In this document: in pieces, positions 1 through 64,000 of the stretch | Position numbering within the stretch: position 1 is the first letter of the stretch | How the letters are laid out: each line of letters opens with the position of its first letter | Assembly (NCBI GenBank): GCA_030602615.1 | Contig: JAUVZM010000005.1 | Coordinates: 5,094-69,093 of the forward strand | Direction of reading: 5' to 3' | DNA length: 64,000 nt | Origin: a bacterium | GTDB taxonomy: Bacteria; Armatimonadota; Zipacnadia; Zipacnadales; Zipacnadaceae | Notes under the pieces: generated by a model | The model's input: the letters and a program-made list of their open reading frames with translations, nothing else | What the model was told of the DNA's origin: nothing | Database searches by the model: none | Program-made: the position numbers and the translations under genes

Positions 1-509
1 GCGAAATAGGTGCGCGAGTGGCCATAGCTCGACGGGCCGGACTGCTCCACGACATTGGCAAGGCCGTCGACTTCGAGCGCGAAGGCACTCACGCCCAAAT
101 CAGTATGGAGATCGCCCGCACCCATGGCGAACGCGAAGAGGTCCTTAATCCGATCGGCGCCCATCATGGAGAGATTGAACAGCAGTCGATTGAGGCAGTG
201 TTGGTACAGGCTGCTGACGCTATCTCTGCCGCTCGCCCCGGCGCTCGGCGCGAAACTCTGGAAAGTTACATCAAGCGACTCGAAAGCCTTGAGTCTCTAG
301 CAATGGACTTTGACGGCGTCGAAAAGGTTTACGCCATCCATGCCGGACGGGAGATTCGGGTGTTAGTCAAGCCCGGCGAGATGGACGATGCATCCAGCCA
401 GGAGCTGGCCCGCGATGTGGCCACGCAAATTGAACAGGATATGGACTATCCCGGACAGATACGGGTAACGGTCATCCGCGAGACTCGCGCAATCGAATAC
501 GCCAAATAG
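1..509 (+). CDS. rny: ribonuclease Y, C-terminal part (HD domain); the 5' end lies outside the window
   Basis: The translation contains the HD-domain signature LLHDIGK...HH and a conserved RNase Y C-terminus. The reading frame is open from base 1. The ymdB and spoVS genes follow in the conserved order. Confidence 0.8.
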
Positions 510-540
510 AGATACCTACAAAAACGGGGACTGACACTAA

Positions 541-1338
541 TTGGGAGCACACCGCTTGAACATATTATTTATCGGTGATGTCGTCGGCCGGATCGGTCGC
601 AACGCGATAACTGACAATCTGGCCAGCCTAATTGGCGAATACGACATCGCCTTTACCATCATCAACGCAGAGAACGCGGCCGGAGGCTTCGGGTTGACAC
701 CTGACACGGCAGCACAGCTACTTGATGCCGGGGCCGACTGCCTGACTTCCGGTAACCATATCTGGGCACAAAAAGAGGCTGAACAACTGTTGGATAATGA
801 GCAGCGGGTGTTGCGTCCCGTTAACTATCCTCCAGGCGCGCCCGGCCGGGGCAGCGCAATCTATCAGACGAGCGAGGAGGTAAAGGTGGGCGTCATCAAT
901 CTACTGGGCCGTGTCTTTATGGAGCCAGTAGATTGTCCCTTCCGGTGCGCAGAGTTAGAGGTTGAGCAGATCAGCGAATCCAGCGACCTAATCGTAGTAG
1001 ACTTCCATGGCGAAGCCACCTCTGAGAAGCAGGCTATGGGCTATTTCCTGGACGGGAGAGTAACCGCTGTAATCGGTACTCACACCCACATTCAGACCGC
1101 CGATGAGAAGATCCTGGCCGGGGGCACAGCCTACATCACCGACTGCGGAATGACCGGCCCGGACGATACAGTCATCGGGATTGATAAGCAGACTATTATT
1201 GAGAAGTTTGTATCAGGCCGCCCCCAGCGCTTTGAGGTGCCCAAGTCAGGGCCTTGTCTAATATCAGGTGTAGTGATAGAATGTAATCTCCATACTGGGC
1301 TCGCCGAGACCATAGCGCGGATACATATCACTTACTAA
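541..1338 (+). CDS. ymdB: YmdB-like metallophosphoesterase (2',3'-cyclic-nucleotide phosphodiesterase family, TIGR00282-like)
   Basis: The motifs ILFIGDVVG, GNH and GTHTHIQTADE are typical of the calcineurin-like YmdB family. The gene sits immediately downstream of rny as in Bacillus and Thermus. The start is non-ATG (TTG), or possibly TTG at 556. Confidence 0.8.
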   Translation: MGAHRLNILFIGDVVGRIGRNAITDNLASLIGEYDIAFTIINAENAAGGFGLTPDTAAQLLDAGADCLTSGNHIWAQKEAEQLLDNEQRVLRPVNYPPGAPGRGSAIYQTSEEVKVGVINLLGRVFMEPVDCPFRCAELEVEQISESSDLIVVDFHGEATSEKQAMGYFLDGRVTAVIGTHTHIQTADEKILAGGTAYITDCGMTGPDDTVIGIDKQTIIEKFVSGRPQRFEVPKSGPCLISGVVIECNLHTGLAETIARIHITY

Positions 1339-1508
1339 TAGCAATGTTCCGCAACAGACTGCAGCAGGAATTGTGACCATTACGAAATATTGGTCTTGGA
1401 CTCAATATAGGTACGCCAGTAGCAACAATCGCAGAGCAATCATAGACAGCATCATTGCCATCACGACAATTCACATCGGCACAAGACATCACAAAAGGGG
1501 GAGTAGCG

Positions 1509-1772
1509 GTGAGCCTGCTCAGAGTAGGGTCTAAATCTGATCCGAACAAGGTTGCCGGAGCCATAGCTGGCACGATTAGAGAAGAGGACTCCTGTCAAGT
1601 GCAGACCATTGGCGCCGGTGCCCTCAACCAGGCCATTAAGGCCCTGGCGATTGCCCGCGGCTTCCTGGCTCCTTCGGGGATAGACCTAATCTGCTACCCC
1701 GCCTTTGTGGATGTAACTATAGACGGCAACGAGCGCACGGCTATCAAGCTATTCATAGAAGCACGGCAGTAA
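1509..1772 (+). CDS. spoVS: stage V sporulation protein S family protein
   Basis: The sequence VAGAIAGTIRE...IQTIGAGALNQAIKALAIARGFLAPSGIDLICYPAF...ERTAIKL aligns along its full length to SpoVS. The likely start is GTG at 1509, preceded by AAAGGGGGAG. The ORF-track start at 1455 lacks a ribosome-binding site. Confidence 0.8.
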   Translation: MSLLRVGSKSDPNKVAGAIAGTIREEDSCQVQTIGAGALNQAIKALAIARGFLAPSGIDLICYPAFVDVTIDGNERTAIKLFIEARQ

Positions 1773-1931
1773 CCAACAGGGCTGCGGCCGACTTAGGCAC
1801 AGCGCTACCAGTAAATAGAACCTCATTTGCGACGGACAGGAGCGGCAGCCAAGCGCGGTAGAGAGCAGGCTCGGGCTATACAATAGCCAACCACGATTCG
1901 CAATAGCAGTCAGGCCGCAGGAGCGCTAACA

Positions 1932-3620
1932 ATGAGAGCAGACCTAAGGTGGGAGAGGCGAGCTCCTCAGATTCTTACTTACGTCCTCATAGCCCTGGTT
2001 CTGATATTTCTCTACTTGATATTCATGGCGGGACGGTTCCACGGCCTTACCAATGAAAACGCCATGGACTACGCCCAAGTCGCCCAAAACCTGGCCCAGG
2101 GCGAAGGGTTTACCACCAACTTTATCAAGCCAATTAGTCTGACTCGCAATGCCAGCCTGGCTCGCCACCCGGACTTGACCTACCCCCCAATCCATCCCTG
2201 GTTTACTTCCCTGATTATGCGAGCCATGGGCACCAATGACCGGGCAGCAGCACTGGGCAGTGGAATTCCCTTCCTGCTAACTGTGCCCCTGGTGTTTGTG
2301 TTGACCGGTTGGATCTTCGACCGGCGAACTGCTTGGCTGGCGACGGCCCTGCACTTCACCAATATCGAGATCCTCCACTATGCTATCTCCGGACTGGAAG
2401 TGTGTTTGCTGTCGCTATGGCTGCTTGCACTTTTCATGGTACTGTATCAGTATGCCCAGCGCACCGACCTACAGCCAGCTCTGGCCGGCGCTGTCGGCCT
2501 GCTGATTGGTCTCATTTACCTGACTAAGTACATCTGGGTAGTGGCGCTCATCCCGGTGCTAATATACCTGTACTATTCAACCGAGGACCACACCCGAATT
2601 CGCACGCTCCTAGTGGTCGTTATAGTCTTTGCTGTAGTGATATCTCCGTGGTGTTACCGAACTTACCAGGTCAGCGGCAATCCCTTTTTCACCTGGCGCT
2701 GGTACGAGGTTACTATGAACACGCGGACAAATCCCGGCATGACCCTGTATCGCTCGCTGCCGGAAAAGCTCCCCAATCCGGTGACCTACGCCTTGATCCA
2801 CCCCATGGAGATCTATGAGAAGCTCCGTGCCGGGGTGGTCAATCTCTACAGTGTGCCAGCGCGAGTAGCTGGAGTCTACGCTACACCATTGTTCATTGTT
2901 GCCATTCTGGTGCCCTTGGGGACCGCCAACTTCGAAAGACTCAGGTATCTGCTTTACGGTGTGTTGGTGTTGATGATCGTCTCACTACTGTTCGTAGCAG
3001 CAGCTTCCCGACTGCTCTATCCGGTGGCTCCTCTTCTCACTGTAGTCGCCGCTGCCTTTTTCTTTCGGATTTTGCTGCCATTAGTTCAAGATTATGCCAG
3101 TCCGCTGCGACGGCGTTACACGGCGGTGGGGATTGGCGTACTGATGCTGCTGCATACCACCCCACTACTATTCGCGCTGACCACTCGCCGTCGTCCCGGG
3201 GACAGACCTCCGATACAGCAGAGCCAAGACTGGGCTGACCAAGCCCAAGAACTGGGCGGTTCGCCGATCATCACCGATCAGCCCTGGCTGCTGGCCTGGC
3301 ACAATGATATGACGGTGGTGTGGCTACCCAAGACCGGTGCCGACCTGAAGCGGATCCAACAGCGAGTTGGCCAGTTGCCATGGATGCTGCTGACTCCGGC
3401 AGTTACCCGCAATCAAGTCACCGAACGCACGGAGGAGTGGGCTCGACTGTGGCGACAAGCAGTGGCCCGAGAAGTCCCACCATACTACGGATTCGTGGTT
3501 GCCGAGCGCATAGGCGACGGGACGTGGGTGCTACTGCGCAAGAACCCACAGGCTGGCCCTGTTGCCCCTGCTGCGCCTGAATTGCCCGCCACAGATACAC
3601 TACAGTCATCGGAGCAGTAG
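1932..3620 (+). CDS. GT-C fold membrane glycosyltransferase (family 39/83, ArnT/PMT-like)
   Basis: About 11 predicted transmembrane helices form the N-terminal core. The first loop has the acidic motif ENAMDYAQVAQNL. A C-terminal soluble domain follows. The gene heads an operon with the zinc-ribbon protein and the exosortase. Confidence 0.6.
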   Translation: MRADLRWERRAPQILTYVLIALVLIFLYLIFMAGRFHGLTNENAMDYAQVAQNLAQGEGFTTNFIKPISLTRNASLARHPDLTYPPIHPWFTSLIMRAMGTNDRAAALGSGIPFLLTVPLVFVLTGWIFDRRTAWLATALHFTNIEILHYAISGLEVCLLSLWLLALFMVLYQYAQRTDLQPALAGAVGLLIGLIYLTKYIWVVALIPVLIYLYYSTEDHTRIRTLLVVVIVFAVVISPWCYRTYQVSGNPFFTWRWYEVTMNTRTNPGMTLYRSLPEKLPNPVTYALIHPMEIYEKLRAGVVNLYSVPARVAGVYATPLFIVAILVPLGTANFERLRYLLYGVLVLMIVSLLFVAAASRLLYPVAPLLTVVAAAFFFRILLPLVQDYASPLRRRYTAVGIGVLMLLHTTPLLFALTTRRRPGDRPPIQQSQDWADQAQELGGSPIITDQPWLLAWHNDMTVVWLPKTGADLKRIQQRVGQLPWMLLTPAVTRNQVTERTEEWARLWRQAVAREVPPYYGFVVAERIGDGTWVLLRKNPQAGPVAPAAPELPATDTLQSSEQ

Positions 3621-3623
3621 AAA

Positions 3624-4217
3624 TTGCCGACAAAGACTGACAGTCAGCAAAACCAGCAACAATGTTACCATTGTGGCGCTGAGCTGGCGCCGGGGATGCG
3701 GGTATGCCCTGTCTGCGGCCGCAAGCAAACGCGGACCTGCTATTGTGGGGCAGAGATTCCCGTAACCGCACGGACTTGTCCTGAGTGCGGTGCTGACTGG
3801 TCAGCCAGCCGGCGGGTGAGGCGCAAATCCAAATCCAAACGGATAGACTGGAAACAGTTAACTAAATCCGCAGTGATCGGCGCCCTTATCACTGCGCTGG
3901 CAGCCGCCGGGCTCAGCGCTATCGTCACAGCATTGGCCCGTCGCAGTCTGGACTACGGCCAGCCACTGCCGGCTTCATTTATCCAGCGTCTCTCACTGGC
4001 CCTGACGGCGATGTATAGAGCTGTGGCAACAGTGGCTGATCGCCTGGCCGAGCACGGTGCAGGAGCAGCGACACTGCTGGGGATATTGGTGCTGGGAGCC
4101 GGCGTCGGCGCCGTAGTCTATCTATTCCGTGAGGGCTTCTGGACTCGCTGGCGCTATCGCTCATCGAGCAAGATCAAGCGCAAACGCAGCTCCTCAACCA
4201 CGGACCAAGCAGATTAG
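3624..4217 (+). CDS. double zinc-ribbon membrane protein
   Basis: Two CxxC...CPxC zinc ribbons (CYHCGAE..CPVCG and CYCGAE..CPECG) are followed by two hydrophobic helices and a basic tail. The gene starts 3 nt after the glycosyltransferase stop and ends 2 nt before the exosortase. Confidence 0.55.
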   Translation: MPTKTDSQQNQQQCYHCGAELAPGMRVCPVCGRKQTRTCYCGAEIPVTARTCPECGADWSASRRVRRKSKSKRIDWKQLTKSAVIGALITALAAAGLSAIVTALARRSLDYGQPLPASFIQRLSLALTAMYRAVATVADRLAEHGAGAATLLGILVLGAGVGAVVYLFREGFWTRWRYRSSSKIKRKRSSSTTDQAD

Positions 4218-4219
4218 CA

Positions 4220-5110
4220 ATGGACAGTTTGCCAGCCGACCAAACCAGGACGTTGCCAAGCCCGCAGGCCGCCGACCAGGCTCCTTCTCCCATCCAGCTA
4301 ATCACAGTAGGTGCAGCGCTGCTGCTGGCCTACGGGCATTATATCCTGTGGATGGTCGAACGGTGGTGGGAAAGCCCCTACTACGGGCACGGCTTTCTGA
4401 TCCCCATTATCAGCGGTTACCTGATCTGGCGGGTGCGCGAGCGGCTGTGGCAGCTACCGCGCGAAGATTTCAATTGGGGAATAGTCATTGTGGCCGGCTC
4501 ACTGGTGGTGCATCTTGCTGCCAGCTTTGCCGACGTCCATTTTCCCTCGGGCTTTGCTCTGGTTGGAACAATCTTTGGGCTAGTGGTATGGCTGGGAGGA
4601 CGGGCATGGGGACAGATGCTGATCTTTCCGGTCGGCTTCCTGGCATTTATGGTGCCCCTGGGTCGAATCCTGGTCGAGCAGGTCGCCGGGCCTCTGCAAC
4701 TACTCTCCGCCCAACTGGGCGGCCAGGCCGTAGCAATGATTGGCGGGATAGTCAATATTGAAGGCACGCTCATCCGCACGCCGATCTACACCTTCGAGGT
4801 AGCCATTCCCTGCAGCGGACTAAAATCAACCATTGCTATGACTGCGCTGGCTGCCCTGTTTGCCTATCTGGTGGTGGCGCCGCGGTGGAAGAAGCTGGTG
4901 TTGTTCGTGTGCGCTTTTCCCGTAGCCTTGCTGGCCAACGCTGCCCGCATCTTCGTCACTGTGATTTTAGGTACAACTGTGGGGCCGGCTGTTGCTGAAG
5001 GCTTTTTTCACAGCGTTTCGGGTATTATTGTTTTTCTATTCGGCCTGACCGGTCTGTTCGTCGTGGGGAGAACCCTGGGATGTCTGCAACTGCGCGAAGA
5101 CATCTGGTAG
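4220..5110 (+). CDS. exosortase family protein (XrtA-like transpeptidase)
   Basis: The N-terminus WWESPYYGHGFLIP matches the exosortase start. The catalytic Cys motif AIPCSGLKS and Arg motif NAARIFVTV are present. There are about 8 transmembrane helices. EpsI overlaps directly downstream. Confidence 0.75.
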   Translation: MDSLPADQTRTLPSPQAADQAPSPIQLITVGAALLLAYGHYILWMVERWWESPYYGHGFLIPIISGYLIWRVRERLWQLPREDFNWGIVIVAGSLVVHLAASFADVHFPSGFALVGTIFGLVVWLGGRAWGQMLIFPVGFLAFMVPLGRILVEQVAGPLQLLSAQLGGQAVAMIGGIVNIEGTLIRTPIYTFEVAIPCSGLKSTIAMTALAALFAYLVVAPRWKKLVLFVCAFPVALLANAARIFVTVILGTTVGPAVAEGFFHSVSGIIVFLFGLTGLFVVGRTLGCLQLREDIW

Positions 5111-5733
5111 CCCTGATCATACTGCTGGCCGCGGCCGCAGCGGTGGAAGCCGTCCGCATCATGAGCAGCGCGCCGCCCGCCTTCGCACCCGATTTTGCCA
5201 CATTGCCGATGAAGATCGGTGACTACCAGGGCCAGAACCGCGAAGTTGACGAGTTTATCCGCAAGTATCTGGGCGCCGAACAGATGCTGGAACGCCTCTA
5301 CACCGGCCCAGACGGTTTGGTGAGCGTGACCCTGATCTACGGGGTGGACTGGCGCGACGTTCACTCGCCGGTAAGCTGCTTTCCTGCCCAGGGCTGGCTG
5401 ATCGTCGCTGACGACCCCATCCAGGTACCAGCCCCCGCCGACTCACCGACCCCGGGTGCCGTCCACGCCCGTCTGCTGCGGGTAGTCAAGAATGACCAGT
5501 ATCGGCTGGCTGCCTTCGCCTTCTGCCATCCCGGCGGTACCACCAGTAACTGGATCTACCAGGGATGGAAGGTACTTACCGGCCCACGCGGAGCCGGCGG
5601 AGTCATCGTCATCCTCGACACCGAACCAACCCCCGGCCTAGAACCTGCCCAGCAGCGCCTCAACCAGTTTCTGGCGGCCGTCTACCCCCACGCTGTCAGC
5701 TTCTGGTATCAGGAGCCACAGATCGGCAGTTGA
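5080..5733 (+). CDS. exosortase-associated EpsI family protein
   Basis: A signal or anchor helix is followed by the EpsI hallmark HSPVSCFPAQGW (H-x-P-x-x-C-[LF]-P-x-x-GW). The gene overlaps the exosortase by 31 nt. Confidence 0.7.
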   Translation: MSATARRHLVALIILLAAAAAVEAVRIMSSAPPAFAPDFATLPMKIGDYQGQNREVDEFIRKYLGAEQMLERLYTGPDGLVSVTLIYGVDWRDVHSPVSCFPAQGWLIVADDPIQVPAPADSPTPGAVHARLLRVVKNDQYRLAAFAFCHPGGTTSNWIYQGWKVLTGPRGAGGVIVILDTEPTPGLEPAQQRLNQFLAAVYPHAVSFWYQEPQIGS

Positions 5734-5742
5734 TCACAGGGC

Positions 5743-7317
5743 TCAGCGACCTGGCCCAAGTACGACGACCCCACTATTGCGGTATACAGGCTGCCAGCCG
5801 TGCGCCGCGGCCAGCTCCAGCAACTGGCGACGGGGCAGTGCGCGGGCCCATTGACCCTGGGGCGAGGTTGTCGGCACGGCCACCGCACCGACGCCATAAT
5901 GCCGCCAGACGCGCTCAAGGGCATCAGCATCATCGAAAGGAATCTGCACCACTGGCCGGTCACTGTAGAAACGTACCAGGTACGGGTAGTGTGCCATGAT
6001 AACGCTAGGGGCGGGCAATTGCTGCTTCGCCCAACCCGCCATTTCGATGTGAGCCTGCCGCGATGAGTTGGCCGACTGCTGGCTCACCCGCCAATAGACG
6101 TATCCGCCTATACCCACACAGGCTACCAGCAGCACGACAGCTAACAGACCCGCCTCAGCATCTCTGCGGATTGCCCAAATCCGTCGGGCTATTGTCATGC
6201 CCCCCGCGGCGGCACTGATTGCCACCACCGGTAGTACCGCCAGCAGATAACGAGGCAGGACGATCCAACTCAGCCCCAGCTCCAATATGAGCAGACCTGC
6301 AAAAACCCACAGATTTCTGACCCGGCGGTGATGACCCACACCCAATATGACAATCACACAGGGAACCACAAAGAACAGGCCAACGCCCCCGAACAGTAGG
6401 GCCAGAGCGCGGCCTAGTTGGCCAATAACCGTCGCAGCAGCCCCTGGCAGGCCTGCTTGACTGAGCCAGCCGCCCAGTGAGGGGAGCGGCTCGCCCCAGT
6501 AAACGTGTAGCAGCCCCTGGCCGGAAGCATCCGTCCTGATGTGCCCCGCGGTATGAATGTTTGTCGAATAGACAGGATTGCCAAAAGTCAGATGATTGCG
6601 TATCAGCATCGGCGAGGCAAACAGCAGGACGATGACAGCGAATCCGATCAAATGCAGAAGACGCCGTCGGGTGCTCAACCCGGCTTGATCCAGCCAGTAG
6701 TAGGCCGCCAGGGGAGCCACCAACAGTAGCCCGGCAGGCTTGATGGTACAGGCCAGACCGACAGCAGCCCCGGCCAGCAGTATTGCCCCCTTGCGCTCAC
6801 CAGCACAGAGGGCTGCTAATAATGCTAGCAGCAACAGGCTCGTGAAGAGGACATCGGCTCCGGCGTCCAGCGACTCTTTGAGCCAGTAAGGCCAGGCAAC
6901 GAACAGAATCCCGGCCGCCAGGCAAACTGCGGAGGGAAGTCTTAACTGCTGAACCAGCAGATACACCAGAACAGGAGCAAGCAACAGACCTAACAGCAGG
7001 TTGGGCAAGGTTGCTGCAAATTCACTTTGTCCAAACACCGCCATACTGCCGGCCAATACCAGTGACCATGCCGAGGGACGGCGGTCCTCGGCATGCTGGA
7101 CCGACTGGTAGCGGCGATAGAAATTGCCCACCACCTCGCTGGTCAGGCCCCGTCCAGCCAGCAGATTGCGGGCTACCTCCACATAATTGGCCGGATCATA
7201 CGCTCCCAGCCGCGGCGCGCGCCAAGCCGTAATGAGCCCCGCTACCAACATCAGCCCACAGACAGCAATGAGGATGTGGAAATGTCGGTTCCCTATTGGG
7301 TTGAGCTTTGCTGACAT
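5743..7317 (-). CDS. GT-C fold membrane glycosyltransferase (family 39-like, PMT_2 superfamily)
   Basis: The N-terminal loop motif AYDPANYVEVARNLLAGRG is ArnT/PMT-like. More than 10 transmembrane helices precede a C-terminal soluble domain. The gene is convergent with the exosortase operon. Confidence 0.6.
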   Translation of the reverse strand: MSAKLNPIGNRHFHILIAVCGLMLVAGLITAWRAPRLGAYDPANYVEVARNLLAGRGLTSEVVGNFYRRYQSVQHAEDRRPSAWSLVLAGSMAVFGQSEFAATLPNLLLGLLLAPVLVYLLVQQLRLPSAVCLAAGILFVAWPYWLKESLDAGADVLFTSLLLLALLAALCAGERKGAILLAGAAVGLACTIKPAGLLLVAPLAAYYWLDQAGLSTRRRLLHLIGFAVIVLLFASPMLIRNHLTFGNPVYSTNIHTAGHIRTDASGQGLLHVYWGEPLPSLGGWLSQAGLPGAAATVIGQLGRALALLFGGVGLFFVVPCVIVILGVGHHRRVRNLWVFAGLLILELGLSWIVLPRYLLAVLPVVAISAAAGGMTIARRIWAIRRDAEAGLLAVVLLVACVGIGGYVYWRVSQQSANSSRQAHIEMAGWAKQQLPAPSVIMAHYPYLVRFYSDRPVVQIPFDDADALERVWRHYGVGAVAVPTTSPQGQWARALPRRQLLELAAAHGWQPVYRNSGVVVLGPGR

Positions 7318-7520
7318 GATAGGCCCCCGGATGGCTACCTACCAACAGGCCCAAACAGAATTCAAGGCAACAGCGGCTGGGACCTTCATATCGGGGCAAC
7401 AGCGGGTCAGGTTAGCGGTTACAGGCCTCGACGAGGCAATGAGCAGACCACTGGCGCTATATGATGATTTTATGAGTTAACAGCATCTGCGCCAAGCAAG
7501 TAGCCGCCCACAGCTTGTGG

Positions 7521-9113
7521 CTATGGTTGGCGCTGCACAAACATCGCTGCCCCCCAGAGAATGACACAGATGAGCAGCAGGGGCAGGTCGCCGATGCGGT
7601 GGTAGATTGACAACCTGCTCAGAGGATAGACTTTGGCAACTGTCAGGCCTTCTTCGCCCGCGGCGACCTCGGCGATGCGCCGCCCATAGGGGTTGATTAT
7701 GGCCGAGGGACCCATAGTGGCGGCCCGCACCACATAGCGACGACTTTCGACGGCGCGTACTGAAGCGATGGCCCCGTGCTGGCGCAATTCCGGGCTGTAA
7801 GCCGCCCACGAGTCACTGGTTATGGCGACCAGAACCTGGGCGCCCTTGCGACACAACTCGCGGTTAGGCCCCGCGAAGATTGCCTCCCAACAGATCAGAG
7901 TGCCCAGCGGAACTTCGTCGTATACCCGGAGCAGATTACGCTTGGCTCCCGGCACGATGTTTTGCGAGCGGATCGGATAGCGGCCAACCAACCGGTTGAG
8001 GGGACCCAGGTTCGGGACGTATTCCCCGAACATGACCAGATCAACCTTGCGATAGATATCGATAAGTTTGCCCTCACCGGAAAAAAGATAGGCAGAATTA
8101 TGCACCTGGCCGCCAGCCGCCTCCAGGGCGCCCACCAGCAGGTGGGCGCCTGTCTCCTTCGCGACCTGCTTGACTTCGTCAAGGTACTCGGGTGATTCGT
8201 TGAGCGCCACCGGCAGGGAAGTCTCGGGCCAGACAATCAGATCAGCCAGTATGCGGTCAGCAGACTTGGACGTCATATTGACGTAGGCCAGTCGGCACCG
8301 CTCGGCATCCTCCTGGGTAGTGGGATGCTGTATCGCCACGTTAGCCTGCATCACAATGGTACTTAGCGGTTTGCCGGCGGCGATTTCTCTGACAGAGGGA
8401 GTGACAAATGATCCGCTTTGAATGACCACCGCCCCGCTCAGGATAACTCCAAACACCAGGGCCAGTCCTATGAACACGGGTTTGGCCATCTGGGGATGAG
8501 CCGACTGTCTGGCCTCAAGCTTTGCCAGATGGGTCTGGACAAATATGGAGGCGATCAGAGCATTGGCAAAGACTATGACCAGCGTGACGGCACCAGAACC
8601 CAGAACGCTGGCAATCTGCAGTAGCAACAGCATCTCGTATTGGCTGTAGGCTATATCGCCAAAGTTGACGGCCAGCGCCCCTATGTGGCTGCGGATATAC
8701 TCGACCAGAACCCAGGCAGCAGCCAGCGCCGCCGCGCGTAGCAGCAGGGACCTCACGGCCCGCAAATAGACTGCCAACCAGCCGAACACTGCAAAGAAGA
8801 ATCCCTGGAAGAGAGCCAGCAGAACCAGGGGCAGAACTCCGTACTGCGAGATATAGTAGAAGAACAGCCCGAAAAAGACCATTCCGTAGATGAGGCCGAC
8901 CACGCCGCCCTGCCAGGGCCTGCGTACCTGGCCCAGAACGTAGAAAAGCGGGATTAAGGCTATCCAGGCCACAGCAGCCATCTCGGCAGGAGGAAAACTG
9001 ACAAATAGCAGAACAGCCGATAGCACAGCGCCCGCTGCCATTACTATCCAGGAAGTTGACGAGGCCGGCCGGGAGTTATTAGACCCAACTGTTACAGATT
9101 GGAATGCAATCAT
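7521..9113 (-). CDS. lnt: apolipoprotein N-acyltransferase
   Basis: An N-terminal polytopic membrane part is followed by a CN-hydrolase domain with the motifs LIVWPETSLP, K and LICWEAIF (Glu-Lys-Cys triad). The length of 530 aa is typical. Confidence 0.8.
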   Translation of the reverse strand: MIAFQSVTVGSNNSRPASSTSWIVMAAGAVLSAVLLFVSFPPAEMAAVAWIALIPLFYVLGQVRRPWQGGVVGLIYGMVFFGLFFYYISQYGVLPLVLLALFQGFFFAVFGWLAVYLRAVRSLLLRAAALAAAWVLVEYIRSHIGALAVNFGDIAYSQYEMLLLLQIASVLGSGAVTLVIVFANALIASIFVQTHLAKLEARQSAHPQMAKPVFIGLALVFGVILSGAVVIQSGSFVTPSVREIAAGKPLSTIVMQANVAIQHPTTQEDAERCRLAYVNMTSKSADRILADLIVWPETSLPVALNESPEYLDEVKQVAKETGAHLLVGALEAAGGQVHNSAYLFSGEGKLIDIYRKVDLVMFGEYVPNLGPLNRLVGRYPIRSQNIVPGAKRNLLRVYDEVPLGTLICWEAIFAGPNRELCRKGAQVLVAITSDSWAAYSPELRQHGAIASVRAVESRRYVVRAATMGPSAIINPYGRRIAEVAAGEEGLTVAKVYPLSRLSIYHRIGDLPLLLICVILWGAAMFVQRQP

Positions 9114-9130
9114 AGCCGCAATAGTTCACC

Positions 9131-9451
9131 TCAGCAAGATGCCGCCGGGGCTGCCGGAGCTACGACTTTTCCTCTTGCCAGCTTCTTCAGGAAACGCTCT
9201 ATGCGAACAAGTGCCTCTTTCAGTTGCTCCAGGCCGGTGGCGTAGGTGCATCGTAAGTAGCCCTGACCACTGGCGCCAAAGGCAGTGCCAGGAACTACTG
9301 CCACCGCCTCTTCAAACAGCAATGCCCTGGCGAACTGTTCGGAGGTCAGGCCGGTATGCTCAACAGAGGGAAACGAGTAGAAAGCACCTTTCGGTTCCCC
9401 ACAGGGCAATCCGAGGCTATCACTGAGCAGTTCACAGCTCGATATAGCCAA
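9131..9451 (-). pseudogene. remnant of a class I aminotransferase (C-terminal ~100 aa only)
   Basis: The sequence KGAFYSFP...LLFEEAVAVVPGTAFG..GYLRCTYATGLEQLKEALVRIERFL is the canonical AspC-type C-terminus. There is no room for the ~300-aa PLP-binding N-terminal part, because secF occupies the upstream DNA in another frame. Confidence 0.5.
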
Positions 9452-9457
9452 ACCAGT

Positions 9458-10597
9458 CTAGAAGCGGCGTCTACTGCTCCTGTCGTGGCGGCGTTTGCGG
9501 CGCTCGCGCCGCTCTTCGCGCTTTTCCTCCTGGGCGTCCTCTTTAGCCTGCTGGATAGCATCTTCGCTGCTTACCTTCTCTGGTTCGCTCTTTTTCTCTG
9601 TGATCTGCTTCGGGCCGCCACCTCCCTCGCTGGCGGTTGCGCCGACGTAGGCGGGTCGCCGGCGGCGCTGCCTGGCAGTGACCTCGTCACGCTCCCACGC
9701 TACCACAATGGGGCTGGCAATGAATATGGAAGAGTATGCGCCGCTGGCAATCCCAACAATCAACGCCAGCGAGAATGCGTGGATGGCCGGCCCACCAAAG
9801 AAGAATAGAGCAATCAGAGCAAACAATGTTGTGACAGTAGTGTTGATCGAACGGGTCATTGTCTGCAGCAGGCTGGTGTTAGCAATCTCGGCAAATAGGC
9901 CGCCCCGATACAGCCGCATATTCTCCCTGATGCGGTCGAAGATCACCACGGAGTCATTTATTGAATAACCAATAATCGTCAGTATCGCCGCCACGAACTC
10001 GCTATTCAACTCAGCACCCAGCAGCGACATCACTCCGACCACTATTAACACGTCGTGGACGATGGCCACAACCCCAGCGACTCCGAAGCGCAGCTCATAG
10101 CGAATGGCAATGTAGATAAGGATCAGAATAGCACCAAGGATCAGCGCTAGCAGTGCGGTGTTGCGCAGCCGCTTGCCTACTATCGGGCCAACCAGATCGC
10201 GGCCCAAAACCTTGGGAGTGCCAGCCCGATCGCCGAAAAGCTCCCGGAGCCCTCCAGCTACTTGCTCAGCCTGCTGGGCAGCGGTATCTTCGTCCTGGGT
10301 GGCAGTGCGGATAAGCAATTCCGTCGTACCGGAGACCTGTATCTGACACTTGCTCAATCCATACTCATCGAGCATAGCCCGAGTTTGGGCAACAACAGTG
10401 GCAGCCGAATGCTGCGAATCCGTCAGCGAACGCTCAAAGCCATAGTTCACCAGTGTGCCCCCGGTGAAGTCTATGCCGTAGTTCATGCCCTTGCCAATCC
10501 AACTGATCAGCCCGGCACCTATCACGACCAGCGAGACAATCAACCACAGCCGGCTGCGGCCGATAATGTCGAAATTACTGCGGCGAAAAAAGTCCAA
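9458..10597 (-). CDS. secF: protein translocase subunit SecF, with a ~75-aa highly charged C-terminal tail
   Basis: Six transmembrane helices carry the SecF motifs GIDFTGG and GYSINDSVVIFDRIRE. A K/E/R-rich tail (EEKREERRERRKRRHDR) follows. The gene is immediately downstream of secD. Confidence 0.85.
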   Translation of the reverse strand: MDFFRRSNFDIIGRSRLWLIVSLVVIGAGLISWIGKGMNYGIDFTGGTLVNYGFERSLTDSQHSAATVVAQTRAMLDEYGLSKCQIQVSGTTELLIRTATQDEDTAAQQAEQVAGGLRELFGDRAGTPKVLGRDLVGPIVGKRLRNTALLALILGAILILIYIAIRYELRFGVAGVVAIVHDVLIVVGVMSLLGAELNSEFVAAILTIIGYSINDSVVIFDRIRENMRLYRGGLFAEIANTSLLQTMTRSINTTVTTLFALIALFFFGGPAIHAFSLALIVGIASGAYSSIFIASPIVVAWERDEVTARQRRRRPAYVGATASEGGGGPKQITEKKSEPEKVSSEDAIQQAKEDAQEEKREERRERRKRRHDRSSRRRF

Positions 10598-10640
10598 GTC
10601 AAGTAAACCTCCTCAGCAAATAGCGGCGAGAATACCAAGC

Positions 10641-12638
10641 CTATTGCTCTGCGCGGGGTTTGACCCCGTAAAGGGACAGATTCTGTCCCAATGAGGTCCG
10701 CCCTACCATCGTGATCATCCAGCGAGTCACCGTCACCGCGGTAAACAGCGACACACAGATTCCCAAAAACAGCACCACCGCGAAACTCTTAATCAGGCTG
10801 GTACCCAAGAAGTACAGCACTGCTGCCACAATGAGCGTAGTCACATTGGCGTCGAGGATGGCCGTCCAGGCGCGGTTGAATCCCGCCTCGACAGCCGAGC
10901 GCATGGTGCGCCCCGACCACAATTCCTCTTTCAGCCGCTCATAGATGATAACATTGGCATCCACGGCAAACCCAATTGACAGGATCAAGCCGGCTACCCC
11001 CGGCAGCGTCATAGTTGCTCCGACGAAGACCAGCACTGCCAGCAGCAAAAGTACGTACAAGATGAGCGCGACCCCCGCTACCATCCCCGGCAGGCGGTAG
11101 AATCCGATCATAAACAGAATCACAAATCCAAAAGCAATACCACCAGCGATTAGGCTACGGTTGATGGTATCCTGGCCCAGCGTGGCGCTGACGGTGCGAT
11201 TCTCGGCGATCTCCAGAGGCACCGGCAGGGCACCAGCATTCAGCAGCAGGGCGATATCGCCGGCCTCCTGCGCGTCGAAACTACCCTCAATCACACCCCG
11301 GCCCCCCGTGATAGGACTGCGAATGACTGGAGCCATCTGGCACTCCTCATCCAGCACGATGGCCATTATCCTGCCCACGTTGCGACGGGTGAAGTCGCCG
11401 AAAGCGGTTGATTTCTCAGCCCTCAGCTCAAAGGCAACCACAAAGTCCATGGCCTGGCCGGGCTGAGGCCGGGCATTGCTCTTCAGATCAGCGCCGGTGA
11501 AGGCCTGCTCGGAGCTGTGATAGACCTGCTGCCAGGGTACCACGTCATTGCTGGCCTCGTCTATCCACTGGCTGTAGTCACCAGCTTCCGCCGCCCCCCC
11601 AGCGAGGGTGTAGCGCGCAGGAATGAGTCGAAATTCAAGCTGAGCTGTGCTCTGAAGAATACCCAGTACGCGCTGGGGATCCTTGACGCCAGGTAGCTCG
11701 ACGATAATCTGGTCGTCGCCCTGCTGCTGAATGACCGGCTCGCGGATATCGCTCATCGCGTACAGACGCCGGCTTACAATATTCTTGACCTTGTCGGCGG
11801 TATTCTTCCCGATAAAGACAGTCTCTGGGTCCTTCTTTTTAATCTCCACCCCCGGATAGTTGCTCTGCAGGAATTGGTAAACTATCTCCTGATGCTTCTC
11901 GACAGTACTTTTGTCATTTGCTCGCGTCCTTACTACCAGTAGACCGGGTGTCGGCACCTCCACAGTGATCTCATCGGCGGGCACCCCCTTACGCACCAGC
12001 ACGGCCTTGACTTTTTCCCGCAGGCTGGCCCGCGTTTCCCCGGGCTGATAGCCCTGGAGCTGGTTTGACTCGTCCTCCGTGGCGGCCTCCTGGTCAAGCC
12101 TCACCAGCGGCTTGTCCTCAGGTGAAGTAAAATGCATGGTAGCCTGGGACAGACAGCGCAGCACTACGTGAGCTCCCCCCTGCAGATCCAGTCCCAGCTT
12201 AATCTGGGGGCTTGGCGGATAAATAGCCAGATTGTCAAACGGCTGCCACAGGGGTTGCTGGCCCGCTTGTGAGGGTGGTGTTTGCGGCTGGCCAACTCCC
12301 TCAAAGTTCTCCTGCAGAATCTGGGTGACTGCTTGTTTGTCTTTCTGTGCCTCTTCATCGGTAACCGCCGCAGTCTCGACTTCCAGCGTGGAGTTATCAA
12401 GCAGAGTCACCGACATAGTGACCACACCGGCCTCTTCCAGCAGCTTCTGAATCTGCTCGGACTTGGCAAAGCGCTGGGCTGCATCAGAAACCAGCGGCTC
12501 AGCAAACGGGTAGCGGAAGGTGCTCTGTACGGTAAAGCCACCTCCCTCCGGAGATTGGATTGGGGCAAACCCCATCAGGAAACTAACAGCAAACAGAAGA
12601 ATGATTGTTGCAATCCAATATTTGTGCCGAGCTGGCAT
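10641..12638 (-). CDS. secD: protein translocase subunit SecD
   Basis: An N-terminal transmembrane helix and a large periplasmic P1 domain are followed by the C-terminal 5-transmembrane bundle with SecD/SecF family motifs. The gene is upstream of secF. Confidence 0.85.
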   Translation of the reverse strand: MPARHKYWIATIILLFAVSFLMGFAPIQSPEGGGFTVQSTFRYPFAEPLVSDAAQRFAKSEQIQKLLEEAGVVTMSVTLLDNSTLEVETAAVTDEEAQKDKQAVTQILQENFEGVGQPQTPPSQAGQQPLWQPFDNLAIYPPSPQIKLGLDLQGGAHVVLRCLSQATMHFTSPEDKPLVRLDQEAATEDESNQLQGYQPGETRASLREKVKAVLVRKGVPADEITVEVPTPGLLVVRTRANDKSTVEKHQEIVYQFLQSNYPGVEIKKKDPETVFIGKNTADKVKNIVSRRLYAMSDIREPVIQQQGDDQIIVELPGVKDPQRVLGILQSTAQLEFRLIPARYTLAGGAAEAGDYSQWIDEASNDVVPWQQVYHSSEQAFTGADLKSNARPQPGQAMDFVVAFELRAEKSTAFGDFTRRNVGRIMAIVLDEECQMAPVIRSPITGGRGVIEGSFDAQEAGDIALLLNAGALPVPLEIAENRTVSATLGQDTINRSLIAGGIAFGFVILFMIGFYRLPGMVAGVALILYVLLLLAVLVFVGATMTLPGVAGLILSIGFAVDANVIIYERLKEELWSGRTMRSAVEAGFNRAWTAILDANVTTLIVAAVLYFLGTSLIKSFAVVLFLGICVSLFTAVTVTRWMITMVGRTSLGQNLSLYGVKPRAEQ

Positions 12639-13001
12639 CCTTGCCTCTCCTTTGGTATGCCGAAAACAGTCGCAGGCAGTACATTCAATACGTAACCCGC
12701 CAGTCTATGATGTAACCGAGGCCGGGATAGTAAACCCGGCCCCGGCCAACTAAACCAGCCAGGATTGTGACATCCAAGCCGCACCACCGGCAGCGGCCAA
12801 AGACTGAACAATAGGCGGGAGCATTATAAGTCTGTGCGGTCAAACTGTCAAGCGCACCGCCGGCCAACTGACTTGACAAACCCGGCGATTGCAGCTACTC
12901 TCTTATGACGCGTAGGAGCTGGCCCACACGAGCAGACCCGGTCATCGCAAGCCAGAGGGCCTCAGCCCCAAACTTCAAAGTGACACATCAGGAGACCGCC
13001 T

Positions 13002-13829
13002 GTGCCTGAGTATACTGTGGCAGTGGCGCTGTCCAACCCCGCCAACGTTCCCAAACTTATTCACATTGCCGCACTGATAGCCACAGAACACAGTGGTGGG
13101 CTTGTGGTCACCAGCGTAGTGCCTGCTCCCGATGAAGAGGGGCTGACCGCTGACGCTGATCCCGATGCTTTTGACAAGGCTCAGAGCCTGGTTCAGCGCG
13201 GCTACGAGGCAGCCCTGACTCGCGGCATTCAGTGCGACAGGCGCGTGGCCGTCGGCCAGCATATCCATGAAGGTATTATTAATGTTGCCGAAGGCCACCA
13301 GGCCAACCTGCTGGTGATGGGAATGTCGGAGTCTCTCCATCCCCTACTGGAGGCATCCGACATAGAGTTTGATCGCGTAGTTGACGCAGTATCGGCTCAT
13401 GCGCCGTGCAATGTACTGGTAGCCAAGTTTCGTGACGGCACGCATTTCGATAGCGCTCTGGTCTGGGTATCGGACCATATTGATTTCAGGATGGCTGAAC
13501 AAGTCATCGTCCCGCTACATCGCCAGGCCGGAGTTGAGATCGAGTTTGTAAATTTCGCGGCCTCTCAGCAGCAAGTCGGGCAGGCCCGCACACAAGTCAA
13601 CCAGAGGTTGGAAGAGGCCGGGCTCACTGGCTATGGTCACCTCACAGTCCAGGTCGGTGAAGAGACCGCTGATGCCATCATCGAGGCCAGCAAGACCTAT
13701 GACCTGATTCTTCTCGGGACTCCCCCATTGCACCAGCTTGAACGCCGGTTGCTGGGATCGGTCGCTGAGCAGGTGGTGCACAACGCCTATTGCACCACTT
13801 TGGTGATGCGGCCTGCTGAGAAGGGTTGA
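13002..13829 (+). CDS. tandem universal stress protein (two UspA domains)
   Basis: Two UspA-like halves are present, each with LLV.G...G.. and G(S)V motifs. The C-terminus reads LILLGTPPLHQLERRLLGSVAEQVVHNAYCTTLVM. Confidence 0.75.
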   Translation: MPEYTVAVALSNPANVPKLIHIAALIATEHSGGLVVTSVVPAPDEEGLTADADPDAFDKAQSLVQRGYEAALTRGIQCDRRVAVGQHIHEGIINVAEGHQANLLVMGMSESLHPLLEASDIEFDRVVDAVSAHAPCNVLVAKFRDGTHFDSALVWVSDHIDFRMAEQVIVPLHRQAGVEIEFVNFAASQQQVGQARTQVNQRLEEAGLTGYGHLTVQVGEETADAIIEASKTYDLILLGTPPLHQLERRLLGSVAEQVVHNAYCTTLVMRPAEKG

Positions 13830-13922
13830 GGGCGGCGACTCGAGTAATTTGCAGAATTCTGAGTTAGCGGGGAGGAGAGCGGAGGGCAAACGGAGAACTA
13901 GTAGAGGAAACACAGGTAGGAG

Positions 13923-14537
13923 GTGCAGGTGAGCAACGAGTTTGATGACCTGAATCTGGATATAGATCAGCCGGAGCCAGCCCCAAGGAGCCGTCGTCGG
14001 GCTGTGTCCAGCCCACTGTACATGCTGGTGGCGGTACTTCTTGCCGGAGCCTGCGCTTATCTGGTGTGGCTGCATGGTGAGAACCGCGTGCTCATACAGC
14101 TTCTCCAAGAGCAACAGCAACGAGCCCGAGACCAGTATGAGAAGTTGAGGGGCCCCAGCAAAGAGGTCAGAGAAGCCCTCACTGAACTGGCCGACCACGC
14201 TGCCTCCGAGACGACACTGCATCATAGTCTGGGAAATCGCAAACAGGCGTTGGCGGACCTGGACCGCGCCCAGAAGCTGCTCCAGCTAGCCGACGATCTG
14301 AAAACGTGCAACTGTCCGTCCGAAACTGCATCTATCCAGGCAGTGCAGAATAAGCTCGACAAGCTCATGGCAGACCTGCAACCCACTGAGCAAGAACTGT
14401 CAGAACTTGTGCCCACAGAAGGGGCCAGTAGCGAGCAAGCCGACGCAACGTCGGCAGAAGCAAAGACGCCCCAACCTCAGCCGGAACAGCCCAGCAAATC
14501 CGGCGAGCAACACTCTGTAGATGAGCCCGATGCCTAA
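13923..14537 (+). CDS. hypothetical membrane-anchored coiled-coil protein
   Basis: One transmembrane helix (LYMLVAVLLAGACAYLVWL) precedes heptad-rich helical segments and an acidic P/Q/E-rich tail. No family was recognised. Confidence 0.45.
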   Translation: MQVSNEFDDLNLDIDQPEPAPRSRRRAVSSPLYMLVAVLLAGACAYLVWLHGENRVLIQLLQEQQQRARDQYEKLRGPSKEVREALTELADHAASETTLHHSLGNRKQALADLDRAQKLLQLADDLKTCNCPSETASIQAVQNKLDKLMADLQPTEQELSELVPTEGASSEQADATSAEAKTPQPQPEQPSKSGEQHSVDEPDA

Positions 14538-14538
14538 T

Positions 14539-14761
14539 ATGTGCCTGATAGCAGTTGTAGTGACGCTCCTGGTTAGTGCTGTCGTTGTTTCGGCGGGAAC
14601 CGTCAATGATGGGCTACAGCGGATTGCTGATGGTTCCGACCACTGACACCCTGAGCGACGGGGGCTACAATGTCGCGATAAGTAGCAGTGAATTGAGCGA
14701 CTGGGATGACCGCGCTTACATTGCCAACTTCGGCCTGCAGTGGCAGATGATCTTCGAGTAG
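14539..14761 (+). pseudogene. frameshifted remnant of an SLH-porin paralog (signal peptide plus terminal beta-barrel strands)
   Basis: Frame 1 encodes a signal peptide MCLIAVVVTLLVSAVVVSAG that stops at 14649. The +1 frame continues to ...DWDDRAYIANFGLQWQMIFE, which mirrors the C-terminus of the 15222 porin (...DLIGLQWQMMFD). Confidence 0.35.
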
Positions 14762-14904
14762 CTGGCCATTGCTGTTGCCTGCTACCTCCTAACGGAGGAT
14801 AGCAGCACCTTAGTTGGCCAAGAGCAACTAAGCACAACGGGGACTCGGGCAACCGAGTTCCCGTTGTTCATTTACGAGTCCTGTCCAGTGCTACACCACA
14901 AGGT

Positions 14905-14933
14905 TGACAGAAAGGGGAAACTATGATATAGTG
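14905..14933 (+). promoter_or_regulatory. sigma-70-type promoter (TTGACA-17-TATAGT) upstream of the SLH porin
   Basis: TTGACA at 14905-14910 is followed by a 17-nt spacer and TATAGT. It lies about 290 nt upstream of the porin ATG, implying a long 5' leader. Confidence 0.4.
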
Positions 14934-15221
14934 TTTAGTGTTCGTCGTGACATGATGCATTGCGCGGCGATCCTCTGAGCACTCAATCGCACTGCCTGTC
15001 CAAACTGGCCAGGAAGGGAGGGTACCTCAAGGCCTGACCGGTAGTTGGTCAGCGGTTGAGAAGCCAAGCGAGTTGTACGCCGACAAGGGGCAATAGTGCG
15101 AGGAAACATAGGACACTCACCGGATCGTCCCAGTCGGACTGTGGGCTTGCTTGGATGAAGTGAAGACGTGTTGTCATCACTTCCTTGGAGTCTTCATAAT
15201 ATGAAAGAGAGGATAAGATAA

Positions 15222-16610
15222 ATGACCAAGCACAGAGTACTGTTGTGTTTAGTTGTTGTAGTGCTCGCAGCCCCAGCTTATGCTGGAGGTGACCCCGTTG
15301 GAACGGTCCCCCCTGATCACTGGGCCTACGACGCTGTCAAGGAGCTGGTGGACGCGGGAATACTGATCGGTTATCCCGACGGGGCCATTCGTGGCAATCA
15401 GCCCATGACTCGGTACGAGTTCGCGATGGCCATCAGCCGCCTGATGGCTGCCCTCGAAATGACGGGTGTCGCTGGTCCCCAGGGCCCCGCCGGCCGGCAC
15501 GGTGCCACTGGCCCAGCAGGTCCGGCTGGTGCCCATGGCCCGGCATCGGCAGCGCCACCTGCTACAGTGGTAGCAGCCGCGCCCGCAGGTGCCACCGCGG
15601 CAGCTCCTGCCGCCAGCGATAAGTGGTACGACCGGATGTCGGTTGACGGGTACTTGCAAACGCGCTATGAGGACCGGGATATGGGTTCTTCTTCTGGCCC
15701 CAGCGCTGCGAACATGGGCAGCGATGGTGAGCATGACGGGTTTTACCTGCCGCGTTTGCATGTCAGCCTGCGGGCCGATGTCAACGAGCGAACCAAGGCC
15801 GTAGTGACCTGGTCACGTCTGGGCAGTACGAGCTCGCGGCCGCAGTGGACCACTGACTGGACGGACATCTACCTGGACTACGCTTATAGCGACAAGTGGA
15901 CAGTCCGCCTCGGCCAGGCGCCCAACTGGTTTGGGCTGGAGGGCGCGCAAGACTCTTCGGACCGCATGTCCCTGGAGCGAGCTGCCTTCCTGACTCGTAT
16001 CCCCGAAACTGGCGGGCCGGGCTGGAAGGACGGAGTGTACCACGCAGGTCGGTGGGACCGCGGCGTGTGGTTCGTCCGCCATCGCAAGAGCACCGGCGGG
16101 CCTCAGATCATACTGGGCCTAACTAACGGTAGCTTCCGGGATGTGGAGGGCAATAGCAACAAGACCCTATCGGCAGATCTGAAGTGGAAGCGGCCCTGGG
16201 GGCAGTACGGGGTTAGTTGGCTGGATGGCAAGACCAGTTATTCTCCGGACAGGGACCGCAACGCGCTGCTGGGGTATGTGCGCTGGGCGCGACCTGACCA
16301 GCGTTGGGCGGCACAGGCCGAGTATATGGACGGCAAGCTGCACGGCGACAACGTCGACGGCTGGTATGGCCAGTTCGAGTATCGGTTGACGAAGAATCCG
16401 ACGTGGGCCTTCGTCAAGTTGGAGGAGTTTAACCCCACGGACGATGCCAAGTACGATGCTGTGCACCTCGGTCTGACCAAGCAGCTAGACGCGAACAACG
16501 AACTCACCCTGCAGTGGACCGATGCCGATTGCGATTACAGGCGTAGAGGCAGTGATAGGACCCGCAAGAAGGACCTAATCGGCCTGCAGTGGCAGATGAT
16601 GTTCGACTAG
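15222..16610 (+). CDS. SLH-domain outer-membrane porin (OmpM/Slp-like) with a collagen-like linker
   Basis: A signal peptide is followed by the SLH motif PPDHWAYDAVKELVDAGILIGYPDGAIRGNQPMTRYEFA. Eight consecutive Gly-X-Y triplets follow (GPQGPAGRHGATGPAGPAGAHGPA). The C-terminal region is rich in alternating aromatics and ends with an F-terminal beta-barrel signature. Confidence 0.75.
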   Translation: MTKHRVLLCLVVVVLAAPAYAGGDPVGTVPPDHWAYDAVKELVDAGILIGYPDGAIRGNQPMTRYEFAMAISRLMAALEMTGVAGPQGPAGRHGATGPAGPAGAHGPASAAPPATVVAAAPAGATAAAPAASDKWYDRMSVDGYLQTRYEDRDMGSSSGPSAANMGSDGEHDGFYLPRLHVSLRADVNERTKAVVTWSRLGSTSSRPQWTTDWTDIYLDYAYSDKWTVRLGQAPNWFGLEGAQDSSDRMSLERAAFLTRIPETGGPGWKDGVYHAGRWDRGVWFVRHRKSTGGPQIILGLTNGSFRDVEGNSNKTLSADLKWKRPWGQYGVSWLDGKTSYSPDRDRNALLGYVRWARPDQRWAAQAEYMDGKLHGDNVDGWYGQFEYRLTKNPTWAFVKLEEFNPTDDAKYDAVHLGLTKQLDANNELTLQWTDADCDYRRRGSDRTRKKDLIGLQWQMMFD

Positions 16611-16667
16611 CCGAGAGACGGACGCTTGGGTTGATTCAATCAGCACAAGCAATAGACACCTACCGGG

Positions 16668-16693
16668 CCGGTGGCCCTCCACAGGGCCACCGG
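16668..16693 (+). terminator. terminator-like hairpin after the SLH porin (11-bp GC stem, 4-nt loop, weak U tract)
   Basis: The hairpin ccggtggccct-ccac-agggccaccgg lies 58 nt after the stop codon. Confidence 0.35.
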
Positions 16694-16930
16694 CTCGTTG
16701 GTGCAAGCCATGAGACTCCCGCAGTCAGCACTACAGTGACCTACGACGGCCAGACCGCGGAGCTATCTTCGGTACCGTACCTGCTGGCTGGGGGAACTGC
16801 GATGATGCGGTGGGACGCATCTCTTTCGGGAAGTAGGCGATTACTTCAGTAGTTGCGCACCAAGCACAAACTATCCATGCTCCAGCGCACGCTGGAGCAT
16901 GGGTTTCTCCAGGACCCTGGCAGCTACTGC

Positions 16931-17401
16931 CTACTCCTCTATGTCTACCTCAATGACAGACGCGTTCTCCTGCGCCGACAGCTCGTGCTTCGGCCTCTCC
17001 CGGTTTTCGTAACGCACGGTGATAAAGTGTATCAGAAGTAGCGCCAGTCCAACGGCGGCCAGGATGACAGATAGGCCCGCACTCTCGGACTGTGGCCCTC
17101 CGAAAGGCGCGATGGCGAATGCCCCGGCAACGAACAACAGCACGATGCCCGCCTTGAGGTTGCGCAGCCGACCTCTACCCAGAGCGAACAGACCGCCTGC
17201 GATTCGTGCCGCGGGCCTTTCGGGCAGTTCCAGCGGTGGCAGGTCGGTCACCCCTTTTTCAATCAGCAGTTTGCGCTCTTCCAGAATAAGCTGCAACTGA
17301 CGGTGATGGAGCCACCTTGAGTAAGCAGCCATCCCAAAAACGGCCAGAACCGGAATGCCAACGACAATCACTAATACGCCCATGACAGCTATTCCTTCCA
17401 T
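16931..17401 (-). CDS. hypothetical membrane protein (3 predicted transmembrane helices)
   Basis: Hydrophobic segments are present and the coding GC3 bias is maintained. No family was recognised. Confidence 0.4.
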   Translation of the reverse strand: MEGIAVMGVLVIVVGIPVLAVFGMAAYSRWLHHRQLQLILEERKLLIEKGVTDLPPLELPERPAARIAGGLFALGRGRLRNLKAGIVLLFVAGAFAIAPFGGPQSESAGLSVILAAVGLALLLIHFITVRYENRERPKHELSAQENASVIEVDIEE

Positions 17402-17572
17402 TGAGTCCTGCCTCCTATCTTACGCAGTGGTCGTGTCTTTTCGTTCGATAGCTTAGATGCCACCCTCCGGATCAAAGGTTGCAGTCAGCGGCGCGAAGAA
17501 GTATCATAGCGAGTGCAACCAAATCACGCTCGTGCGGCATCTAATCCACAAACAGTCAGGGAGATGACAACC

Positions 17573-18238
17573 ATGAATAGTAAGTTGACCGCAGCCGTGG
17601 TAATAATGCTGGTGGTGCTGCCGCTATGTGTCGTGGTAGCCGCCCCGGGCAGCGAGGCGCACGCCGGGGGGGCAGTTGCCCAGGCTCTTAAGCTCGAGAA
17701 GCCGGAGGACCTCGCGACTGTGAAGGGCCTGTCTTACCCGGGCTTCGCCTGTCCCATAATGGTGGAGCTGGACGCTGGTATGTTGAGTATGCTGACGCCA
17801 CTGCTGGAGCAACTGCTCCAGGGCAAGGAAAGTATGCCGGAGCCTCTCGGCAACCTGGGCAAGATGCTGGAGAAGATGACGCCAGAAGCCCGGCAGGTGC
17901 TGAGGCAGGTGCTGCTGAGGGAAGTGCTGGGCAACCTCAAAGGGGTAGCTCTGGCGATCCAGGCGCCCCGTAGCGGCGAGGTCAACGTGTCCAAGGTGAG
18001 CAGCTTCTATCTGCAGCGGGCAACGGCCGCGGGCTGGAAGCAATGCCTGGGTATCGGCCAGGGGGATGGGTCAATTGCGCTATTCCAACTGCCCACTCCC
18101 ATCTCCGCAGACGGCAGTCCGGAGCCGCCGCGTGGCCTGGTCCTGGTCGTGGCAGCCCCCCAGCAGGTCATCGCCGTCGGCCTGTTGGGCCAGTTGGACC
18201 TCGGCAAGCTGCTGCCGCTGCTAGCAATGCTAGGGTAG
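17573..18238 (+). CDS. hypothetical secreted protein
   Basis: A signal peptide MNSKLTAAVVIMLVVLPLCVVVAAPGSEAHA is present. AGGGAG lies 9 nt upstream of the ATG at 17573. No family was recognised. Confidence 0.4.
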   Translation: MNSKLTAAVVIMLVVLPLCVVVAAPGSEAHAGGAVAQALKLEKPEDLATVKGLSYPGFACPIMVELDAGMLSMLTPLLEQLLQGKESMPEPLGNLGKMLEKMTPEARQVLRQVLLREVLGNLKGVALAIQAPRSGEVNVSKVSSFYLQRATAAGWKQCLGIGQGDGSIALFQLPTPISADGSPEPPRGLVLVVAAPQQVIAVGLLGQLDLGKLLPLLAMLG

Positions 18239-18248
18239 ATGGCTCGCA

Positions 18249-18842
18249 ATGGCAATGGATCTCGTCTTTGCTAATCGGCTACTGGCCAGCTTCACTGACC
18301 AGGCGATCACCATCAGTGAAACGGCGCTGGTGGCACTCGCCCGGCAGGGCGACCATCACGCCTTCGAAGTCCTGGTGCGGCAGTACAGGAACCGTGTGTT
18401 GAACGTGGTCTGGCGCATCGTCTCCGATGCCGACGGCGCCCAGGACGTGGCGCAGGAGACATTCATCAAGGCGTACCAGCAACTCCCTCGCTTCCGGGGG
18501 AAGTCCACGTTCGGCACGTGGCTGTACCGCATAGCGGTCAACGAGGCACGCGGGCACCTCCGCGCACGGCGCCGACGGCAGGCCCGCTGGGAAAAGCAAG
18601 GAATGCTGGAAGCAGTTCAGCCGGTGTCTCCCGAGGTTGGCGAACAGGCTGGGCCAATCGTGGGTCTACTGCAGGAACTGCCGGAAAAGCAGCGCATCGC
18701 GCTGGCCCTGTTCTATCTGCAGGAACTGTCCGTGGCCGAGATTGCCCGGGCAGTGCGCGCGCCGACCGGGACGGTTAAGGCGTGGCTGTCTCGCGGTCGG
18801 CAGCGACTGCGAGAACTCGCCCAGGAAAGAGGGCTTCTGTGA
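18249..18842 (+). CDS. ECF-family RNA polymerase sigma factor
   Basis: Region 2 (FEVLVRQY...AQDVAQETFIKAY) and region 4 (LSVAEIARAVRAPTGTVKAWLSRGRQRL) are both present. Confidence 0.8.
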   Translation: MAMDLVFANRLLASFTDQAITISETALVALARQGDHHAFEVLVRQYRNRVLNVVWRIVSDADGAQDVAQETFIKAYQQLPRFRGKSTFGTWLYRIAVNEARGHLRARRRRQARWEKQGMLEAVQPVSPEVGEQAGPIVGLLQELPEKQRIALALFYLQELSVAEIARAVRAPTGTVKAWLSRGRQRLRELAQERGLL

Positions 18843-19312
18843 ACTGCCGGCAGGCGCACGCACAACTGGCTGGCTACAGTGCAGGCTTCACCCGGGGCGA
18901 GCGCCGCACGCGCTTGCAGGCACATCTGGCCGTCTGTCAGCCGTGCCGGGAGCACCTGGCGCAACTGCGCGCGCTGGATCAGCTCCTGGCTGGTGAATCG
19001 CTGAGTGCGGACGAAGCGCTGGTGCACAGAATTATGGCACAGGTGCAGGAGGCCGAGATTCTCTGCAAGTGGCGGCGGCGATGGCTGCTGGACAGCCTGG
19101 GGCCAATAGCGGCGGCGGTCAGCCTGGGGGCAGCCACGATACTGATTATCCAGCCGTACGCTGCCGAGTGGACCGCAGCACTGAGCACGTGGCAACTGGA
19201 CTGGGAGCTGCTGGCGCAGCCGCAGTGGGCGCTGGGAGCAGTCGTGGGATTGCCTTTGGTAGCGGGGACAGTGGCCTGGCTGACTAATTGGCTCGCCGAA
19301 GCGTTGACCTGA
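18839..19312 (+). CDS. anti-sigma factor (zinc-finger type) with a C-terminal transmembrane helix
   Basis: A GTG start overlaps the sigma-factor stop (GTGA). The H..C..C motif (HLAVCQPCREH) is typical of ZAS/RsrA-like anti-sigma domains. A transmembrane helix is present (LLDSLGPIAAAVSLGAATILII). Confidence 0.6.
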   Translation: MNCRQAHAQLAGYSAGFTRGERRTRLQAHLAVCQPCREHLAQLRALDQLLAGESLSADEALVHRIMAQVQEAEILCKWRRRWLLDSLGPIAAAVSLGAATILIIQPYAAEWTAALSTWQLDWELLAQPQWALGAVVGLPLVAGTVAWLTNWLAEALT

Positions 19313-19349
19313 CCCAGAACATTCGTGAGTCGCGACAGGAATGTCGCTC

Positions 19350-19715
19350 CTACGGTATGGTGAGCGCCTCGGCGGCGGCCTCCACATTCTCCAGAATCGG
19401 CACCATCGCGGCTACACCTGTCGTCAGAGTAGAAGCGGCCACCGAACCAGTGGCGCCAGCGATGGCCATATCGCCGCCCCGGCTGCGCAGGCGTACGGCA
19501 GTAGTCAGAAGCTGGCCCAGAGCCCGAGATATCAGGAATTCTGCGCCGGAAAGATCCACCACTAGGTAGCGGACGTCCTCGTCTATCAAGCTATCCAGCA
19601 GACGACTCAGCCGCTCCAGGCCCTCAGCGCCAGCGTCCACCTCTCCGCGAATAGCAAGCACTGTCACCGGCGGCTCGCGGTCTATCTCAGTCACTGCTGT
19701 TTCCATCTGCCTCAC
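19350..19715 (-). CDS. STAS-domain anti-sigma factor antagonist (SpoIIAA-like)
   Basis: The length of 121 aa and the pattern VTVLAIRGEVDAGAEGL...LVVDLSGAEFLISRALGQLL match a STAS domain. Confidence 0.7.
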   Translation of the reverse strand: MRQMETAVTEIDREPPVTVLAIRGEVDAGAEGLERLSRLLDSLIDEDVRYLVVDLSGAEFLISRALGQLLTTAVRLRSRGGDMAIAGATGSVAASTLTTGVAAMVPILENVEAAAEALTIP

Positions 19716-20556
19716 CTACTTTTGCCTTGGCGATCTGATGCTGACTTGCCCAGTCCAACAGATGCTCGGCGCACTCGTCAGGCACCTCAACCGCACCGAT
19801 CTCCACTGGTATCGGCCCCTCTGGCCCATGCGAGTCGCTGCCTCCGGTGATCAGCAGATCATTCTCCTGGGCCATCACGATATAACGACGGGTCTGCGCC
19901 GGGCTGTGAATAATATGATACGCCTCTATGCCCTGCAAGCCGCAGTCTATCAAGCTGTCAACATGTTGCTCAGCGCCATCCAGTACCGGGTGGGCCAGCA
20001 CGGGTATCCCGCCAGCGCTAATTACCAACTCTACAGCCTCGCCGGGAGCAAGCTGGTAGCGCTCCACGTAAGCTGAGCCGCCCCGGCGCAGATACCGAGC
20101 AAAGGCCTGCCGGGAATCAGCCACGTGGCCCTCTCTGGCTAATCGCCGGGCGATATGGGGCCGGCCAATGCTGTCAGGGCCAGCCTCTTCCAGCAGCTTT
20201 TCAAAGTCAATGACAATCCCCAGCTTCTCCAGCTCATCAGCAATCTGGCGTGCCCGCTGGTGGCGGGCGTCGCGAATCGCCTGCAACTTCTCCCGCAATC
20301 CGACGTGCTGTAGGTCAATGAAGTAGCCCAGGATATGTACGTCCCGGCTGTCTACCGTGGTACTTATCTCAACGGCGGGCAATACCTGCAATTCAGTGTC
20401 AGCAGCCGCCTGCTGCGCGGGCACAACCCCTGATATGCTATCATGGTCACTAATGGCAATCGCTGTCAGTTGCTTATCCAGGGCCACTTGCACTATCTGC
20501 TGCGGCGTCAGCGTGCCATCGGAAAAAGTTGAATGAATGTGTAAGTCAATTGCCAT
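19687..20556 (-). CDS. PHP-domain phosphoesterase (TrpH/YciV-like)
   Basis: MAIDLHIHSTFSDG...AISDHD...HP are PHP metal-binding motifs. The chosen start is ATG at 20556, and the ORF-track N-terminal extension is judged unlikely. It overlaps the helicase stop by 11 nt. Confidence 0.75.
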   Translation of the reverse strand: MAIDLHIHSTFSDGTLTPQQIVQVALDKQLTAIAISDHDSISGVVPAQQAAADTELQVLPAVEISTTVDSRDVHILGYFIDLQHVGLREKLQAIRDARHQRARQIADELEKLGIVIDFEKLLEEAGPDSIGRPHIARRLAREGHVADSRQAFARYLRRGGSAYVERYQLAPGEAVELVISAGGIPVLAHPVLDGAEQHVDSLIDCGLQGIEAYHIIHSPAQTRRYIVMAQENDLLITGGSDSHGPEGPIPVEIGAVEVPDECAEHLLDWASQHQIAKAKVGEADGNSSD

Positions 20557-22876
20557 TCTGCGGTTTATTTCCCGAAGTGGCCGGCTCAGTCCTTCCTGTT
20601 GCCCACAACTGAGCCAGCAGTGCTGCGCCCGTCTTGTCCAACGGTTGATTGTCATCGCCGCAACTGGGCGACTGCACGCAGCCCGGACAGCCGGCTTCAC
20701 ACGAGCAGTTTGTTATCCGTTCATAGACCGCACCCAACACTTCCTCGGCCCGGTAGTAGGCCTCCTCGCAGATACCCACCCCCCCCGGATATCCGTCATA
20801 GATGAAAACTCCCCCGCCGTCCAGTGCTTTGTGATAAAAATACGAAACCCCCCCAATATCGTGGGCCTCACACAGCGCAAACAAGGGTAGCAGCGCCACG
20901 AGCGCGTGCTCCAGAGCGTGCAGGCTACCCATGGGGTGGCACTTGTGCGCGGCCAGCATCTGCGCCGCCGCCTCGCTGAGGGTCAGCCATACTCCTACTG
21001 TCTCGTAGTCCTGCGCCGGTAAATTCAGCTTTTCGCTTCCACATTGCTGGCCGCTTTCCCGGTTGAACTTGCGATACCCCACGACCTGGTTGTGGACATT
21101 GACCTCGCCGAGGCCTATCTGGCCGCAGCCAGCCAGCTCTCGCCTGTCATAAGCCTCAATGACATCCACGTCCGACATCTCCAGAGTCTGAGTGTAATAT
21201 TCAACATCAGTCGGCTCCACGGTGATGCGGTACTCTTCTATATCCAGGTCAGTAACCAGGTAGTCCTCTCCCTGGTGCAGGTAGACCGCGCCGGGATAGG
21301 TTATCCAGTAGACCGAATGTTCGTCAATCGTGCCCAGCAGCTCATCACAACTGGCATCAATAATCTCAAACTCGCCACCGGCACTGCTGCGGATATTGAC
21401 CTCGGCCGGTGGATAGATATCTACATCGCCGGACCAGTGCCAGCGGCGGCGCTTGCGCAGATAGTTGTGCTTCTCCAATGTCTGCAGAATTGCAGGCATC
21501 TGAGGGCCGAAGAAATCCTCGTCATCTTCAGCCAGCGACAACTCGTAAGCTGCGCACAGCAGATGCTGTCCCAGAATGAAGCGGTTATCGGGATTGATCA
21601 ACACTCGCTCCTGAGCAGCGTCCAGCAGATACTCGGGATGCTCAATGACATACTGGTCAATACCGCCGGGCAGCGCCACCAGCACGGCAAGCGAATCATG
21701 CTGCCCCCGGCCAGCCCGCCCGACCTGTTGCCAGGCCGAGGAGATACTGCCCGGATAACCGGTCATCACCACCGCGTCCAAGCCACCGATGTCCACGCCT
21801 AGCTCCAGGGCACTGGTAGCCGCCACCGCCAGCAAGTCACCGGAAAAGAGTTGCTGCTCGATCTGGCGCCGCTGCTCAGGTAAGTACCCTCCCCGATAAG
21901 CCATCAGGCGCTCGCTGAGCCTCTCATCGCCAGCCAGCTCGCGCATGTACTGGAGAATAAGCTCGGCATGCTGGCGGGCCTGGGTGAAGGTGAGCGTGCG
22001 AATGCCGCGGCCGGCCAGCGCCACGGTTAGCTTAGCAGCCTCCACACTGCCGCTGCGCCGCCGACCTGAGTCAGGTTCGAGCAGCGGCGGATTCCAGAAG
22101 ACGAAAAAACGCCGTCCCCGCGCCGAGGTGTCTTCGCTGATCACCTCAAAATCTGCCCCCACCAGCCGTCGGCAGTGCTCGCCGGGATTGCCCACAGTCG
22201 CCGACGAGCAGATGAACTGCGGCTCTGCACCGTGGTATTGGGCAATCCGCCGCAGTCGGCGCAGCACATTGGCCGTGTGCGAGCCGAACACGCCCCGGTA
22301 GGTATGCACCTCATCGAGCACGACATACTTAAGGTGCTCAAAGAAGTCGGCCCACGACTGATGATACGGGCAGACGGCCATATGCAGCATATCGGGGTTG
22401 GTGAGAATGACTTGCGAATACTGGCGGATGCGCCGGCGCTGGCTCTGGGGGGTGTCGCCGTCGTAGGTGTTAGCGGTAAACACCTCCCCGGCGCCAAAAT
22501 CGCTCAGCTTGCCCAGTTGATCCTGCGCCAGCGCCTTGGTCGGATAGACCAGGATTGCTCGAGTGGTTGGGTCTTCGTATATTGCCTGGGCCAGTGGCAC
22601 TGTGTAACACAGTGTCTTTCCGCTGGCCGTACCCGCGGCAATGACCACATTTTTGCCGGCAAATACCTGCTCGATGGCCCGGACCTGGTGACGATAGAGC
22701 CTATCCAGGCCCAGATTATCCAGAATAGTCTCCACCTGCGGGCTTAGTTGTACATCCAGTTCATCGTAACGCGCCGGCTGCGGGGGAATCACCTGAAGAT
22801 GCTGGATCTGGTCCTGGTAATCTGCACCTGTGGTCAGCTCATCCAGGAATGCCTCGATGGGAGACTGCTCGCTCAC
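20546..22876 (-). CDS. DEAH-box helicase with a C-terminal DUF1998 zinc-finger domain (MrfA/YprA-like)
   Basis: Walker A (AAGTASGKT), DEVH box (VVLDEVHTY) and helicase C motifs are present. The C-terminal CSCEAGCPGCVQSPSCG four-Cys motif is the DUF1998 hallmark. Confidence 0.75.
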   Translation of the reverse strand: MSEQSPIEAFLDELTTGADYQDQIQHLQVIPPQPARYDELDVQLSPQVETILDNLGLDRLYRHQVRAIEQVFAGKNVVIAAGTASGKTLCYTVPLAQAIYEDPTTRAILVYPTKALAQDQLGKLSDFGAGEVFTANTYDGDTPQSQRRRIRQYSQVILTNPDMLHMAVCPYHQSWADFFEHLKYVVLDEVHTYRGVFGSHTANVLRRLRRIAQYHGAEPQFICSSATVGNPGEHCRRLVGADFEVISEDTSARGRRFFVFWNPPLLEPDSGRRRSGSVEAAKLTVALAGRGIRTLTFTQARQHAELILQYMRELAGDERLSERLMAYRGGYLPEQRRQIEQQLFSGDLLAVAATSALELGVDIGGLDAVVMTGYPGSISSAWQQVGRAGRGQHDSLAVLVALPGGIDQYVIEHPEYLLDAAQERVLINPDNRFILGQHLLCAAYELSLAEDDEDFFGPQMPAILQTLEKHNYLRKRRRWHWSGDVDIYPPAEVNIRSSAGGEFEIIDASCDELLGTIDEHSVYWITYPGAVYLHQGEDYLVTDLDIEEYRITVEPTDVEYYTQTLEMSDVDVIEAYDRRELAGCGQIGLGEVNVHNQVVGYRKFNRESGQQCGSEKLNLPAQDYETVGVWLTLSEAAAQMLAAHKCHPMGSLHALEHALVALLPLFALCEAHDIGGVSYFYHKALDGGGVFIYDGYPGGVGICEEAYYRAEEVLGAVYERITNCSCEAGCPGCVQSPSCGDDNQPLDKTGAALLAQLWATGRTEPATSGNKPQNGN

Positions 22877-23697
22877 TGCTCCTCACCTTCGGGGTCATCG
22901 ATCAGCTCATCATAGGGCGGGGGGAGCAGCTCATCTTCGCCGTCGGAGAGGTGAGGGCGCTTTTCGACCAGACGCACCAGACCAATGCTGAGCACATACA
23001 GCAACACCAGGGGCCCGGCCATAAACAGCATTGTCACCGGGTCGGTGGTGGGTGTAGCCACGGCCGCAACGATGAATATAGCAACCAGGGCATAGCGCCA
23101 CCATGTGAGCAGGCCGGTTGCTCGCACGATGCCAACCACACCCAGAAACATCAGCACCAGCGGCAGCTCAAAAGCCAGCCCGAAGACCAGCAGCAGTCGC
23201 AGCAGGAAATACAGATAGGGCTGGAGGGTCAGCTCCACCTCCACGCCCATGCTCTGATTGATGTGGAAGAAGAACGCGAAGGCGCGCGGCGAGATAAGAT
23301 AGCAGAACACAACTCCCCCGCCAAAAAGAATGGTTGCCGCTGGCAGCAGCCAGAAGACATAACGCTTCTCGTGGGGCTCGAGGGCCGGCTTGATGAATAG
23401 CCACATCTCCATAAAGATCAGCGGCGCGGCGAGGATGAGGCCAGCCACCAGCGCGATCTGCATCATCAGTATGAACCCGGCGGCCGGCTCGAAGATGCGG
23501 AAGGGCAGCTCCTCAATACCCGCCTGCTGCGCGCCGATCTCCGCCGGCAGCCGCAGGACTTCAAGCAGCGGACTGCGGATGGTCCAAGCCAACGCGGTGC
23601 CAACCGCCACATAGATAAGCATCCGCAGGATGCGCATACGCAGCTCATCCAGATGCTCAAAGAACGAGGCCTCTTTTCGGTAGCTCTGGGCAGTCAC
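22873..23697 (-). CDS. tatC: twin-arginine translocase subunit TatC
   Basis: Six transmembrane helices and the TatC N-terminal motif FFEHLDELRMRIL are present, with a short acidic C-terminal tail. Confidence 0.85.
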   Translation of the reverse strand: MTAQSYRKEASFFEHLDELRMRILRMLIYVAVGTALAWTIRSPLLEVLRLPAEIGAQQAGIEELPFRIFEPAAGFILMMQIALVAGLILAAPLIFMEMWLFIKPALEPHEKRYVFWLLPAATILFGGGVVFCYLISPRAFAFFFHINQSMGVEVELTLQPYLYFLLRLLLVFGLAFELPLVLMFLGVVGIVRATGLLTWWRYALVAIFIVAAVATPTTDPVTMLFMAGPLVLLYVLSIGLVRLVEKRPHLSDGEDELLPPPYDELIDDPEGEEQ

Positions 23698-23825
23698 AGC
23701 AATTGCCTACTCCCAATCCCACTCCAACATTTAGCAAGCACAAGTCCCGAAGGAATCCTGGTGCCGGGCAGCGAACTTAACCGCAGTTGTCTGTAAGTCT
23801 ACTGTTCTTTTGAGGAGGCGACAAG

Positions 23826-24197
23826 GTGGTAACTGAATCTGGAACACCTGATGATATACTCCGTACGCTGCGCCGGGACAACCCCGACGTCACCGCGGCG
23901 ATGGTGGTGACCCCCGACGGCTTCCCCGTTGCCGCGGATACCGGCCCGCAGGTCTCCGAGGATATGCTGGGGGCGCTGGCGGCTGACCTTCTCACCCGCG
24001 CAGCCCGCAGCGCTCGAGAATTCGGACAGGGCACCATCGAAGAGCTGTACGCTCGCGCCGAGACTGGTCATCTGATTGTGGTTACCGCCGGCGCCGAGCA
24101 GCTCCTGGCCTGCCTGGCTGCACCGGAAGTGACCCTGGGCCTGCTGCTGGCCGACGTGCGCCAGGCTGCCAATAAGCTGGCCTCAACTGCTGGCTAA
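23826..24197 (+). CDS. roadblock/LC7 domain protein (MglB-like)
   Basis: The 123-aa alpha-beta-alpha LC7 pattern TAAMVVTPDGFPVAAD...GHLIVVTAGAEQLLA is present. The start is GTG, preceded by GAGGAGG. Confidence 0.65.
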   Translation: MVTESGTPDDILRTLRRDNPDVTAAMVVTPDGFPVAADTGPQVSEDMLGALAADLLTRAARSAREFGQGTIEELYARAETGHLIVVTAGAEQLLACLAAPEVTLGLLLADVRQAANKLASTAG

Positions 24198-24231
24198 TCG
24201 CTGGGCCGCCTGTTGTTCTTGCTGCCAGGCC

Positions 24232-25230
24232 CTATCTGCGTTCCTTGTACCATGTCTCAAAGTATTCCCGGCTGCGGGCCAGGCTACGTTCCAGCCAGTC
24301 CTGATGGTCGGCAAACCAGCGCACCGTTCTGCGCAGGCCCTCTTCCCACTGAATCTGTGGCTGCCAGCCCAGTTCAGCCATTTTCTGGCCACTCATAGCA
24401 TACCGAACATCGTGACCGGGACGATCCGTTACATGCTTGATGAGGCTGGCGGGCTTGCCCAGCTCGTCCAGTATCACTCGAATCGTCTCCAGATTCTCGC
24501 GCTCGCTGCCGGCGAGAATGTTATACACCTCTCCGACCTGGCCCTTCTCCAGCAATGTGTGCATCGCCCGACAGTAGTCGGTCACATGCAGCCAGTCGCG
24601 CCGCTGCCGGCCATCGCCGTAGACCGGCAACGGCTCGTCGCGCAGCGCCTTATAGACGAACAGCGGCACCAGCTTCTCGGGATATTGATAGGGGCCGTAG
24701 TTGTTACACGGGCGCGAGATGATAACGGGCACGTCGTAGGTCACATAGTACGCCTGGGCCAGGTGGTCGGCGCCGGCCTTGCTGGCTGAGTAGGGATTGC
24801 GGGGATTCAGCCGCGCCGCTTCGTCGAACTGGCCCGTCTTAACCGGCCCGTAAACCTCATCGGTGGAGACATGCAGAAACAGATCCGGCTGAGTCTGGCG
24901 GGCAGCCTCCAGCAGCACAAAAGTACCCTGAAAGTTGGTCTGCATTGCCGGCTGCGGCCCCAGGATGCTGCGGTCCACATGCGACTCCGCCGCCAGGTGC
25001 ACCACCACATTCACGCCGGCCATCGCCTCCTGCACTACATCCACATCGCAAATATCTCCTTCAACAATAGTGACCCTGGGGTCGGCATCAACGTCGGCCA
25101 GATTCTCCCGACTGCCCGCATAAGTGAACTTGTCCAGCACCCGCACCCGCGCATCCGGAATATGCTCAAGCAGATACCGGACGAAATTACAACCAATGAA
25201 TCCTGCGCCACCCGTTACTAGAATGTTCAT
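24232..25230 (-). CDS. rfbB: dTDP-glucose 4,6-dehydratase
   Basis: The N-terminus MNILVTGGAGFIGCNFVRYLL, the YSASKAGADH catalytic motif and the SDR-extended fold are present. The start is taken at the internal ATG at 25230. Confidence 0.85.
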   Translation of the reverse strand: MNILVTGGAGFIGCNFVRYLLEHIPDARVRVLDKFTYAGSRENLADVDADPRVTIVEGDICDVDVVQEAMAGVNVVVHLAAESHVDRSILGPQPAMQTNFQGTFVLLEAARQTQPDLFLHVSTDEVYGPVKTGQFDEAARLNPRNPYSASKAGADHLAQAYYVTYDVPVIISRPCNNYGPYQYPEKLVPLFVYKALRDEPLPVYGDGRQRRDWLHVTDYCRAMHTLLEKGQVGEVYNILAGSERENLETIRVILDELGKPASLIKHVTDRPGHDVRYAMSGQKMAELGWQPQIQWEEGLRRTVRWFADHQDWLERSLARSREYFETWYKERR

Positions 25231-25270
25231 ACCCGTCTCCCTGACTACATCACATGTGGGGATGATCATA

Positions 25271-26068
25271 TCAATCGGCTGATCCAGCTTCCTGCATCAG
25301 CGCCTCAAGATCAGGCATTCCACCTTTCGGTGTAACACCTATTAGTGCTTGAGCAGCCTCAATTTGAATACCAAGGGCTATCATGAGTTGACGCAGTATC
25401 CACAGGGATAGCTTCTGCTGATCAATACGTTCGGTGTGTCCGTCCAGCCTAAGCTCGTCGGGGAAGGCGTATGTTACCCCGTAGACACTGGGATGAACCA
25501 ACTCGCACAGCCGGGCATAACAGCAGTCAAACTGCATCCTACGCCCTGCCTGCCGAAATGTACTGGCAATGCTGAGACCATTCCAGCTATCGGCGTCTTG
25601 GAAGAGTGGCTGGCCATTCTCGTCATGCTCTCCTTGCCAAAGCCCATCTCGGAACTCACGGAACTCTTTGACCTTTTCCCTCAAACACCGCCGTGCTTTG
25701 GGAGTATCGTACCGCGACACTATCTTGTGCTTCTTGAACCCTTTCCAGGCTCGAAGCCGATCCTGTGCGTCACTAATCAGAAACAGTCTAGCGAAGTCTT
25801 CAGCATCGCTTCCTCTACTACGTATGTAGGCCAGCACGCCTGCGTCCTCGAATACCGTGCGCGTCAGGACACCTGCTGCTTCCCAGTACTCACTATCAAG
25901 CAGGAGTTTGGTAGCACAACCGAAGTTGGAGGATCGCGAAAAAACCACGTGAATTGCGCCCCATCGGTGCAGTTGTGAACGGGGAGTATTTCCGTGTTGG
26001 ATCAACCTTCCCCAAACAGTTTCGGCCACTTCCTGATGACAGGTGAGTATCTCATCAAGTGACTTCAT
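25271..26068 (-). CDS. hypothetical protein in a lower-GC stretch (orphan)
   Basis: The 265-aa ORF has no recognised domain. Local GC is about 50-57% against roughly 62% in the surroundings. It is wedged between rfbB and purN. Confidence 0.4.
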   Translation of the reverse strand: MKSLDEILTCHQEVAETVWGRLIQHGNTPRSQLHRWGAIHVVFSRSSNFGCATKLLLDSEYWEAAGVLTRTVFEDAGVLAYIRSRGSDAEDFARLFLISDAQDRLRAWKGFKKHKIVSRYDTPKARRCLREKVKEFREFRDGLWQGEHDENGQPLFQDADSWNGLSIASTFRQAGRRMQFDCCYARLCELVHPSVYGVTYAFPDELRLDGHTERIDQQKLSLWILRQLMIALGIQIEAAQALIGVTPKGGMPDLEALMQEAGSAD

Positions 26069-26127
26069 AGGCTCATACACCGTACCTCTACGCGCTTTGT
26101 CCAAGAAGTACCTACCGCGGGACTGTC

Positions 26128-26796
26128 TCAGATCTCCAATCCCGGGCTGATTATTGCCTCCATGATAGTCGGTGGGCGAGCGTCTTCCAGAATTACGCGG
26201 CGGCCCTCGATACGCAGGCGACCCTCGGCACACCACTGAATCGCCTGCGGGTATATCTTATGCTCCTGCGCAAGGATACGAGCGGCGAGGCTGGCGCCGT
26301 CGTCGCCGGGGAGCACCGGCACCGCCGCCTGGATGATAATCGGGCCGGTATCAAACTCCGGCCAGGCAAAATGCACCGTGCAGCCCGCGACTTTCACGCC
26401 ATAGTCAGCAGCATCCTCCTGCCCGTGCGTGCCTGGGAAAGAGGGCAGCAGCGCCGGGTGAATGTTGAGTATCGCCTCCGGATAGGCTGCAAACATATTG
26501 GGCCCGATCAGGCGCATATATCCCGCCAGACAGACCAGGTCCACATCGTGGTTCTGGAGCAGTTCAACATGCCGCCGATCCGCCGCTGTGAATTCAGGGC
26601 TGTCATTTTTGCCGACGGGCACGTGGTAGGCAGGGATGTCGTGGCTGCGGGCCCGCTCCAGCGCATACGCATCAGCCTTGTCGCTGATGACCACCGTCAC
26701 CGTGGCGTCAATCCTGCCTCCTGCGCAGGCATCAATAATCGCTTGCAGGTTAGTCCCGCCGCCGGAGACGAATACACCAAGGTTGAGCTGGCTCAT
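26128..26796 (-). CDS. purN: phosphoribosylglycinamide formyltransferase
   Basis: The N-terminus LGVFVSGGGTNLQAII and the catalytic motifs NIHPALLP..G.H are present. The start is taken at the internal ATG at 26796. Confidence 0.85.
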   Translation of the reverse strand: MSQLNLGVFVSGGGTNLQAIIDACAGGRIDATVTVVISDKADAYALERARSHDIPAYHVPVGKNDSPEFTAADRRHVELLQNHDVDLVCLAGYMRLIGPNMFAAYPEAILNIHPALLPSFPGTHGQEDAADYGVKVAGCTVHFAWPEFDTGPIIIQAAVPVLPGDDGASLAARILAQEHKIYPQAIQWCAEGRLRIEGRRVILEDARPPTIMEAIISPGLEI

Positions 26797-26897
26797 TGTT
26801 AGACACCTTCCACATAAACTCATCCGAAGCTGGTTACCTGTAACCTTTCGCGGCCCGCGGGCAAAATCCTGCCTGCCCTCCGCCCAGAACCAGGCCT

Positions 26898-26926
26898 TTG
26901 CCAGGCCCAAGTTGTCGATGTATAAT
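26898..26926 (+). promoter_or_regulatory. sigma-70-like promoter (TTGCCA-17-TATAAT) for the 26970 gene
   Basis: A -35 element TTGCCA, a 17-nt spacer and a perfect -10 TATAAT at 26921-26926 precede an RBS AAGGGGG and the ATG at 26970. Confidence 0.35.
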
Positions 26927-26969
26927 GAAAGGGCAACCATGGGAAAGCAGATAGTAAGGGGGTAGGCGA

Positions 26970-28037
26970 ATGAGAACGACAATGCTAATCCTGTCTCTTC
27001 TGGCCCTGGCAGTAATACCTGCGCTCACAGACGACGGCGCAATCGGGGTAGTTGGTGGCGCAGTGCAGATGCTCGACGAACACAGCGATGTGCGGATGGT
27101 CTCTGCAAAGATCAGTGCTGATGTCCATATAGGGAGCACCAGGGTTCGCTGCGAGTACCTGCTCAAGAATGAAGGCAAGGGGCAGATGGTAACCTTGGGC
27201 TTCCCAGACATGCCGGGATGGGAGGGAGCTGACGTCCGAATAACGCATGTGCATCTCCACGACTTCCGCTCGTGGGTTGATGGCAAGCGATTGTCTGTCA
27301 AGCTTCACACTATGTCCCGGGAAAAAGGCTCCGGCTTCGACCGGTGGTATGTTAGGCGGATATGGTTTGGTCCTGGTCGAACGCGGCAGGTGGTCAATAC
27401 CTACATCCAAGGTCATGGTATGATGTCGGACGGGTCGCGGTGGTTTCCCTATACCATATGGCCGGCGGGATCATGGAGGGGCCCCATTGGCGAACTTGAC
27501 ATCACTGTGCGGTGGTGCGAACCGCACTTGTGGAACCATGAACGCACGCGGACATGGTCATGGACCGACCTCGAGCCCACTCGGCAACACGTCGCGGATA
27601 TATTTGTGGGTTTTTACCCGGCGTGGCGGCAGGCGGTTGTCAACGGGGAAAAGAACTGGGGCCCAGAAGCTGCTAACTGGTTCCTGGTCTACTCAGACCT
27701 GACCATGGCTCCAGTGCGGCATCTAGCCAGTTTGCTCGGCTTGGAGTGTGTTTGGGCCGATGGGGTAGTCGCCCTGTCGGACGGTGCGGGGAAGATGTTC
27801 GTTTGCCAGGTCGATAGCGAGAAAGCAATTGTCAACAGCAAGGTGATTACCATGCGAAGGGCACCTATGCTGCGGACCGCGCCCGGCTACACCAGGGGAC
27901 AACGCCATATGTATGCTCCCCTTCGCCCGATTTGTGACGTGTTCGGCTGGCGCTGCAGCCTGTACTACGACCAGTACGCCGTGGTGCTGGAGCGCGCGGA
28001 GCCAAAGCCCGCTCAGGCAGTGGAGGAGAGCCAATAG
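26970..28037 (+). CDS. secreted protein with a C-terminal copper-amine-oxidase-N-terminal-like (stalk) domain
   Basis: A signal peptide is present. The W/H-rich N-terminal domain is of unknown family. The C-terminal ~70 aa (KVITMRRAPMLRTAPGYTRGQRHMYAPLRPICDVFGWRCSLYYDQYAVVLER) resembles Cu_amine_oxidN1 stalk domains. Confidence 0.5.
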   Translation: MRTTMLILSLLALAVIPALTDDGAIGVVGGAVQMLDEHSDVRMVSAKISADVHIGSTRVRCEYLLKNEGKGQMVTLGFPDMPGWEGADVRITHVHLHDFRSWVDGKRLSVKLHTMSREKGSGFDRWYVRRIWFGPGRTRQVVNTYIQGHGMMSDGSRWFPYTIWPAGSWRGPIGELDITVRWCEPHLWNHERTRTWSWTDLEPTRQHVADIFVGFYPAWRQAVVNGEKNWGPEAANWFLVYSDLTMAPVRHLASLLGLECVWADGVVALSDGAGKMFVCQVDSEKAIVNSKVITMRRAPMLRTAPGYTRGQRHMYAPLRPICDVFGWRCSLYYDQYAVVLERAEPKPAQAVEESQ

Positions 28038-28102
28038 CGAAGAAAGAAGCCCCTGGTGGCTGGCGGACTCAGAACTTGATCTACGTGGCCCGCGGCGTAG
28101 TA

Positions 28103-28159
28103 TTGACAAACGAGGCAAATAGTGTTAGACTCTAACGGCATATTGGAATCTGTCAATAT
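28103..28159 (+). promoter_or_regulatory. promoter (TTGACA-17-TAGACT) with an inverted repeat that is a candidate ArsR/SmtB operator
   Basis: A -35 element TTGACA at 28103-28108, a 17-nt spacer and a -10 element TAGACT are present. ATATTG-N8-CAATAT (28140-28159) lies between the promoter and the arsR ATG at 28168. Confidence 0.4.
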
Positions 28160-28167
28160 TTACAGCT

Positions 28168-28494
28168 ATGCAAACGCTTGCCACCAGGTGCGTTCATAAA
28201 CTCAGAGTAGAAGTTCTCAAGGCGCTCGCCTCCCACACTAGACTTCACATAATTGCTCTGTTGCGCGACGGCGAGATGGCTGTTTGCGATATTGCTGACG
28301 CACTGGGGAACAATCAGTCTACCATATCGTGTCACTTGAATACACTTCGGGCCAGCGGACTGGTGACAACGCGCAAAGAGGGCAATCGGGTTCACTACCG
28401 GCTGGCCCACGAGGCAGTTGACGAGCTGCTCGAGCTGGTTGATGAGATACTGAAGGCCCAGTGCCTAAGTAACAGTGAAACACTGGACCTGTAG
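28168..28494 (+). CDS. ArsR/SmtB family metal-responsive transcriptional repressor
   Basis: A winged-helix HTH LKALASHTRLHIIALL...CVCDIA-type fold is present. Metal-ligand Cys residues lie at the alpha-3 position (MAVCDIAD). The length is 108 aa. Confidence 0.8.
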   Translation: MQTLATRCVHKLRVEVLKALASHTRLHIIALLRDGEMAVCDIADALGNNQSTISCHLNTLRASGLVTTRKEGNRVHYRLAHEAVDELLELVDEILKAQCLSNSETLDL

Positions 28495-28548
28495 GACAGA
28501 GAATGAATAGCTTCCTACAGCGTTTTCCCCAAGAAGGAGGTGACCAAT

Positions 28549-28671
28549 ATGTGTGGATGCTGTGAGCCAAAGAAGGAAAAAGAGTGCTGTGAGCCGAAGC
28601 AGGAAGAGTGCTGCCCGGAAGAAAAGAAAGAAGAGAAGTGCGAAGAGGAAAAGAAAAGCTGTTGCGAATAG
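28549..28671 (+). CDS. unannotated 40-aa Cys-rich microprotein, a candidate metallothionein-like metal binder (MCGCCEPKKEKECCEPKQEECCPEEKKEEKCEEEKKSCCE)
   Basis: It is not in the ORF track, which reports a different frame here. A perfect SD AGGAGGTG lies 7 nt before the ATG. Ten Cys residues fall in CC/CxC clusters within an E/K matrix. It lies immediately downstream of arsR and is followed by a textbook intrinsic terminator. Confidence 0.5.
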   Translation: MCGCCEPKKEKECCEPKQEECCPEEKKEEKCEEEKKSCCE

Positions 28672-28680
28672 CAATAGCAC

Positions 28681-28721
28681 AGACTGGGGCCTGATGCAAC
28701 ACAGGCCCCAGTCTTTTTTTG
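28681..28721 (+). terminator. rho-independent terminator (13-bp stem agactggggcctg / caggccccagtct, then T7)
   Basis: A perfect GC-rich hairpin followed by TTTTTTT lies 10 nt after the microprotein stop. The convergent NIL-ferredoxin gene ends 23 nt beyond it. Confidence 0.6.
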
Positions 28722-28743
28722 CGTACATTGATGCCCGACTACC

Positions 28744-29151
28744 TTAGAACTCCACCTTCATCGCCCGCGGCGGGCAGGCGGGCACACACAGCTCACAGGC
28801 GACGCAGCGATCCGAGTCGAAGTGTACCTCCTGCGTCGCCACTTCCCGGTACAGCGCCTCCGTGGGGCAGATCGTCAGGCACGCCCCACAGTGGTTGCAT
28901 CGGTCTTCGTCGCGCACCACATCGCGTTCCAGCGGCTCGACGGCCACACCCTGGTCGCGCGTCCAGGCCAGCCCCTGACGCAGGTTCTCTTCGCTGCCCT
29001 CCAGTCCCACCACCAGCAGACCCTCCGATTCGGGAGTAATATTGGCGCGCAGGATGTTCAGCTCCAGGTCGTAGTTCTTCACCAGGTGCGAGACGACTGG
29101 TTCATCTATCAGATGACGCGGGTAGCGTAAGACTACGCGGCGCGTTGCCAT
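28744..29151 (-). CDS. NIL-domain 4Fe-4S ferredoxin (partner of the DUF39 homocysteine-synthesis protein)
   Basis: An N-terminal NIL domain is followed by two CxxCxxCxxxCP motifs (CNHCGACLTICP and CVACELCVPACP). The gene is adjacent to DUF39, as in the methanogen-type pathway. Confidence 0.75.
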   Translation of the reverse strand: MATRRVVLRYPRHLIDEPVVSHLVKNYDLELNILRANITPESEGLLVVGLEGSEENLRQGLAWTRDQGVAVEPLERDVVRDEDRCNHCGACLTICPTEALYREVATQEVHFDSDRCVACELCVPACPPRAMKVEF

Positions 29152-30366
29152 CTAACTCACCTCCGGCTGGACAGGACGTTCGCGCAGCGGTTTGAAGCTG
29201 ACTCCCGAGTCGGCAGAGGGTATCTGCTGGACTGGCTCGCTGAGCAGAAACTCCCCACGCTGGATCCAGTCCTTGAGAATCCCGGCGATCTGTCGTGCCT
29301 TGGGGTAGCTGGATAGTGAACCAGTCGGCACCTCTCGGCCATTGATCTGTATGCTGCCGCTGCGCAACCGTTTGTAGTCAACATAACCCAGCGGGCCGCC
29401 CTCGTTGTAGGGGTAGCCCCGACTGTAGTCCACAATCGGTGCAACGATATCTTCGTCTTTCACCGCGGTGTACAGCGCCATCTCTTCGTCGAGAATGGGA
29501 ATGGCCGTGCCAATACCAACCGTCAGCGAGACACCATATCCGTACATACTGACTCCCACCATCCACTGCGGGTCCATCTGCTTCATATCGCCGACTACCG
29601 CCAGGGTGCCAGCGCCCCCCTTGGGCACACCATTGCCGGCGCGGGCTGCGGTGGGATTGTGCTGGGTCCCCGGCCAGAAGACGTAGCCCTCGGCCCCGCC
29701 CAGGAATATGCGCGAACCGATCCCAATGGTTCGGTAGTAGGGATCGTTCAGCAGCGGGCTGAGCTGGCCGGCCGAGCAGTAGTTGGCATTGCCCAGGTCG
29801 CGCTTGAGCACGCCCATATAGGTGTAGATGTCACGCTCCTCGTTTAGATTCACCGCAACGCTGTAATTCTGGTAGCAGTTGCGAGGATTGAGCAGCGTGC
29901 ATTCGTTGAGGTCCTGGATATTGATCCAGGTATCCAGCTCCCTGCGCGGGTAGCAGTCTGTGCCATAGCCGCTCGCCCGTAACCGGACATCCTTGCCAGC
30001 CACCAACTCCTCGATGACATGTCCGCCGCCGTAGCGGAATTCGCCGGGATGCTGCGCGTTGAGCGGATCGCCTTCGACGACCGCGGTGGCACCGATATAC
30101 AGGTCCACCGCAGCCAGGCCCCCGTAGGCCGGCACGTCATTGAGCCACCCCTCGGAGGCACGGATCCGCGGTGTGCTGTGCCCGAAGTTAATCAGAGCAC
30201 CCGAAGAGCACATCGGCGCGAAGGTCCCCGTGGTCACAACGTCCACCTGCGCGGCAGCCCCGGCTGGCCCCTTCTCGTCAACTACATCTATCATCTCCTC
30301 GGCGGTGACAACCACTACTTCGCCGCCGCGGATTCTATCGTTGATTTCCTGGTAGGTCTTGGCCAC
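29152..30366 (-). CDS. DUF39 (COG1900) homocysteine biosynthesis protein, sulfide-dependent
   Basis: The 404-aa protein shows conservation typical of the MA1821 family. A GTG start is preceded by GGAGGTGA. It lies adjacent to a NIL-ferredoxin. Confidence 0.75.
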   Translation of the reverse strand: MAKTYQEINDRIRGGEVVVVTAEEMIDVVDEKGPAGAAAQVDVVTTGTFAPMCSSGALINFGHSTPRIRASEGWLNDVPAYGGLAAVDLYIGATAVVEGDPLNAQHPGEFRYGGGHVIEELVAGKDVRLRASGYGTDCYPRRELDTWINIQDLNECTLLNPRNCYQNYSVAVNLNEERDIYTYMGVLKRDLGNANYCSAGQLSPLLNDPYYRTIGIGSRIFLGGAEGYVFWPGTQHNPTAARAGNGVPKGGAGTLAVVGDMKQMDPQWMVGVSMYGYGVSLTVGIGTAIPILDEEMALYTAVKDEDIVAPIVDYSRGYPYNEGGPLGYVDYKRLRSGSIQINGREVPTGSLSSYPKARQIAGILKDWIQRGEFLLSEPVQQIPSADSGVSFKPLRERPVQPEVS

Positions 30367-30563
30367 TATAGTTCACCTCCAGCGGCGCCGACCCGGATGC
30401 GGGCAGACGCCGAGACAACTTGAGTTATTGCAAACTAGGATGCTGCCGACAATACGGCTCGGGTCGCGTCGGCTGAGCCGACGCCCGTGCATAGCCATGC
30501 CCAGCACCCGCCGGTTGTATTCTCGTCGCCCTATCATCCGGATCTCACCTACCTTTCCGTGCA

Positions 30564-30896
30564 TTATCTGAAGCAGGCCACCTTGCCGCCCTCCGGCATC
30601 CAATGGTGACGAACACACTCACAGCATAGCCCCAGTCGGGGGCAATCCTGCGCTTCACAGAGGCACGCTTCAGCGTTGCGCGACTGATTGTCACAGGAGC
30701 TTACCAGTCCCTGCAGGTTAAGTGTGTCTTCAGGGCGCCCGGCCCCGCCCATGCAGGCGGTCTCAGGCCACTGGGTGCTGTTTCGATGATACGCGGCGCA
30801 CTCACAACATATCCCCCGACGCGGACAGGATTCCTCCAGACACGGACACATCTGGATGTTGATCTCGTAGTTGGGACATTGTTGGGCCAATGCCAT
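30564..30896 (-). CDS. hypothetical Cys-rich protein with two tandem C-x-C-x4-C-P-R-x-G-x-C-C-E-C-x3-[YH]-H modules
   Basis: The repeats CPCLEESCPRRGICCECAAYH and CLCEAQDCPRLGLCCECVRHH are internal duplicates. The chosen start is ATG at 30896, with AAGGGAAGTGAG upstream. It lies between thi4 and DUF39. Confidence 0.5.
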   Translation of the reverse strand: MALAQQCPNYEINIQMCPCLEESCPRRGICCECAAYHRNSTQWPETACMGGAGRPEDTLNLQGLVSSCDNQSRNAEACLCEAQDCPRLGLCCECVRHHWMPEGGKVACFR

Positions 30897-30956
30897 ATTC
30901 TCACTTCCCTTTTTCTGATGGCGGCGAGACGACTTGCCGCTTTGCAACTCGCAGTG

Positions 30957-31754
30957 TCATTCGTCAGCAAGTCGGTCGGCAGCCAGTTGCGCGGCCTTCT
31001 GGCCGGACAGGAACATACCGCCGAATATCGCTCCCATGCGCGGGGCGCCGGCCGCAGCATTGGCGGCCATCCCCGCCACTATTACGCCGGGGTAGACTTC
31101 CTTAGTCAGCTCGACGATATGGCCTTCAGCTTCAGTGGCATTCATCGAACTCTCGCCGGCTATCTGACCGGTAGGAGTATCGAACTCAGCACCAGCAATC
31201 TTGCGCTCGATGGTTCGCAGCACGTCCGCGTCATGACCAGTGGCATCAATGACCAGTCGTGCGCTGACCGCCAGCGGGTCTACGTGCATCTGGGCGCGCT
31301 GCACCGCATCCCAGTTCAGTACCACCCCACAGACCCGAGCGTGCTCATCAATCACTACGTCCTCAACCAGCATACCCACCCAGATATGGGCGCCAGCGTC
31401 TACCGCGGCAGCAGTGCATTTGGATACACATTCGACTGAATCGGCCACGTGATAACCCTCGCCTGCCTGCTGGACACTGACCCCGACTTCCTTGACGAGC
31501 TGCACGGCCTCATCCTGAATAACTATGCGCGGAAAGAGCATGCCTCCGCCCCACATGCCCCCGCCCACATGCAGGTTACGCTCGAATACTGCCACTTGAT
31601 AACCAGCCTCGGCCAGCAGCCGCGCCGCGGTTATGCCGGAGGGCCCGGCGCCGACCACGGCTACATCCAGGCGCGTGTCGGCTACAAAATCTTCAGCAAA
31701 GCTTCTGACGATAAAACGAGTAACTCGGGTTTCATCAATGTGACGCAGTGACAT
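30957..31754 (-). CDS. thi4: thiazole synthase Thi4 family (His-type, sulfide-dependent; ADP-thiazole synthase)
   Basis: The FAD/NAD fold motif VAVVGAGPSGITAARLLAEAG and the Thi4 motif GGGMWGGGMLF are present. The active-site region DATGHDADV has His where yeast THI4 has its suicide Cys. A TPP riboswitch precedes the gene. Confidence 0.8.
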   Translation of the reverse strand: MSLRHIDETRVTRFIVRSFAEDFVADTRLDVAVVGAGPSGITAARLLAEAGYQVAVFERNLHVGGGMWGGGMLFPRIVIQDEAVQLVKEVGVSVQQAGEGYHVADSVECVSKCTAAAVDAGAHIWVGMLVEDVVIDEHARVCGVVLNWDAVQRAQMHVDPLAVSARLVIDATGHDADVLRTIERKIAGAEFDTPTGQIAGESSMNATEAEGHIVELTKEVYPGVIVAGMAANAAAGAPRMGAIFGGMFLSGQKAAQLAADRLADE

Positions 31755-31775
31755 AAAAAGCAGACCTCCTCAGAT

Positions 31776-31925
31776 TAGGTCTGCCAGCGGAGAAACCGGT
31801 CCTCCCGAGGACCGATTGAGAAGTGTAGTTTCGCGGAGCACTTCCCTTCGCCGGCATTATCCGGATCAGGTTCATGGGGTCAGCGGCCCGGCCGCTTTCT
31901 CAGCAAGCAAGCTCCCCCAGTTGCC
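31776..31925 (-). promoter_or_regulatory. TPP (THI-box) riboswitch in the thi4 leader
   Basis: The minus-strand RNA reads ...CUGAGAaagcgg...ACCCcaugAACCUGAUCcGGAUAAUGCCgGCGaAGGGAAg..., matching the THI-element consensus. A downstream hairpin (cagaccu...aggucug) includes the GAGGAGG SD and precedes the thi4 ATG. Confidence 0.75.
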
Positions 31926-31973
31926 AACATTTCCGTGTTATTATAGGCCCGCGGGTCTCCCCCACAGGCTCGT

Positions 31974-32783
31974 CTATTCTATTCTATCGGCGGGCTCCCT
32001 GTCAAGCAACAGTTCATCAGGCGCCACCTGAGTGAGTGTTTTCCTGTTCGCGGCGATGGGCACAATCTCAATTTCACCGCCCACCACCATTTGATCGCCG
32101 CAAATAGCGACCGCTCCCGAAATACCGGGCAACTGAGTGGCCCACGTGACGGCCTGCTGGCAGTCCTGCGGACCCTGTATCCGATTCGCCGTGGCTGTGG
32201 CCACCGCGTCAGCCAGGGCAGTATTCGGGGCGACCACCACGGCCGCATCAGCCCGACCGTTGCTCACCGAGTGGCCCACGGTGCCGGAGGAGGTACAGAC
32301 TCCCAGCCGCACACCACCCGGAATAGCCAGACCAATCTGCCCACTGAATCTCGAGGAACCCGACTCAATCGCCACCACCCGAGCAACTTCCGTCGCCAGG
32401 AAGATGTCACCACCGTTTTCGACAATGACCTGCCTGCTACTTGCCAGCAGTTGCTGCCCGACATAGGCGGCAACAGCACCAGCCACTGCCGCCATCGGCC
32501 CGGTGCCGGCCTGCTGGGCGGCCTGGTACATATCTCTGACCAGCGCGGGGCACTTCTCCGGCTCCGGCAAAGGCCCGAGACTGGTGGCGAAGTGCGGATA
32601 GTTCTGGATATGTCTTTCAATCTGGGTGCGGGCCTGCCTGATCGACTCCAGGGCTTCATCAGTCAGCCGCGCCTCAGCCTGTATGTACAGATCGGTCTCT
32701 CCCACCACCACAGCAAAGCCAACCAGATCGGGACTTTCAGCAGATTGTCTGTAGACTCGCGGCTGGTAGGTCACAGGTGGCAC
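31974..32783 (-). CDS. UPF0280/ApbE-like family protein
   Basis: The ApbE-like pattern (GAVAAYVGQQLL...ENGGDIFL..., GS.R, AVVVAPNTALADA) was assigned from memory. The start is uncertain: the ORF-track start at 32966 would overlap the thioredoxin gene by 160 nt, so GTG at 32783 is proposed. Confidence 0.5.
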   Translation of the reverse strand: MPPVTYQPRVYRQSAESPDLVGFAVVVGETDLYIQAEARLTDEALESIRQARTQIERHIQNYPHFATSLGPLPEPEKCPALVRDMYQAAQQAGTGPMAAVAGAVAAYVGQQLLASSRQVIVENGGDIFLATEVARVVAIESGSSRFSGQIGLAIPGGVRLGVCTSSGTVGHSVSNGRADAAVVVAPNTALADAVATATANRIQGPQDCQQAVTWATQLPGISGAVAICGDQMVVGGEIEIVPIAANRKTLTQVAPDELLLDREPADRIE

Positions 32784-32806
32784 CTGATTTGCGCCCGCAG
32801 AGATTG

Positions 32807-33289
32807 CTACTGCTCGGGGGAAAGAGCCGTGACTATTTTGTCGCGCAGTTGCTTCGGCGGCCAGAAACCAATGGCTCGGTCGATCTCCTCGCCATTGTTG
32901 ATAATCACTATCGCGGGCAGGTTGATCACCTGAAACTGCCTGGCCAACTTTGGATTTGCGTCCCAATCAACACTTACAAACTTCAGCTTGCCAGCAAATT
33001 CTTCCGCCAACTGCTCCAAAGTGAGCTTGACTATGGGGCAATACACACACCAGCTTGCCCAGAAGTCCACAACCACCGGAATATCGGACTGGATCACCTC
33101 TTGCTCAAAGTTACCTTGATCCACTGCCAAAATAGTGCCCTCGGCTGCTGGATGGCCCTGCTGGTCAGCTTGCGAGCGTGGAGGCGGCTCAGAGGTCACC
33201 TGTCCATCTTTCGGGCAACATCCGGCTATGGTCAGCGCTATTGCCAAAATCGCAATGCCAACAATCGTCTTGCTGGTGGTGAAACTCAT
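32807..33289 (-). CDS. thioredoxin-family lipoprotein
   Basis: A lipobox IAGC follows the signal peptide MSFTTSKTIVGIAILAIALT. The thioredoxin active site WASWCVYCP is present. Confidence 0.75.
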   Translation of the reverse strand: MSFTTSKTIVGIAILAIALTIAGCCPKDGQVTSEPPPRSQADQQGHPAAEGTILAVDQGNFEQEVIQSDIPVVVDFWASWCVYCPIVKLTLEQLAEEFAGKLKFVSVDWDANPKLARQFQVINLPAIVIINNGEEIDRAIGFWPPKQLRDKIVTALSPEQ

Positions 33290-33867
33290 AGGGGTCTTAT
33301 TGCCTCCGCAACTAATTGCTGGTGCATGCACAGTTGAGCTAACTATGTTTGTAAGACTATACTTCTAATTGAGCCAGAACGCAACCGGCCGCAATCGCGC
33401 TGCGAAGGTGTAAGCACCTCGGGTAGCGAAGAGCTTAACAGGACAAGCGGCGCGCAGCGCGGCCCGACAGGGGCAAAGGATTGTGGGACCGGGATTGGTG
33501 GTACTAGCTTACGCGCCTGGAGTACGGGGATAGGGTGGCCCAGTCAAAAGAGGCCGCCCACAATCACAGTCCGGCGGGGTCACCCTAAAAATTGACCGCC
33601 CGGGGGAATTCATCCGAGGATTCGCCGGTGCGCTGGTCGACGCGCCGGTCGGCTTGGCTGCTGCACAGGCATGCAGCCACGGCCAGGACACCGATGAACA
33701 ACCAGATGCCTATGACAGCGATTGCTATGGTGAGCAATGCTCTCGCCCCCTGCCGGCGCTGATGGTGTTCCTTGATTATATCGGCTTGTATCCGGAAACC
33801 TTTAGCCGACGGCCCAGACAACAGTTGACATAGTTGACCTGCAACAGACGGTCAGTGAGGACGAACA

Positions 33868-34833
33868 ATGTCTGACACTACGTCAGGGCAAGTGCCACTG
33901 CTCCAGAAAATGGAGATTGCGGACATTCTGGATACCGCAATCCGCCTGTACCGGCACAATTTCACCCTCTTTATGGAAATTGTGGCCGTGGTGCAGGTAT
34001 TTCTGATGGCCATATATGTGATTGGGATGTGGGCGGCCGCCCAGACGGTGATGACAACCGGCGGCGAAGAGATCCCCTGGCAGGCTCTGCTGGGCCTGGG
34101 GCCGCTGGGGCTGTTGTACATAGGGGGCTGGATACTGCTTTTCCCCCTGAGCGAGGCAGCCCTGGCCTTTGCCGTCTCCGAGACCTATCTGGGTCGGCGC
34201 ATCAGCGTCCTAGAGGCCTACCGGCGGATGTGGCCGCTGATCTGGCGGCTGCTGGGGACGATGATCCTGGTCTCGATTGTCATCTCACTGGGCACCGGTA
34301 TGTGCCTTATTCCGGGTCTGCTGGTGTGGGTCTGGTTCGCCATTACCACGCCAATCGTCGCCCTGGAGCGCACTGCAGGCCCGACAGCGATGGATCGTTC
34401 CTACCGGCTGGTCTCCGGCCACTGGTGGCGGGTATTGGGTGCGCTGTTGCTGCTGCAGTCGATCATAATCGTTGCGACCCTGGCCATCTCCCTGCCGCCT
34501 ATGCTTGCCGTGATGCTACTGCTCGGCGAGTCCAACCCCCTGCTGGCCCAATCGCTAACGACGGCGGTCCAGACCATAACCAACATTGTTGTTCGACCGG
34601 TGTTGATGATTGGTACGGTCCTGATATACTACGACCTGCGCATTCGCAAGGAGGGCTTCGACCTGGTCACGCTGACTCAGGCTCTGGAGCGCAGTCGCGG
34701 TGCAGGTGTGGGCGAAGAGAAGCCGGCAGCCTCCCAACCGTCCGATCGGGAGCTACCGCCGGCCCCTGACACACGAGTGGCCCTGCCCCCTCGGCCCAAC
34801 GAATCTGAATCAGGACAACAGCCCCCCACTTAG
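33868..34833 (+). CDS. glycerophosphoryl diester phosphodiesterase membrane-domain (GPDPase_memb) family protein
   Basis: A multi-transmembrane protein carries the family hallmark VLIYYDLRIRKEGFDL near the C-terminus, followed by a Pro-rich tail. Confidence 0.6.
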   Translation: MSDTTSGQVPLLQKMEIADILDTAIRLYRHNFTLFMEIVAVVQVFLMAIYVIGMWAAAQTVMTTGGEEIPWQALLGLGPLGLLYIGGWILLFPLSEAALAFAVSETYLGRRISVLEAYRRMWPLIWRLLGTMILVSIVISLGTGMCLIPGLLVWVWFAITTPIVALERTAGPTAMDRSYRLVSGHWWRVLGALLLLQSIIIVATLAISLPPMLAVMLLLGESNPLLAQSLTTAVQTITNIVVRPVLMIGTVLIYYDLRIRKEGFDLVTLTQALERSRGAGVGEEKPAASQPSDRELPPAPDTRVALPPRPNESESGQQPPT

Positions 34834-34847
34834 GATTGATATAGCTG

Positions 34848-35276
34848 ATGTCAACCGATGCTGAGGCCGTTCTGTACACAGACGGATCCTCGCTGGGTAA
34901 TCCCGGGCCGGCTGGGGCCGGCTTCGTCCTGGAAGGCCCTGGCGACAGTGTGGTGGAACGGGCGATCCCTCTGGGCGAGACGACGGTGGGGGTAGCCGAA
35001 TACCGCGCGCTCATTGCCGGCCTCTCCGAGGCTATATCCCGAGGTGTGCAGGGGGTGCGAGTCTATAGCGATAGTCAATTTCTGTGCCGCCAAATCCAGG
35101 GGAAGTATAAGGTCCGTTCGGCCAATATCCGCCCGCTGTACGAGTGGGCGTGCAAGCTAGTTGGCCAGTTTGACAAGTTTCAGATCGAACACACTGCCCG
35201 CGAGGGCAATCAGCGCGCCGACGTACTGGCGAGGCAGGCCGCCGAACAAGCCAAGCAGAACGCGAAGGAGACTTAG
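34848..35276 (+). CDS. rnhA: ribonuclease HI
   Basis: The motifs LYTDGSSLGNPGPAG, VAEYRALI, VYSDSQ and NQRAD carry the D-E-D-D catalytic residues. Confidence 0.8.
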   Translation: MSTDAEAVLYTDGSSLGNPGPAGAGFVLEGPGDSVVERAIPLGETTVGVAEYRALIAGLSEAISRGVQGVRVYSDSQFLCRQIQGKYKVRSANIRPLYEWACKLVGQFDKFQIEHTAREGNQRADVLARQAAEQAKQNAKET

Positions 35277-35335
35277 CGCGGAAGCTGAAACTAAGTTGCA
35301 GTCATTTGAAAAGAACAGATCACGAGGAGTGACAT

Positions 35336-36430
35336 TTGATTATGAACAATGAGAAGATTGGATGGGGCATCATTGGCTGCGGTGTTATTGCTCCGCTTCA
35401 TGCCGATGCAGTCCAGGCGAACGAGCAGGCCGAGCTGGTTGAGGTCTGTGACATAGTGGAGCAAAAGGCCGACAAGCTGGCCGACGAGCACGATTGTTCA
35501 TACGTGACCAGCATCGAAGAGCTGCTGGCCAACGATGACATCCAGGCGGTTTCGATCTGTACGCCCAGCGGAATGCACTCCGAGCAGGCCATTGCCGCCG
35601 CCCAGTCCGGCAAGCATATCCTGTGCGAAAAGCCCCTGGATATTACCCTGGAGAAGATTGATGCAATGATTGAAGCCGCCGAGACCAACGCTGTCAAGCT
35701 GGCCGGCGTATTCCAGTTGCGCACCTATCCGTCCTTTCAGAAGGTTCGGCAGGCAGTTCGCGACGGCAAGATAGGAAAGCTGGTGCTGGGCGAATGCCAC
35801 CAGAAGTGGTTTCGCGCCCACGAATACTATGCCAGCGGGGACTGGCGCGCCACCTGGGAGCTGGACGGCGGCGGTGCCCTAATGAACCAGTGTATTCACA
35901 GCGTTGATCTGCTGACCTGGATTATGGGCGACATAGCCCGACTCTCCTCTTACTGCCGCCGACTGGTTCGTAACGTCGAGGTGGAAGATACCAGTGTCAC
36001 CAATCTGGAGTTCACCAACGGCGCACTGGGCAGCTTTGTCGGCACCACCTCAGTAACTCCCGCCGAGAATAGGCTGCTGGAAATCCATGGTGACACCGGC
36101 ACCATCAAGGTCGAAAGCGAAAGGATCACCAAGTGGGCCGTAGAGGGCGAAGAAGAAGCGATTGAAGACGAAGAGGTCCAGGAAGGCACTGCCACCGACC
36201 CGGCGGCAGTGGCTGCGGCCGGCCACATCGCACACGTGCAGGATCTGTGCGAGGCGATTATCAACGACCGGGAGCCGACCATCCCCGGTCGCGAAGCCCG
36301 CAAGGCTGTCGAGATAATCAAGGCCATCTACCTGTCCAGCCGCCTGGGGGGAAGTACTGTGGAGCTGCCGCTCAGCTACGAGGACGACAGCCCGGGCATC
36401 TACCCACCCCAGACCTGGCCGGAGTGGTAG
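35336..36430 (+). CDS. Gfo/Idh/MocA family oxidoreductase
   Basis: An N-terminal Rossmann fold (GWGIIGCGVIA) and the EKP motif (ILCEKPL) are present. Confidence 0.8.
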   Translation: MIMNNEKIGWGIIGCGVIAPLHADAVQANEQAELVEVCDIVEQKADKLADEHDCSYVTSIEELLANDDIQAVSICTPSGMHSEQAIAAAQSGKHILCEKPLDITLEKIDAMIEAAETNAVKLAGVFQLRTYPSFQKVRQAVRDGKIGKLVLGECHQKWFRAHEYYASGDWRATWELDGGGALMNQCIHSVDLLTWIMGDIARLSSYCRRLVRNVEVEDTSVTNLEFTNGALGSFVGTTSVTPAENRLLEIHGDTGTIKVESERITKWAVEGEEEAIEDEEVQEGTATDPAAVAAAGHIAHVQDLCEAIINDREPTIPGREARKAVEIIKAIYLSSRLGGSTVELPLSYEDDSPGIYPPQTWPEW

Positions 36431-36508
36431 GCGTTGAGGGTAGTATCTACCAAGCCGAAGAAGGGACTGGCTCGGCGATGGGAGACCAAACACGGCAGGA
36501 GCGCCTCT

Positions 36509-37558
36509 CTAGACTTCCACCTCTTCACCGGCCTGGCCGGAGGCGTAGATGCCGTCCAGGATGCGCTGGGTAATCAGGGCCTGCTCGCCGGGTACTGGTG
36601 AAGGCTTGCCTTTGAGGATTGCCTCCACGAAAGCAGCTATCTCCCCAACGAAAATATCCCCGGGTACGTCAACCGGCACCTGAGGGGTAGCGTTTACCAG
36701 CATGCCATTCTCTTCGCGAATCAGAGTCAGGGGGGAGTATTGCAGGCCGGCCTTGTCTCCACATAGAATCACGTTATGGCCAACGGCGGCCTCAGTCACA
36801 TTCAGTGCCCAACTGGTCTGCACGGAAAGCGTTGCCCCATTCGCGAAGCGGATAAAGCCGGCCGCCATATCTTCGGGTACCGTGTACTTGGCGGGGTCGT
36901 GCTTCATTAGCGAGGGCTTGTCAGCCAGTTCCAGGTAAGTAGCCCCGCTAACACTGACTGGCTCGGGGAAATCCATAAGATGCAGAGCCAGATCCAGGAC
37001 ATGCACGCCCAGGTCATAGCAGGGACCACCGCCCGAGGCTTCCGCATCTATGAACTCCCCCCATGAAGGGACGCCCCGAGCTCGCAGGCAACTGCACTGG
37101 CCCCAGTAGATGTCCCCGACCAGCCCGGCATCCACCCACGCCCGCAGCGTCTGGCCTTCGACGCCGAAGCGCAGCACCTGGGCGACCATCAGTAGCCTGT
37201 CGGCCTCTTTGCCCGCCTTGATCATCGCCCGGCACTCGTCAGCCGATATTGCCACCGGCTTTTCCACCAGCACGTGACAGCCGGCCTCGAAGGCAGCGAT
37301 AGCCAGGAGCTTGTGACAGGCATTGGGTGTGCAGATGTCTACAACATCCAATTCCACCTTCTCCAGCATCTTCTCGTGACCATCAAATAGCGCATCTTTC
37401 GCCACGCCCCAGCGCTCGACGGTATCTTCGCGGGCTTTGCGCTTGATATCACATATTGCCACCATCTCAGCATCCTGGTTTTCCTCCCACCCTGCCATAT
37501 GGTGCTGGGCGATACCTCCGGCACCAATAAGTCCGACACGCAGTTTCTCAGTCATCAA
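36509..37558 (-). CDS. Gfo/Idh/MocA family oxidoreductase
   Basis: An N-terminal Rossmann fold (VGLIGAGGIAQ) and the EKP motif (VLVEKPV) are present. Confidence 0.8.
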   Translation of the reverse strand: MMTEKLRVGLIGAGGIAQHHMAGWEENQDAEMVAICDIKRKAREDTVERWGVAKDALFDGHEKMLEKVELDVVDICTPNACHKLLAIAAFEAGCHVLVEKPVAISADECRAMIKAGKEADRLLMVAQVLRFGVEGQTLRAWVDAGLVGDIYWGQCSCLRARGVPSWGEFIDAEASGGGPCYDLGVHVLDLALHLMDFPEPVSVSGATYLELADKPSLMKHDPAKYTVPEDMAAGFIRFANGATLSVQTSWALNVTEAAVGHNVILCGDKAGLQYSPLTLIREENGMLVNATPQVPVDVPGDIFVGEIAAFVEAILKGKPSPVPGEQALITQRILDGIYASGQAGEEVEV

Positions 37559-37927
37559 CTACTACCTCCTCTTGGCGCCGCCATTCAGGCGGCACAGTTA
37601 ACAGCCAGCGTCAATTCTCTGTCCCTCGCCTGTTACCAGAACCAGTACTTGGCCAGCATAAGCTTGAGATAGGCTAAGTCTTCGCGAGTCTGCTCGACGA
37701 CCTCGTCGGCATCCATATCCCGGAAGCTATGCCCGCTGATATACTCGCTGTGAATGGTACTCAAGCTGGCGGTGGCCATCCATTCCCTGTGCTATTCGTC
37801 GTTGGCTGACCCAGTCCTCCCTCTACGCCAAGGCATTTCTCATTACTACTAGATGTCGCAGAAGGACTATCTGTCCGTGAGGCGAACCGTAGGACATAAC
37901 AGATCAGTGAGCGAGGAGGCGATCACC

Positions 37928-38881
37928 TTGTCACGACACGTAACCGTCGCCAGTGTCTCAACCAAGCCCAGCCACTCCGCCGATAAGGAAATGGACAAAC
38001 TGTTGGACGAGGCCGCCCACTACGCCTGGCGGGCCCGGCAGATGGGCGCTGATATCCTGGCATTTCCAGAGATATATCCCCACATAAACTCCGCAAAGAA
38101 AAGCGCGGAGGCCGCTGAGGAATTGCCCACATCCACCACTGAGCGAATGATGACAGAGGCCAGCAAGCTGGGTATGTACATCATCTGGCCGCAGTACACT
38201 CGCGAAGGCGACCAAGCCCACAACTCGGCGGTGCTTATCAATCGAGACGGCGAGATCAACGGCGTTTACCACAAGATGCACCCGACGATAGGCGAAATCG
38301 AGGATGGAATAATGCCGGGCACCCGGATGCCTACCTTCGAGACCGACTTCGGCACTATTGGTATGACCATCTGCTTCGACCTGAACTTCCGCGACATTAT
38401 GACCGGACTGAAGAAGAATGGAGCCGAGATTGTTTTTTTCTGCTCGGCTTACCGTGGGGGGCTGCAGGTGCGGGCCTGGGCCTTTGAGTTGGGCTGTTAT
38501 GTTGTCACAGCAATAATGAGCGATCTGGGCCAGATAGTTGATCTGACCGGCAGGCAACTGGTGGAGTCGTATTTCCATAACCCGGTGATTGTCCGCGATA
38601 TCAACCTCAATCGCCGGCTACTGCACATGGACTACAACTGGGAGAAGATGGACGAGATGCTGGAGAAATACGGCTCCGAGTTGACTTTTGACTATGTCAG
38701 CCCGGAGGCCTGCTACGCAATTGGCTGCGAGCGAGCAGGCTTGGATATCGAGCAGGTTATTGACGAGTTCGGTTTAGAGCGACGGGACGACTACTTCCAG
38801 CGGGCCGACGCCGTGCGCGCTGCTGCTGTGGCAGAGGAAACTACGCTACCCAGTTCTCACCCAGCCCAGAGCGATGGTTGA
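37928..38881 (+). CDS. carbon-nitrogen hydrolase family protein (nitrilase/amidase superfamily)
   Basis: The Glu (LAFPE), Lys (HKMHP) and Cys (ICFD) triad is present. A TTG start at 37928 is preceded by GAGGAGG at 8-nt spacing. Confidence 0.75.
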   Translation: MSRHVTVASVSTKPSHSADKEMDKLLDEAAHYAWRARQMGADILAFPEIYPHINSAKKSAEAAEELPTSTTERMMTEASKLGMYIIWPQYTREGDQAHNSAVLINRDGEINGVYHKMHPTIGEIEDGIMPGTRMPTFETDFGTIGMTICFDLNFRDIMTGLKKNGAEIVFFCSAYRGGLQVRAWAFELGCYVVTAIMSDLGQIVDLTGRQLVESYFHNPVIVRDINLNRRLLHMDYNWEKMDEMLEKYGSELTFDYVSPEACYAIGCERAGLDIEQVIDEFGLERRDDYFQRADAVRAAAVAEETTLPSSHPAQSDG

Positions 38882-38956
38882 CAAAAGAGCTCATTTCTAA
38901 TAAAGTTGAGTCGTTAGTGTACCGATCAACAACTTGGGGAGGAAACTGCCTTGCGT

Positions 38957-39220
38957 ATGCAAGGGAGAGTTAAGTGGTTCGATCCGCGCAAGGGCTACGG
39001 CTTCATCGAGCGGGACGACGGGGAAGATGTATTCGTCCACTACTCCGAGGTCAATATGAAGGGCTTCAAGACCCTCGAAGACGGTGAGCTCGTGGAGTTC
39101 GAGATCGCCCAGACGGATCGCGGCCCCCAGGCCGAAAATGTAACACGGCTGGAGATGGGCGCTGAGCAACCCGAACCAGGTCCGGAAACTGAAGATGAAG
39201 AGGAGCTCGACCTCACCTAG
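38957..39220 (+). CDS. cspA: cold-shock protein (CspA family) with an acidic C-terminal tail
   Basis: [15 protein letters not shown]...VFVHYS are the RNP1 and RNP2 motifs. A possible promoter TTGACA-17-TAAAGT lies at 38878-38906. Confidence 0.85.
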
Positions 39221-39305
39221 TAGCACAGTAGTGAGGCTGTCAGCCACGGGCCGGCCCCATACCATTCTCATACTTGGAAGTGCCAACAGGAGATTGCCTA
39301 CATAG

Positions 39306-39869
39306 ATGCGAATTGACTATCAAGGGCGGAATACCTCTATTACCAAGACATTCCGCCTGCATGCCGAGCCCCGCATACAGGGATTGAGCCAGTACTTCGA
39401 CCGGATAACCGATGTCAAAGTAGTTGTCTCGCAACAGCGCCATCTATTCACCGTCGAGATCACGGTCAACGCCGACGGAACGCTAATCCGCGGTGAGGAT
39501 CGCTCGCCGCAAGTCCTCGCCACCTTTGACAGAGCTCTGGACCGGGTGGAAAGGCAGTTGCGTCGGAACAAAGACAGGCTAGTCGAGCGGGGTCGCCGCA
39601 ATCGAGCAGAGGACGTCGGGGCAACCGCAGGCGAGCCGGTGACTGCTCAACAAGACGAGCCCGACCTTACCGCTGATCAAGAAGATATAAACATAGTGCG
39701 GACAAAGAGCCACGTGCTCAAGCCGATGACGCCCGAAGAAGCTGTCCTGCAGATGGATATGTTGGACCATGACTTTTTCGTGTTCTTCAACGGCCAGACC
39801 GAGCGCGTTGGTGTCGTCTATAAACGCCGCAATGGCGACTACGGGCTGATTGAACCGGACATCGGCTGA
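39306..39869 (+). CDS. hpf: ribosome hibernation-promoting factor (long HPF)
   Basis: An N-terminal RaiA/HPF fold is joined to the C-terminal dimerisation domain of long HPF (VRTKSHVLKPMTPEEAVLQMDMLDHDFFVFFN). Confidence 0.85.
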   Translation: MRIDYQGRNTSITKTFRLHAEPRIQGLSQYFDRITDVKVVVSQQRHLFTVEITVNADGTLIRGEDRSPQVLATFDRALDRVERQLRRNKDRLVERGRRNRAEDVGATAGEPVTAQQDEPDLTADQEDINIVRTKSHVLKPMTPEEAVLQMDMLDHDFFVFFNGQTERVGVVYKRRNGDYGLIEPDIG

Positions 39870-40049
39870 TGCCGGCCGTACCGAGCACCCAGATTCAAAT
39901 ATAAAGTCCCTTCCGACAATATCAGGCACTCTCCGGGGAGAGTACCTTGGATCCAGCGGCAACCTCCACGGTATACGCTGGCTCTTTTGTGTGACACCTG
40001 GTGCTAATACCGGCTCAGTTGGGCCGTTGCTGGCGGCCAGCAGATTACA

Positions 40050-41867
40050 ATGGAGAGTAGCGAAGAAGCAGATTCCAAGTTCACGCCGGACAGTCCGGCC
40101 CGACGGCTGATTGTGGGCCTGGAGCAGCGGTTCTTCAGTTCCCGCATGTCGCAATCGTCAACGGTGCTGCTGCTGGGGGTTCTCGTCGGGGTGGCGGGTG
40201 GCTTGGGTGCGGTAGCCTTCCGCTGGATGATCGGGCAGACGACCGGGCTCTTCTTTGACTACGGTGCCAGCCTTTTCCACGGGCTGGGTGGTTATTACAC
40301 TGTATTGTTGCCGGCCATCGGCGGCGCCATTGTCGGACCCTTCATCTACCTGGTAGGACCCGAGGCGCGCGGCAGCGGAGTACCGAAGGCTATGGATGCA
40401 GTGTTTCGGCTTGGCGGGCGCATGCGCGCCCGCGTCGGCCCGGCCCGAGCACTGGCCAGCGCCGTTTGTATCGGCTCGGGAGGCTCAGTGGGCCGGGAAG
40501 GGCCAATTGCCCATATCGGAGCGGCCCTGGGTTCACTGGCCGGGCAACTGCTGAGGCTCTCGCAGACCCGTACTCGGACGCTGGTCGCCTGCGGAGCAGC
40601 CGCCGGTGTTGCAGCTACCTTCAATGCTCCCATTGCCGGCGCCTTCTTCGCGCTGGAGGTCATCGTTGCCGAGTGGACGGCCGAGGCATTCGCTCCGGTA
40701 GTGGTCTCAGCGGTGGTTGGCAGCGTCATCGGTCGGACTTTTTTCGGCGATGTGCCCTCCTTTGCTGTCCCCGAATACGGAATCACCACTTTCAGCGAGC
40801 TGCCGCTATTCGCTCTACTAGGTATTGCCGCCGCGGTGGTGGGCATCGCGCTGATTGTAGTGCTATTCCGCGCCGAAGACCTGTTTTCGGCTTTACCTAT
40901 CCCCATCTATCTGCTACCCGTAATCGGAGGACTGGTAGTCGGCTTCATCGGCTTGTATCATAGCCAGTTGTACCGCGTCGGCTACGGCATGATCGAGCAG
41001 ATTCTGCTGGGTCATCAAACCGACTTAGCTTTCCTGGTGGGATTGCTGGGACTTAAGGTGGTAGCTACTTCTGCGACGCTGGGTTCGGGCGGTTCGGGGG
41101 GAGTATTCTCGCCCAGCCTCTTTCTGGGTGCAGTGCTGGGGGGCATACTGGGGACGGTGTTCGGCGACCTATTTCCCAATCTGGCCAGCACCCCAGGTGC
41201 CTACGCCATAGCCGGAATGGGAGCGGTGTTTGCGGCAACCAGCCATGCCCCAATCTGTGCGATAATGTTCGGATTCGAGCTGACCCGCGACTATCGGCTC
41301 ATTCTACCTTTGATGCTGGCCTGCGGAGTTTCGGTCGTCATCGCCAAGGCCCTCTACCGTTTCTCGATATACAACCTGGCGCTGTTCCGGCGGGGGATAC
41401 ATATCGAACTGGGCCGCGACGCACAGTTGCTGAACCAAATTACTATTGGCGAGGCAATGACCACAGACGTTATCACCGTCACGCCACAGACCCCGGTGCG
41501 CGACATTGCCCATATGTTCGACGAAACCAAACACCACGGCTTTCCCGTCGTCGACGAACAGGGTAAGCTGCACGGCTGTGTAACCCTCGAGGACGTCCAC
41601 CGGGCCGGCCCGGACGGCCTGGGCAAGCCAGTTGATGAGATTGCCACCCACGACCTGGTTGTTGCCTTCCCGGATGAGAGTATCAACGACGGTCTGCGCA
41701 AGCTGGGCCTGCGCGATGTCGGACGAATTCCCGTGGTCTCCCGCGAAGACCACACCCGCCTGCTCGGCCTGCTCACGCGCAAGAACATCATATCTGCCTA
41801 CAATCAGGCGCTGATGCGTCACCACACCCGCCTGGAAGAGACCGAAACCGCAGAGCATTTTGACTAA
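40050..41867 (+). CDS. ClC-family voltage-gated chloride channel / H+-Cl- antiporter with tandem CBS domains
   Basis: The selectivity motifs GSGVP and GREGP are present, with a C-terminal CBS pair. Confidence 0.85.
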   Translation: MESSEEADSKFTPDSPARRLIVGLEQRFFSSRMSQSSTVLLLGVLVGVAGGLGAVAFRWMIGQTTGLFFDYGASLFHGLGGYYTVLLPAIGGAIVGPFIYLVGPEARGSGVPKAMDAVFRLGGRMRARVGPARALASAVCIGSGGSVGREGPIAHIGAALGSLAGQLLRLSQTRTRTLVACGAAAGVAATFNAPIAGAFFALEVIVAEWTAEAFAPVVVSAVVGSVIGRTFFGDVPSFAVPEYGITTFSELPLFALLGIAAAVVGIALIVVLFRAEDLFSALPIPIYLLPVIGGLVVGFIGLYHSQLYRVGYGMIEQILLGHQTDLAFLVGLLGLKVVATSATLGSGGSGGVFSPSLFLGAVLGGILGTVFGDLFPNLASTPGAYAIAGMGAVFAATSHAPICAIMFGFELTRDYRLILPLMLACGVSVVIAKALYRFSIYNLALFRRGIHIELGRDAQLLNQITIGEAMTTDVITVTPQTPVRDIAHMFDETKHHGFPVVDEQGKLHGCVTLEDVHRAGPDGLGKPVDEIATHDLVVAFPDESINDGLRKLGLRDVGRIPVVSREDHTRLLGLLTRKNIISAYNQALMRHHTRLEETETAEHFD

Positions 41868-41930
41868 TAGCCAGATTCATAGTATGCTAACGGATGTCAC
41901 CGCTAATACTCAGACAGGAGGCACAGACCA

Positions 41931-42734
41931 ATGAAATTTGGGGTAATCCACTACAACGCACCGGGCGAGACACTTGCTGAGTTCTTGGACTGGGCAGCAG
42001 CCACAGGTTTCCAGTATGTTGAGCTTACTAAGGATGATCTGTGGCCGGAAGGATCGGAAAACCCCCACGCCGAGGCCGAGAAGGTCCGCGATATGCTGGA
42101 GCAGCGCGGCCTGAAGGCTTCCGCAGTGGCGGCCCACAACGACTTCGTGGTGCTGGAGGCTGACGAAGTCGCCCAGCAGATGGAGCGACTGGAGGTCATC
42201 TGCGAACTGGCCCAGATCGCGGGCACCGATGTCCTGCGCACCGAAGGCGGGGCGCCCAAGGAGGAAGTCCCCGAGGAGAGGTGGGCCGAGGCCATCACCA
42301 ACTGCTGTCGGCAGGCGCTTCAGTTCATCGAGCCGATGGAGATGAGGCTAGCCATAGACAATCATGGAGTGGTGAGCAACGATATTCCGCTGCTGCTGGA
42401 AGTCATCGAGTCGGTCAACTCGCCGCTGGTCGGCAGTAATCTGGATACTATGAACGTGCGCTGGTACGGCTGGAGCGTGGCAGAATGCGACGAGTTCTAC
42501 CAGCAGTTGGCTCCCCACGTCTTCCACATCCACATGAAAGACGGCACCGGCAGCCGTGAAAACTACCAGGGGGCAGCCCTCGGCGACGGAGAAATCCATG
42601 TGGACTATGTCGTTGAGCTGCTCCAAGAGGCGGGCTATGACGGGGTGTGGTGCGCTGAGTATGAGGGTCCGGAGGTTGCCGAGGGCGTCGGCTATCGCAA
42701 GTGCCTGGAGTGGATGCAGCAGCATATAGGCTGA
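41931..42734 (+). CDS. sugar phosphate isomerase/epimerase (xylose isomerase-like TIM barrel)
   Basis: AP-endonuclease 2 / TIM-barrel family conservation is present, with E/H/D metal ligands. Confidence 0.7.
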   Translation: MKFGVIHYNAPGETLAEFLDWAAATGFQYVELTKDDLWPEGSENPHAEAEKVRDMLEQRGLKASAVAAHNDFVVLEADEVAQQMERLEVICELAQIAGTDVLRTEGGAPKEEVPEERWAEAITNCCRQALQFIEPMEMRLAIDNHGVVSNDIPLLLEVIESVNSPLVGSNLDTMNVRWYGWSVAECDEFYQQLAPHVFHIHMKDGTGSRENYQGAALGDGEIHVDYVVELLQEAGYDGVWCAEYEGPEVAEGVGYRKCLEWMQQHIG

Positions 42735-42847
42735 TGAAAGCTGGACGCCAGCCACACTGGCTCTGTTGCCGAATTCCAGAAAATGTCGTATATTGAGGCT
42801 TGGCCTGATAGAGTATTGTACTTTGCAGAGGGGCAACAGACCGCGCC

Positions 42848-43804
42848 ATGAATGTACGGCTCACGGTTCTGGGCAACATAAACATTGACTTTGTCGTGCA
42901 GACAGATCGGCTACCCAAGCCCGGCGAGACGCTACGCTCGCGGGGTGATTTCACTATGGTGCCCGGGGGCAAAGCTGCCAATCAGGCAGTGGCTGCGGCC
43001 CGGCTTGGTGCCCAGGTGACGCTCATCGGCCGGGTGGGCAACGACGCCTTCGGACCGGCGCTGGTGGAGAACCTGCGCCGCGAGAATGTCAATACCGATT
43101 TCATCGTCCAGGACGAAGAGGCCAATACGGGCGCTGCCTTCATAACAGTGATTCCCAGCGGTGAGAATTCCATCGTCTCCGCGCTGGGTGCCAACAATCG
43201 CTGTAGCATCGAGCAGGTGGAGGCCGCCGCCCCCGAGATCGAGCGCAGCGATCTGCTATTGGTACAACTAGGTGTGCCCGCCGAGGTGGTGGATCGGGCT
43301 ATCCAGATTGCTGTCGACCGCGATGTGCTCGTCCAGCTCGATCCCAGCCCCCTGGGCGAGCCCCTGCCCGACCTATGGCGACGGGCCTACGCCCTGATAC
43401 CCAACCAGACCGAAGCCAGCGAGATTTCAGGGATTGAGATTGCCGACATAATGTCCGCTGTTGAAGCAGCACAGGCTATCCGCCGGGAGGGCATCACGGT
43501 GGTGGTAATCACCCTGGGACCATCCGGTTGCCTGGTGGCCAGCGAGCAGGGAATCTACCGGGTGGACGGCTTTCCGGTCGAGCCGGTAGATACGACTGCT
43601 GCCGGTGACAGCTTTGCCGGGGCGTTGGCCACGGCGCTGGGTGAGGGCATACCAGTGACCGAAGCAGCGATCTTTGCCAACGCCGCCGGAGCCCTGGCTA
43701 CTACAATTGCTGGCGCCCAGCCCAGCCTGCCGCCACGCGAGGCGGTAGATGACTTTCTCACGCAGCGTGGGGAGATGGGCGAAGTGACGGTCGAGGAATT
43801 GTAG
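42848..43804 (+). CDS. rbsK: ribokinase (PfkB family)
   Basis: The N-terminus GNINIDF, the di-Gly motif PGGKAANQA, and the C-terminal anion hole DTTAAGDSFAGAL are present. Confidence 0.8.
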   Translation: MNVRLTVLGNINIDFVVQTDRLPKPGETLRSRGDFTMVPGGKAANQAVAAARLGAQVTLIGRVGNDAFGPALVENLRRENVNTDFIVQDEEANTGAAFITVIPSGENSIVSALGANNRCSIEQVEAAAPEIERSDLLLVQLGVPAEVVDRAIQIAVDRDVLVQLDPSPLGEPLPDLWRRAYALIPNQTEASEISGIEIADIMSAVEAAQAIRREGITVVVITLGPSGCLVASEQGIYRVDGFPVEPVDTTAAGDSFAGALATALGEGIPVTEAAIFANAAGALATTIAGAQPSLPPREAVDDFLTQRGEMGEVTVEEL

Positions 43805-43948
43805 CCAAGTCCGTTGACAGCCTCCTGGTAGTCTGTTAGCATATTAGGAGTCTCTCTCAGGGTAGGATAAGCTGGCAGATGGCTGGGAGCAATCCGCTTC
43901 CACTCTTCTCCGAAACACCTTTGATCTCTACGCAGAGGCCGACTATCC

Positions 43949-46900
43949 GTGGCTGATGATACCATCCGCATTCGGGGCGCCGCCCAACACAATTTGCGTA
44001 AGGTTGACCTCGATCTGCCGAAGAACCGCCTTATTGTTTTCACTGGCATCAGCGGCTCGGGCAAGTCATCCCTGGCCTTTGATACCTTGTTTGCCGAGGG
44101 GCAACGGCTGTATGTGGAGTCGCTTTCCACCTATGCCCGGCAGTTTCTCCAGGAGATGCCCCGCCCGCAGGTGGATAGCATCGAGGGGCTGGCCCCGGCT
44201 GTAGCCATTGACCAGGCCAAACGCAGCCATAATCCTCGCTCGACAGTAGCCACTATCACCGAGATATACGATCACCTGCGGGTGCTGTTCGCCGCCATCG
44301 GCACGCTGCATTGCCCTAAGTGTGGGCGCGAAGTAGGCGCCCAAACTCGGGAAAGTGTGATACAGCGTATCGTCGGCCTGGCCAGCGAGAGCACCATGCA
44401 GATTCTGGCACCGCTGGAGCGTGGGCGCAAGGGCCAGTTCAAGGAACTCTTCGCCGACCTGCGGCAAGCAGGCTACGCTCATGCCCGCGTGGATGGCCGG
44501 TTCATCCACCTTACTGAACCCCCGGAACTGGACCGCTACCGCCGTCATGACGTTGAGGTGGTGGTTGACCGGCTGGCGGCTGGTGCACACTCCCCCAGCC
44601 GCATAGGCGAGGCCATCGACATTGCCTTTGATCTGGGTGAGGGTAATCTCATCGCAGTGCCCGAAGACGGTGAGGATATCCTGTTTAGCCGCAATTTCGC
44701 CTGCCCCGACTGTCAGATCAGCATCCCCGAGCCTACCCACACCTCGTTTTCGTTCAACAGCCCCCGCGGTATGTGCCCGACCTGCGAGGGCCTCGGTGAG
44801 GCCCGCACCATTGACCCGGAACTGCTGGTCGCTCATCCCGACAGGTCGCTGGCCTCCGGGGCGATACCGCTACTGAGGTCGCTGCGCAGCGCCCGCCGCC
44901 GCCACTGGTATCAGGGCGTCGCCGACCATTACGGATTCACCCTCGACACGCCCTGGAAGGAGCTAACTGAGAAGCAACGCCACGCCTTACTGTATGGTTC
45001 CGGCGAGGAACTGATTGAGTTTTACTATCGCCATGCCCGCCACGGCTGGGAGTGGCGCCACGCTGATGTATGGGAGGGGATAATTCCCGGGCTGACGCAC
45101 CGGTACAAACGGGCTGAGTCCCGCCTGCTGCGCCAGCGTTTCGAGCAGGTCATCCGCCAGCAGCCGTGCCCCGACTGCCACGGTCAGCGGCTGCGCCCCG
45201 AGAGCCTGGCAGTGACCATCGGAGGGAAGTCAATCGCCGCCATTACCGGCCTCACTGTAGATCAGGCCGGCGAGTTCTTTGCCAAGCTAACACTCAACGA
45301 AAACGACGCACTCATAGCCGAAGACGCTCTTAAGGAGATCACGGAGCGGCTGTCGTTTCTGAAAGAGGTGGGTCTGCACTACCTGACGCTGGATCGCACT
45401 GCACCGACCCTATCCAGCGGCGAAGCCCAGCGCATCCGCCTGGCCGGACAGGTGGGCAGCGGCCTGACTGATTGCCTCTATGTCCTGGATGAGCCCAGCA
45501 TCGGCCTGCACTACCGTGACCAGGGGCGCCTGCTGGAGGCACTCAAACGACTACGGGATCTGGATAACACGGTGATCGTCGCTGAGCACGACGAGCAGAC
45601 CATCACCAATGCTGACTATGTTGTGGACTTTGGTCCGGGAGCAGGTGCCCAGGGCGGCCAGATTGTCAGCGTCGGCACTGTAACAGAAATAAAGAACGAT
45701 TTAGACTCGCTGACCGGCGACTATCTGGCCGGACGGCGCAGCATCCCGATTCCCAGTCAGCGTCGTGACGGCAACGGGGCCAGCCTGACACTGTGCGGAG
45801 CCCAGCACAATAACCTGAAGGATATAGATGTGAAATTCCCGCTGGGCCGGTTTGTTTGCATCACCGGCGTGTCAGGCTCAGGCAAGAGTTCGCTGATTGC
45901 CGACACCCTCCATCCGATTCTGGCCGCCGAGCTACACAGCGCCGAGACTGAGCCGGGGGAGTTTGATCATCTCGAAGGTATTGAGAACGTGCGTAAGGTG
46001 GTGATGATTGACCAGTCACCGATCGGCCGCACCCCGCGAAGCTGCCCGGCCACCTACACCAAAGTCTTCGACGATATCCGCCGGCTGTACGCGCAACTGC
46101 CTGCCTCGCGGGAACGCGGCTATACGCCTGGCCGATTCAGCTTCAACGTTAAGGAGGGCCGCTGCCCCCACTGCGACGGCTACGGCGCCGTCAAGCTACA
46201 ATCGGATTTCCTGGCTGACGTGTGGGTGCAATGTGAAGAGTGTCATGGACAGCGGTTCGACCGGGAAACGCTAACCATTCAGTACAAGGGCGCCGGCATC
46301 GCTGAGGTGCTGGATATGGAGGTCAGCCGGGCGCTGGAGCACTTCGCTAATGTTCCCAAAATCAAGCGGGTGCTGCAGGTCCTGGCCGATGTCGGGCTGG
46401 GCTACATCAAGCTGGGACAGTCGGCAACTACCCTCTCCGGCGGCGAGGCCCAGCGAGTCAAGCTGGCCCGCGAGCTGGCCCGTCCCCAGCAGGGCGACTG
46501 CCTGTATCTGCTTGATGAACCTACCACCGGCCTGCACTTTGAGGATGTCCGCCATCTGCTGGCCCTGCTGGGACGGATGGTGGACGGCGGTAATACTGTA
46601 ATCATCATCGAGCACCATCCTGACATCATCAAGACAGCCGATTATGTAATTGATCTGGGGCCGGAGGGTGGCGAGGAAGGCGGCGAGGTGGTCGCGACAG
46701 GTACCCCGGAGCAGGTCGCCAAATGCCGCCGCTCGCACACCGGTCAACTGCTCGACCAGATACTCAACGGTGCCGACGGGAGCCAGCCAATCCCACGAGT
46801 TGGCACTCAGCGGCGCAGTAGCCAGCCCAAATGTGAGGCCATCCAAGTGTGGGGCGCCCGCGAGCATAATCTCAAGAATATCAGCGCCAGGGTCCCCCGC

Positions 46901-49900
46901 CGGCAGATGGTCGTCTTCTCGGGTGTATCAGGCTCGGGCAAGACCTCCCTGGCAGTAGACACCATCTACGCCGAAGGTCAGCGGCGCTTTGTCGAATCGC
47001 TATCTTCCTATGCCCGCCAATTTGTCAGCGAGATGCCCAAGCCCAAGGTAGACCGGGTCCGGGGCCTATCGCCGGCGGTAGCTATTGACCCGCGCAACAC
47101 GGTCCAGACGCCGCGCTCAACTGTCGGCACAATGACCGAGATATACGACTACCTGCGGGTGCTGTACGCCCGGCTGGGTGTTCCCCACTGCCCGGAGTGC
47201 GGCAGCAACCTGGGTGCAGCCTCCGTTGATGATATTGTTGACCGCCTGCTGAGCAAGCTGCACCGCCGCGAGATTATGATCCTGGCGCCTCTCCAGCCTA
47301 AAGCCACCGAAGAATACCAGGAACTGCTCGAACGGCTACAGCGGCAGGGCTGGGTGCGCATTCGCCTGGACGGACAAATCCAGCGGCTGCCGTTTGCCTC
47401 TGCGCCGGACCGGCGCAGCCACCACAAACTTGAACTGGTGGTAGACCGCCTGCGCGTGGCAGAAAAGCACAGGTCGCGCCTCGCTGAAGCCGTGGAGACC
47501 GCCCTTGCCGTCGGAGGGGGGCAAGTAATAGCAGCACCTACGGCTGAGACGGCCGCACCAGACGAAGAGCTGACTTTTTCCAGCGAGCTTTCCTGCCCTA
47601 ACTGCGGCACCGCCTACCAGGAATTAGAGCCGCGCAGCTATTCGTTCAACCATGCCCAGGGCTGGTGCCCGGTTTGCGAAGGGCTCGGCACTCAACCAGG
47701 TGTAGAACCGGCGGCGCTGGTGCCGGACGAGAGCAAGTCAATCCGCGAGGGCGCCGTCAGTCTGTGGGGGCCATTGGAACGGGACAGCCTGCTGTATAAG
47801 CTGCTTGCCGCGGTCGCGGAAGCCGCCGGGTTCAGTCTCAATCAGCCCTTTGCCGAGTTGACGTTCGCCCAGCGGAATCTTGTCTTTTCCGGCGGTGATG
47901 AGCAATTCACCGTTGACGGGATGACTGTGCGATTCAAGGGATTAGTGGAAGGTATCCGGTCGGCAGTGCAGTTGGGCGATAAGATGCGGCGCAGATTTGC
48001 CCGCGCCTGGACCGATGTGCCCTGCCACGCCTGCGGTGGAGGACGGCTGCGTCCCGAGCCCGCCGCCACTCGCTTTCGTACTCACACACTGCCTGAGCTG
48101 TGCCGCTACTCACTGGAAGAGGCACTCGGCTTTTTCGAGCAACTCGACCTATCATCCACTGAAGAGCAGCGCGCCGGAGAGATTCCTGAAGAGGTGCTCA
48201 GCCGGCTGCGGCTGCTGGTGGATATCGGCCTCGATTATCTCACATTGGATCGGCCAGCAGCGTCACTTTCCGGCGGGGAGGCCCAGCGTATCAAGCTGGC
48301 CAGCCAGCTCCGATCCGGACTCACCGGCGTACTTTATGTGCTCGACGAGCCGACTGTCGGCGTTCATCCCCGCGACAATGAGCGGATGCTGGCGGCGCTG
48401 GATTCGCTGCGGGATTTGGGCAACAGCCTCATCATCGTCGAGCACGACCCCCAGACCATCAACCGGGCTGACTATGTTATGGACTTCGGACCGGGCGCCG
48501 GCCGCGAGGGTGGCGAGATAATCGCCACTGGCACCCAACGAGGCATCAGGCGGCGCAACTCGCCGACCGGCCACTACCTGGCCGGCAAGCTGGCTGTCCC
48601 TGTTCCTCAACCCCGGCGGTGGCCCAATGACGGCAACAATAGTGAACTGAAGATTCTGGGCGCGGCCCATCATAATCTCAAAGATGTTGATGTAACCGTC
48701 CCGCTGGGCTGCCTGGTTTGCGTCACCGGCCCGTCTGGCTCCGGCAAAAGCTCGCTTATCGAGGAGATCCTTTATCCGGAGCTGGCCTGGCGGCTGCAGG
48801 GCAAAGCGACTACGCCAGGGCGGCATCGGGACATCATCGGCAGCGAAGCTGTTGACAGGGTGATAAATATCGACCAGTCGCCGATCGGCCAGTCGCCGCG
48901 CTCCAACGCCGCTACTTACACCGGCATCTTTGACCTGATCCGCGAGTTCTATGCCAGCCTGCCGGAGGCGCGCATGCGCGGCTATACCTCCGGCTGGTTT
49001 AGCTTTAACAATGCGGGAGGGCGTTGCGAACACTGCCAGGGGATGGGGACAATCCACGTGGAGATGCACTTTCTGCCCGATGTCTGGGTGACCTGCGAGG
49101 AGTGTCAGGGGCGGCGGTACAAGCCGGAGATACTGGAGATCGAATACAAACACCGCAATATCTCTGATATTCTAGAAACAACTGCCGCTGAAGCATTGGA
49201 GCTGTTTGCTGACTTTCCCAGGTTGCACCGGATGCTTAGCGTAATGTGCCAGGTCGGGCTGGGCTACCTTCCGCTGGGGCAAGCTGCGCCCACCCTGTCG
49301 GGAGGCGAGGCCCAGCGGGTCAAGCTGGTCCGCGAACTGGCCCGGCCCCGCCGCGGTCATACTATCTATCTGCTGGATGAGCCGACCACTGGCCTGCATC
49401 CCGCCGACATCATCAAGCTGCTATGCGTGCTAAATCGGTTGGTCGAACAGGGCAATACAATGGTGGTCATTGAGCACAACCTTGACGTCATAAAGACTGC
49501 TGACTACGTCATTGACCTGGGGTCGGGAGGTGGCGACCGGGGCGGGGAGGTGTGCGCTGCCGGTACTCCCGAGCAAGTTGCCCAAAGCGATTCACCTACT
49601 GCTATTTACCTGAAGAAGGCGCTGGCAGCAAGTCCCACGGTCGGTCGCCAGGAGCTAACCGCACCGCTGCTGGAGACCAAACCCGGCGGCAAGGTGGCGG
49701 CAATGCGCTCGGAGGTCCAGGCGCCCTGGCAGCGCGACCCGGCAAAGTGGCATCAGGAGCAGCGCACAACCGCCGACGGCGAGCAGCGCGCCTGGGATGT
49801 CGAAGCGCTCACTGTGCTCGAGGAAGCTATCAGCCAGCTAGCCGACCCACCCGACGGAGACTGGGAGCATCCCCGCTACATCAAGTATCAGCTCGATGGC

Positions 49901-50215
49901 TCCAGCGACTGGTTCGTGCGGGCGCGCACCGACAAGAAATGGTACCTGGACCTGCAACTGCGCACCGAAAAGGGACTTCTTGACGAAGTGCAACTGGCCC
50001 AGCGCCTTGCTCTGCCCACCTGGAACGAGATTGAAGACCTGCCCAAGTACGGCGAGGGCGCTCGCGTGCGGGTACACACCCGTGCTGCTGACTACGACAG
50101 GATTAGCCTGCAGATCTTCTCGGCCGATGACCTGCGTCAGCCACAGTTTGCCAGCTTTCTGGCAACTTGCTACCAGGGCTACCGGCGCATGATCGGATGG
50201 AAGGAGGGCGGCTGA
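43949..50215 (+). CDS. uvrA: tandem-fused double UvrA (two complete UvrA modules in one 2088-aa chain) with a ~190-aa uncharacterised C-terminal domain
   Basis: Module 1 (~aa 1-955) and module 2 (~aa 960-1890) each carry two ABC ATPase domains: Walker A GISGSGKSS / GVSGSGKSS and GVSGSGKTS / GPSGSGKSS, plus LSGGEAQR signatures. Each also has zinc-finger CxxC pairs and a UvrB-binding-like region (ILAPL...VVVDR). The frame is continuous with no internal stop. The ~190-aa C-terminal tail has no recognised family. Confidence 0.8.
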   Translation: MADDTIRIRGAAQHNLRKVDLDLPKNRLIVFTGISGSGKSSLAFDTLFAEGQRLYVESLSTYARQFLQEMPRPQVDSIEGLAPAVAIDQAKRSHNPRSTVATITEIYDHLRVLFAAIGTLHCPKCGREVGAQTRESVIQRIVGLASESTMQILAPLERGRKGQFKELFADLRQAGYAHARVDGRFIHLTEPPELDRYRRHDVEVVVDRLAAGAHSPSRIGEAIDIAFDLGEGNLIAVPEDGEDILFSRNFACPDCQISIPEPTHTSFSFNSPRGMCPTCEGLGEARTIDPELLVAHPDRSLASGAIPLLRSLRSARRRHWYQGVADHYGFTLDTPWKELTEKQRHALLYGSGEELIEFYYRHARHGWEWRHADVWEGIIPGLTHRYKRAESRLLRQRFEQVIRQQPCPDCHGQRLRPESLAVTIGGKSIAAITGLTVDQAGEFFAKLTLNENDALIAEDALKEITERLSFLKEVGLHYLTLDRTAPTLSSGEAQRIRLAGQVGSGLTDCLYVLDEPSIGLHYRDQGRLLEALKRLRDLDNTVIVAEHDEQTITNADYVVDFGPGAGAQGGQIVSVGTVTEIKNDLDSLTGDYLAGRRSIPIPSQRRDGNGASLTLCGAQHNNLKDIDVKFPLGRFVCITGVSGSGKSSLIADTLHPILAAELHSAETEPGEFDHLEGIENVRKVVMIDQSPIGRTPRSCPATYTKVFDDIRRLYAQLPASRERGYTPGRFSFNVKEGRCPHCDGYGAVKLQSDFLADVWVQCEECHGQRFDRETLTIQYKGAGIAEVLDMEVSRALEHFANVPKIKRVLQVLADVGLGYIKLGQSATTLSGGEAQRVKLARELARPQQGDCLYLLDEPTTGLHFEDVRHLLALLGRMVDGGNTVIIIEHHPDIIKTADYVIDLGPEGGEEGGEVVATGTPEQVAKCRRSHTGQLLDQILNGADGSQPIPRVGTQRRSSQPKCEAIQVWGAREHNLKNISARVPRRQMVVFSGVSGSGKTSLAVDTIYAEGQRRFVESLSSYARQFVSEMPKPKVDRVRGLSPAVAIDPRNTVQTPRSTVGTMTEIYDYLRVLYARLGVPHCPECGSNLGAASVDDIVDRLLSKLHRREIMILAPLQPKATEEYQELLERLQRQGWVRIRLDGQIQRLPFASAPDRRSHHKLELVVDRLRVAEKHRSRLAEAVETALAVGGGQVIAAPTAETAAPDEELTFSSELSCPNCGTAYQELEPRSYSFNHAQGWCPVCEGLGTQPGVEPAALVPDESKSIREGAVSLWGPLERDSLLYKLLAAVAEAAGFSLNQPFAELTFAQRNLVFSGGDEQFTVDGMTVRFKGLVEGIRSAVQLGDKMRRRFARAWTDVPCHACGGGRLRPEPAATRFRTHTLPELCRYSLEEALGFFEQLDLSSTEEQRAGEIPEEVLSRLRLLVDIGLDYLTLDRPAASLSGGEAQRIKLASQLRSGLTGVLYVLDEPTVGVHPRDNERMLAALDSLRDLGNSLIIVEHDPQTINRADYVMDFGPGAGREGGEIIATGTQRGIRRRNSPTGHYLAGKLAVPVPQPRRWPNDGNNSELKILGAAHHNLKDVDVTVPLGCLVCVTGPSGSGKSSLIEEILYPELAWRLQGKATTPGRHRDIIGSEAVDRVINIDQSPIGQSPRSNAATYTGIFDLIREFYASLPEARMRGYTSGWFSFNNAGGRCEHCQGMGTIHVEMHFLPDVWVTCEECQGRRYKPEILEIEYKHRNISDILETTAAEALELFADFPRLHRMLSVMCQVGLGYLPLGQAAPTLSGGEAQRVKLVRELARPRRGHTIYLLDEPTTGLHPADIIKLLCVLNRLVEQGNTMVVIEHNLDVIKTADYVIDLGSGGGDRGGEVCAAGTPEQVAQSDSPTAIYLKKALAASPTVGRQELTAPLLETKPGGKVAAMRSEVQAPWQRDPAKWHQEQRTTADGEQRAWDVEALTVLEEAISQLADPPDGDWEHPRYIKYQLDGSSDWFVRARTDKKWYLDLQLRTEKGLLDEVQLAQRLALPTWNEIEDLPKYGEGARVRVHTRAADYDRISLQIFSADDLRQPQFASFLATCYQGYRRMIGWKEGG

Positions 50216-50847
50216 TGCAGTTTCTCTCCCGGCTACTCTTTCAGATCACCGCCGACTGCCCACGGGTCTCCGATGCCGTGAATATGGCACCGGAAGACTG
50301 GCCGGACGGGCTACTGCCACCACTGGGTGAACTGGACAGCGAGCAACTATTTGCGCGCGTGTACGTAAGTTGGAATGAGAGCGGGCTCTACATAGCCAGT
50401 AACATTCCCCGTGGCGGTCGGCTGGTCGGCAATCGCCAGCGGCCCGACTCGGGGGACTGCCTGCAACTGTGGATTGACACTAGCCCTGAAGAAGGTCGGC
50501 GCCGGGCTGACAGGCACTGCTACCACTTCATTATCCTGCCCCAGGTGCCCGGCGGCGACAAGCCCGTGGCGTGGCAGCAGCATATCCGCCGTGCTCGCGG
50601 CCGCCCGCCGCTGTGCGATCCCCAGCAGATACAGGCCATGGTCAAGCAAGAAGAGGAAGCCTATCAGATGCTGGTGGGCCTGCCCACCACGGAGTGTCTC
50701 GATTTCACGCCCCAGGCCGGGACGGAGGTCGGCTTCAACTATCTGCTCAACGATACCAGCCTCGGTCGGCAGTTGTGGAGTTGTCCTCACCACGCAGATT
50801 ACGCAAAAGACCCCAGTTGCTGGGGCCGGTTGCGCCTGGTTGAGTAA
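50215..50847 (+). CDS. CBM9-like / DOMON-like domain protein, translationally coupled to the double UvrA (no signal peptide)
   Basis: The ATG overlaps the UvrA stop (TGATG) and has an AAGGAGGG RBS. The motifs ARVYVSWNESGLYIASNI...DCLQLWIDT and FNYLLND resemble the CBM9-like family. Confidence 0.45.
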   Translation: MQFLSRLLFQITADCPRVSDAVNMAPEDWPDGLLPPLGELDSEQLFARVYVSWNESGLYIASNIPRGGRLVGNRQRPDSGDCLQLWIDTSPEEGRRRADRHCYHFIILPQVPGGDKPVAWQQHIRRARGRPPLCDPQQIQAMVKQEEEAYQMLVGLPTTECLDFTPQAGTEVGFNYLLNDTSLGRQLWSCPHHADYAKDPSCWGRLRLVE

Positions 50848-51082
50848 AATTGATAAACAGATTTCGCGGAAAACCCGCTTTTTGAAAAAAGCCGGTTTTC
50901 CGCACCTTTCCGACAAAACTTTACAAGTGGAACAGTACGACAGATAGCGTACTGTTATCCCTCACAGGGGTCGAATACTTTCCACTAAGGGGCCGCTTGC
51001 AAACGGCTTTGACGCGGCAAGACATCTTTGTATTTCGGTTCGTGAATAATCCGCGATAGTCGAATAAGAGCTGCCAGCCATC

Positions 51083-52828
51083 CTACGCCAAAAAATGCTC
51101 CAGCAATGCAATCTCCGCCTCATTGGTCCAGCTATTGCCTGGCCCCAGCTTTTCCGCTACGCCAGGCAATCGCTCATTCAACTCATCGAGGGACGTCAGG
51201 GGCAGGCCCTCAATCTGGGGATAGATGACTATCTTTCCGGGCACCTCGCCGTCCTGGACCGCGTCCATGCCTGCGCGCGCCGCCTTGATGCCACCAATCG
51301 CCGCCACCGACAGGTTCGGGGAAAGCTGGCCGCTCTCGGTCATATGCAGCGTGGCCTCCAGATCGTGAATGCGCGAGCCACTGGTGCCGGTGTAGCGGAT
51401 ACCGTCCAAAGCCACCGAACTGAGATTTATCTGCCCCATCGTACCCCGTGGCATACCCGCAAAGAAATTAACCACGCCGCCGTCAGCTACGTACTGGGCC
51501 GACTGCACCGCCAGGGGCGCGACCGGCACCATAACTACAACATCGTTGAAACCGTCGGGGGCAATCTCGCGTAGACGTCGGTCGAAGGTCTCCGGGCCCA
51601 GCTCCTCGGGATTCAAACAGATCAACTGCTTCCCCAACTCGTCAGCAACCGGCATGAACTGCTCGGTAACCACTGCCAGCCGGCCCGCCGCAATGTCGGT
51701 GGCTACCACCACCTGGGGCCCGTCGGGACTCTCCAGGGCAAGCTGGACGTGCATCTGGCCCATCGGCCCGCCGCCACCAACCATAAGGACCCTGCCACCG
51801 GCTGCCAGGCGCGGGTTACGGCTGGCGCTGTAAGCCTCGGAGATATCAGGCCCTCGGCAGCCCAGGTAGCGGATGTAGTCATAATGAATTCGGCCCAGGT
51901 CAATCTCGACTGCCCGGACAAGCGGTTGATCGGTTACCAGCACCAGCGCGCCTTCGCGACCCAGGGCGGCGGCGGTGGCTTCAACCAGGTCAGGCGCCGG
52001 CTGGCCCAGCAGAATTATGTCATCGAAGCCGTCGGGTGCCACTTCCTTTTTCAACTCATCTATTGACTCGGCTGCGGCGCTGGGCACTTCCTGAAGCTGT
52101 GCTCCCCACTTCAGTGCTGCCGTCTCAAGTTCTTCACGAAGCTGCTCAGATACCCCGGTGTAGCGTATCTTGTCGGGGCCCTGCTCCTCCTCAGCCAAAG
52201 CTCCCAGAGAATAGGCTTCTAGTTTTTCGCTGCCGATAAACCAGGCCACTCCGCCGGGGCCAAGCCGGCGGCGGAAGTCAGTATGATAAGCATGAATCAC
52301 ACACGCCCACGGCTCCGACAGCGCTGTCTCGGCATAGCCGGTCTCAGGTCGGACCGGAATGAGATACAGCCCTTCGTCGCCGGCCAGAATCTCCTTGCCC
52401 AGCAGCACGTACTGTTCAAAGGCACCGGGCAGCATATACCCAAAGGCCAGGTTCACACCCTGAAAGAAGACATCCGCCTGCACCACAAAGCGGTCACCTA
52501 TACTGAATCTGTCAGCAATGTCGCTGCCGACCTTGACAATGGTTAGAGCTGCCTCGTGGCCGGGGACTATGGGATCAGCGGCCAGGTCGCGACCATACAG
52601 GCGGGGGTGCTCGCCGCCCAGGCGCAGTATCTTCACATCACTGAAGCACAGGCTGGCGGCGTCCACCCGCGCCAGCAGCTCTCGGGAGGTCGGCTGAGGG
52701 ACTTCTACTTCCACTGGCTGCTCATCGCGGCCGAAGCTTTCCAGGCCCGCCCCGAACACCTGCCAGGCCTTCATAGCTGCGGGAATCTCCTGCTGGCCCG
52801 AACGATACCGCTTCACAAAATCATTCAT
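51083..52828 (-). CDS. medium-chain dehydrogenase/reductase (zinc-binding ADH family) with an extended C-terminal nucleotide-binding region
   Basis: An N-terminal GroES-like ADH domain (CFSDVKIL, PGHE) is followed by two Rossmann-like glycine-rich motifs (VLMVGGGGPMG). The start is taken at ATG 52828. Confidence 0.7.
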   Translation of the reverse strand: MNDFVKRYRSGQQEIPAAMKAWQVFGAGLESFGRDEQPVEVEVPQPTSRELLARVDAASLCFSDVKILRLGGEHPRLYGRDLAADPIVPGHEAALTIVKVGSDIADRFSIGDRFVVQADVFFQGVNLAFGYMLPGAFEQYVLLGKEILAGDEGLYLIPVRPETGYAETALSEPWACVIHAYHTDFRRRLGPGGVAWFIGSEKLEAYSLGALAEEEQGPDKIRYTGVSEQLREELETAALKWGAQLQEVPSAAAESIDELKKEVAPDGFDDIILLGQPAPDLVEATAAALGREGALVLVTDQPLVRAVEIDLGRIHYDYIRYLGCRGPDISEAYSASRNPRLAAGGRVLMVGGGGPMGQMHVQLALESPDGPQVVVATDIAAGRLAVVTEQFMPVADELGKQLICLNPEELGPETFDRRLREIAPDGFNDVVVMVPVAPLAVQSAQYVADGGVVNFFAGMPRGTMGQINLSSVALDGIRYTGTSGSRIHDLEATLHMTESGQLSPNLSVAAIGGIKAARAGMDAVQDGEVPGKIVIYPQIEGLPLTSLDELNERLPGVAEKLGPGNSWTNEAEIALLEHFLA

Positions 52829-52975
52829 ATGGCATTCTCCTGGCGAGAGTAAATCAACTTGAGGACCTCCAAATGCATCCACCACAGCTTGGGTGCTGGG
52901 GAATCTGCGTCCCGGAGCCACAAAATGGGCCAGGTAATATTTGAGCTTAGTCGGACAAACGCTGGCCGATGCTGG

Positions 52976-53812
52976 TTAGTGCTTGGTAATTACCAGGCCC
53001 ACAACAGGCCGATCCAGGTCGGAATAGCCGAAGTAGCCCAGCGCGATCCATCTCTGCCTCTCACTGTATTCCTCGGCACTTCGTCCCAGTCCACTCAGGG
53101 CCAGGCCGGCATTCACTTGCATCCCATCATATTCCGTTACCAGGGTCAACCCACCAGTCACCGGTATTGATAGTCCCCCGAAAGGATTGCTGTCAAACCG
53201 CCCATCCCCCCAGCCGATGGTCAAATAGCTATCACCGAATAGATCAAAAGGTCGGGTGGCTACACCGTAAATTGAACGTGCCCCGTAAGGATCGCCGGCG
53301 TAGTCGTCGCGCTGGTTAAGGATATCCTGGACGCCAACGGCCAGGGCCCAACCCCGTTGGCCGCCGTCAGCCAGTTGGTACTGGAAGTTGTAGGCTTCCT
53401 CGATGTGGCTGCCGGTCATCATCCAGGATCCGTACATTCCATGGCCGGGCCTTCCCGCACCCAGCCCAATGAATGCCGTGCCGTTGACATCGTCCCCACT
53501 AAAGCCGATTTCCACGCTGCCGGTGTTGCTGCCGCTGTTGCAGCCTATCACCCAGTTATCGGCGCTCGGGGTGTAGGCCACCGGGACATTCTGCTGCAGC
53601 GCGCCGTCGAAGCCGACCTGGCCGGCGGGGCTGACTCCAAACATATTACCCGGCAGGGTCGAGGAGTGACGGAACTGGTAGAATTCGTTCCAGTCGGTGT
53701 CGGCCAGGACGGGGCTGACCAGCATAAATACAAGCAGCACAACTGCCGCCAGTAAGTAGCACTGTACCGGTGTCCTATCACTGCCGTAGTATGCCGGTGA
53801 CAATGTTTTCAT
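52976..53812 (-). CDS. hypothetical secreted protein, Gly/aromatic-rich (possible outer-membrane beta-barrel)
   Basis: A signal peptide is present (LLAAVVLLVFMLVSPVLA). There are many G/Y/F/W and alternating hydrophobics. No family was assigned. Confidence 0.4.
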   Translation of the reverse strand: MKTLSPAYYGSDRTPVQCYLLAAVVLLVFMLVSPVLADTDWNEFYQFRHSSTLPGNMFGVSPAGQVGFDGALQQNVPVAYTPSADNWVIGCNSGSNTGSVEIGFSGDDVNGTAFIGLGAGRPGHGMYGSWMMTGSHIEEAYNFQYQLADGGQRGWALAVGVQDILNQRDDYAGDPYGARSIYGVATRPFDLFGDSYLTIGWGDGRFDSNPFGGLSIPVTGGLTLVTEYDGMQVNAGLALSGLGRSAEEYSERQRWIALGYFGYSDLDRPVVGLVITKH

Positions 53813-53906
53813 TGCGCGACCTCCTTTGTACCATTGCTATTCATTCACAGGTAACATCGTTGAAGCTGTATCCGACAATCGCTTTCGGTTGGCAGTACAG
53901 TCCGCC

Positions 53907-54443
53907 TCACTGCGATAATGTCTCCTCCAACCGCGCCAGCCGCTGTTCCAGACGAGCCTGACGCAGGGCGTTGGTCAAATCGCCGCGGGTACGCTCGATC
54001 ATCCCGCGCAGCGCGTCGGAGCGCCCGCGCAGGCCATAGCTGATGGCTTTAGGATAGTCAAAGCCCATAATGGTATGATATATTTCGTTCATAGCTTCCA
54101 GATATTCCTCGGCCTGTTCCGGGTGGTCTTCGCGGATCAGGTCAAGGACGTGGCGGCGGAATTCCCCGCCTACTTCAGCCAGGCCATTGAGCCACGGCGC
54201 ATAATCAATTTCAAGCTCTTCGGGAGTGGGCAAAGGCTGTCCGCTTATCACTGCACAGGTGATAGCCGCCTCAGCGTATTCCTTTTCAGCATCGCCCACA
54301 AATCCGCCGTAGCGCAGGGCGGGCTGGTCGCTGAACGCGCCCAACATCTGGGCAGTGGCCTGGCGAGTCTCCTCCAGAAGCTGCTCGGCCTGCTGGGGTT
54401 GGTTTCTGTGGATGCTCTTGATGCAACTGGAAGCCAGCCGCAC
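53907..54443 (-). CDS. hypothetical helical protein
   Basis: The 178-aa ORF has coding-like composition and no confident family assignment. Confidence 0.35.
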   Translation of the reverse strand: MRLASSCIKSIHRNQPQQAEQLLEETRQATAQMLGAFSDQPALRYGGFVGDAEKEYAEAAITCAVISGQPLPTPEELEIDYAPWLNGLAEVGGEFRRHVLDLIREDHPEQAEEYLEAMNEIYHTIMGFDYPKAISYGLRGRSDALRGMIERTRGDLTNALRQARLEQRLARLEETLSQ

Positions 54444-54553
54444 GACCTCCCGGGATAGGTTATAGGCTCTTTCCCGAGACTTGTCCTGCTCGCCGAAATG
54501 GGCACGGATTCGATCGCAGATCTCAGTTAAGCCACTTAGAATGATATCTCACC

Positions 54554-55105
54554 TCACCGAAGTTGCTCTGCAGCCAGTTGTGCGCCGCGCTGCAGGGCAG
54601 CGACATTTGTGGGAATGTAGTCGTGATGGCGCTCGGGCAGTATCCGATAGAGGGTCTCCTCAATTAGCTGTTCTTCGACTAACTCGGTTGTTGCCACATA
54701 GGCCCCCAGCAACACCATATTGGTAGCCCGTTCGCTGCCCAACTCCGCCGCAATATCAGTGGCCGCTACGGCTACCAGGTCAATGTCATCGCGCTTGACC
54801 TCATCGCCGGCAAGCGAGGAGTTCACAACCGCCAGTCCACCAGGCCGAACCCTGTTCAGATGGTTGTCAACGGCAATCCCATCCATGAGTATCATACTGC
54901 CTGGCTGGCCCACCACCGGGCTGCCCACCTCACCGTCAGCAATCACCAGAGTACAGGTAGCCCGGCCCCCGCGTACCTCCGGGCTGTACAGAGGAAACCA
55001 GGACAGCTCCAGGCCTGCTTCCAGAGCCGTCTGGGCCAAGAGCTGACCCGCCAACAGCACGCCCTGCCCGCCCATCCCTGCCATAAAGACTTCTTGCCGC
55101 ATCAA
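54554..55105 (-). CDS. porG: 2-oxoacid:ferredoxin oxidoreductase, gamma subunit
   Basis: The POR gamma motif AGMGGQGVLLAGQLLAQ is present and the gene follows the alpha and beta subunits. Confidence 0.8.
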   Translation of the reverse strand: MMRQEVFMAGMGGQGVLLAGQLLAQTALEAGLELSWFPLYSPEVRGGRATCTLVIADGEVGSPVVGQPGSMILMDGIAVDNHLNRVRPGGLAVVNSSLAGDEVKRDDIDLVAVAATDIAAELGSERATNMVLLGAYVATTELVEEQLIEETLYRILPERHHDYIPTNVAALQRGAQLAAEQLR

Positions 55106-55177
55106 TACCGCCTTCTCAACTCTTCACTCATATTCCTGCACAGTACTCTGTGGAGCAACCTGCCGGTAGTCGGCCGC

Positions 55178-55945
55178 CTATTGGCCCTCCGCCAATTTGT
55201 CCACAAACACCTTTAGCGGATACTGCTCGAGCATAACATCCTCAATCCATTGCAGAGCTTCCAGCGGCTTCATATGCCACCAGGTTGGACAACTGCTCAC
55301 CAGTTCTACCAGCGAGAAGCCCAGCCCGGCTGCCTGCGCCTGGAAGGCCTTCTTCAGGCTCCTTTTGGCCTGGCGAATGCGCTTGGGACTGGTCATCGTC
55401 TCCCGCGCCAGGTAAGCGACACCGGGAATCTGGGCGAGCAGCTCACAGATGTTGAGCGGATAGCCGCCCTGCTCGACGCTGCGGCCTTGTGGAGTAGTAG
55501 TCGTTTTCTGGCCCATCAACGTGGTCGGGGCCATCTGCCCCTGCGTCATCCCGAACACGGCATTATTTACAAAGATTACCGTGAAGTTCTCGGCCCGCGT
55601 CGCCGCGTGCATCACCTCGGCAAGCCCGATAGCCGCCAGGTCGCCATCGCCCTGATAAGTGAACACTATGGTATCCGGCTGGCACCGCTTGATACCAGTG
55701 GCCACTGCCGGGCCTCGGCCGTGAGCAGCTTGCACAGCGTCGGTGTCGAAATACTCATAGGCATAGACCGAACAGCCCACCGTGGCAATGGCTACCGTTC
55801 GCTCCTTAAGACCCAGCTCGTCGAGCACCTCCGCCACCAGCCGATGAGCAATGCCGTGGGTACAACCCGGGCAATAGCGCATCTGAACATCAGTCAGGCT
55901 CTCCGGCCGCTTGTATACTGATTCGGCCAGTTTGGTCTCAGCCAA
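55178..55945 (-). CDS. porB: 2-oxoacid:ferredoxin oxidoreductase, beta subunit (TPP-binding)
   Basis: A TPP-binding GDG motif (TYQGDGDLAAIG) and the POR beta N-terminus CPGCTHG are present. Confidence 0.85.
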   Translation of the reverse strand: MAETKLAESVYKRPESLTDVQMRYCPGCTHGIAHRLVAEVLDELGLKERTVAIATVGCSVYAYEYFDTDAVQAAHGRGPAVATGIKRCQPDTIVFTYQGDGDLAAIGLAEVMHAATRAENFTVIFVNNAVFGMTQGQMAPTTLMGQKTTTTPQGRSVEQGGYPLNICELLAQIPGVAYLARETMTSPKRIRQAKRSLKKAFQAQAAGLGFSLVELVSSCPTWWHMKPLEALQWIEDVMLEQYPLKVFVDKLAEGQ

Positions 55946-55987
55946 AACGGCTACCTCCTATGAATGGCTGCGTCTCTGTCGTCACGC

Positions 55988-57040
55988 TCAAGCGATTTCG
56001 ATAATCCGCTCGGCGACCTCTTCGGGGGTCACCAGCATCCCGCCAGTGCGGCCGAACAACTCCACCGGGCAGGCCCCTGCAACAGCCAGGCGAACATCCT
56101 CAATGAATTGCCCCATTGACAGCTCCACTACCAGGACCTTGTCCACGCGCTGGGCCCAGTCAGCAATGACCTCAGTCGGGAACGGAAAGAGGCTGATGGG
56201 CCGGATTAGCCGGCAGGCCACGCCCGCCTCAGCAGCGTGCTCAATTGCGGTCTGGCAAATCCGCGCCGAGATTCCATAGGCACAAACCAGAATTTCCGGG
56301 TCATCGGCGCCATGCTCGGTCCAGCGGGTCTCATTCTGAGCCGCCTCCCGGTAGCGTTGCTGAATGCGCAGGTTGACCTCTTCCATAACCGGCGGGTCGG
56401 TCCACAGCGAGTTGACGATGTTGCGCTGGCGGCCTTTCTGGTCCCCGCCCACCGCCCACGAAGGCTTCTCTTCCGGAGGATCGAGGCGATCGCGCAGCGC
56501 ACACGGCTCGCGCATACTGGCCAGGACCGCATCAGCTAAGATCATCACCGGATTGCGGTACTTCTGCGCGATGGGAAAGGCCTGCCCGACGAGGTCATAG
56601 ATCTCCTGGACACTGAACGGTGCGAAAGTCAGGCAGCGCCCGTCCCCGTGGCCCGCTCCCCGCGTTGCCAGCCAGTAGTCGGATTGGGCCGGCGCGATGT
56701 TGCCCAGCCCCGGTCCCCCCCGGGCCATGTTGACCAACACACAGGGCAGCTCCGCGCCGATCATATAGGAAAGGCCCTCCTGCATCAGGGAAATACCCGG
56801 CGACGAGGAGGTGGTCATCGCCCAGGCGCCGGTGGCCGCCGCCCCGTAGACCATATTTATGGCAGCAACTTCACTCTCGGCCTGGATGTAGACGCCGCCG
56901 ATTGGCGGCAAGTGCTCCGACATATACTCTGGAATCCTATTCTGCGGGGTAATCGGATAGCCGAAGAAATAGCGACAACCGCCGGCAATTGCTCCCTCGG
57001 CGGCTGCCTCATTGCCGGTAATAAGCTGACGCTCAGGCAT
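55988..57040 (-). CDS. porA: 2-oxoacid:ferredoxin oxidoreductase, alpha subunit
   Basis: POR alpha-subunit conservation (GYPITP, GGPG) is present and the gene overlaps the delta-subunit stop. Confidence 0.85.
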   Translation of the reverse strand: MPERQLITGNEAAAEGAIAGGCRYFFGYPITPQNRIPEYMSEHLPPIGGVYIQAESEVAAINMVYGAAATGAWAMTTSSSPGISLMQEGLSYMIGAELPCVLVNMARGGPGLGNIAPAQSDYWLATRGAGHGDGRCLTFAPFSVQEIYDLVGQAFPIAQKYRNPVMILADAVLASMREPCALRDRLDPPEEKPSWAVGGDQKGRQRNIVNSLWTDPPVMEEVNLRIQQRYREAAQNETRWTEHGADDPEILVCAYGISARICQTAIEHAAEAGVACRLIRPISLFPFPTEVIADWAQRVDKVLVVELSMGQFIEDVRLAVAGACPVELFGRTGGMLVTPEEVAERIIEIA

Positions 57041-57263
57041 TGGCTTCCGCCTCCACCTTCACGCGGTAGATCTCGATACAAACATCCGGGCACATCAGCA
57101 CACACATCTGGCAGCCGGTGCAGTCTTCCTCACTGATTATACAGGCCGGGTGATAGCCGGCTTCGTTCATATCAGAACTCAGCTCGATATTATCCTGGGG
57201 ACAAAACTCCACACACAACCCGCAGCCCTTGCAGCGCTGCTGGTCAATAACCAGGCGAAACAT
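57033..57263 (-). CDS. porD: 2-oxoacid:ferredoxin oxidoreductase, delta subunit (2x[4Fe-4S] ferredoxin)
   Basis: CKGCGLCVEFCP and CTGCQMCVLMCP are present. The chosen start is ATG at 57263 with AGGAG 6 nt upstream. The ORF-track upstream extension is judged unlikely. Confidence 0.75.
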   Translation of the reverse strand: MFRLVIDQQRCKGCGLCVEFCPQDNIELSSDMNEAGYHPACIISEEDCTGCQMCVLMCPDVCIEIYRVKVEAEANA

Positions 57264-57297
57264 AAGATCTCCTGACTTTACTGGCACACACAAACAG

Positions 57298-58194
57298 CTA
57301 TCGCTCCAGCCCCCAGCGCAGCTTAGTATGTAATCTCTCGAAGAAAGAACTTTGATCAAGACGCACCAGTTGGGCTTTGAAAGGCGCCTTTTGGATCACT
57401 ACCAGGTCTTCGGAGGTGACTTCAACATCTTCTTGCCCATCCACGCTCAACCGCACGGTCACCGGCTCGTCATAGCGCTGCTCGACTTTGACGGTAACCA
57501 CCGAATCATCGTCTACGATGAGGGGCCGCAAATAGAGAGTGTGAGGACAGATGGGCGTGAGAATAAGGCAATCCAAATCGGGATCCACCAGCGGCCCGCC
57601 TGCTGACAGGTTGTAAGCAGTCGAGCCCGTGGGAGTAGCCACAATCAAGCCGTCGGCAGGATAGACGGCGACGCGCTCGCCGTCCACGTGCGTATCCAGC
57701 CGGGTCATCCAGCGGGGATATACCCTCGAGATAACCGCATCATTAAGCCCAAAGAACCGGCTGGTGACCTCAGCACCTCGCTGCACCTCTACAGCCAACA
57801 TCAGCCGCTGCTGGATATGATACCCGCCGGCCAGCAACTGGTCTACGCGGTCGAGCACCATCGCCGGCTGGACGGCAGCCAAAAAACCAAAACTGCCCAA
57901 ATCGACTCCCAGCAACGGGACTTGCGCAGGCCCGGCCAGGCGCGCTACCCTCAGCAGTAGCCCGTCGCCCCCCATCACGATTACCATGTCTGCCTGGGCT
58001 ACCAACTCTTCCCGCGGCCGCTGTTCATAGCCGCCTGGACAGCTCTGGGCTGTATTGGGGTCCAGCAGAACCTCAACTTCGGCCTCGTGCAGCTTGGCAA
58101 TCAGTGGCTCAGCAAACTCCCGCAGCCCCGGGCGCTGCTGGCCGCTGACCAGGCCTACTGTCTTGAGGTTTGTAAGCTCCGCCGCGAGGCTCAT
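57298..58194 (-). CDS. nadK: NAD kinase
   Basis: The motifs GGDGLLL and NDAVI..., PTGSTAYNLSAGGP are present. Confidence 0.85.
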   Translation of the reverse strand: MSLAAELTNLKTVGLVSGQQRPGLREFAEPLIAKLHEAEVEVLLDPNTAQSCPGGYEQRPREELVAQADMVIVMGGDGLLLRVARLAGPAQVPLLGVDLGSFGFLAAVQPAMVLDRVDQLLAGGYHIQQRLMLAVEVQRGAEVTSRFFGLNDAVISRVYPRWMTRLDTHVDGERVAVYPADGLIVATPTGSTAYNLSAGGPLVDPDLDCLILTPICPHTLYLRPLIVDDDSVVTVKVEQRYDEPVTVRLSVDGQEDVEVTSEDLVVIQKAPFKAQLVRLDQSSFFERLHTKLRWGLER

Positions 58195-59657
58195 TAACTG
58201 GGTTCTGACTCCTCTTTTGGCTCAAGCCGCTCTAGATTCTCCTGGGCCGGCTGATAATTTGGGTTGATCTGTAGCGCTCGCTGGTACTGCTGACGGGCTT
58301 CGTCCAGCTTGCCCTGGCGCTGGTATGCAGCTCCCAGATTGTTGACGGCATAGACATACTGAGGATCGCTCTTCAATGCCGCTTTGAAATGGACAATCGC
58401 TTCGGTTACGTCCTGGCGATCCAGGAATATCAAGCCAATATTGTTGTGCGCCTCGGCGTTGTCAGGAGCAAGTTTGAGAACCTGCAGATACTCAGCCAGC
58501 GCCTCAGACTTGCTTCCTCGGTCGTAGTAGGCATTGGCCAGGCCCAGGCGCACCTGGAAGCTATCGGGAAACCTTTGGGTCGCCAACTGCCACTGCACCA
58601 GCGCCTCGGCGTCTTTTCCCGCCTTGGCCAGCGACCAGGCCAGATTCAGATGGGCAACTTCCCAACGAGGCCCGCGCTTGATAGCCTCGCGAAATGTCGT
58701 GCTAGCCTGCTCGTAGTTGCCCTGCTGGAACTGGGCCCAGCCCAGATTAATCAGACAGTTGACATTGCCAGCCTCAATGGCCAGCGCCTGTTCGTAGGCC
58801 GCTTCAGCCTGCTGGTACTGCTGCCGGGCAGCCAGAGCCAGACCCAGATTATACTGGGCGACAAAATCATCGGGAGTAGCTTGCGCCGCCTGCTGGAGAT
58901 GACTGACTACCTCCGTGTAGCGCTGCACATTGTACAGCGCCGTGCCCAGACCAAGATGAGCATTTGGGAGGTCAGCATCTATGGCGAGGGCCGCCTGATA
59001 GGCATCTATGGCCGCCTCATTGTCGCCCGACTTGAGATACAGCGAGCCGAGCGTGCTCAGGACGGCGGTATTTTGTGGCTGTATTTTGCGGGCGGCCTCG
59101 TATTCGCGGATCGCTTTGGCTGTCTCCCCGGCTCTTTGCAGGGCATAACCAAAGTTTATGTGCGCCTCCGGGTCATTAGGACTTACCTCAAGGGCACGAC
59201 TGTACTCATTGAAGGCCACCACAAACTTGCCCTGGCGAGCCATCAGGTTCGCCAGATTGTAATGAGCGTCAAAGTAGTTGGAAGTGATTTCCAGGGCTTT
59301 GCGGTAGCTTTCCTCAGCCTGCTCAAACTTGCCGACCTCAGCGTAGGCATTGCCCAGGTTGTTGTATATCACGTGCGATCCTTCACTGCGAGCAGCCGCC
59401 TGCTCCAGACACTGAATAGCCCGCTGGATGTCGCCGAGCTGCAGCGAGACCGTCCCGCACCAGGCCAAAACCACCGGATCGTTGGGCACCAGGCCCAAAG
59501 CTGCCTCGAAAGCCGCTTTGGCACCAGCGAGATCACCGGCTTCGTACAGCTCCAGGCCGCGCTGGAAGTCATCGGGGCTTGATTGCTGGGCGTAACTGAC
59601 ACTAGCAACCAGCGCCACGACCACAATTACTACCGCGACGTTCAAATGCATTTTCAT
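58194..59657 (-). CDS. secreted TPR-repeat protein
   Basis: A signal peptide MKMHLNVAVVIVVVALVASVSYA precedes more than 10 TPR units. The start is taken at ATG 59657. Confidence 0.7.
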   Translation of the reverse strand: MKMHLNVAVVIVVVALVASVSYAQQSSPDDFQRGLELYEAGDLAGAKAAFEAALGLVPNDPVVLAWCGTVSLQLGDIQRAIQCLEQAAARSEGSHVIYNNLGNAYAEVGKFEQAEESYRKALEITSNYFDAHYNLANLMARQGKFVVAFNEYSRALEVSPNDPEAHINFGYALQRAGETAKAIREYEAARKIQPQNTAVLSTLGSLYLKSGDNEAAIDAYQAALAIDADLPNAHLGLGTALYNVQRYTEVVSHLQQAAQATPDDFVAQYNLGLALAARQQYQQAEAAYEQALAIEAGNVNCLINLGWAQFQQGNYEQASTTFREAIKRGPRWEVAHLNLAWSLAKAGKDAEALVQWQLATQRFPDSFQVRLGLANAYYDRGSKSEALAEYLQVLKLAPDNAEAHNNIGLIFLDRQDVTEAIVHFKAALKSDPQYVYAVNNLGAAYQRQGKLDEARQQYQRALQINPNYQPAQENLERLEPKEESEPS

Positions 59658-59704
59658 TTCTCTGGCACCCCCATTATAAGGTTCAGTTGCACTGGACTGG
59701 AAAT

Positions 59705-61606
59705 CTATTTGCTGACGTAGGCGACGTCCACACTGCGGCACAGCTTGCCCGCAGCCTGCACGATCGCCTCAGTATCTATGCCCACATCGGCGCGCAGGCG
59801 CTCGACATCCCCGAAGGTAATAAATTCATCGGGTATCCCCAGGCGAGCCAGTCCTACATCCTCCAAGCCGCAGTCATTGAGCAACTCGGCTACCCCCGAG
59901 CCGAATCCGCCCGCTCTAGCATTGTCTTCTACTGTTATAATTGCCCCAATTTCTTGGGCAAGGCTGATAATTAAATCTTCATCCAGCGGCTTGACAAAAC
60001 GAGCATCAACAACAGTAGCATCAATGCCCTGCTTACTGAGGACTTCCGCTGCCTCCAGAGCCGCCGAAACACAATCGCCCACGGCAACTACTGCTATATC
60101 ATTCCCCTCGCGGCGCACTTTGGCCTTCCCCGCAGGCAACGGCTCCAGCGGCACCTGCCAATCGGCCCCAGGCCCGCAGCCACGGGGATAGCGCAGCGCA
60201 GCCGGACTGTCGAGCGTCAGGGCTGTCGCCAGCATACGGCGCAGCTCCGCTTTGTCCGACGGGGCCATCACCGTCATATTAGGGATATGGCGCAGATAGC
60301 TCAAATCGAAAAGGCCGTGGTGGGTCGGGCCATCCGCACCTACGAGGCCAGCCCGGTCTACCGCAAAGATCACGGGAAGATTCTGCAGGGCCACATCGTG
60401 AATGATCTGGTCATAGCTGCGCTGCAAGAAGGTAGAATATATGGTCACAATCGGCCTCATGCCCGCGGCCGCCAGTCCCGCCGCATAGGTGACGGCGTGT
60501 TCTTCTGCCATGCCCACATCGAAGCAGCGGCCTGGGAAGAGCTTCTTGAACTGGTCCAGCCCGGTTCCGTCGAGCATGGCCGCTGAGATAGCCACAATTC
60601 GCTCGTCGTCTTCGGCCAACTCGCAGACCGTCTGACCTAACACCTCACTGAAAGTAGGCTGCTGGCGCGAGGAAACGGTCTCGCCATTTTCCGGTAGAAA
60701 TGGACTGGTACCGTGGAAGCGCCGCGGATTATCTTCCGCCGGCTCATAGCCCCGGCCTTTTTGCGTCAGCAGATGAACCAGGACTGGTCCCTTAAGGCGC
60801 ACAGCATGCTTAAACAAACTACTCATATGAGCTATATTGTGGCCATCAATGGGACCCAAATAAGTGAAGCCAAACTGCTCGAAGAGCATCCCCGGCACGA
60901 CAAGTTGCTTGATCCCCAGCTTGATTCGGTCCAAAGCGTGGACCATATCCTCGCCCATCGGAATATGCCGCAGCAGGCGCAGAGCATCTTCGCGCGCCCG
61001 CCGGCCAGCCGGGTGTAGCGTCGCCCGCAGCGTGGCTAGATAGCCGGACATCGCCCCAACATTGTGACTGATGCTCATTTCATTATCATTTAGCACAACC
61101 AGCAGATCGCGCTGCTGCTCGCCGGCTTGATTGAGCGCCTCCAGAGCCAGACCACCGGTAAGAGCACCGTCGCCGATAACTGCGACAATGGTCTCATCCT
61201 CACCACGCAGGTCGCGGGCGGTGGCGAAGCCCAGGGCCGCAGAGATGGACGTACTGCCATGACCGGCCCCGAACGGATCGTGCGGACTCTCCTGGCGGCT
61301 GGTAAAGCCGGAAAGCCCTCCATACTGACGCAGATTAGCAAACTCTTTCTGGCGGTCGGTCAGCAGTTTGTGGGTATAACACTGATGTCCGACGTCCCAG
61401 ATAATCTTATCGGCAGGCGAGTTAAGCTCGCGGTGCAGGGCAATGGTCAGCTCCACTGTCCCCAGGTTGGGAGCCAGATGCCCGCCGGTCCGAGCGGTAG
61501 TCTCGATGATCCGCTCGCGGATTTCTCCAGCCAGAGTGTGCAACTGACTTAGCGACAGCGATTTCAGGTCAGCCGGCGATTGTATATCGTCCAAAAGCTC
61601 ACTCAT
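59705..61606 (-). CDS. dxs: 1-deoxy-D-xylulose-5-phosphate synthase
   Basis: The TPP-binding GDG motif, transketolase-like domains and full-length DXS conservation are present. Confidence 0.9.
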   Translation of the reverse strand: MSELLDDIQSPADLKSLSLSQLHTLAGEIRERIIETTARTGGHLAPNLGTVELTIALHRELNSPADKIIWDVGHQCYTHKLLTDRQKEFANLRQYGGLSGFTSRQESPHDPFGAGHGSTSISAALGFATARDLRGEDETIVAVIGDGALTGGLALEALNQAGEQQRDLLVVLNDNEMSISHNVGAMSGYLATLRATLHPAGRRAREDALRLLRHIPMGEDMVHALDRIKLGIKQLVVPGMLFEQFGFTYLGPIDGHNIAHMSSLFKHAVRLKGPVLVHLLTQKGRGYEPAEDNPRRFHGTSPFLPENGETVSSRQQPTFSEVLGQTVCELAEDDERIVAISAAMLDGTGLDQFKKLFPGRCFDVGMAEEHAVTYAAGLAAAGMRPIVTIYSTFLQRSYDQIIHDVALQNLPVIFAVDRAGLVGADGPTHHGLFDLSYLRHIPNMTVMAPSDKAELRRMLATALTLDSPAALRYPRGCGPGADWQVPLEPLPAGKAKVRREGNDIAVVAVGDCVSAALEAAEVLSKQGIDATVVDARFVKPLDEDLIISLAQEIGAIITVEDNARAGGFGSGVAELLNDCGLEDVGLARLGIPDEFITFGDVERLRADVGIDTEAIVQAAGKLCRSVDVAYVSK

Positions 61607-61613
61607 AGTTCAG

Positions 61614-61847
61614 CTACTCAAAGAGCGACTCTTCCTCCTGTTCGGACTCCTCATCAGGGACATATTCTTCAATCTTGGCCTCGGCCTCGCTCAGCCGGCG
61701 CTCACACAGTTGCTTCAGAGCCATACCTCTCTGAAACTTTTCCACAGCTTCCTCCAGGGACAACTCGCCTTCTTCCAGCTCTGCGACAATCTCTTCGAGC
61801 TGAGTTAGAGCTTCCTCGAACTTCAGGTCTTCCCCAGATTCTTCCAT
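61614..61847 (-). CDS. xseB: exodeoxyribonuclease VII small subunit
   Basis: The sequence FEEALTQLEEIVAELEEGELSLEEAVEKFQRGMAL is XseB-like. The gene lies directly downstream of xseA. Confidence 0.8.
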   Translation of the reverse strand: MEESGEDLKFEEALTQLEEIVAELEEGELSLEEAVEKFQRGMALKQLCERRLSEAEAKIEEYVPDEESEQEEESLFE

Positions 61848-61866
61848 GATGATATCCTAACCGGCC

Positions 61867-63075
61867 TTAGTTGGCGCTGACCTTGGTAACATCAGCGAAT
61901 ATGTCCCCGTCGGTTACCGTCACCCGCACCGGCTCACTTCGCTGCACTGCCGCGACCGACTTGACCACAGCCCCATCGCGTCCTCGCTGGCAGATGGCGT
62001 AGCCCCGCTCCAATACCGCTGTGGGGCTCAGCGCCGTCAGGGCCGTGCCTGCCTTCTCCAGCCGACGGTCATGCTCAGAAACCAGGTCATCGAGCTCCCT
62101 ACTCAGTAGAACAATTCCCTCATCGAGCCGCTGCTGCCAGGGCTCGAGCATTATCTGGGGCTGACGCATTGTCGGGCGGTCGGCGACGGCAGCGAGCCGG
62201 TCGCTAGCTCGTTGCAGCCGGCTCAGCACGCCGCCTCGCAGCCGCTTGCCCGCGACCACCAGATTATCAAGAAGTTCTCGCTGATCGGGCACCACCATCT
62301 CGGCTGCCTCCGAGGGCGTGGCGGCGCGGGCGTCAGCAACATAGTCAGCGATGGTAAAATCTGTCTCGTGACCGACAGCGCTGATCACGGGAATCGGGCA
62401 GGCAAAAATAGCTCGGGCCACTGCTTCTTCGTTGAACGCCCACAGATCTTCCAGCGACCCTCCACCACGCCCGACAATGATCACATCCAGTTCCTCATGG
62501 CGGCCGGCCGCCTGCAGGGACTGCACGATGCTGGGAGCGGCTGCCTCTCCCTGGACTACTGTAGGAAACTGCACAATCTTGGCCCGCGGATAGCGGCGGG
62601 TCATTATGCGAATCATATCCTGGACGGCCGCCCCGGTTGGCGAGGTGCATATCCCAACAGCTCGCGGGAAGAGCGGCAACGGACGTTTGCGGGCGGGCTC
62701 AAACAGACCTTCCGCCTCCAGCCTCGCCTTGAGTTCTTCCAGACGCGCTGCCAGTTCCCCAGCGCCGTCAGGTCGCATAAACCGCACAATTAGCTGGTAG
62801 CGCCCGGCCCGCTCATAGACTGTGACATTGCCGCGCGCCACTACCTGCATGCCCTCTTCGGGGGCAAAATCCAGGCTCTGGGCGGCGCGACGAAAACAGA
62901 CACAGCTAAGCTGGCTATCCTCATCTTTCAGTGAGAAGTACAGATGGCCGGAGCGGTGGCTGGTGAAGTTGGATATCTCGCCACGTACCACCATCTGCTG
63001 GAGCACTTCGTCGCGATCCAGCAACTGCTTGACGTACGCGGTCACCTCAGAGACACTAAGGATAGCTTCTTGCAT
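61867..63075 (-). CDS. xseA: exodeoxyribonuclease VII large subunit
   Basis: An N-terminal OB-fold (LSVSEVTAYVKQLL...) is followed by the catalytic domain. The start is taken at ATG 63075, with 63090 as an alternative. Confidence 0.85.
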   Translation of the reverse strand: MQEAILSVSEVTAYVKQLLDRDEVLQQMVVRGEISNFTSHRSGHLYFSLKDEDSQLSCVCFRRAAQSLDFAPEEGMQVVARGNVTVYERAGRYQLIVRFMRPDGAGELAARLEELKARLEAEGLFEPARKRPLPLFPRAVGICTSPTGAAVQDMIRIMTRRYPRAKIVQFPTVVQGEAAAPSIVQSLQAAGRHEELDVIIVGRGGGSLEDLWAFNEEAVARAIFACPIPVISAVGHETDFTIADYVADARAATPSEAAEMVVPDQRELLDNLVVAGKRLRGGVLSRLQRASDRLAAVADRPTMRQPQIMLEPWQQRLDEGIVLLSRELDDLVSEHDRRLEKAGTALTALSPTAVLERGYAICQRGRDGAVVKSVAAVQRSEPVRVTVTDGDIFADVTKVSAN

Positions 63076-63152
63076 GTTAGAAGAATGCATCCTCAGACTA
63101 TTTACACCCACTCTGTGCCGGGTGGCCCATCTCTGTTCTGCCCACCGGGCAA

Positions 63153-63650
63153 TTAGCTGACTTCTTCAACCTGTTCCCGGGCCACTGCGCCCAGAATGCC
63201 GTTAATGAACTTGCTGGAGTCTTCGGTCCCGTATTCCTTAGCCAGTTCGACAGCCTCGTCAATAGTAACACTGATCGGGACCTCGGGCACATAAAGCATC
63301 TCGGCCAGAGCCATGCGCAGAATGTTGCGATCCACCGCTGGCATCCGCGCCAGCGCCCAGCCCTCTGAATACTGGCTGATTAGTTCATCTATTGGGATCG
63401 AGTGGGCATAATATTGCTCAGCTAAGCGGCGGCTATAATCTTCAATCTCTGCGCCGAGCTTTTCCAGCTCATCGCCGTCGAGGTTCCACTGCTCGATCAG
63501 CATGCCCAGGATGGCTCGAGCTTGCTTGAAAACCTGGTCGGAGCCTTGCCCGCTGATATCCCCAGCAAAGACTAATGCCAAGCACAGTTCCCGCGCCCGC
63601 CGCCGGGCGCCAATCTGACTTGTCCGCGACGTTCCAGGGAGGTCGGGCAT
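63153..63650 (-). CDS. nusB: transcription antitermination factor NusB
   Basis: ARELALQ-like N-terminal and NusB C-terminal conservation is present (EYGTEDSSKFINGILGAV). The start is near 63650 at MPDLPG. The ORF-track upstream extension is judged unlikely. Confidence 0.8.
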   Translation of the reverse strand: MPDLPGTSRTSQIGARRRARELCLALVFAGDISGQGSDQVFKQARAILGMLIEQWNLDGDELEKLGAEIEDYSRRLAEQYYAHSIPIDELISQYSEGWALARMPAVDRNILRMALAEMLYVPEVPISVTIDEAVELAKEYGTEDSSKFINGILGAVAREQVEEVS

Positions 63651-63684
63651 ACCATACCTCTTACTTACCAGAGGCCGGCGCCGG

Positions 63685-63912
63685 TCAGCCTCGCTCAGAC
63701 CAGGGCCAAGTGGCGTCGCCGGCCACATAGAATCTGCCGACCACTGCCCCCAATACTGTGAGGAGTAACACGAATAGACCGGCGGCAGCTCCGCTGACAA
63801 CAAAGATAATCCCAATGCCCAGTCCAAATACCGCACCAATGATGGTGGCTACCACGGTGATGAGGGTATCAACCCATGCCGGTGACTCATTGGACTTTTC
63901 TGAACCTTTCAT
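63685..63912 (-). CDS. hypothetical small membrane protein (2 transmembrane helices)
   Basis: The 75-aa ORF has two hydrophobic helices and sits upstream of nusB. No family was recognised. Confidence 0.3.
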   Translation of the reverse strand: MKGSEKSNESPAWVDTLITVVATIIGAVFGLGIGIIFVVSGAAAGLFVLLLTVLGAVVGRFYVAGDATWPWSERG

Positions 63913-64000
63913 AGTAGCTGACCTCCTTCATCTAATCCATACGCCGTTCGACAAAACTAATATCCACTTCCCCGCGCCGGAAATAGGCATTGCCCAGAAT

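Follow-up and report, generated by a model that had tools for sequence, protein, structure and literature searches.

A 64-kb stretch of Armatimonadota DNA (contig JAUVZM010000005.1, assembly GCA_030602615.1), referred to here as the window, was examined and shown to carry an exosortase gene and an EpsI-family gene directly preceded by two further membrane-protein genes, one for a glycosyltransferase and one for a zinc-ribbon protein. These four genes, termed the cassette below, and the gene that converges on them are located as follows:

1932..3620, + strand: GT-C1, 562 aa, ArnT-like GT-C membrane glycosyltransferase, first gene of the cassette
3624..4217, + strand: ZnR, 197 aa, TTG start, double zinc-ribbon membrane protein
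4220..5110, + strand: exosortase, XrtA-like, 296 aa, Exosortase_EpsH Pfam match
5080..5733, + strand: EpsI-family exosortase partner, 217 aa, DUF3485/EpsI Pfam match
5743..7317, - strand: GT-C2, 524 aa, PMT_2/ArnT-like GT-C membrane protein, convergent on the cassette

The cassette genes are tightly packed, with spacers of 3 nt between GT-C1 and ZnR and 2 nt between ZnR and the exosortase gene, and with a 31-nt overlap between the exosortase and EpsI genes, in agreement with the operon and open reading frames proposed in an earlier note on this DNA. The stop codons of EpsI and GT-C2 converge 9 nt apart, and an independent assembly gave an identical 197-aa gene call for ZnR. The genes around the cassette in the window have housekeeping or envelope functions (RNase Y, YmdB, SpoVS, Lnt and SecDF), and no exopolysaccharide (EPS) biosynthesis locus was encountered around the exosortase.

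The exosortase was identified by matches to Pfam Exosortase_EpsH (PF09721; E 9.7e-61, 205.8 bits, cut-off 25.7), NCBIfam TIGR02602 (8TM_EpsH; 152.2 bits, above the 105.55 cut-off) and the TIGR04178 signature (68.7 bits against 23). Classification against the Xrt models, as recommended in the earlier note, returned XrtA (TIGR03109) as the best subfamily model with 193.3 bits, under its cut-off of 208, and none of the curated NCBIfam Xrt subfamily cut-offs was passed. XrtA was likewise the best-scoring model for all clade members tested, and ten relatives scored 168-217 bits against it, straddling the cut-off, with a single one (P0042) above. Since its score lies just below the XrtA cut-off and those of its relatives span this range, the exosortase is, at the level of sequence, a borderline XrtA-like Armatimonadota branch without a curated subfamily, and not callable as XrtA. 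The AIPCSGLKS and NAARI motifs reported previously are present and contain Cys198 and Arg243, respectively, which together with His264 (in FFHSVSG) are invariant in an alignment of 51 clade members. The AF2 model (pLDDT 88.6) represents an all-helical membrane protein, for which a search found no related solved structure. The adjoining EpsI protein, which has a periplasmic domain and is anchored in the membrane through its N-terminus, matched Pfam DUF3485/EpsI (PF11984; E 9.2e-21, 74.9 bits, cut-off 26.1) and scored narrowly under the cut-off of TIGR02914 (37.5 against 42.8 bits); it directly follows the exosortase in 52/52 related loci.

Compared with the XrtA/EpsI PEP-CTERM system (Haft et al. 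2006, PMC1569441; TIGR03109, TIGR02602, TIGR02914), the window genes share an eight-TM exosortase with Cys/Arg/His, an EpsI gene right after it and XrtA as the top subfamily model. Furthermore, about 13 related loci encode a PF02397 phosphoglycosyl (sugar) transferase immediately 3' of EpsI, as in EPS-linked XrtA loci, PF02397 being one of the exosortase-correlated EPS gene families in Haft et al. 2006 (PMC1569441). Conversely, the window exosortase scores 193 rather than 208 bits and is not located within an EPS locus, the cassette is devoid of PrsK, PrsR and PrsT, no PEP-CTERM genes lie nearby, and the two additional partners, the ArnT-like GT-C1 and the zinc-ribbon ZnR, were not found described for XrtA.

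Among the related neighbourhoods compared, 45 non-redundant loci extend far enough upstream, and in 42 of these GT-C1 and ZnR precede the exosortase in the same orientation; the four-gene order was retained where the flanks are wholly different. As this order recurs to such an extent, unrelated flanks included, the arrangement is not due to chance, and GT-C1, ZnR, exosortase and EpsI were shown to form one unit conserved across the phylum, which appears to be undescribed. The linkage holds down to 42-50% identity, and the pairwise identities of GT-C1 and EpsI follow those of the exosortase (r = 0.93 and 0.92, respectively), operon conservation and co-divergence being also expected of any vertically inherited neighbours and thus no proof of a shared pathway. 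A sub-clade of related Armatimonadota exosortases is without GT-C1 (L044, L047, L056 and L057, with L049 having ZnR only), indicating that GT-C1 is dispensable to this exosortase type.

Both partner families are narrow and, among homologues with inspected context, were seen only inside the cassette. A search with GT-C1 yielded 59 close matches, after which the score falls from 346 to 93 bits; every homologue whose genomic context was inspected lies within the cassette, and the nearest outgroup (26% identity) has no adjoining exosortase. The ZnR family comprises 40 detectable members, the most distant match on a long contig (38% identity) again being located inside the same four genes, and neither GT-C1 nor ZnR is matched by an NCBIfam model. 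The earlier note had proposed an unusual exosortase subsystem, a proposal that would fall if the exosortase belonged to a well-described Xrt subfamily and its GT-C neighbours were not conserved. Because no Xrt cut-off was passed and the upstream GT-C and ZnR are conserved, that case does not apply here. From these sequence comparisons, we infer a phylum-specific exosortase/EpsI variant with dedicated GT-C and zinc-ribbon partners that are functionally coupled to it.

The convergent position of the second GT-C, also pointed out in the earlier note, was borne out, but its inclusion in the unit was not. GT-C2 (Pfam PMT_2: E 4.5e-12, 46.9 bits, threshold 26.1) exhibits 22% identity to GT-C1. Of the 44 related loci that are long enough to include it, 8 do so, and all eight come from a sub-lineage with a common RNase Y-YmdB-SpoVS synteny. 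Judged by sequence and distribution, GT-C2 is a lineage-specific neighbour outside the conserved core, and it may represent an extra envelope glycosyltransferase of one sub-lineage.

GT-C1 matched Pfam PMT_2 (PF13231, in the CAZy GT83/GT39 neighbourhood; E 9.7e-11, 42.6 bits, gathering threshold 26.1), and a profile search of PDB sequences gave no match. Foldseek comparison of its AF2 model (pLDDT 89.9) with the PDB returned ArnT (5F15/5EZM) as the best match over the full length (E 8.5e-10, TM about 0.55), followed by AglB, STT3, AftA and DPY19, as well as ALG and PglB, all with a Foldseek probability of 1.0, as for ArnT. ArnT (GT83) is the undecaprenyl-phosphate-L-Ara4N:lipid A transferase, and GT-C1 resembles it in length, in its multi-TM GT-C core with a small C-terminal periplasmic domain and in an acidic residue conserved in the first external loop. 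Among 32 homologues, Asp46 is invariant and Asp41 at least 90% conserved; Asp46 is placed in the predicted first periplasmic loop after TM1 (model helices H6-35 and H42-55), and its position, taken without alignment, suggests that it is equivalent to the catalytic Asp of ArnT. The C-terminal alpha/beta domain carries invariant D449, P451, W452, W456 and W464 in the same 32 homologues. Distinct from ArnT, GT-C1 displays only 15-16% identity to it, has no adjoining arn-type donor-synthesis genes and is partnered by an exosortase instead of lipid A modification genes. The predicted fold can nonetheless be confidently assigned to GT-C, with ArnT as a nearer relative than the protein O-mannosyltransferases.

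Coupling of sorting to O-mannosyl-type glycosylation, as envisaged in the earlier note, is not specifically indicated by these results. Such a reading, in which GT-C1 is a protein O-glycosyltransferase decorating the exosortase cargo, could draw on the PMT_2 assignment, on the protein glycosyltransferases among GT-C enzymes (AglB, STT3, PglB and DPY19 being among the fold matches) and on the invariant Trp-rich motif (D449, P451, W452, W456) of the periplasmic domain. PEP-CTERM proteins, moreover, are reported to be enriched in glycosylation-prone residues (PMC12188702). We nevertheless consider it quite improbable, given that Pfam detected neither PMT (PF02366) nor MIR domains but PMT_2 alone, that yeast Pmt1/2 (6P25) matched only partially (E 0.05-0.08, TM 0.28, compared with 8.5e-10 over the full length for ArnT), that an OST-type WWDYG motif and a large periplasmic domain are absent, and that the cargo search yielded no protein in which to look for glycosylation-prone regions. 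Assignment of GT-C1 as a PMT (GT39 sensu stricto) was rejected, based on the missing PF02366/MIR domains and the partial Pmt1/2 match.

The best structural match being a lipid A-modifying enzyme, an ordinary XrtA/EpsI pair with bystanders was also considered, where GT-C1 would be an ArnT-type lipid/LPS modifier and ZnR an unrelated protein, sharing a housekeeping envelope operon without a role in sorting. The location of the cassette among RNase Y, YmdB, SpoVS, Lnt and SecDF, the nearly canonical XrtA character of the exosortase and the related exosortases that do without GT-C1 are consistent with this explanation. It is regarded as rather unlikely, however, as the linkage outlasts full flank turnover and divergence to 42-50% identity, the GT-C1 and ZnR orthogroups were never seen outside the cassette, the nearest outgroup GT-C has no exosortase beside it, the spacing is 2-3 nt, and mere neighbours are rarely so tightly linked phylum-wide.

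ZnR matched Pfam DZR (PF12773; E 3.5e-8, 33.9 bits, threshold 27.3) and Zn_Ribbon_1 (E 1e-9, 38.3 bits, threshold 25). In an alignment of 48 cassette homologues, eight Cys residues are conserved, arranged as two CxxC...CxxC/CxC ribbons. Beyond the ribbons, a basic linker leads to a TM hairpin whose loop spans ~45 aa, and the C-terminal tail is again basic, suggestive of an N-in/C-in topology. Neither a conserved PEP-like motif before TM2 nor a signal peptide was observed in this alignment.

With regard to the cargo, no PEP-CTERM-like tail was found in any ORF of the window, confirming the previous observation, or in 66 related loci (880 kb non-redundant), a sample biased to the same neighbourhoods, where none might plausibly be seen even if the genome encoded about 10 cargo proteins. 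Generic C-terminal tails of the TM-plus-basic type, searched for in the window and the same 66 loci, turned up only in Lnt, in the exosortases and in a small number of unrelated membrane proteins. The absence of cargo within 64 kb says little about the genome, and, given the lack of PEP-CTERM-like tails in the window and the 880 kb, the cargo is either remote or not yet recognised. With XrtA scores on both sides of the threshold within its clade, the exosortase is nothing exotic, and by default the cargo would still be expected to consist of classical PEP-CTERM proteins (TIGR02595) with genes in other parts of the genome.

The empty cargo search in cassette-bearing genomes could alternatively point to a module devoid of cargo or with a single substrate, where the exosortase-like enzyme would have given up sorting a PEP-CTERM protein family in this lineage and would act with GT-C1 on one dedicated membrane substrate or glycan/lipid intermediate, for example in surface glycoconjugate assembly, with the ZnR hairpin as substrate or mimic. 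The ZnR C-terminus is indeed laid out as a TM helix with an Arg/Lys tail, like a sorting signal, and the cassette is self-contained and often distant from EPS genes. Set against this are the missing PEP-like motif and signal peptide of ZnR, its N-terminal zinc ribbons that are predicted to be cytoplasmic, the complete catalytic triad of the exosortase together with its sequence close to XrtA, and the skew of the 880-kb sample, from which ~10 cargo genes could escape, making this scenario very improbable.

An Armatimonadota version of XrtA/EpsI sorting that has two further inner-membrane proteins as dedicated partners, all co-inherited as one operon, is the explanation we prefer, with roughly an even chance of being correct. 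It agrees with the view in the literature that PEP-CTERM proteins are rich in glycosylation-prone residues and may be ligated to polysaccharide or another molecule (PMC12188702), whereas the empty cargo search, the sub-clade without GT-C1 and the lack of a GT2 polyprenyl-phosphate sugar synthase or flippase gene in the cassette count against it. According to this model, secreted cargo proteins from genes located elsewhere, each ending in a PEP-CTERM-type anchor, would be exported by Sec and retained in the inner membrane, after which the exosortase, assisted by EpsI, would cleave the anchor via a Cys198 thioester and hand the protein to an acceptor. GT-C1 would use a polyprenyl-phosphate sugar donor at the periplasmic face to glycosylate a molecule of the same pathway, preferentially the glycolipid or glycan on which cargo is received or retained, in line with ArnT-like acceptor chemistry, or, as a second choice, Ser/Thr-rich regions of the cargo. 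ZnR, with cytoplasmic ribbons and a hairpin in the membrane, may serve as a scaffold or regulatory subunit.

Multi-component extracytoplasmic GT-C systems (PMC11127046, PMC8035078) combine a polyprenyl-phosphate sugar synthase, a flippase and a GT-C, the last of which decorates an envelope polymer outside the cytoplasmic membrane from a lipid-linked sugar, similar to the role proposed for GT-C1. In contrast to these systems, the cassette encodes neither a GT2 synthase nor a GtrA-type flippase, and its GT-C is partnered by exosortase, EpsI and the zinc-ribbon hairpin protein instead.

In the archaeosortase A/PGF-CTERM and rhombosortase/GlyGly-CTERM systems, cargo is attached to lipid. Similarly, cargo of the T9SS enzyme PorU is joined to A-LPS, with a linking sugar in between (PMC7468200). 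The cassette would be comparable to these three systems in logic, as removal of the C-terminal signal goes hand in hand with transfer of the cargo to a lipid or glycan of the envelope, the synthesis of which requires dedicated glycosyl enzymes. The T9SS enzymes are, however, unrelated to exosortase, archaeosortase A and rhombosortase are distant homologues with other signals, and in none of the three are the glycosyl enzymes known to be operonic with the sortase.

The four genes could constitute a minimal, self-contained cleave-and-attach machine, in which GT-C1, in the manner of ArnT with its transfer of an amino sugar to a lipid, would place a nucleophile-bearing sugar on an envelope glycolipid or glycan on the periplasmic side and the exosortase acyl-enzyme would resolve onto this sugar, leaving the cargo covalently tethered, while ZnR would link the complex to a signal from the cytoplasm. 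This extension is decidedly unlikely; if true, the long-unknown acceptor of exosortase transpeptidation would be identified together with the enzyme that makes it. A connection between glycosylation and sorting by exosortases has long been suspected, and the four-gene unit represents a concrete candidate for it.

The five ORFs described in the earlier note were recovered at the same positions, with Pfam domains matching the reported functions, and are listed here.

1932-3620, + strand: GT-C1, predicted glycosyltransferase, 562 aa; Pfam PMT_2
3624-4217, + strand: ZnR, double-zinc-ribbon membrane protein, 197 aa, TTG start; Pfam DZR/Zn_Ribbon_1
4220-5110, + strand: exosortase, 296 aa; Pfam Exosortase_EpsH, 205.8 bits
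5080-5733, + strand: EpsI, 217 aa; Pfam DUF3485/EpsI, 74.9 bits
5743-7317, - strand: GT-C2, second GT-C enzyme, 524 aa; Pfam PMT_2

The first four genes, referred to here as the cassette, are separated by spacers of 3 nt (GT-C1/ZnR) and 2 nt (ZnR/exosortase), followed by a 31-nt overlap between the exosortase and EpsI genes, while GT-C2 converges on them with its stop codon located 9 nt past that of EpsI. A search against Rfam identified no element close to the cassette.

Both previously noted motifs, AIPCSGLKS and NAARI, were found in the exosortase, and residues Cys198, Arg243 and His264 were shown to be invariant, initially across 14 and subsequently across 51 relatives. The protein passed the generic NCBIfam exosortase model (152.2 bits; cut-off 105.55) and none of the curated NCBIfam subfamily models; its best subfamily match was XrtA (TIGR03109; 193.3 bits, cut-off 208), with scores for XrtW, XrtD, XrtV, XrtB and the remaining subfamilies falling far under their respective cut-offs. 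Ten relatives scored between 168 and 217 bits against XrtA, one of them passing. As these scores straddle the cut-off, the clade is placed by profile comparison as an Armatimonadota branch bordering on XrtA and not as a distant new exosortase type. Judged by source names and record titles, all close relatives belong to Armatimonadota; among them are Candidatus Zipacnadia, Armatimonadia and 'WS1'-labelled bins. The predicted model (pLDDT 88.6) represents an all-helical membrane protein, for which no relative was detected in the PDB at sequence level or among solved structures in a fold-level search.

To compare the neighbourhood in related genomes, as the earlier note had proposed, genomic contexts were gathered by exact protein look-up and by scanning a single genome for each GTDB species (54 loci from the scan), annotated with iterative profiles that started from the window proteins, and counted on non-redundant loci. 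Cassette-bearing MAGs include GCA_030603495.1, GCA_004196255.1, JAUWYY01 / CSMAG_2722 and the Zipacnadia MAGs JALGT*/JALGU*. Same-strand GT-C1 and ZnR genes were present upstream of the exosortase gene in 42 of the 45 loci for which 2.5 kb or more of upstream sequence was available, and EpsI directly followed the exosortase in all cases (52/52). GT-C2, which had been regarded as a partner, proved to be incidental, being present in only 8 of 44 loci and limited to a sub-lineage with RNase Y-YmdB-SpoVS synteny upstream. The four-gene core was retained despite wholly changed flanks, such as an amino-acid permease upstream combined with a SurA-like isomerase downstream, or ACT/DUF711 genes or sigma-factor genes upstream. 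GT-C1, ZnR, the XrtA-like exosortase and EpsI constitute a conserved, tightly packed and co-diverging four-gene unit. Pairwise identities of GT-C1, EpsI and ZnR correlated with those of the exosortase (r = 0.93, 0.92 and 0.74, respectively), which fits inheritance as a single unit, although vertical descent alone would give the same pattern.

Under the main rival reading, a conserved operon would house GT-C1 and ZnR as envelope bystanders; this is to be weighed against searches in the reverse direction. Two GT-C1 homologues were each located within a cassette, as was the most distant ZnR homologue on a long contig, and the nearest non-orthologous GT-C (26% identity to GT-C1) had no adjoining exosortase. 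Both families are narrow: GT-C1 yielded 59 close matches, after which the bit score falls from 346 to 93, and ZnR yielded 40; neither is represented by an NCBIfam model. On the other side, a sub-clade at 42-46% identity (loci L044, L047, L056 and L057) carries the exosortase and EpsI genes without GT-C1, and locus L049 has kept ZnR in the absence of GT-C1. The unusual exosortase subsystem suggested earlier is partly borne out: as regards a real and uncurated partnership with GT-C1 and ZnR, and not as regards the exosortase itself, which is near-canonical.

Several further features were observed in the GT-C1-less loci. One Armatimonadota MAG (VGFC01) contains two exosortase-EpsI loci (L047 and L056), neither of which has GT-C1 or ZnR; both exosortase ORFs allow a reading that is longer by ~220 aa at the N-terminus, which may represent an ORF-calling artefact. 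Downstream of EpsI, L044, L049 and L056 share an ORF of one conserved family; its L044 member (6198-8765) encodes a PQQ-like beta-propeller protein of 855 aa that ends in a FlgD_ig domain.

No relative of GT-C1 was found in the PDB at sequence level. Its predicted model (pLDDT 89.9) matched ArnT best among solved structures (5F15/5EZM; E = 8.5e-10 and 6.6e-9 over the full length), with AglB, STT3, AftA, DPY19, ALG and PglB ranking next. Asp46, in the loop past the first transmembrane helix, is invariant, and a small C-terminal periplasmic domain carries an invariant Trp-rich motif (D449, P451, W452 and W456). Based on the fold matches and these invariant positions, GT-C1 is probably an active ArnT-like GT-C enzyme. 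The 'O-mannosyl-type' label applied earlier was found to be unsupported, as ArnT is the closest fold and yeast Pmt1/2 matched only partially (E = 0.05-0.08); there is no specific indication of protein O-mannosylation by GT-C1. GT-C2 shares the general architecture of GT-C1 with only 22% identity. ZnR consists of eight conserved Cys residues, a basic linker, two transmembrane helices flanking a loop of ~45 residues and an Arg/Lys-rich tail, with the ribbons and tail predicted to be cytoplasmic according to the positive-inside rule.

Potential cargo, i.e. proteins with a C-terminal PEP-CTERM sorting signal, was sought among all ORFs using strict and loose PEP-CTERM regular expressions and a motif-free scan for a C-terminal transmembrane segment with a basic tail. 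Consistent with the earlier note, no window ORF was shown to carry a PEP-CTERM-like tail. None of the three scan types revealed credible cargo in the window and 66 loci (880 kb non-redundant), a sample biased to the same neighbourhoods and analysed with no positive-control genome; apart from spurious ORFs, the scans matched only Lnt, the exosortases and some unrelated membrane proteins. At the density seen in genomes very rich in PEP-CTERM proteins (Haft et al. 2006, Table 1; PMC1569441), several matches would be expected in this sample, while zero would be unremarkable if a genome encodes ~10 cargo genes. A cargo-less, single-substrate function of the cassette is a further, less probable reading.

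Two candidate substrates were rejected. ZnR was dropped because it lacks a conserved motif before its second transmembrane helix and a signal peptide, and its N-terminal ribbons are predicted to be cytoplasmic. In locus L065, three tandem paralogous Big_2/NHL-repeat proteins of ~530-540 aa (7596-12542, - strand) converge on the cassette; these are lipoproteins with lipobox N-termini that lack a sorting tail, and were therefore not considered cargo.

Exosortases were predicted in 2006, when EpsH/EpsI were described together with PEP-CTERM proteins, nearly always in EPS loci including PF02397 sugar transferases (PMC1569441). In contrast, the window cassette is located outside any EPS locus. A resemblance to those loci was observed in one Armatimonadota sub-lineage (~13 loci), where a PF02397 phosphoglycosyl transferase of ~200 aa is encoded directly after EpsI, at the following positions.

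L008, 11575-12258: PF02397 enzyme
L009, 11549-12166: PF02397 enzyme
L057, 11561-12160: PF02397 enzyme
L065, 7025-7618: PF02397 enzyme
~9 further loci: PF02397 enzyme

Genes for a CHASE2-adenylate/guanylate cyclase and a FecR-domain protein often come next, hinting that a signalling input and a lipid-linked glycan pathway are tied to the cassette. Full-text literature searches retrieved no paper tying exosortases to Armatimonadota, or to GT-C, ArnT or PMT enzymes.

Elsewhere in the window, a secreted 462-aa protein (15222-16610, + strand) has an SLH domain at its N-terminus and also a porin domain (Porin_O_P), an architecture resembling that of OmpM-type proteins, which tether the outer membrane to peptidoglycan in deep-branching diderm bacteria. 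Its presence and that of Lnt (7521-9113) suggest that the cassette host has a two-membrane envelope. A 106-aa ORF (9131-9451, - strand) aligns with no more than the final ~75 positions of PF00155 (profile 286-361 of 361) and appears to be a deletion remnant of a class I/II aminotransferase, since the syntenic relative L002 encodes a full 402-aa aminotransferase and an AsnC-type regulator at the matching place, between lnt and secF. Furthermore, a 2088-aa ORF (43949-50215, + strand) resembles two UvrA proteins fused in tandem, as its UvrA interaction and UvrA DNA-binding domains each occur in two copies. A TPP riboswitch (31826-31928, - strand; RF00059, 68.6 bits) directly precedes a gene for a Thi4-family thiazole synthase (30957-31754, - strand).

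We infer that the four cassette proteins act in one pathway, in which the exosortase and EpsI would strip C-terminal anchors off secreted proteins encoded elsewhere. GT-C1 would act at the periplasmic face, glycosylating either the cargo or, as the analogy with ArnT favours, an acceptor or anchor glycoconjugate, and ZnR may serve as a scaffold or regulator. According to a 2025 study, glycosylation-prone residues are enriched in PEP-CTERM proteins, and an exosortase may join these to polysaccharide 'or some other molecule', which that study describes as unproven (PMC12188702). The acceptor of exosortase cargo and the route of the suspected PEP-CTERM glycosylation are long-standing questions (PMC1569441; PMC12188702). 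Because this phylum-wide operon unites a near-canonical XrtA/EpsI pair with one dedicated periplasm-facing glycosyltransferase and a small zinc-ribbon membrane protein, these questions are narrowed to four genes, and GT-C1 and ZnR represent two uncurated families that might be given names as markers of exosortase systems. Should the coupling prove non-functional, the cassette would merely be a conserved envelope operon of a poorly studied phylum; if GT-C1 does make the acceptor of the exosortase, it would be of considerably greater interest.

Follow-up and report, generated by a model that had tools for sequence, protein, structure and literature searches.

A collagen-like Gly-X-Y segment as candidate stalk of an SLH-anchored porin in Armatimonadota

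Introduction

In Terrabacteria, connectors of the OmpM/SlpA type are regarded as the original means by which the outer membrane is held to the wall. The one kind of stalk described for them up to now is a coiled coil, and the width of the periplasm follows from its length (PMC9388160, PMC10628300); Armatimonadota are already listed among the users of OmpM-type tethering (bioRxiv 10.1101/2021.05.31.446380; PMC9388160). Can such a stalk be built from anything else? The question is raised by a gene in a 64,000-nucleotide stretch of an Armatimonadota genome (contig JAUVZM010000005.1), here called the window, whose product has a run of Gly-X-Y triplets between its SLH domain and its barrel. The word "collagen" is absent from the key OmpM/SlpA papers, including PMC9388160, and we found no description of a collagen-like stalk in tethers of this type in the open-access literature, though one could exist elsewhere.

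Architecture of the protein

The gene and its parts are placed as follows in the window.

15222..16610, + strand: coding sequence of the SLH, Gly-X-Y, linker and porin protein, 462 aa, stop codon included
15222..15284, + strand: Sec-type signal peptide MTKHRVLLCLVVVVLAAPAYA, aa 1-21, with A-x-A site, read off the sequence
15288..15458, + strand: single SLH domain, aa ~23-79, with W, G-I/V-x-x-G and TRYE motifs (Pfam, OmpM1/SlpA matches)
15465..15545, + strand: collagen-like segment of 9 uninterrupted Gly-X-Y triplets, aa 82-108 (sequence; Gly invariant in orthologues)
15546..15623, + strand: Ala/Pro-rich linker SAAPPATVVAAAPAGATAAAPAASDK, aa 109-134 (conserved in orthologues)
15624..16607, + strand: predicted 16-strand porin beta-barrel, Porin_O_P-like, aa 135-462 (AlphaFold2, Foldseek, Pfam, barrel family)

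The h-region and AYA motif of the signal peptide align with the signal peptides of relatives. Pfam places SLH at aa 30-68 (E 3e-9), and the domain matches the solved SLH domains of Veillonella parvula OmpM1 (8bz2, 8bys) and Deinococcus radiodurans SlpA (7zgx) at E ~6e-12; HWAYDAV, GILIGYPDG and TRYEFA align with OmpM1/SlpA, and all the SLH ligand-binding motifs are retained (W, GxxxG and TRYE in the list of PMC9388160).

The AlphaFold2 monomer model folds aa 135-462 into a 16-strand beta-barrel, with pLDDT mostly 75-93. Foldseek against the PDB gave 16-18-strand porins as its nearest solved folds: OmpM1 (8bys_B, the top match, E 1e-11), MOMP (18 strands), OmpU and OprO/OprP, most of which are 16-stranded trimers. 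Pfam Porin_O_P (PF07396) scores 35.5 bits against a cut-off of 20.9 (E 9e-9) at aa 169-256, a match that covers profile positions 22-111 of 370 only. The assignment as an SLH-anchored porin of OmpM/SlpA type, encoded by an Armatimonadota genome, is thus supported.

A preliminary description, made from the letters of the DNA, had proposed an SLH-anchored outer-membrane porin at 15222-16610, and the Pfam SLH match, the OmpM1/SlpA matches and the predicted barrel bear this out; it had named the lack of a predicted C-terminal barrel as counting against itself. The Ala/Pro-rich linker that it placed after the Gly-X-Y run is there as well. It was right that the run is uninterrupted and wrong on its length, the eight triplets that it quoted being the last eight of nine, and the terminal residue is not the aromatic that it claimed, since the protein ends in ...LQWQMMFD with the aromatic penultimate.

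Between the two domains AlphaFold2 predicts no helix over aa 81-134, which are rich in Pro and Gly, and no secondary structure in the linker; the central alpha-helical coiled-coil stalk is missing from both model and sequence. pLDDT is below 50 over aa 45-131, where the model is uninformative on the Gly-X-Y region.

The Gly-X-Y run and its orthologues

The run reads GVA GPQ GPA GRH GAT GPA GPA GAH GPA, with Pro at X in five of the nine triplets and at Y in none; no K/R-G-D/E pair occurs within these nine. It is the sole run of at least five Gly-X-Y triplets in the six frames of the whole window. Pfam Collagen (PF01391) aligns to aa 82-107 with 17.9 bits, under its gathering cut-off of 27.2 bits, owing to the shortness of the run.

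All three orthologues keep the run, with Gly invariant and X and Y variable. The X and Y positions evolve faster than the remaining protein (8 non-synonymous codon differences in 27 codons against orthologue L003), and the L002 orthologue has lost exactly two triplets, in register. Codon differences in the linker are mostly synonymous (5 synonymous to 2 non-synonymous against L002, 4 to 2 against L003); in the SLH domain the counts are 6 synonymous and 2 non-synonymous against L002, and 10 and 14 against the more distant L003. The N-terminal module as a whole is intact in the four orthologous sequences, at 77-90% identity.

Short length is the one feature that would fit a lineage-specific low-complexity insertion or an assembly artefact. 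We consider this origin very improbable and in effect refuted: the run recurs in L001, a Logan assembly made independently, as well as in two GTDB MAGs and one further protein cluster, we found no DNA tandem repeat underlying it, and more than 100 distinct relatives have the same module. Judged by these comparisons the run is selected and not a product of chance.

Gly-X-Y in the OmpM-like relatives

A profile query made of coiled coil and barrel only, without Gly-X-Y, retrieved 120 proteins. The SLH end is intact in 97, and an uninterrupted Gly-X-Y run directly follows SLH in every one of these Armatimonadota proteins. The preliminary description, which had looked to orthologues for retention of the run and to related genomes for further SLH porins of the kind, is upheld on both. 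Run length is 6-48 triplets with a median of 14 (12-15 triplets in 66 of the 97), and a single unbroken run is found in 87 of 100 relatives. The run begins 12-18 residues past TRYEFA, and 53-55 aa separate its end from the first barrel strand.

Relatives of ~600 aa with the same SLH and Gly-X-Y module have a coiled coil of ~45-50 residues after the run, so Gly-X-Y, as far as sequences and models tell, is normally an addition to the coiled coil and not a substitute. The proposal that a collagen-like stalk replaces the coiled coil therefore holds for the window protein, with no helix predicted at aa 81-134, and fails for these relatives. The missing coiled coil of the window protein is explained by its chimeric make-up, its barrel being of another kind (see below). 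In the AlphaFold2 monomer model of one relative (P0017), SLH helices are followed by Gly-X-Y without secondary structure, one 45-residue helix and a barrel of ~18 strands. Gly-X-Y length shows no compensation for coiled-coil length among the relatives (Spearman -0.07). Their longer runs score 24.7-28.0 bits with Pfam Collagen, P0026 alone exceeding the 27.2-bit cut-off. Chthonomonas calidirosea (L059), a thermophile, has Gly-X-Y with 10 triplets.

Residue use was counted over 1606 triplets of the family. Pro takes 50% of X and 17% of Y positions, acidic residues 15.6% of X and 3.5% of Y, and basic residues 3% of X and 14.3% of Y; aromatic residues are nearly absent. Pairs of the form Y(K/R)-G-X(D/E) number 152, against 47.5 +/- 5.3 in shuffles, and 0 of 1000 shuffles reach the observed count. 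A set of 962 triplets shows the collagen-type preferences too, X taking Pro and acidic residues and Y taking basic residues and Gln. These preferences, with the threefold K/R-G-D/E excess, match those of genuine collagens at the level of sequence. Host-guest studies of collagen are the basis for linking that excess and the X/Y asymmetry to interchain packing.

The segment could instead be a flexible, extended Gly/Pro-rich spacer that forms no triple helix, sets the reach between SLH and barrel together with the linker, and leaves trimerisation to the SLH domains and barrels only. We rate this as possible but rather doubtful. It would suit a run that is short and below the Pfam Collagen threshold, the low AlphaFold2 confidence over the run in both the window protein and P0017, and the obviously non-helical Ala/Pro linker that comes next in the window protein. 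It would also suit cases of exchange or loss: two proteins of another barrel family, P0031 and P0029, share 78% identity, yet P0031 has unrelated, non-Gly-X-Y sequence at that place, and half of a second barrel cluster is without Gly-X-Y, as are some lineages, which makes the element replaceable. A disordered spacer, however, does not need glycine at a strict period of three, nor the unbroken runs of the relatives, nor an indel between orthologues that stays in register, and interchain packing in a triple helix would select for just such an X/Y asymmetry and pair excess.

Promoter and leader RNA

Three elements precede the coding sequence.

14904..14932, + strand: near-consensus sigma70-type promoter, TTGACA, 17-nt spacer, TG, TATAGT (promoter scan)
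14973..15146, + strand: structured 5'UTR RNA motif of 5 helices with GGA-rich conserved loops (covariance model R1, covariation)
15207..15213, + strand: Shine-Dalgarno-like GAGAGGA, 8 nt before the ATG (sequence read directly)

The promoter has an extended -10 and scores 11/12 in the scan; it forms the left edge of the block common with orthologous loci. Covariance model R1 gives 145 bits at the window site and 41 matches at E<1e-6, essentially all of them just upstream of SLH-porin genes (ompM-like, Armatimonadota). Its cells are paired in 94-95% of cases, where slid controls reach 33-48%, and compensatory changes occur in 19 of the 26 pairs. A covariation-supported leader RNA with no match in Rfam 15 thus occupies the 5'UTR of SLH-porin genes. 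We had considered that the leader might be far more conserved than the coding sequence; this was ruled out, identity to L002 being 93.5% in the leader and 92.5% in the coding sequence. The significance of the RNA comes from its distant copies and their covariation, not from conservation among close orthologues. In an RNAalifold alignment of three close orthologues GAGAGGA pairs with an upstream AUCCUCU (columns 37-43/276-282), a pairing without covariation support. A metagenome scan with the pattern GGAGG-N65-95-GGAAACANNGGACAC, which was too loose, gave one weak covariance-model match among 80 stored loci.

Origin of the gene

At E<1e-30 the barrel family numbers ~24 relatives, all of them lacking SLH, and a full-length match to the window protein was found in only one 50%-identity cluster among 1.84e9 (1.84 billion) representatives; fusion of SLH and Gly-X-Y to a Porin_O_P-type barrel is thus confined to one narrow lineage. 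The leader RNA motif lies upstream of the window gene and of ~40 ompM-like genes, and was not found upstream of the barrel-only genes P0003 or P0004. These two adjoin DUF72, as does the L002 orthologue, and locus L082 has the window's downstream genes in common. Two flanking features bear on the history of the locus.

14730..14872, + strand: relic of a barrel-only porin gene (P0003 type), the last ~33 nt of coding sequence (...GLQWQMIFE-stop) plus terminator flank (blastn)
16611..16706, + strand: 3' flank conserved with L002 and L083, with GC-rich hairpin GCCGGTGGCCC...GGGCCACCGGC, the right edge of the common block (blastn)

The relic sits just upstream of the promoter of the chimeric gene. 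By blastn it is 76% identical over 143 nt to L082 3024-3164, and 97-100% identical over 33-35 nt to porin-gene 3' ends in L002 and L083. The window and L002 have in common a block that opens with the -35 box and closes 96 nt downstream of the stop codon; its homology starts at window position 14903, in agreement with a three-way alignment, and the flanks outside it differ.

On this sequence evidence the window protein is a rare chimera, in which an ompM-type 5' cassette has been grafted in place onto a Porin_O_P-type barrel gene, and the ~600-aa OmpM-like genes of Armatimonadota are the apparent donors of the cassette. Two related ideas were dropped. The linker is not recognizable as the former signal peptide of a barrel-only porin, since, aligned locally to six signal peptides, it did not outscore shuffles (416-931 of 1000 were as high), and a 356-aa gene downstream of P0003 in L082, taken for a tandem porin paralogue, is not a porin paralogue.

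The chimera might be an evolutionary accident, mainly an ordinary diffusion porin with its SLH and Gly-X-Y end a decaying passenger. Its narrow distribution, its missing coiled coil and its rearranged locus, with the upstream relic and the differing flanks of the window and L002, are in keeping with this. We nevertheless find it quite unlikely. The N-terminal module is intact in all four sequences and its SLH ligand-binding motifs are all present; synonymous exceed non-synonymous differences in both SLH and linker against L002, and in the linker only against L003. Moreover, in the MAG with the L002 orthologue one canonical ompM-like copy is truncated beside a transposase, so there the chimera may bear real tethering load.

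Proposed assembly

The explanation that we favor, and think fairly probable as a whole, is a chimeric OmpM-type tether and pore with a Gly-X-Y triple-helix stalk, produced by a cassette graft from a family in which the collagen-like rod is a regular, length-constrained spacer of the tether, widespread in Armatimonadota. After Sec export three chains would assemble. Their C-terminal 16-strand barrels would form a porin trimer in the outer membrane, as the fold class suggests, and their single SLH domains would by homology form one wall-binding unit as in OmpM1 and SlpA. The nine triplets after SLH could then wind into a short collagen-type triple helix of ~8 nm, nucleated by the SLH trimer, and the conserved 26-aa Ala/Pro-rich linker would let the three chains diverge toward the barrels. 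Trimerisation, wall binding and pore function are thus predictions from sequence, model and analogy; triple-helix formation is suggested by the residue statistics. As to origin, an ompM-like 5' cassette with promoter, structured leader RNA, signal peptide, SLH and Gly-X-Y would have supplanted the 5' end of a barrel-only Porin_O_P-type gene where that gene stood, and the donor's coiled coil would not have come with it; the stalk of the donor family would consist of SLH, ~14 Gly-X-Y triplets and then a coiled coil of ~48 residues.

Stability is the weak point of a triple helix. Melting occurs at ~40 C or less both in free peptides of nine-triplet size without hydroxyproline and in bacterial collagens of much greater length. 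Nine triplets without hydroxyproline being short, the helix would depend on clamping by the SLH trimer, and the window protein is without the C-terminal coiled-coil clamp of its relatives. The argument is strained further by the thermophile C. calidirosea with its 10 triplets.

In its most general form the proposal would make the Armatimonadota tether a true periplasmic collagen triple helix, a rigid ruler of ~12 nm between SLH trimer and coiled coil, with the window protein as its minimal form, the collagen rod serving there as the whole trimeric stalk, and with the genes under an uncatalogued structured leader RNA; we give this an even chance. A phylum-wide, length-constrained Gly-X-Y segment would provide the tether stalk with a second building block, per residue ~2x the length of a coiled coil and mechanically different. 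Collagen-like sequences of bacteria, so far those of surface adhesins and spore coats, would gain a place in core envelope architecture, and a periplasmic collagen triple helix, if true, would be the first with an intracellular-envelope structural role. The window protein would be a natural experiment, a stalk without coiled coil on a different barrel, and its gene appears to document the movement of a tether module, with promoter and leader RNA, onto another porin. The module is carried by cultured species, C. calidirosea for example.

Relation to known systems

OmpM1 of V. parvula (8bys, 8bym, 8bz2; PMC10628300) and the window protein are built alike, from signal peptide, one SLH at the N-terminus, periplasmic stalk and C-terminal 16-strand barrel, and a dual role of tether and pore is our working model. 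The OmpM1 stalk is a triple coiled coil, in place of 9 Gly-X-Y triplets and Ala/Pro linker, and barrel identity is only ~12-14%. Connectors of this type are homotrimers whose wall ligand is pyruvylated SCWP or polyaminated peptidoglycan, the latter in OmpM1. D. radiodurans SlpA and Thermus Slp (7zgx; PMC9388160) are likewise tripartite outer-membrane-wall connectors with an N-terminal SLH bearing W, GxxxG and TRYE, but SlpA has a coiled coil of ~28 nm, a 30-strand barrel and no collagen-like sequence.

The Armatimonadota OmpM-like proteins (~550-700 aa) are homologous in leader RNA, signal peptide, SLH and Gly-X-Y, at 60-67% identity, and differ by their longer runs (median 14 triplets), their coiled coil of ~48 residues and an unrelated barrel of ~18 strands. 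The phosphate-selective porins OprP/OprO (PF07396; 2o4v, 4rjw), which owe their selectivity to an arginine ladder and a lysine cluster, share the above-threshold Pfam match and the 16-strand fold (TM-score ~0.5); identity is ~14%, and OprP is without SLH stalk.

Cyanobacterial SLH porins (Som/Slr1841 type) have a different barrel, of OprB type, and Gly-X-Y is not reported for them. The NCBIfam model por_somb (iron-uptake porin SomB, NF033921) matches only the SLH part of the window protein (aa 29-72, 40.5 bits against a cut-off of 100). Transfer of SLH onto another porin was proposed for Cyanobacteria by Witwinowski et al., the same kind of event as suggested here.

Bacterial Scl1/Scl2, BclA and Lcl, and the animal collectins and scavenger receptor A (with collagen and a coiled-coil neck), likewise place uninterrupted (Gly-X-Y)n beside a trimerising module, with Pro favoring X and with charged pairs. 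They are surface or extracellular adhesin, exosporium and immune proteins with ~30-80 or more triplets, whereas the window protein would use its run as a short rod in the periplasm, inside a membrane tether. The window protein gives weak, sub-threshold matches to Lcl, SclB, SclA, BclA and collagen chains.

Domain architecture of the porin

The ORF at 15222-16610 (+) encodes 462 aa. Pfam finds an SLH domain (aa 30-68, E 3e-9) and Porin_O_P (aa 169-256, E 9e-9), while the Collagen match at aa 82-107 is sub-threshold (17.9 vs. 27.2 bits). Between the two domains lie:

nt 15465-15545, + strand: Gly-X-Y run of nine triplets, GVA GPQ GPA GRH GAT GPA GPA GAH GPA
15546-15623 (aa 109-134), + strand: Ala/Pro-rich linker SAAPPATVVAAAPAGATAAAPAASDK, joining the Gly-X-Y and barrel parts

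The preliminary description had correctly placed a Gly-X-Y run after the SLH domain, with a count of eight triplets that is one short. Across all six reading frames, the window has no other run of at least five triplets. At the DNA level the run is no tandem repeat. AlphaFold2, given a 26-sequence alignment, predicts a 16-strand barrel for aa 135-462 (pLDDT mostly 75-93), which Foldseek sets among porins, with OmpM1 on top, then MOMP, OmpU and OprO/OprP. This agrees with the C-terminal barrel described earlier; the aromatic residue thought to end it is the penultimate one (...QWQMMFD). Among solved structures, the SLH part is matched in sequence by OmpM1 (Veillonella parvula) and SlpA (Deinococcus radiodurans), E ~6e-12, and the remaining parts have no sequence relatives there.

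Orthologues and selection

Identity to the window protein is 90% in L002, 86% in P0002 and 77% in L003, an orthologue cut by a contig end. Loss of the Gly-X-Y run in orthologues, which would have marked it as a lineage-specific insertion, was not seen: every Gly is retained, X and Y positions evolve faster than the remainder of the protein, and in L002 the run is shorter by exactly two triplets, with its register kept. The run is under selection. The linker shows 2 non-synonymous vs. 4-5 synonymous differences among orthologues and has no homology to signal peptides of barrel-only relatives; since its protein sequence varies less than the X/Y positions, it may be more than a passive tether.

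The usual stalk in Armatimonadota

Armatimonadota have already been named among the phyla using OmpM/SlpA-type tethers (bioRxiv 10.1101/2021.05.31.446380; PMC9388160). Using the two best-conserved SLH peptides as queries, we scanned GTDB species genomes and confirmed 551 relatives; of the best 80, almost all are MAGs from Armatimonadota (Armatimonadia, Ca. Zipacnadia, Chthonomonadales), Chthonomonas calidirosea included. SLH followed after 12-18 residues by Gly-X-Y proved to be the N-terminal module of a large family of ~550-700-aa Armatimonadota proteins, here called ompM-like. To avoid query bias, the search profile was built without Gly-X-Y, from the coiled-coil and barrel parts of six such proteins alone. 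The SLH end is intact in 97 among the best 120 matches, and all 97 carry an uninterrupted Gly-X-Y run (6-48 triplets, median 14, two thirds with 12-15); SLH porins with such runs, which the preliminary description had thought worth seeking in related genomes, are widespread in Armatimonadota. The run ends 53-55 residues before the first barrel strand, and in the AlphaFold2 model of an ompM-like protein (P0017) a single 45-residue helix lies between the run and an ~18-strand barrel. Together these results give SLH, Gly-X-Y, coiled coil as the usual stalk order; by textbook rises per residue for the collagen helix and coiled coil, this stalk would be roughly 19 nm long. The idea that Gly-X-Y stands in for a coiled coil thus suits the window protein and fails for the usual stalk, which has both. 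Even close relatives can differ in their spacer, which is exchanged in evolution: metagenomic proteins P0029 and P0031 (~640 aa) are 78% identical, yet where P0029 has its Gly-X-Y run, P0031 has a non-Gly-X-Y segment of similar length.

Evidence for and against a triple helix

Positional statistics were taken family-wide, and a second count was similar.

Residue preferences in 1606 Gly-X-Y triplets
Pro: X 50%, Y 17%
Acidic residues: X 15.6%, Y 3.5%
Basic residues: X 3%, Y 14.3%

Y(K/R)-G-X(D/E) pairs number 152, against 47.5 +/- 5.3 expected from composition-keeping shuffles, and aromatic residues are almost absent. Genuine triple helices show such preferences in host-guest work. The preferences, the charge-pair excess and the strict period-3 glycine indirectly favor a real collagen helix; a disordered spacer would give no reason for either the preferences or the period. 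Against the helix, the window run is short, without K/R-G-D/E pairs or a downstream coiled-coil clamp. Without hydroxylation, bacterial collagens melt at about 35-40 C, yet the module is present in C. calidirosea, a thermophile. Furthermore, unrelated sequence replaces Gly-X-Y in P0031 despite its closeness to P0029, and in one barrel cluster only half of the members have the run.

In the proposed model, the window protein would be a trimeric, pore-forming protein of the outer membrane whose three SLH domains make one wall-binding unit; this SLH trimer would serve as nucleus for a triple-helical rod of ~8 nm, and the Ala/Pro linker would allow the chains to splay toward the barrels. Domain architecture, conservation, positional statistics and the chimeric origin are shown here, and the trimer, the helix, the binding to the wall and the pore are inferences. 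We found no paper in the open-access literature searched on an SLH/OmpM protein with collagen-like sequence, and the word "collagen" is absent from the key OmpM/SlpA papers; the domain pair has already been flagged by automatic annotation (JGI name "Collagen triple helix repeat/S-layer homology domain").

Chimeric origin

The barrel comes from a small family. Its other members have no SLH domain and consist of the barrel alone or carry a short coiled coil. When the window protein was run exhaustively with HMMER against 1.84 billion cluster representatives, only its own cluster matched at full length; ~24 barrel relatives matched aa ~115-461 only, and the N-terminal matches all fell within the 550-700-aa family. 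The window protein is thus a chimera. A divergent DUF72 gene adjoins the barrel-only P0003 and P0004 and likewise orthologue L002, and the genes downstream of the window porin are shared with L082 (the P0003 locus), synteny that argues for origin in place. The 5'UTR is not homologous to those of P0003/P0004 and is homologous to those of ompM-like genes, which argues for a graft from the latter. In the simplest reading, the resident porin gene lost its 5' end to an ompM-type cassette made up of promoter, leader, signal peptide, SLH and Gly-X-Y. A comparable SLH transfer in Cyanobacteria was proposed by Witwinowski et al.

The block common to the window and L002 runs from the -35 box (14903) to 96 nt past the stop codon. 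Close upstream of it lies:

14730-14872, + strand: porin-gene relic of P0003 type, the last ~33 nt plus terminator flank (76% over 143 nt to L082)

FGLQWQMIFE forms the C-terminus of a small ORF (14576-14761, +), and at 14540 there is an out-of-frame start resembling that of a signal peptide; these remains suggest that 14540-14872 once held a porin gene, in tandem or since rearranged.

Some relatives of the barrel (P0015, P0016 and P0038-P0044, ~400 aa) have no SLH domain; they carry a signal peptide, a short coiled coil that contains Cys (PEEIRAKCAEIDAKCA...) and a linker rich in Pro, so that this barrel family also bears another kind of periplasmic extension. MAG CSMAG_2722, the genome of L002, also has a canonical ompM-like gene (L015, 2962-4814) with 5 Gly-X-Y triplets and coiled coil. 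It is truncated at ~aa 347-360 of ~600 with a DUF772 transposase ORF directly after, and this copy looks disrupted in a genome carrying the chimera.

A leader RNA

14973-15146, + strand: 172-nt leader RNA motif of five helices, with conserved GGA-rich loops AGGAAGGGAGG and GAGGAAACAUAGGACACUC

With a covariance model, 41 copies were found (E<1e-6), practically all of them a short distance upstream of an SLH-porin gene, including both genes of tandem pairs; in L002-L052 the distance is ~70-130 nt (e.g., L017 2757-2931, L009 2757-2929). Paired cells amount to 94-95%, vs. 33-48% in slid controls, with compensatory changes in 19/26 pairs, and Rfam 15 holds no match. The motif is likely a new cis-regulatory RNA; one might speculate that it controls translation, perhaps by binding a CsrA-like protein. 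The near-consensus promoter and long structured leader fit an abundant envelope protein. Tandem ompM-like pairs occur at many Armatimonadota loci, with two SLH ORFs each at L006, L018, L055, L063 and L065, and a leader copy for each gene at L029, L039, L042 and L069.

Other features of the window

31826-31928, - strand: TPP riboswitch (RF00059, 68.6 bits), the only Rfam family at gathering score in the window
43949-50215, + strand: 2088-aa ORF with two sets of UvrA interaction domains, DNA-binding domains and ABC ATPase modules

Envelope and export genes abound around the porin gene, at 1932-12638 and 18249-23697, among them two PMT_2 (ArnT-like) glycosyltransferases, apolipoprotein N-acyltransferase Lnt, SecF, SecD, TatC and an ECF sigma factor. 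ORF 18782-19312 overlaps and follows the sigma factor gene, the usual anti-sigma position, and has no Pfam match. The 2088-aa ORF appears to encode a tandem-duplicated or fused UvrA, judging from its domains.

Follow-up and report, generated by a model that had tools for sequence, protein, structure and literature searches.

A conserved tatC–helicase–PHP–STAS gene order joins an MrfA/YprA-type helicase to a TrpH-type PHP phosphoesterase in one subclade of Armatimonadota

Helicases of the YprA/MrfA family are widespread, and beyond the mrfAB pair of Bacillus and the defence systems in which they occur, they have been described without a conserved genomic context or a known partner. In the family members SftH and MrfA, ATPase activity depends on DNA; both proteins translocate along single-stranded DNA and act as 3'→5' helicases. 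In Bacillus subtilis, MrfA (YprA) works with MrfB (YprB) in the excision repair of mitomycin-C damage. The closest characterized relatives of the second protein discussed here, a PHP-domain phosphoesterase, are 5'-phosphate-dependent 5'→3' oligonucleotidases and pAp phosphatases. Relatives of Escherichia coli RNase AM (YciV/TrpH) cleave both ribo- and deoxyribo-oligonucleotides in the 5'→3' direction, and RNase AM itself matures the 5' ends of the 5S, 16S, and 23S rRNAs. Known members of this PHP family prefer very short substrates, and a DNA-repair role has been reported for none of them.

In the 64-kb window (the whole stretch of DNA that was analysed), genes of these two families lie within a block of four co-directional genes on the reverse strand, whose stop and start codons overlap by 4, 11, and approximately 20 nt. 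The block begins with tatC (positions 22873–23697, 274 aa; Pfam TatC, E = 6e−59), followed by a DExH helicase of the MrfA/YprA/SftH family (20546–22876, 776 aa), which comprises RecA1, RecA2, winged-helix, and OB-CON-MZB (DUF1998) domains. A PHP phosphoesterase of the TrpH/YciV (RNase AM)/Cv1693 type (19687–20556, 289 aa; Pfam PHP) comes third, and the last gene encodes a STAS-domain protein (19350–19715, approximately 118–121 aa, with a probable ATG at 19706; Pfam STAS, E = 4e−12). The tatC stop codon and the GTG start codon of the helicase share the 4 nt GTGA, and the start of the STAS gene overlaps the PHP stop by approximately 20 nt. At the helicase/PHP junction (20546–20556), the sequence reads as a helicase stop codon TGA at 20548–20546 and a PHP start codon ATG at 20556–20554, giving an overlap of 11 nt in which the TGA falls within PHP codons 3–4 (ATT GAC, Ile-Asp). 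The same 11-nt overlap occurs in two near-identical metagenome contigs (L081 and L083) and in L167, the helicase of which has 52% identity. We considered whether this common overlap is strong evidence of ancestry shared by the window clade and L167, and rejected the idea because the TGA arises automatically when a codon of the form xxT precedes the invariant Asp4 codon, GAY. In a scan for promoters and terminators, the counts barely departed from those of shuffled sequence and yielded nothing usable as a signal, and no convincing internal promoter or terminator was found; the helicase and PHP genes are probably co-transcribed. A divergent Roadblock/LC7 gene (23826–24197, forward strand; Pfam Robl_LC7) flanks the block and has the same position in L161–L164 and L170, but this synteny is conserved among closer relatives only, and the gene is not counted as a member of the operon.

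The helicase contains the Pfam domains DEAD, Helicase_C, WHD_HRQ1 (E = 2e−14), and MZB (formerly DUF1998; E = 1.5e−21, residues 655–734). Its best match in the PDB is B. subtilis YprA/MrfA (6ZNP, E = 2.2e−171), with residues 13–736 aligned to residues 10–732, so that the two proteins are collinear from end to end, and the large insertions of the defence homologues are absent; structures and models from the defence branch align with no more than portions of its core. In an alignment of 13 helicase homologues, the residues of motifs I, II, III, and VI (GTASGKT, DEVH, SAT, and QxxGRxGR) are invariant, indicating an intact SF2 DExH core: T83, A84, G86, K87, and T88 in motif I (Walker A; residues 82–88, positions 22613–22633, reverse strand), and D188, E189, and H191 in motif II (residues 188–191, positions 22304–22315, reverse strand). 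The zinc-binding Cys cluster of the MZB/DUF1998 domain (C724, C726, C730, C733, and C739; 20660–20707, reverse strand) is also invariant in this alignment. The helicase shares 41–47% identity with homologues from Chloroflexota and Actinomycetota, and it scores 814.6 bits against TIGR03817 (helicase/secretion-neighbourhood DEAH-box helicase) over positions 1–736 of the 742-position profile, where the cutoff is 874.1. It is a close relative of TIGR03817 that falls just under the cutoff, and its sequence places it in the repair branch of the MrfA/YprA/SftH family.

The preliminary description had presented the PHP gene as replacing the DnaQ-type partner that usually accompanies such a helicase, but this branch is normally without MrfB. 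Among 160 scanned relatives of the helicase, an MrfB-like RNase_H_2 gene lies in the vicinity of only four. These MrfB-linked helicases (L024, L035, L050, and L146) form a separate clade, outside which the window helicase falls, in a neighbour-joining tree that is distance-based and carries no support values. A profile built from the four MrfB-like genes found no such gene in the 64-kb window. According to Bell et al. (2025), the branch to which the helicase belongs is “YprA only,” with a genomic context that is not conserved. Because the helicase groups with the “YprA-only” repair helicases and apart from the MrfB-linked ones, MrfB is not its usual partner. The related proposal that PHP chemistry substitutes for MrfB is likewise disfavoured, since the relatives of the PHP protein are 5'→3' and 5'-phosphate-dependent, as opposed to the 3'→5' DEDDh enzyme MrfB.

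The ATG start of the PHP gene (MAIDLHIHS...) is supported by the alignment of position 1 of the Pfam PHP profile at residue 4, by a 289-aa database protein that is 100% identical (P0121), and by the N-terminal pattern M-x-[IV]-DLHIHS, which is kept in 10 orthologues. The protein matches Cv1693 (2YB1, E = 4e−36) and E. coli RNase AM (7UG9, E = 7e−32) in the PDB, as well as 3E0F and 9ETK, but its scores of 197.8 bits against the NCBIfam pAp phosphatase NF041577 and 164.6 bits against RNase RNM NF047791 lie below the respective cutoffs of 400 and 375. Nine metal-site positions (H6, H8, D13, H38, E63, H74, H189, D241, and H243) are invariant in the PHP orthologues and were mapped by hand, using the alignment from the PDB comparison, onto H13, H15, D20, H45, E72, H83, H198, D255, and H257 of RNase AM, for which the ligand and pocket residues were taken from PMC9410882; the ligand list in that paper omits H15, the second His of the HxH motif. 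The three Arg residues that line the 5'-phosphate pocket (R98, R101, and R132) and, in the insertion lobe, the stacking residue F152 are invariant too, and correspond to R107, R110, R141, and F161 of RNase AM. Judged by these residues, the trinuclear metal site and the 5'-phosphate pocket are complete. The position of RNase AM R201, which contacts the active-site sulfate/phosphate, is occupied by Leu or Ile (AHPGL/AHPVL) throughout the Armatimonadota group. We considered the change from Arg to Leu as a mark of helicase-linked PHP proteins and rejected it, as the change is group-wide and the stand-alone orthologue has Lys. We assign the protein, by sequence, to the TrpH/YciV RNase AM–Cv1693 PHP subfamily (COG0613), in which its functional equivalence is unproven. 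The analysis thus bears out the preliminary description of an MrfA/YprA-like helicase with a fused DUF1998 module, of a TrpH/YciV-like PHP protein, and of an 11-nt overlap between their genes; the overlapping tatC and STAS genes on either side are additions to it.

The same description had named recurrence of the PHP partner as a test, and helicase–PHP adjacency does recur: it was found in 12 loci, all from one subclade of Armatimonadota, with helicase identities of 52–93% and a helicase–PHP spacing of −11 to +204 nt; the phylum assignment draws on the names of protein clusters with approximately 90% identity (P0010 and P0122). In our first scan, the arrangement appeared in one of 80 loci and looked like a one-off because Armatimonadota were thinly sampled, with only six species among the 80, and targeted lookups corrected the figure. 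The full tatC–helicase–PHP–STAS block occurs with differing flanking genes in L001, L081, L083, L162, L163, L164, L167, L168, L169, and L170, a count in which the end of tatC in L083 and tatC itself in L169 lie off the contig. STAS directly follows PHP as a called gene in L162, L163, L167, L168, L169, and L170, and was found after PHP by tblastn in L001, L081, and L083; in L164, an MFS gene is inserted between the two, and L165 has the block without STAS. Outside this subclade, a full-length PHP gene was found near the helicase in none of the 157 remaining loci among the 160 scanned, which come from Chloroflexota, Actinomycetota, and further groups, and a helicase–PHP fusion carrying both domain sets was found in none of 240 listed homologues of either protein. 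Of the 17 Armatimonadota loci that have upstream sequence, 16 carry tatC immediately upstream of the helicase gene, among them the deeper lineages L002, L003, L011, and L019, all of which are without PHP. Within the subclade, PHP and STAS are missing from the helicase locus of one nested lineage (L161, 79% helicase identity), and the helicase has been relocated and its PHP link lost in another (L166). Elsewhere, in L171/L172, an orthologue of PHP with 47–49% identity stands alone. The tatC–helicase link is therefore older and more constant than the helicase–PHP link, so that conserved order at this locus is by itself no proof of shared function. The idea of an operonic two-component module survives in its first part, as co-transcription is probable; it is not supported in its second, because the conserved unit comprises four genes including tatC and STAS, and the PHP link is the one that has been lost. 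A ksgA (RrnaAD) gene lies near the helicase or the PHP gene in L166, L167, and L171, in loose synteny.

We lean, with modest confidence, toward the view that this block is a housekeeping operon, specific to its lineage and passed on vertically in Armatimonadota, with the order tatC → YprA/MrfA-type helicase → TrpH-type PHP → STAS. This four-gene order is kept across lineages whose helicases are as little as approximately 52% identical, although the flanking genes differ. By family knowledge, the helicase would be an ATP-driven 3'→5' single-stranded-DNA translocase/helicase of the “YprA-only” repair branch, and the PHP enzyme, using a trinuclear metal site and a pocket for the 5'-phosphate, would either act on short RNA or DNA oligonucleotides that bear a 5'-phosphate, removing nucleotides in the 5'→3' direction, or hydrolyse pAp. 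The four genes would be co-expressed, with PHP serving mainly general nucleotide and oligonucleotide turnover and not as a dedicated replacement for MrfB. This is favoured by the linkage of the helicase to tatC, a gene of unrelated function, which is at least as constant as its linkage to PHP, and, by analogy, by the activity of characterized PHP relatives in RNA and nucleotide metabolism. On the other hand, order kept to approximately 50% identity amid changing flanks is usual for functionally linked genes, the translational overlap occurs in two deep-branching lineages (the window clade and L167), “YprA-only” helicases are without a known nuclease partner, whereas Bacillus MrfA needs one, and relatives of RNase AM also cleave deoxy-oligonucleotides. 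A dedicated two-enzyme DNA-repair module we regard as possible but rather doubtful: the 3'→5' helicase would load at a gap or a 3' tail and peel off the damaged strand, and PHP would begin at the 5'-phosphate end of the peeled strand, or of the excised oligonucleotide, and degrade it, following a logic like that of RecQ/RecJ and not that of a direct exchange for MrfB. Adjacency throughout the 12 loci, the 11-nt overlap in the window clade and L167, the invariance of the nine metal ligands together with the Arg triad and the stacking Phe, the 5'→3' activity of the PHP family on DNA as well as RNA, the 3'→5' activity of MrfA-family helicases on DNA, the exonuclease partnership of Bacillus MrfA, and the absence of an MrfB-like gene from the window all agree with such a module. 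Against it, the conserved unit also includes tatC and STAS, with PHP coupled less closely to the helicase than to STAS; one helicase locus (L161) lacks both PHP and STAS, the helicase has moved in another lineage, and the PHP orthologue can stand alone; the pairing was not found in any other phylum sampled, nor was a fusion seen among the listed homologues; and known PHP members favour very short substrates and have no reported role in DNA repair.

An RNA-processing pair, in which an RNase AM-like 5'→3' exoribonuclease is helped by a helicase acting on RNA or RNA:DNA hybrids in rRNA 5'-end maturation or the clearance of oligoribonucleotides, seems improbable. Helicase–exoribonuclease pairings are common in RNA decay, and both the role of E. 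coli RNase AM in rRNA maturation and the proximity of ksgA in three loci would suit this idea, but SftH and MrfA depend on and translocate along DNA, and the ksgA synteny is loose. Anti-phage defence related to DISARM, Druantia, or Dpd, with PHP as the nuclease effector of a YprA-family helicase, had also been suggested for this locus and is very unlikely indeed. The helicase core does match BrxHI, SngC, DruE, DrmA, and DpdF/J in PADLOC (E = 1e−46 to 1e−12), but these matches cover the RecA core only and the profiles only partially, as against the full-length match to MrfA, and the helicase, of MrfA length and with a fused DUF1998, is too compact to accommodate the large domains that are inserted in the defence homologues. 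PADLOC gave no match for the PHP protein or for five neighbouring genes, so that accessory components such as a separate DrmB, DrmC, or DruH were not found beside the helicase, and neither of the DISARM components sought, a PLD nuclease or a methyltransferase, had a match in the 64-kb window. Among 55 scanned ORFs of the window, the other PADLOC matches were a UvrA-like ORF (mad3/mad8) at a distance of 21 kb, a TPR protein, and, at the window edge, a Cas10-like fragment with an HD domain, the last two being unrelated to DISARM, Druantia, or Dpd. The surroundings are core genes (SecDF, Dxs, XseA, UvrA-like, and YmdB) with an even GC content and no tRNA, and the block is syntenic across the clade rather than variable, island-like, or mobile. 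On our reading, this is no defence system, and annotations of the locus should not call it one.

A phylum-restricted, well-conserved operon with a 5'→3' PHP oligonucleotidase offers a concrete partner hypothesis for a YprA-type helicase, with the caution that the equally conserved tatC link makes tight, overlapping gene order in this phylum, by itself, no proof of a common function. It is conceivable, although we would not expect it, that one Armatimonadota lineage recruited PHP to serve a “YprA-only” helicase as its dedicated nuclease, possibly with regulation through the co-inherited STAS protein. If so, it would be the first partner for these orphan helicases, and the resulting helicase–nuclease repair module would have a nuclease polarity (5'→3', 5'-phosphate-dependent) opposite to that of MrfAB.

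Among known systems, MrfA–MrfB resembles this locus in helicase family, domain order, Cys cluster, and full-length alignment, and in having a downstream same-strand gene for a metal-dependent phosphodiesterase-type enzyme. It differs in that MrfB is a DEDDh/RNase_H_2 exonuclease with TPR repeats acting 3'→5', whereas the downstream gene here encodes a TrpH-type PHP protein expected to act 5'→3' and to require a 5'-phosphate; furthermore, the window helicase lies outside the MrfB-linked clade, and the window contains no MrfB-like gene. Mycobacterium smegmatis SftH and the actinobacterial TIGR03817 (“YprA-only”) proteins share the stand-alone helicase with a fused DUF1998 and a branch without MrfB, but their context is not conserved (Bell et al.), in contrast to the phylum-restricted tatC–helicase–PHP–STAS order. 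DISARM (DrmA/DrmB/DrmC), Druantia DruE, and Dpd DpdF/J have a YprA-family helicase core and a DUF1998 module; here, the core matches are only partial, and a split DrmB, PLD nuclease, methyltransferase, inserted domains, and defence island are all absent. E. coli RNase AM and Chromobacterium violaceum Cv1693, enzymes of the 3',5'-nucleotide bisphosphate phosphatase/5'→3' oligonucleotidase type, have the same PHP domain and insertion lobe over approximately 245 residues and share the metal ligands, Arg triad, and Phe with the window PHP, which nevertheless falls far under both NCBIfam equivalog cutoffs, has Leu/Ile in place of R201, and occupies a different gene context. Finally, although the protein families are unrelated, RecQ–RecJ may provide a functional analogy, drawn from the polarities only, in combining a 3'→5' DNA helicase with a 5'→3' exonuclease that acts on the displaced strand.

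In the window, the YprA/MrfA-type helicase ORF (776 aa, 20546–22876) and the TrpH-type PHP phosphoesterase ORF (289 aa, ending at 19687), both taken from the ORF list and translations of the minus strand, lie between tatC (22873–23697, minus strand) and a STAS-domain gene (19350 to about 19706–19715, minus strand), and a divergent Roadblock/LC7 gene flanks the block upstream of tatC. The helicase stop codon TGA occupies 20548–20546 and the PHP ATG 20556–20554, opening MAIDLHIHSTFSDG; the junction sequence thus bears out the 11-nt overlap (20546–20556) claimed in the preliminary description. Two further same-strand overlaps, absent from that description, were found: the tatC stop and the helicase start (GTG) share 4 nt (22873–22876), and the STAS gene overlaps the PHP stop. 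The ATG at 20556–20554 is the true PHP start, because the match to the Pfam PHP profile sets in at residue 4, the 289-aa database protein P0121 is 100% identical, and the N-terminus is common to ten orthologues. The helicase TGA is formed within PHP codons 3–4 (ATT GAC or GTT GAT, with Asp4 invariant; window 20546–20556 and 7327–7337 of a relative's locus, L167), so that an identical 11-nt overlap could arise independently in two distant lineages whenever the helicase frame reaches the PHP start. A simple scan for promoters and terminators inside the block found about as many candidates as expected from shuffled sequence and yielded no usable signal. The four genes form a co-directional, overlapping block that is kept within one Armatimonadota subclade, and the catalytic motifs are intact in both the helicase and the PHP enzyme.

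The helicase, a new member of a known family, contains DEAD, Helicase_C, WHD_HRQ1, and MZB (formerly DUF1998) domains (Pfam) and matched B. subtilis YprA/MrfA (PDB 6ZNP) over residues 13–736 against 10–732 (E = 2.2e−171); its TIGR03817 score of 814.6 bits was slightly below the cutoff of 874.1. Motifs I, II, III, and VI and five zinc-domain cysteines were invariant in an alignment of 13 homologues, and family knowledge predicts a 3′→5′ ssDNA translocase. The PHP protein is likewise a new member of a known family. Its structure matches were Cv1693 (2YB1, E = 4e−36), E. coli RNase AM (7UG9), 3E0F, and V. cholerae RNase AM (9ETK), and it scored 198 bits against a cutoff of 400 for the NCBIfam pAp phosphatase equivalog and 165 bits against 375 for RNase RNM. 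When the structure alignment was mapped onto the RNase AM residues of PMC9410882, nine metal ligands (H6, H8, D13, H38, E63, H74, H189, D241, and H243), the 5′-phosphate-pocket arginines R98, R101, and R132, and the stacking Phe F152 were all present, and all were invariant in ten orthologues. RNase AM R201 (motif AHPGRY), which touches the active-site sulfate or phosphate, corresponds to Leu/Ile at PHP residue 192 (about 19981–19983). AHPGL or AHPVL occurred at this position in essentially all Armatimonadota PHP homologues (clusters P0121–P0240), and Lys in a stand-alone orthologue, P0223. Characterised PHP relatives remove nucleotides 5′→3′ from 5′-phosphorylated ribo- and deoxyribo-oligonucleotides, prefer pAp and short substrates, and mature rRNA 5′ ends. 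By analogy with this family, the protein is probably a three-metal, 5′-phosphate-dependent 5′→3′ oligonucleotidase or pAp phosphatase.

When 80 helicase loci (one genome per GTDB species) and 80 metagenome loci were scanned with tblastn and a PHP profile, a full-length TrpH-like PHP gene adjoined the helicase in 3 of the 160 (L001, L081, and L083), all close to the window sequence, and in none of the scanned loci from Chloroflexota, Actinomycetota, Latescibacterota, or other groups. Targeted lookups of Armatimonadota homologues located PHP downstream of the helicase at L162 (71% helicase identity, spacing +29 nt), L163 (66%, +80 nt), L164 (64%, +135 nt), L165 (56%, +204 nt), L167 (52%, −11 nt), and L168 (54%, +34 nt). 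Two loci reached via PHP homologues, L169 and L170, have the helicase directly upstream and a STAS gene downstream; the L169 helicase is an unannotated, 5′-truncated 703-aa ORF. The pairing recurs in Armatimonadota (L162–L165 and L167–L170) beyond L001, L081, and L083, and is real and more conserved than the first scan suggests. Among the matches listed, 20 helicase/PHP cluster pairs have longest contigs of identical size, some of only 3.7–7 kb with little room for other genes, which points indirectly to further cases. At L161 (79%, the closest non-conspecific relative), tatC and the helicase are followed by a convergent URO-D gene; at L166 (53%), tatC and PHP are both absent from the helicase locus; at L002, a PpiC rotamase gene lies downstream of the helicase; and the deeper Armatimonadota loci L003, L011, and L019 keep tatC and lack PHP. 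At L171 and L172, the PHP orthologue (47–49% identical to helicase-linked PHPs) stands alone. In a neighbour-joining helicase tree, distance-based and without support values, the PHP-linked helicases all belonged to a single Armatimonadota subclade that also contains L161 and L166 as nested lineages, implying that the PHP link was gained once and lost at least twice.

Of the 17 Armatimonadota loci having upstream sequence, 16 carry tatC ahead of the helicase; the tatC link therefore predates the PHP link and is the more constant of the two. It lay directly upstream at L001, L002, L003, L011, L019, L161–L165, L167, L168, and L170, often overlapping by 1–4 nt, and no tatA adjoined tatC–helicase at the Armatimonadota loci. 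The name of TIGR03817, the NCBIfam model nearest to the helicase ("helicase/secretion neighborhood"), is a coincidence. A small STAS gene closely followed PHP, at spacings from an overlap to +49 nt, in almost every PHP-bearing locus, and downstream of the L161 helicase neither gene was present; PHP–STAS may be the primary unit. STAS–PHP coupling was tighter than PHP–helicase coupling (window 19350–19715; L162, L163, L167–L170, and L001), and the stand-alone PHP of L171 has no STAS gene. The flanks outside the four genes vary among deeper lineages; the conservation of the block is that of an operon, not of residual synteny. Upstream of the window block are a DUF5677 gene (25271–26236) and a GDP-mannose-dehydratase/epimerase-family gene (24232–25269), both on the minus strand; the same pair occurs in L161, so the closest relatives have a longer stretch of synteny. 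Both the window (18249–18842, plus strand) and L168 have an ECF sigma gene near the block. The Armatimonadota loci L166 (1–2227) and L171 (1–2094) have a common upstream trio of ksgA (RrnaAD), an ispE-like GHMP kinase gene, and NTP_transf_3 (NTP_transf_3 products 44% identical). L166 carries the helicase a few kb further on and no PHP, and L171 carries PHP and no helicase; ksgA also adjoins the block in L167.

The most likely reading, to which we give somewhat better than even credence, is a housekeeping operon whose members would be expressed together without depending on each other mechanistically: the tatC link is equally conserved yet unrelated, helicase–PHP spacing varies, the two genes have been uncoupled repeatedly, and known PHP relatives act in RNA and nucleotide roles. 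That the two enzymes form an RNA-processing pair is improbable, and less likely than either this operon or the main rival, a true helicase–nuclease repair pair, which is possible and clearly less probable than the housekeeping operon. In such a pair, the first part of the displaced strand to be freed by the 3′→5′ helicase would be its 5′ end, which would allow a 5′→3′ exonuclease to digest either this strand or the excised oligonucleotide, as in RecQ/RecJ. A defence system, also proposed in the preliminary description, is not supported: the PADLOC models BrxHI, SngC, DruE, DrmA, and DpdF/J aligned to the RecA core of the helicase only, and neither PHP nor the other neighbouring genes had PADLOC matches. 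Besides the helicase-core matches, a scan of 55 window ORFs picked out a tandem-UvrA-like ORF 21 kb away (2088 aa, 43949–50215, plus strand), in which the UvrA interaction domain and the UvrA DNA-binding domain each occur twice. It matched the MADS components mad3 (E = 1e−165) and mad8 (E = 6e−67) strongly, and these matches probably stem from shared UvrA/ABC-ATPase homology. A few minor ATPase-model matches fell on the same ORF; the others were a TPR match and a weak Cas10-model match to a fragment of an HD domain lying at the edge of the window. The rest of the window holds SecDF, Dxs, XseA, YmdB, and similar core genes, with even GC content and no tRNA genes in its 64 kb. A defence role is thus highly unlikely, ranking below the housekeeping and repair readings.

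No description of the tatC–helicase–PHP–STAS context was found in the literature, nor anything pertinent on DUF1998 together with PHP, and the most relevant survey (Bell et al. 2025) mentions neither PHP nor TatC. A profile built from the RNase_H_2 (MrfB-type) gene of L024 and three relatives detected MrfB-type genes near the helicase in 4 of the 160 scanned loci and none in the 64-kb window. The L024 gene (10324–11103) lies downstream of the helicase and overlaps its stop, and those of L146 (7051–8253), L035, and L050 overlap or abut it; all four are bona fide mrfAB-like pairs outside Firmicutes. Their helicases, from unclassified MAGs including Latescibacterota-like genomes, formed a separate clade in the neighbour-joining tree. 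This rarity and separation fit the scheme of Bell et al. 2025, in which one branch of the family serves repair and comprises MrfAB and a "YprA only" group with no constant gene context, and the other serves defence. They also fit the wider conservation of MrfA than of MrfB (Burby and Simmons), and they contradict the premise that a MrfB/DnaQ-type protein is the usual partner of this helicase. The substitution for MrfB suggested in the preliminary description is likewise not supported: PHP would not take the place of MrfB like for like, since PHP is expected to act 5′→3′, whereas MrfB is a 3′→5′ DEDDh exonuclease. The proposed repair pair would instead resemble RecQ/RecJ in its logic, combining a 3′→5′ helicase with a 5′→3′ exonuclease.
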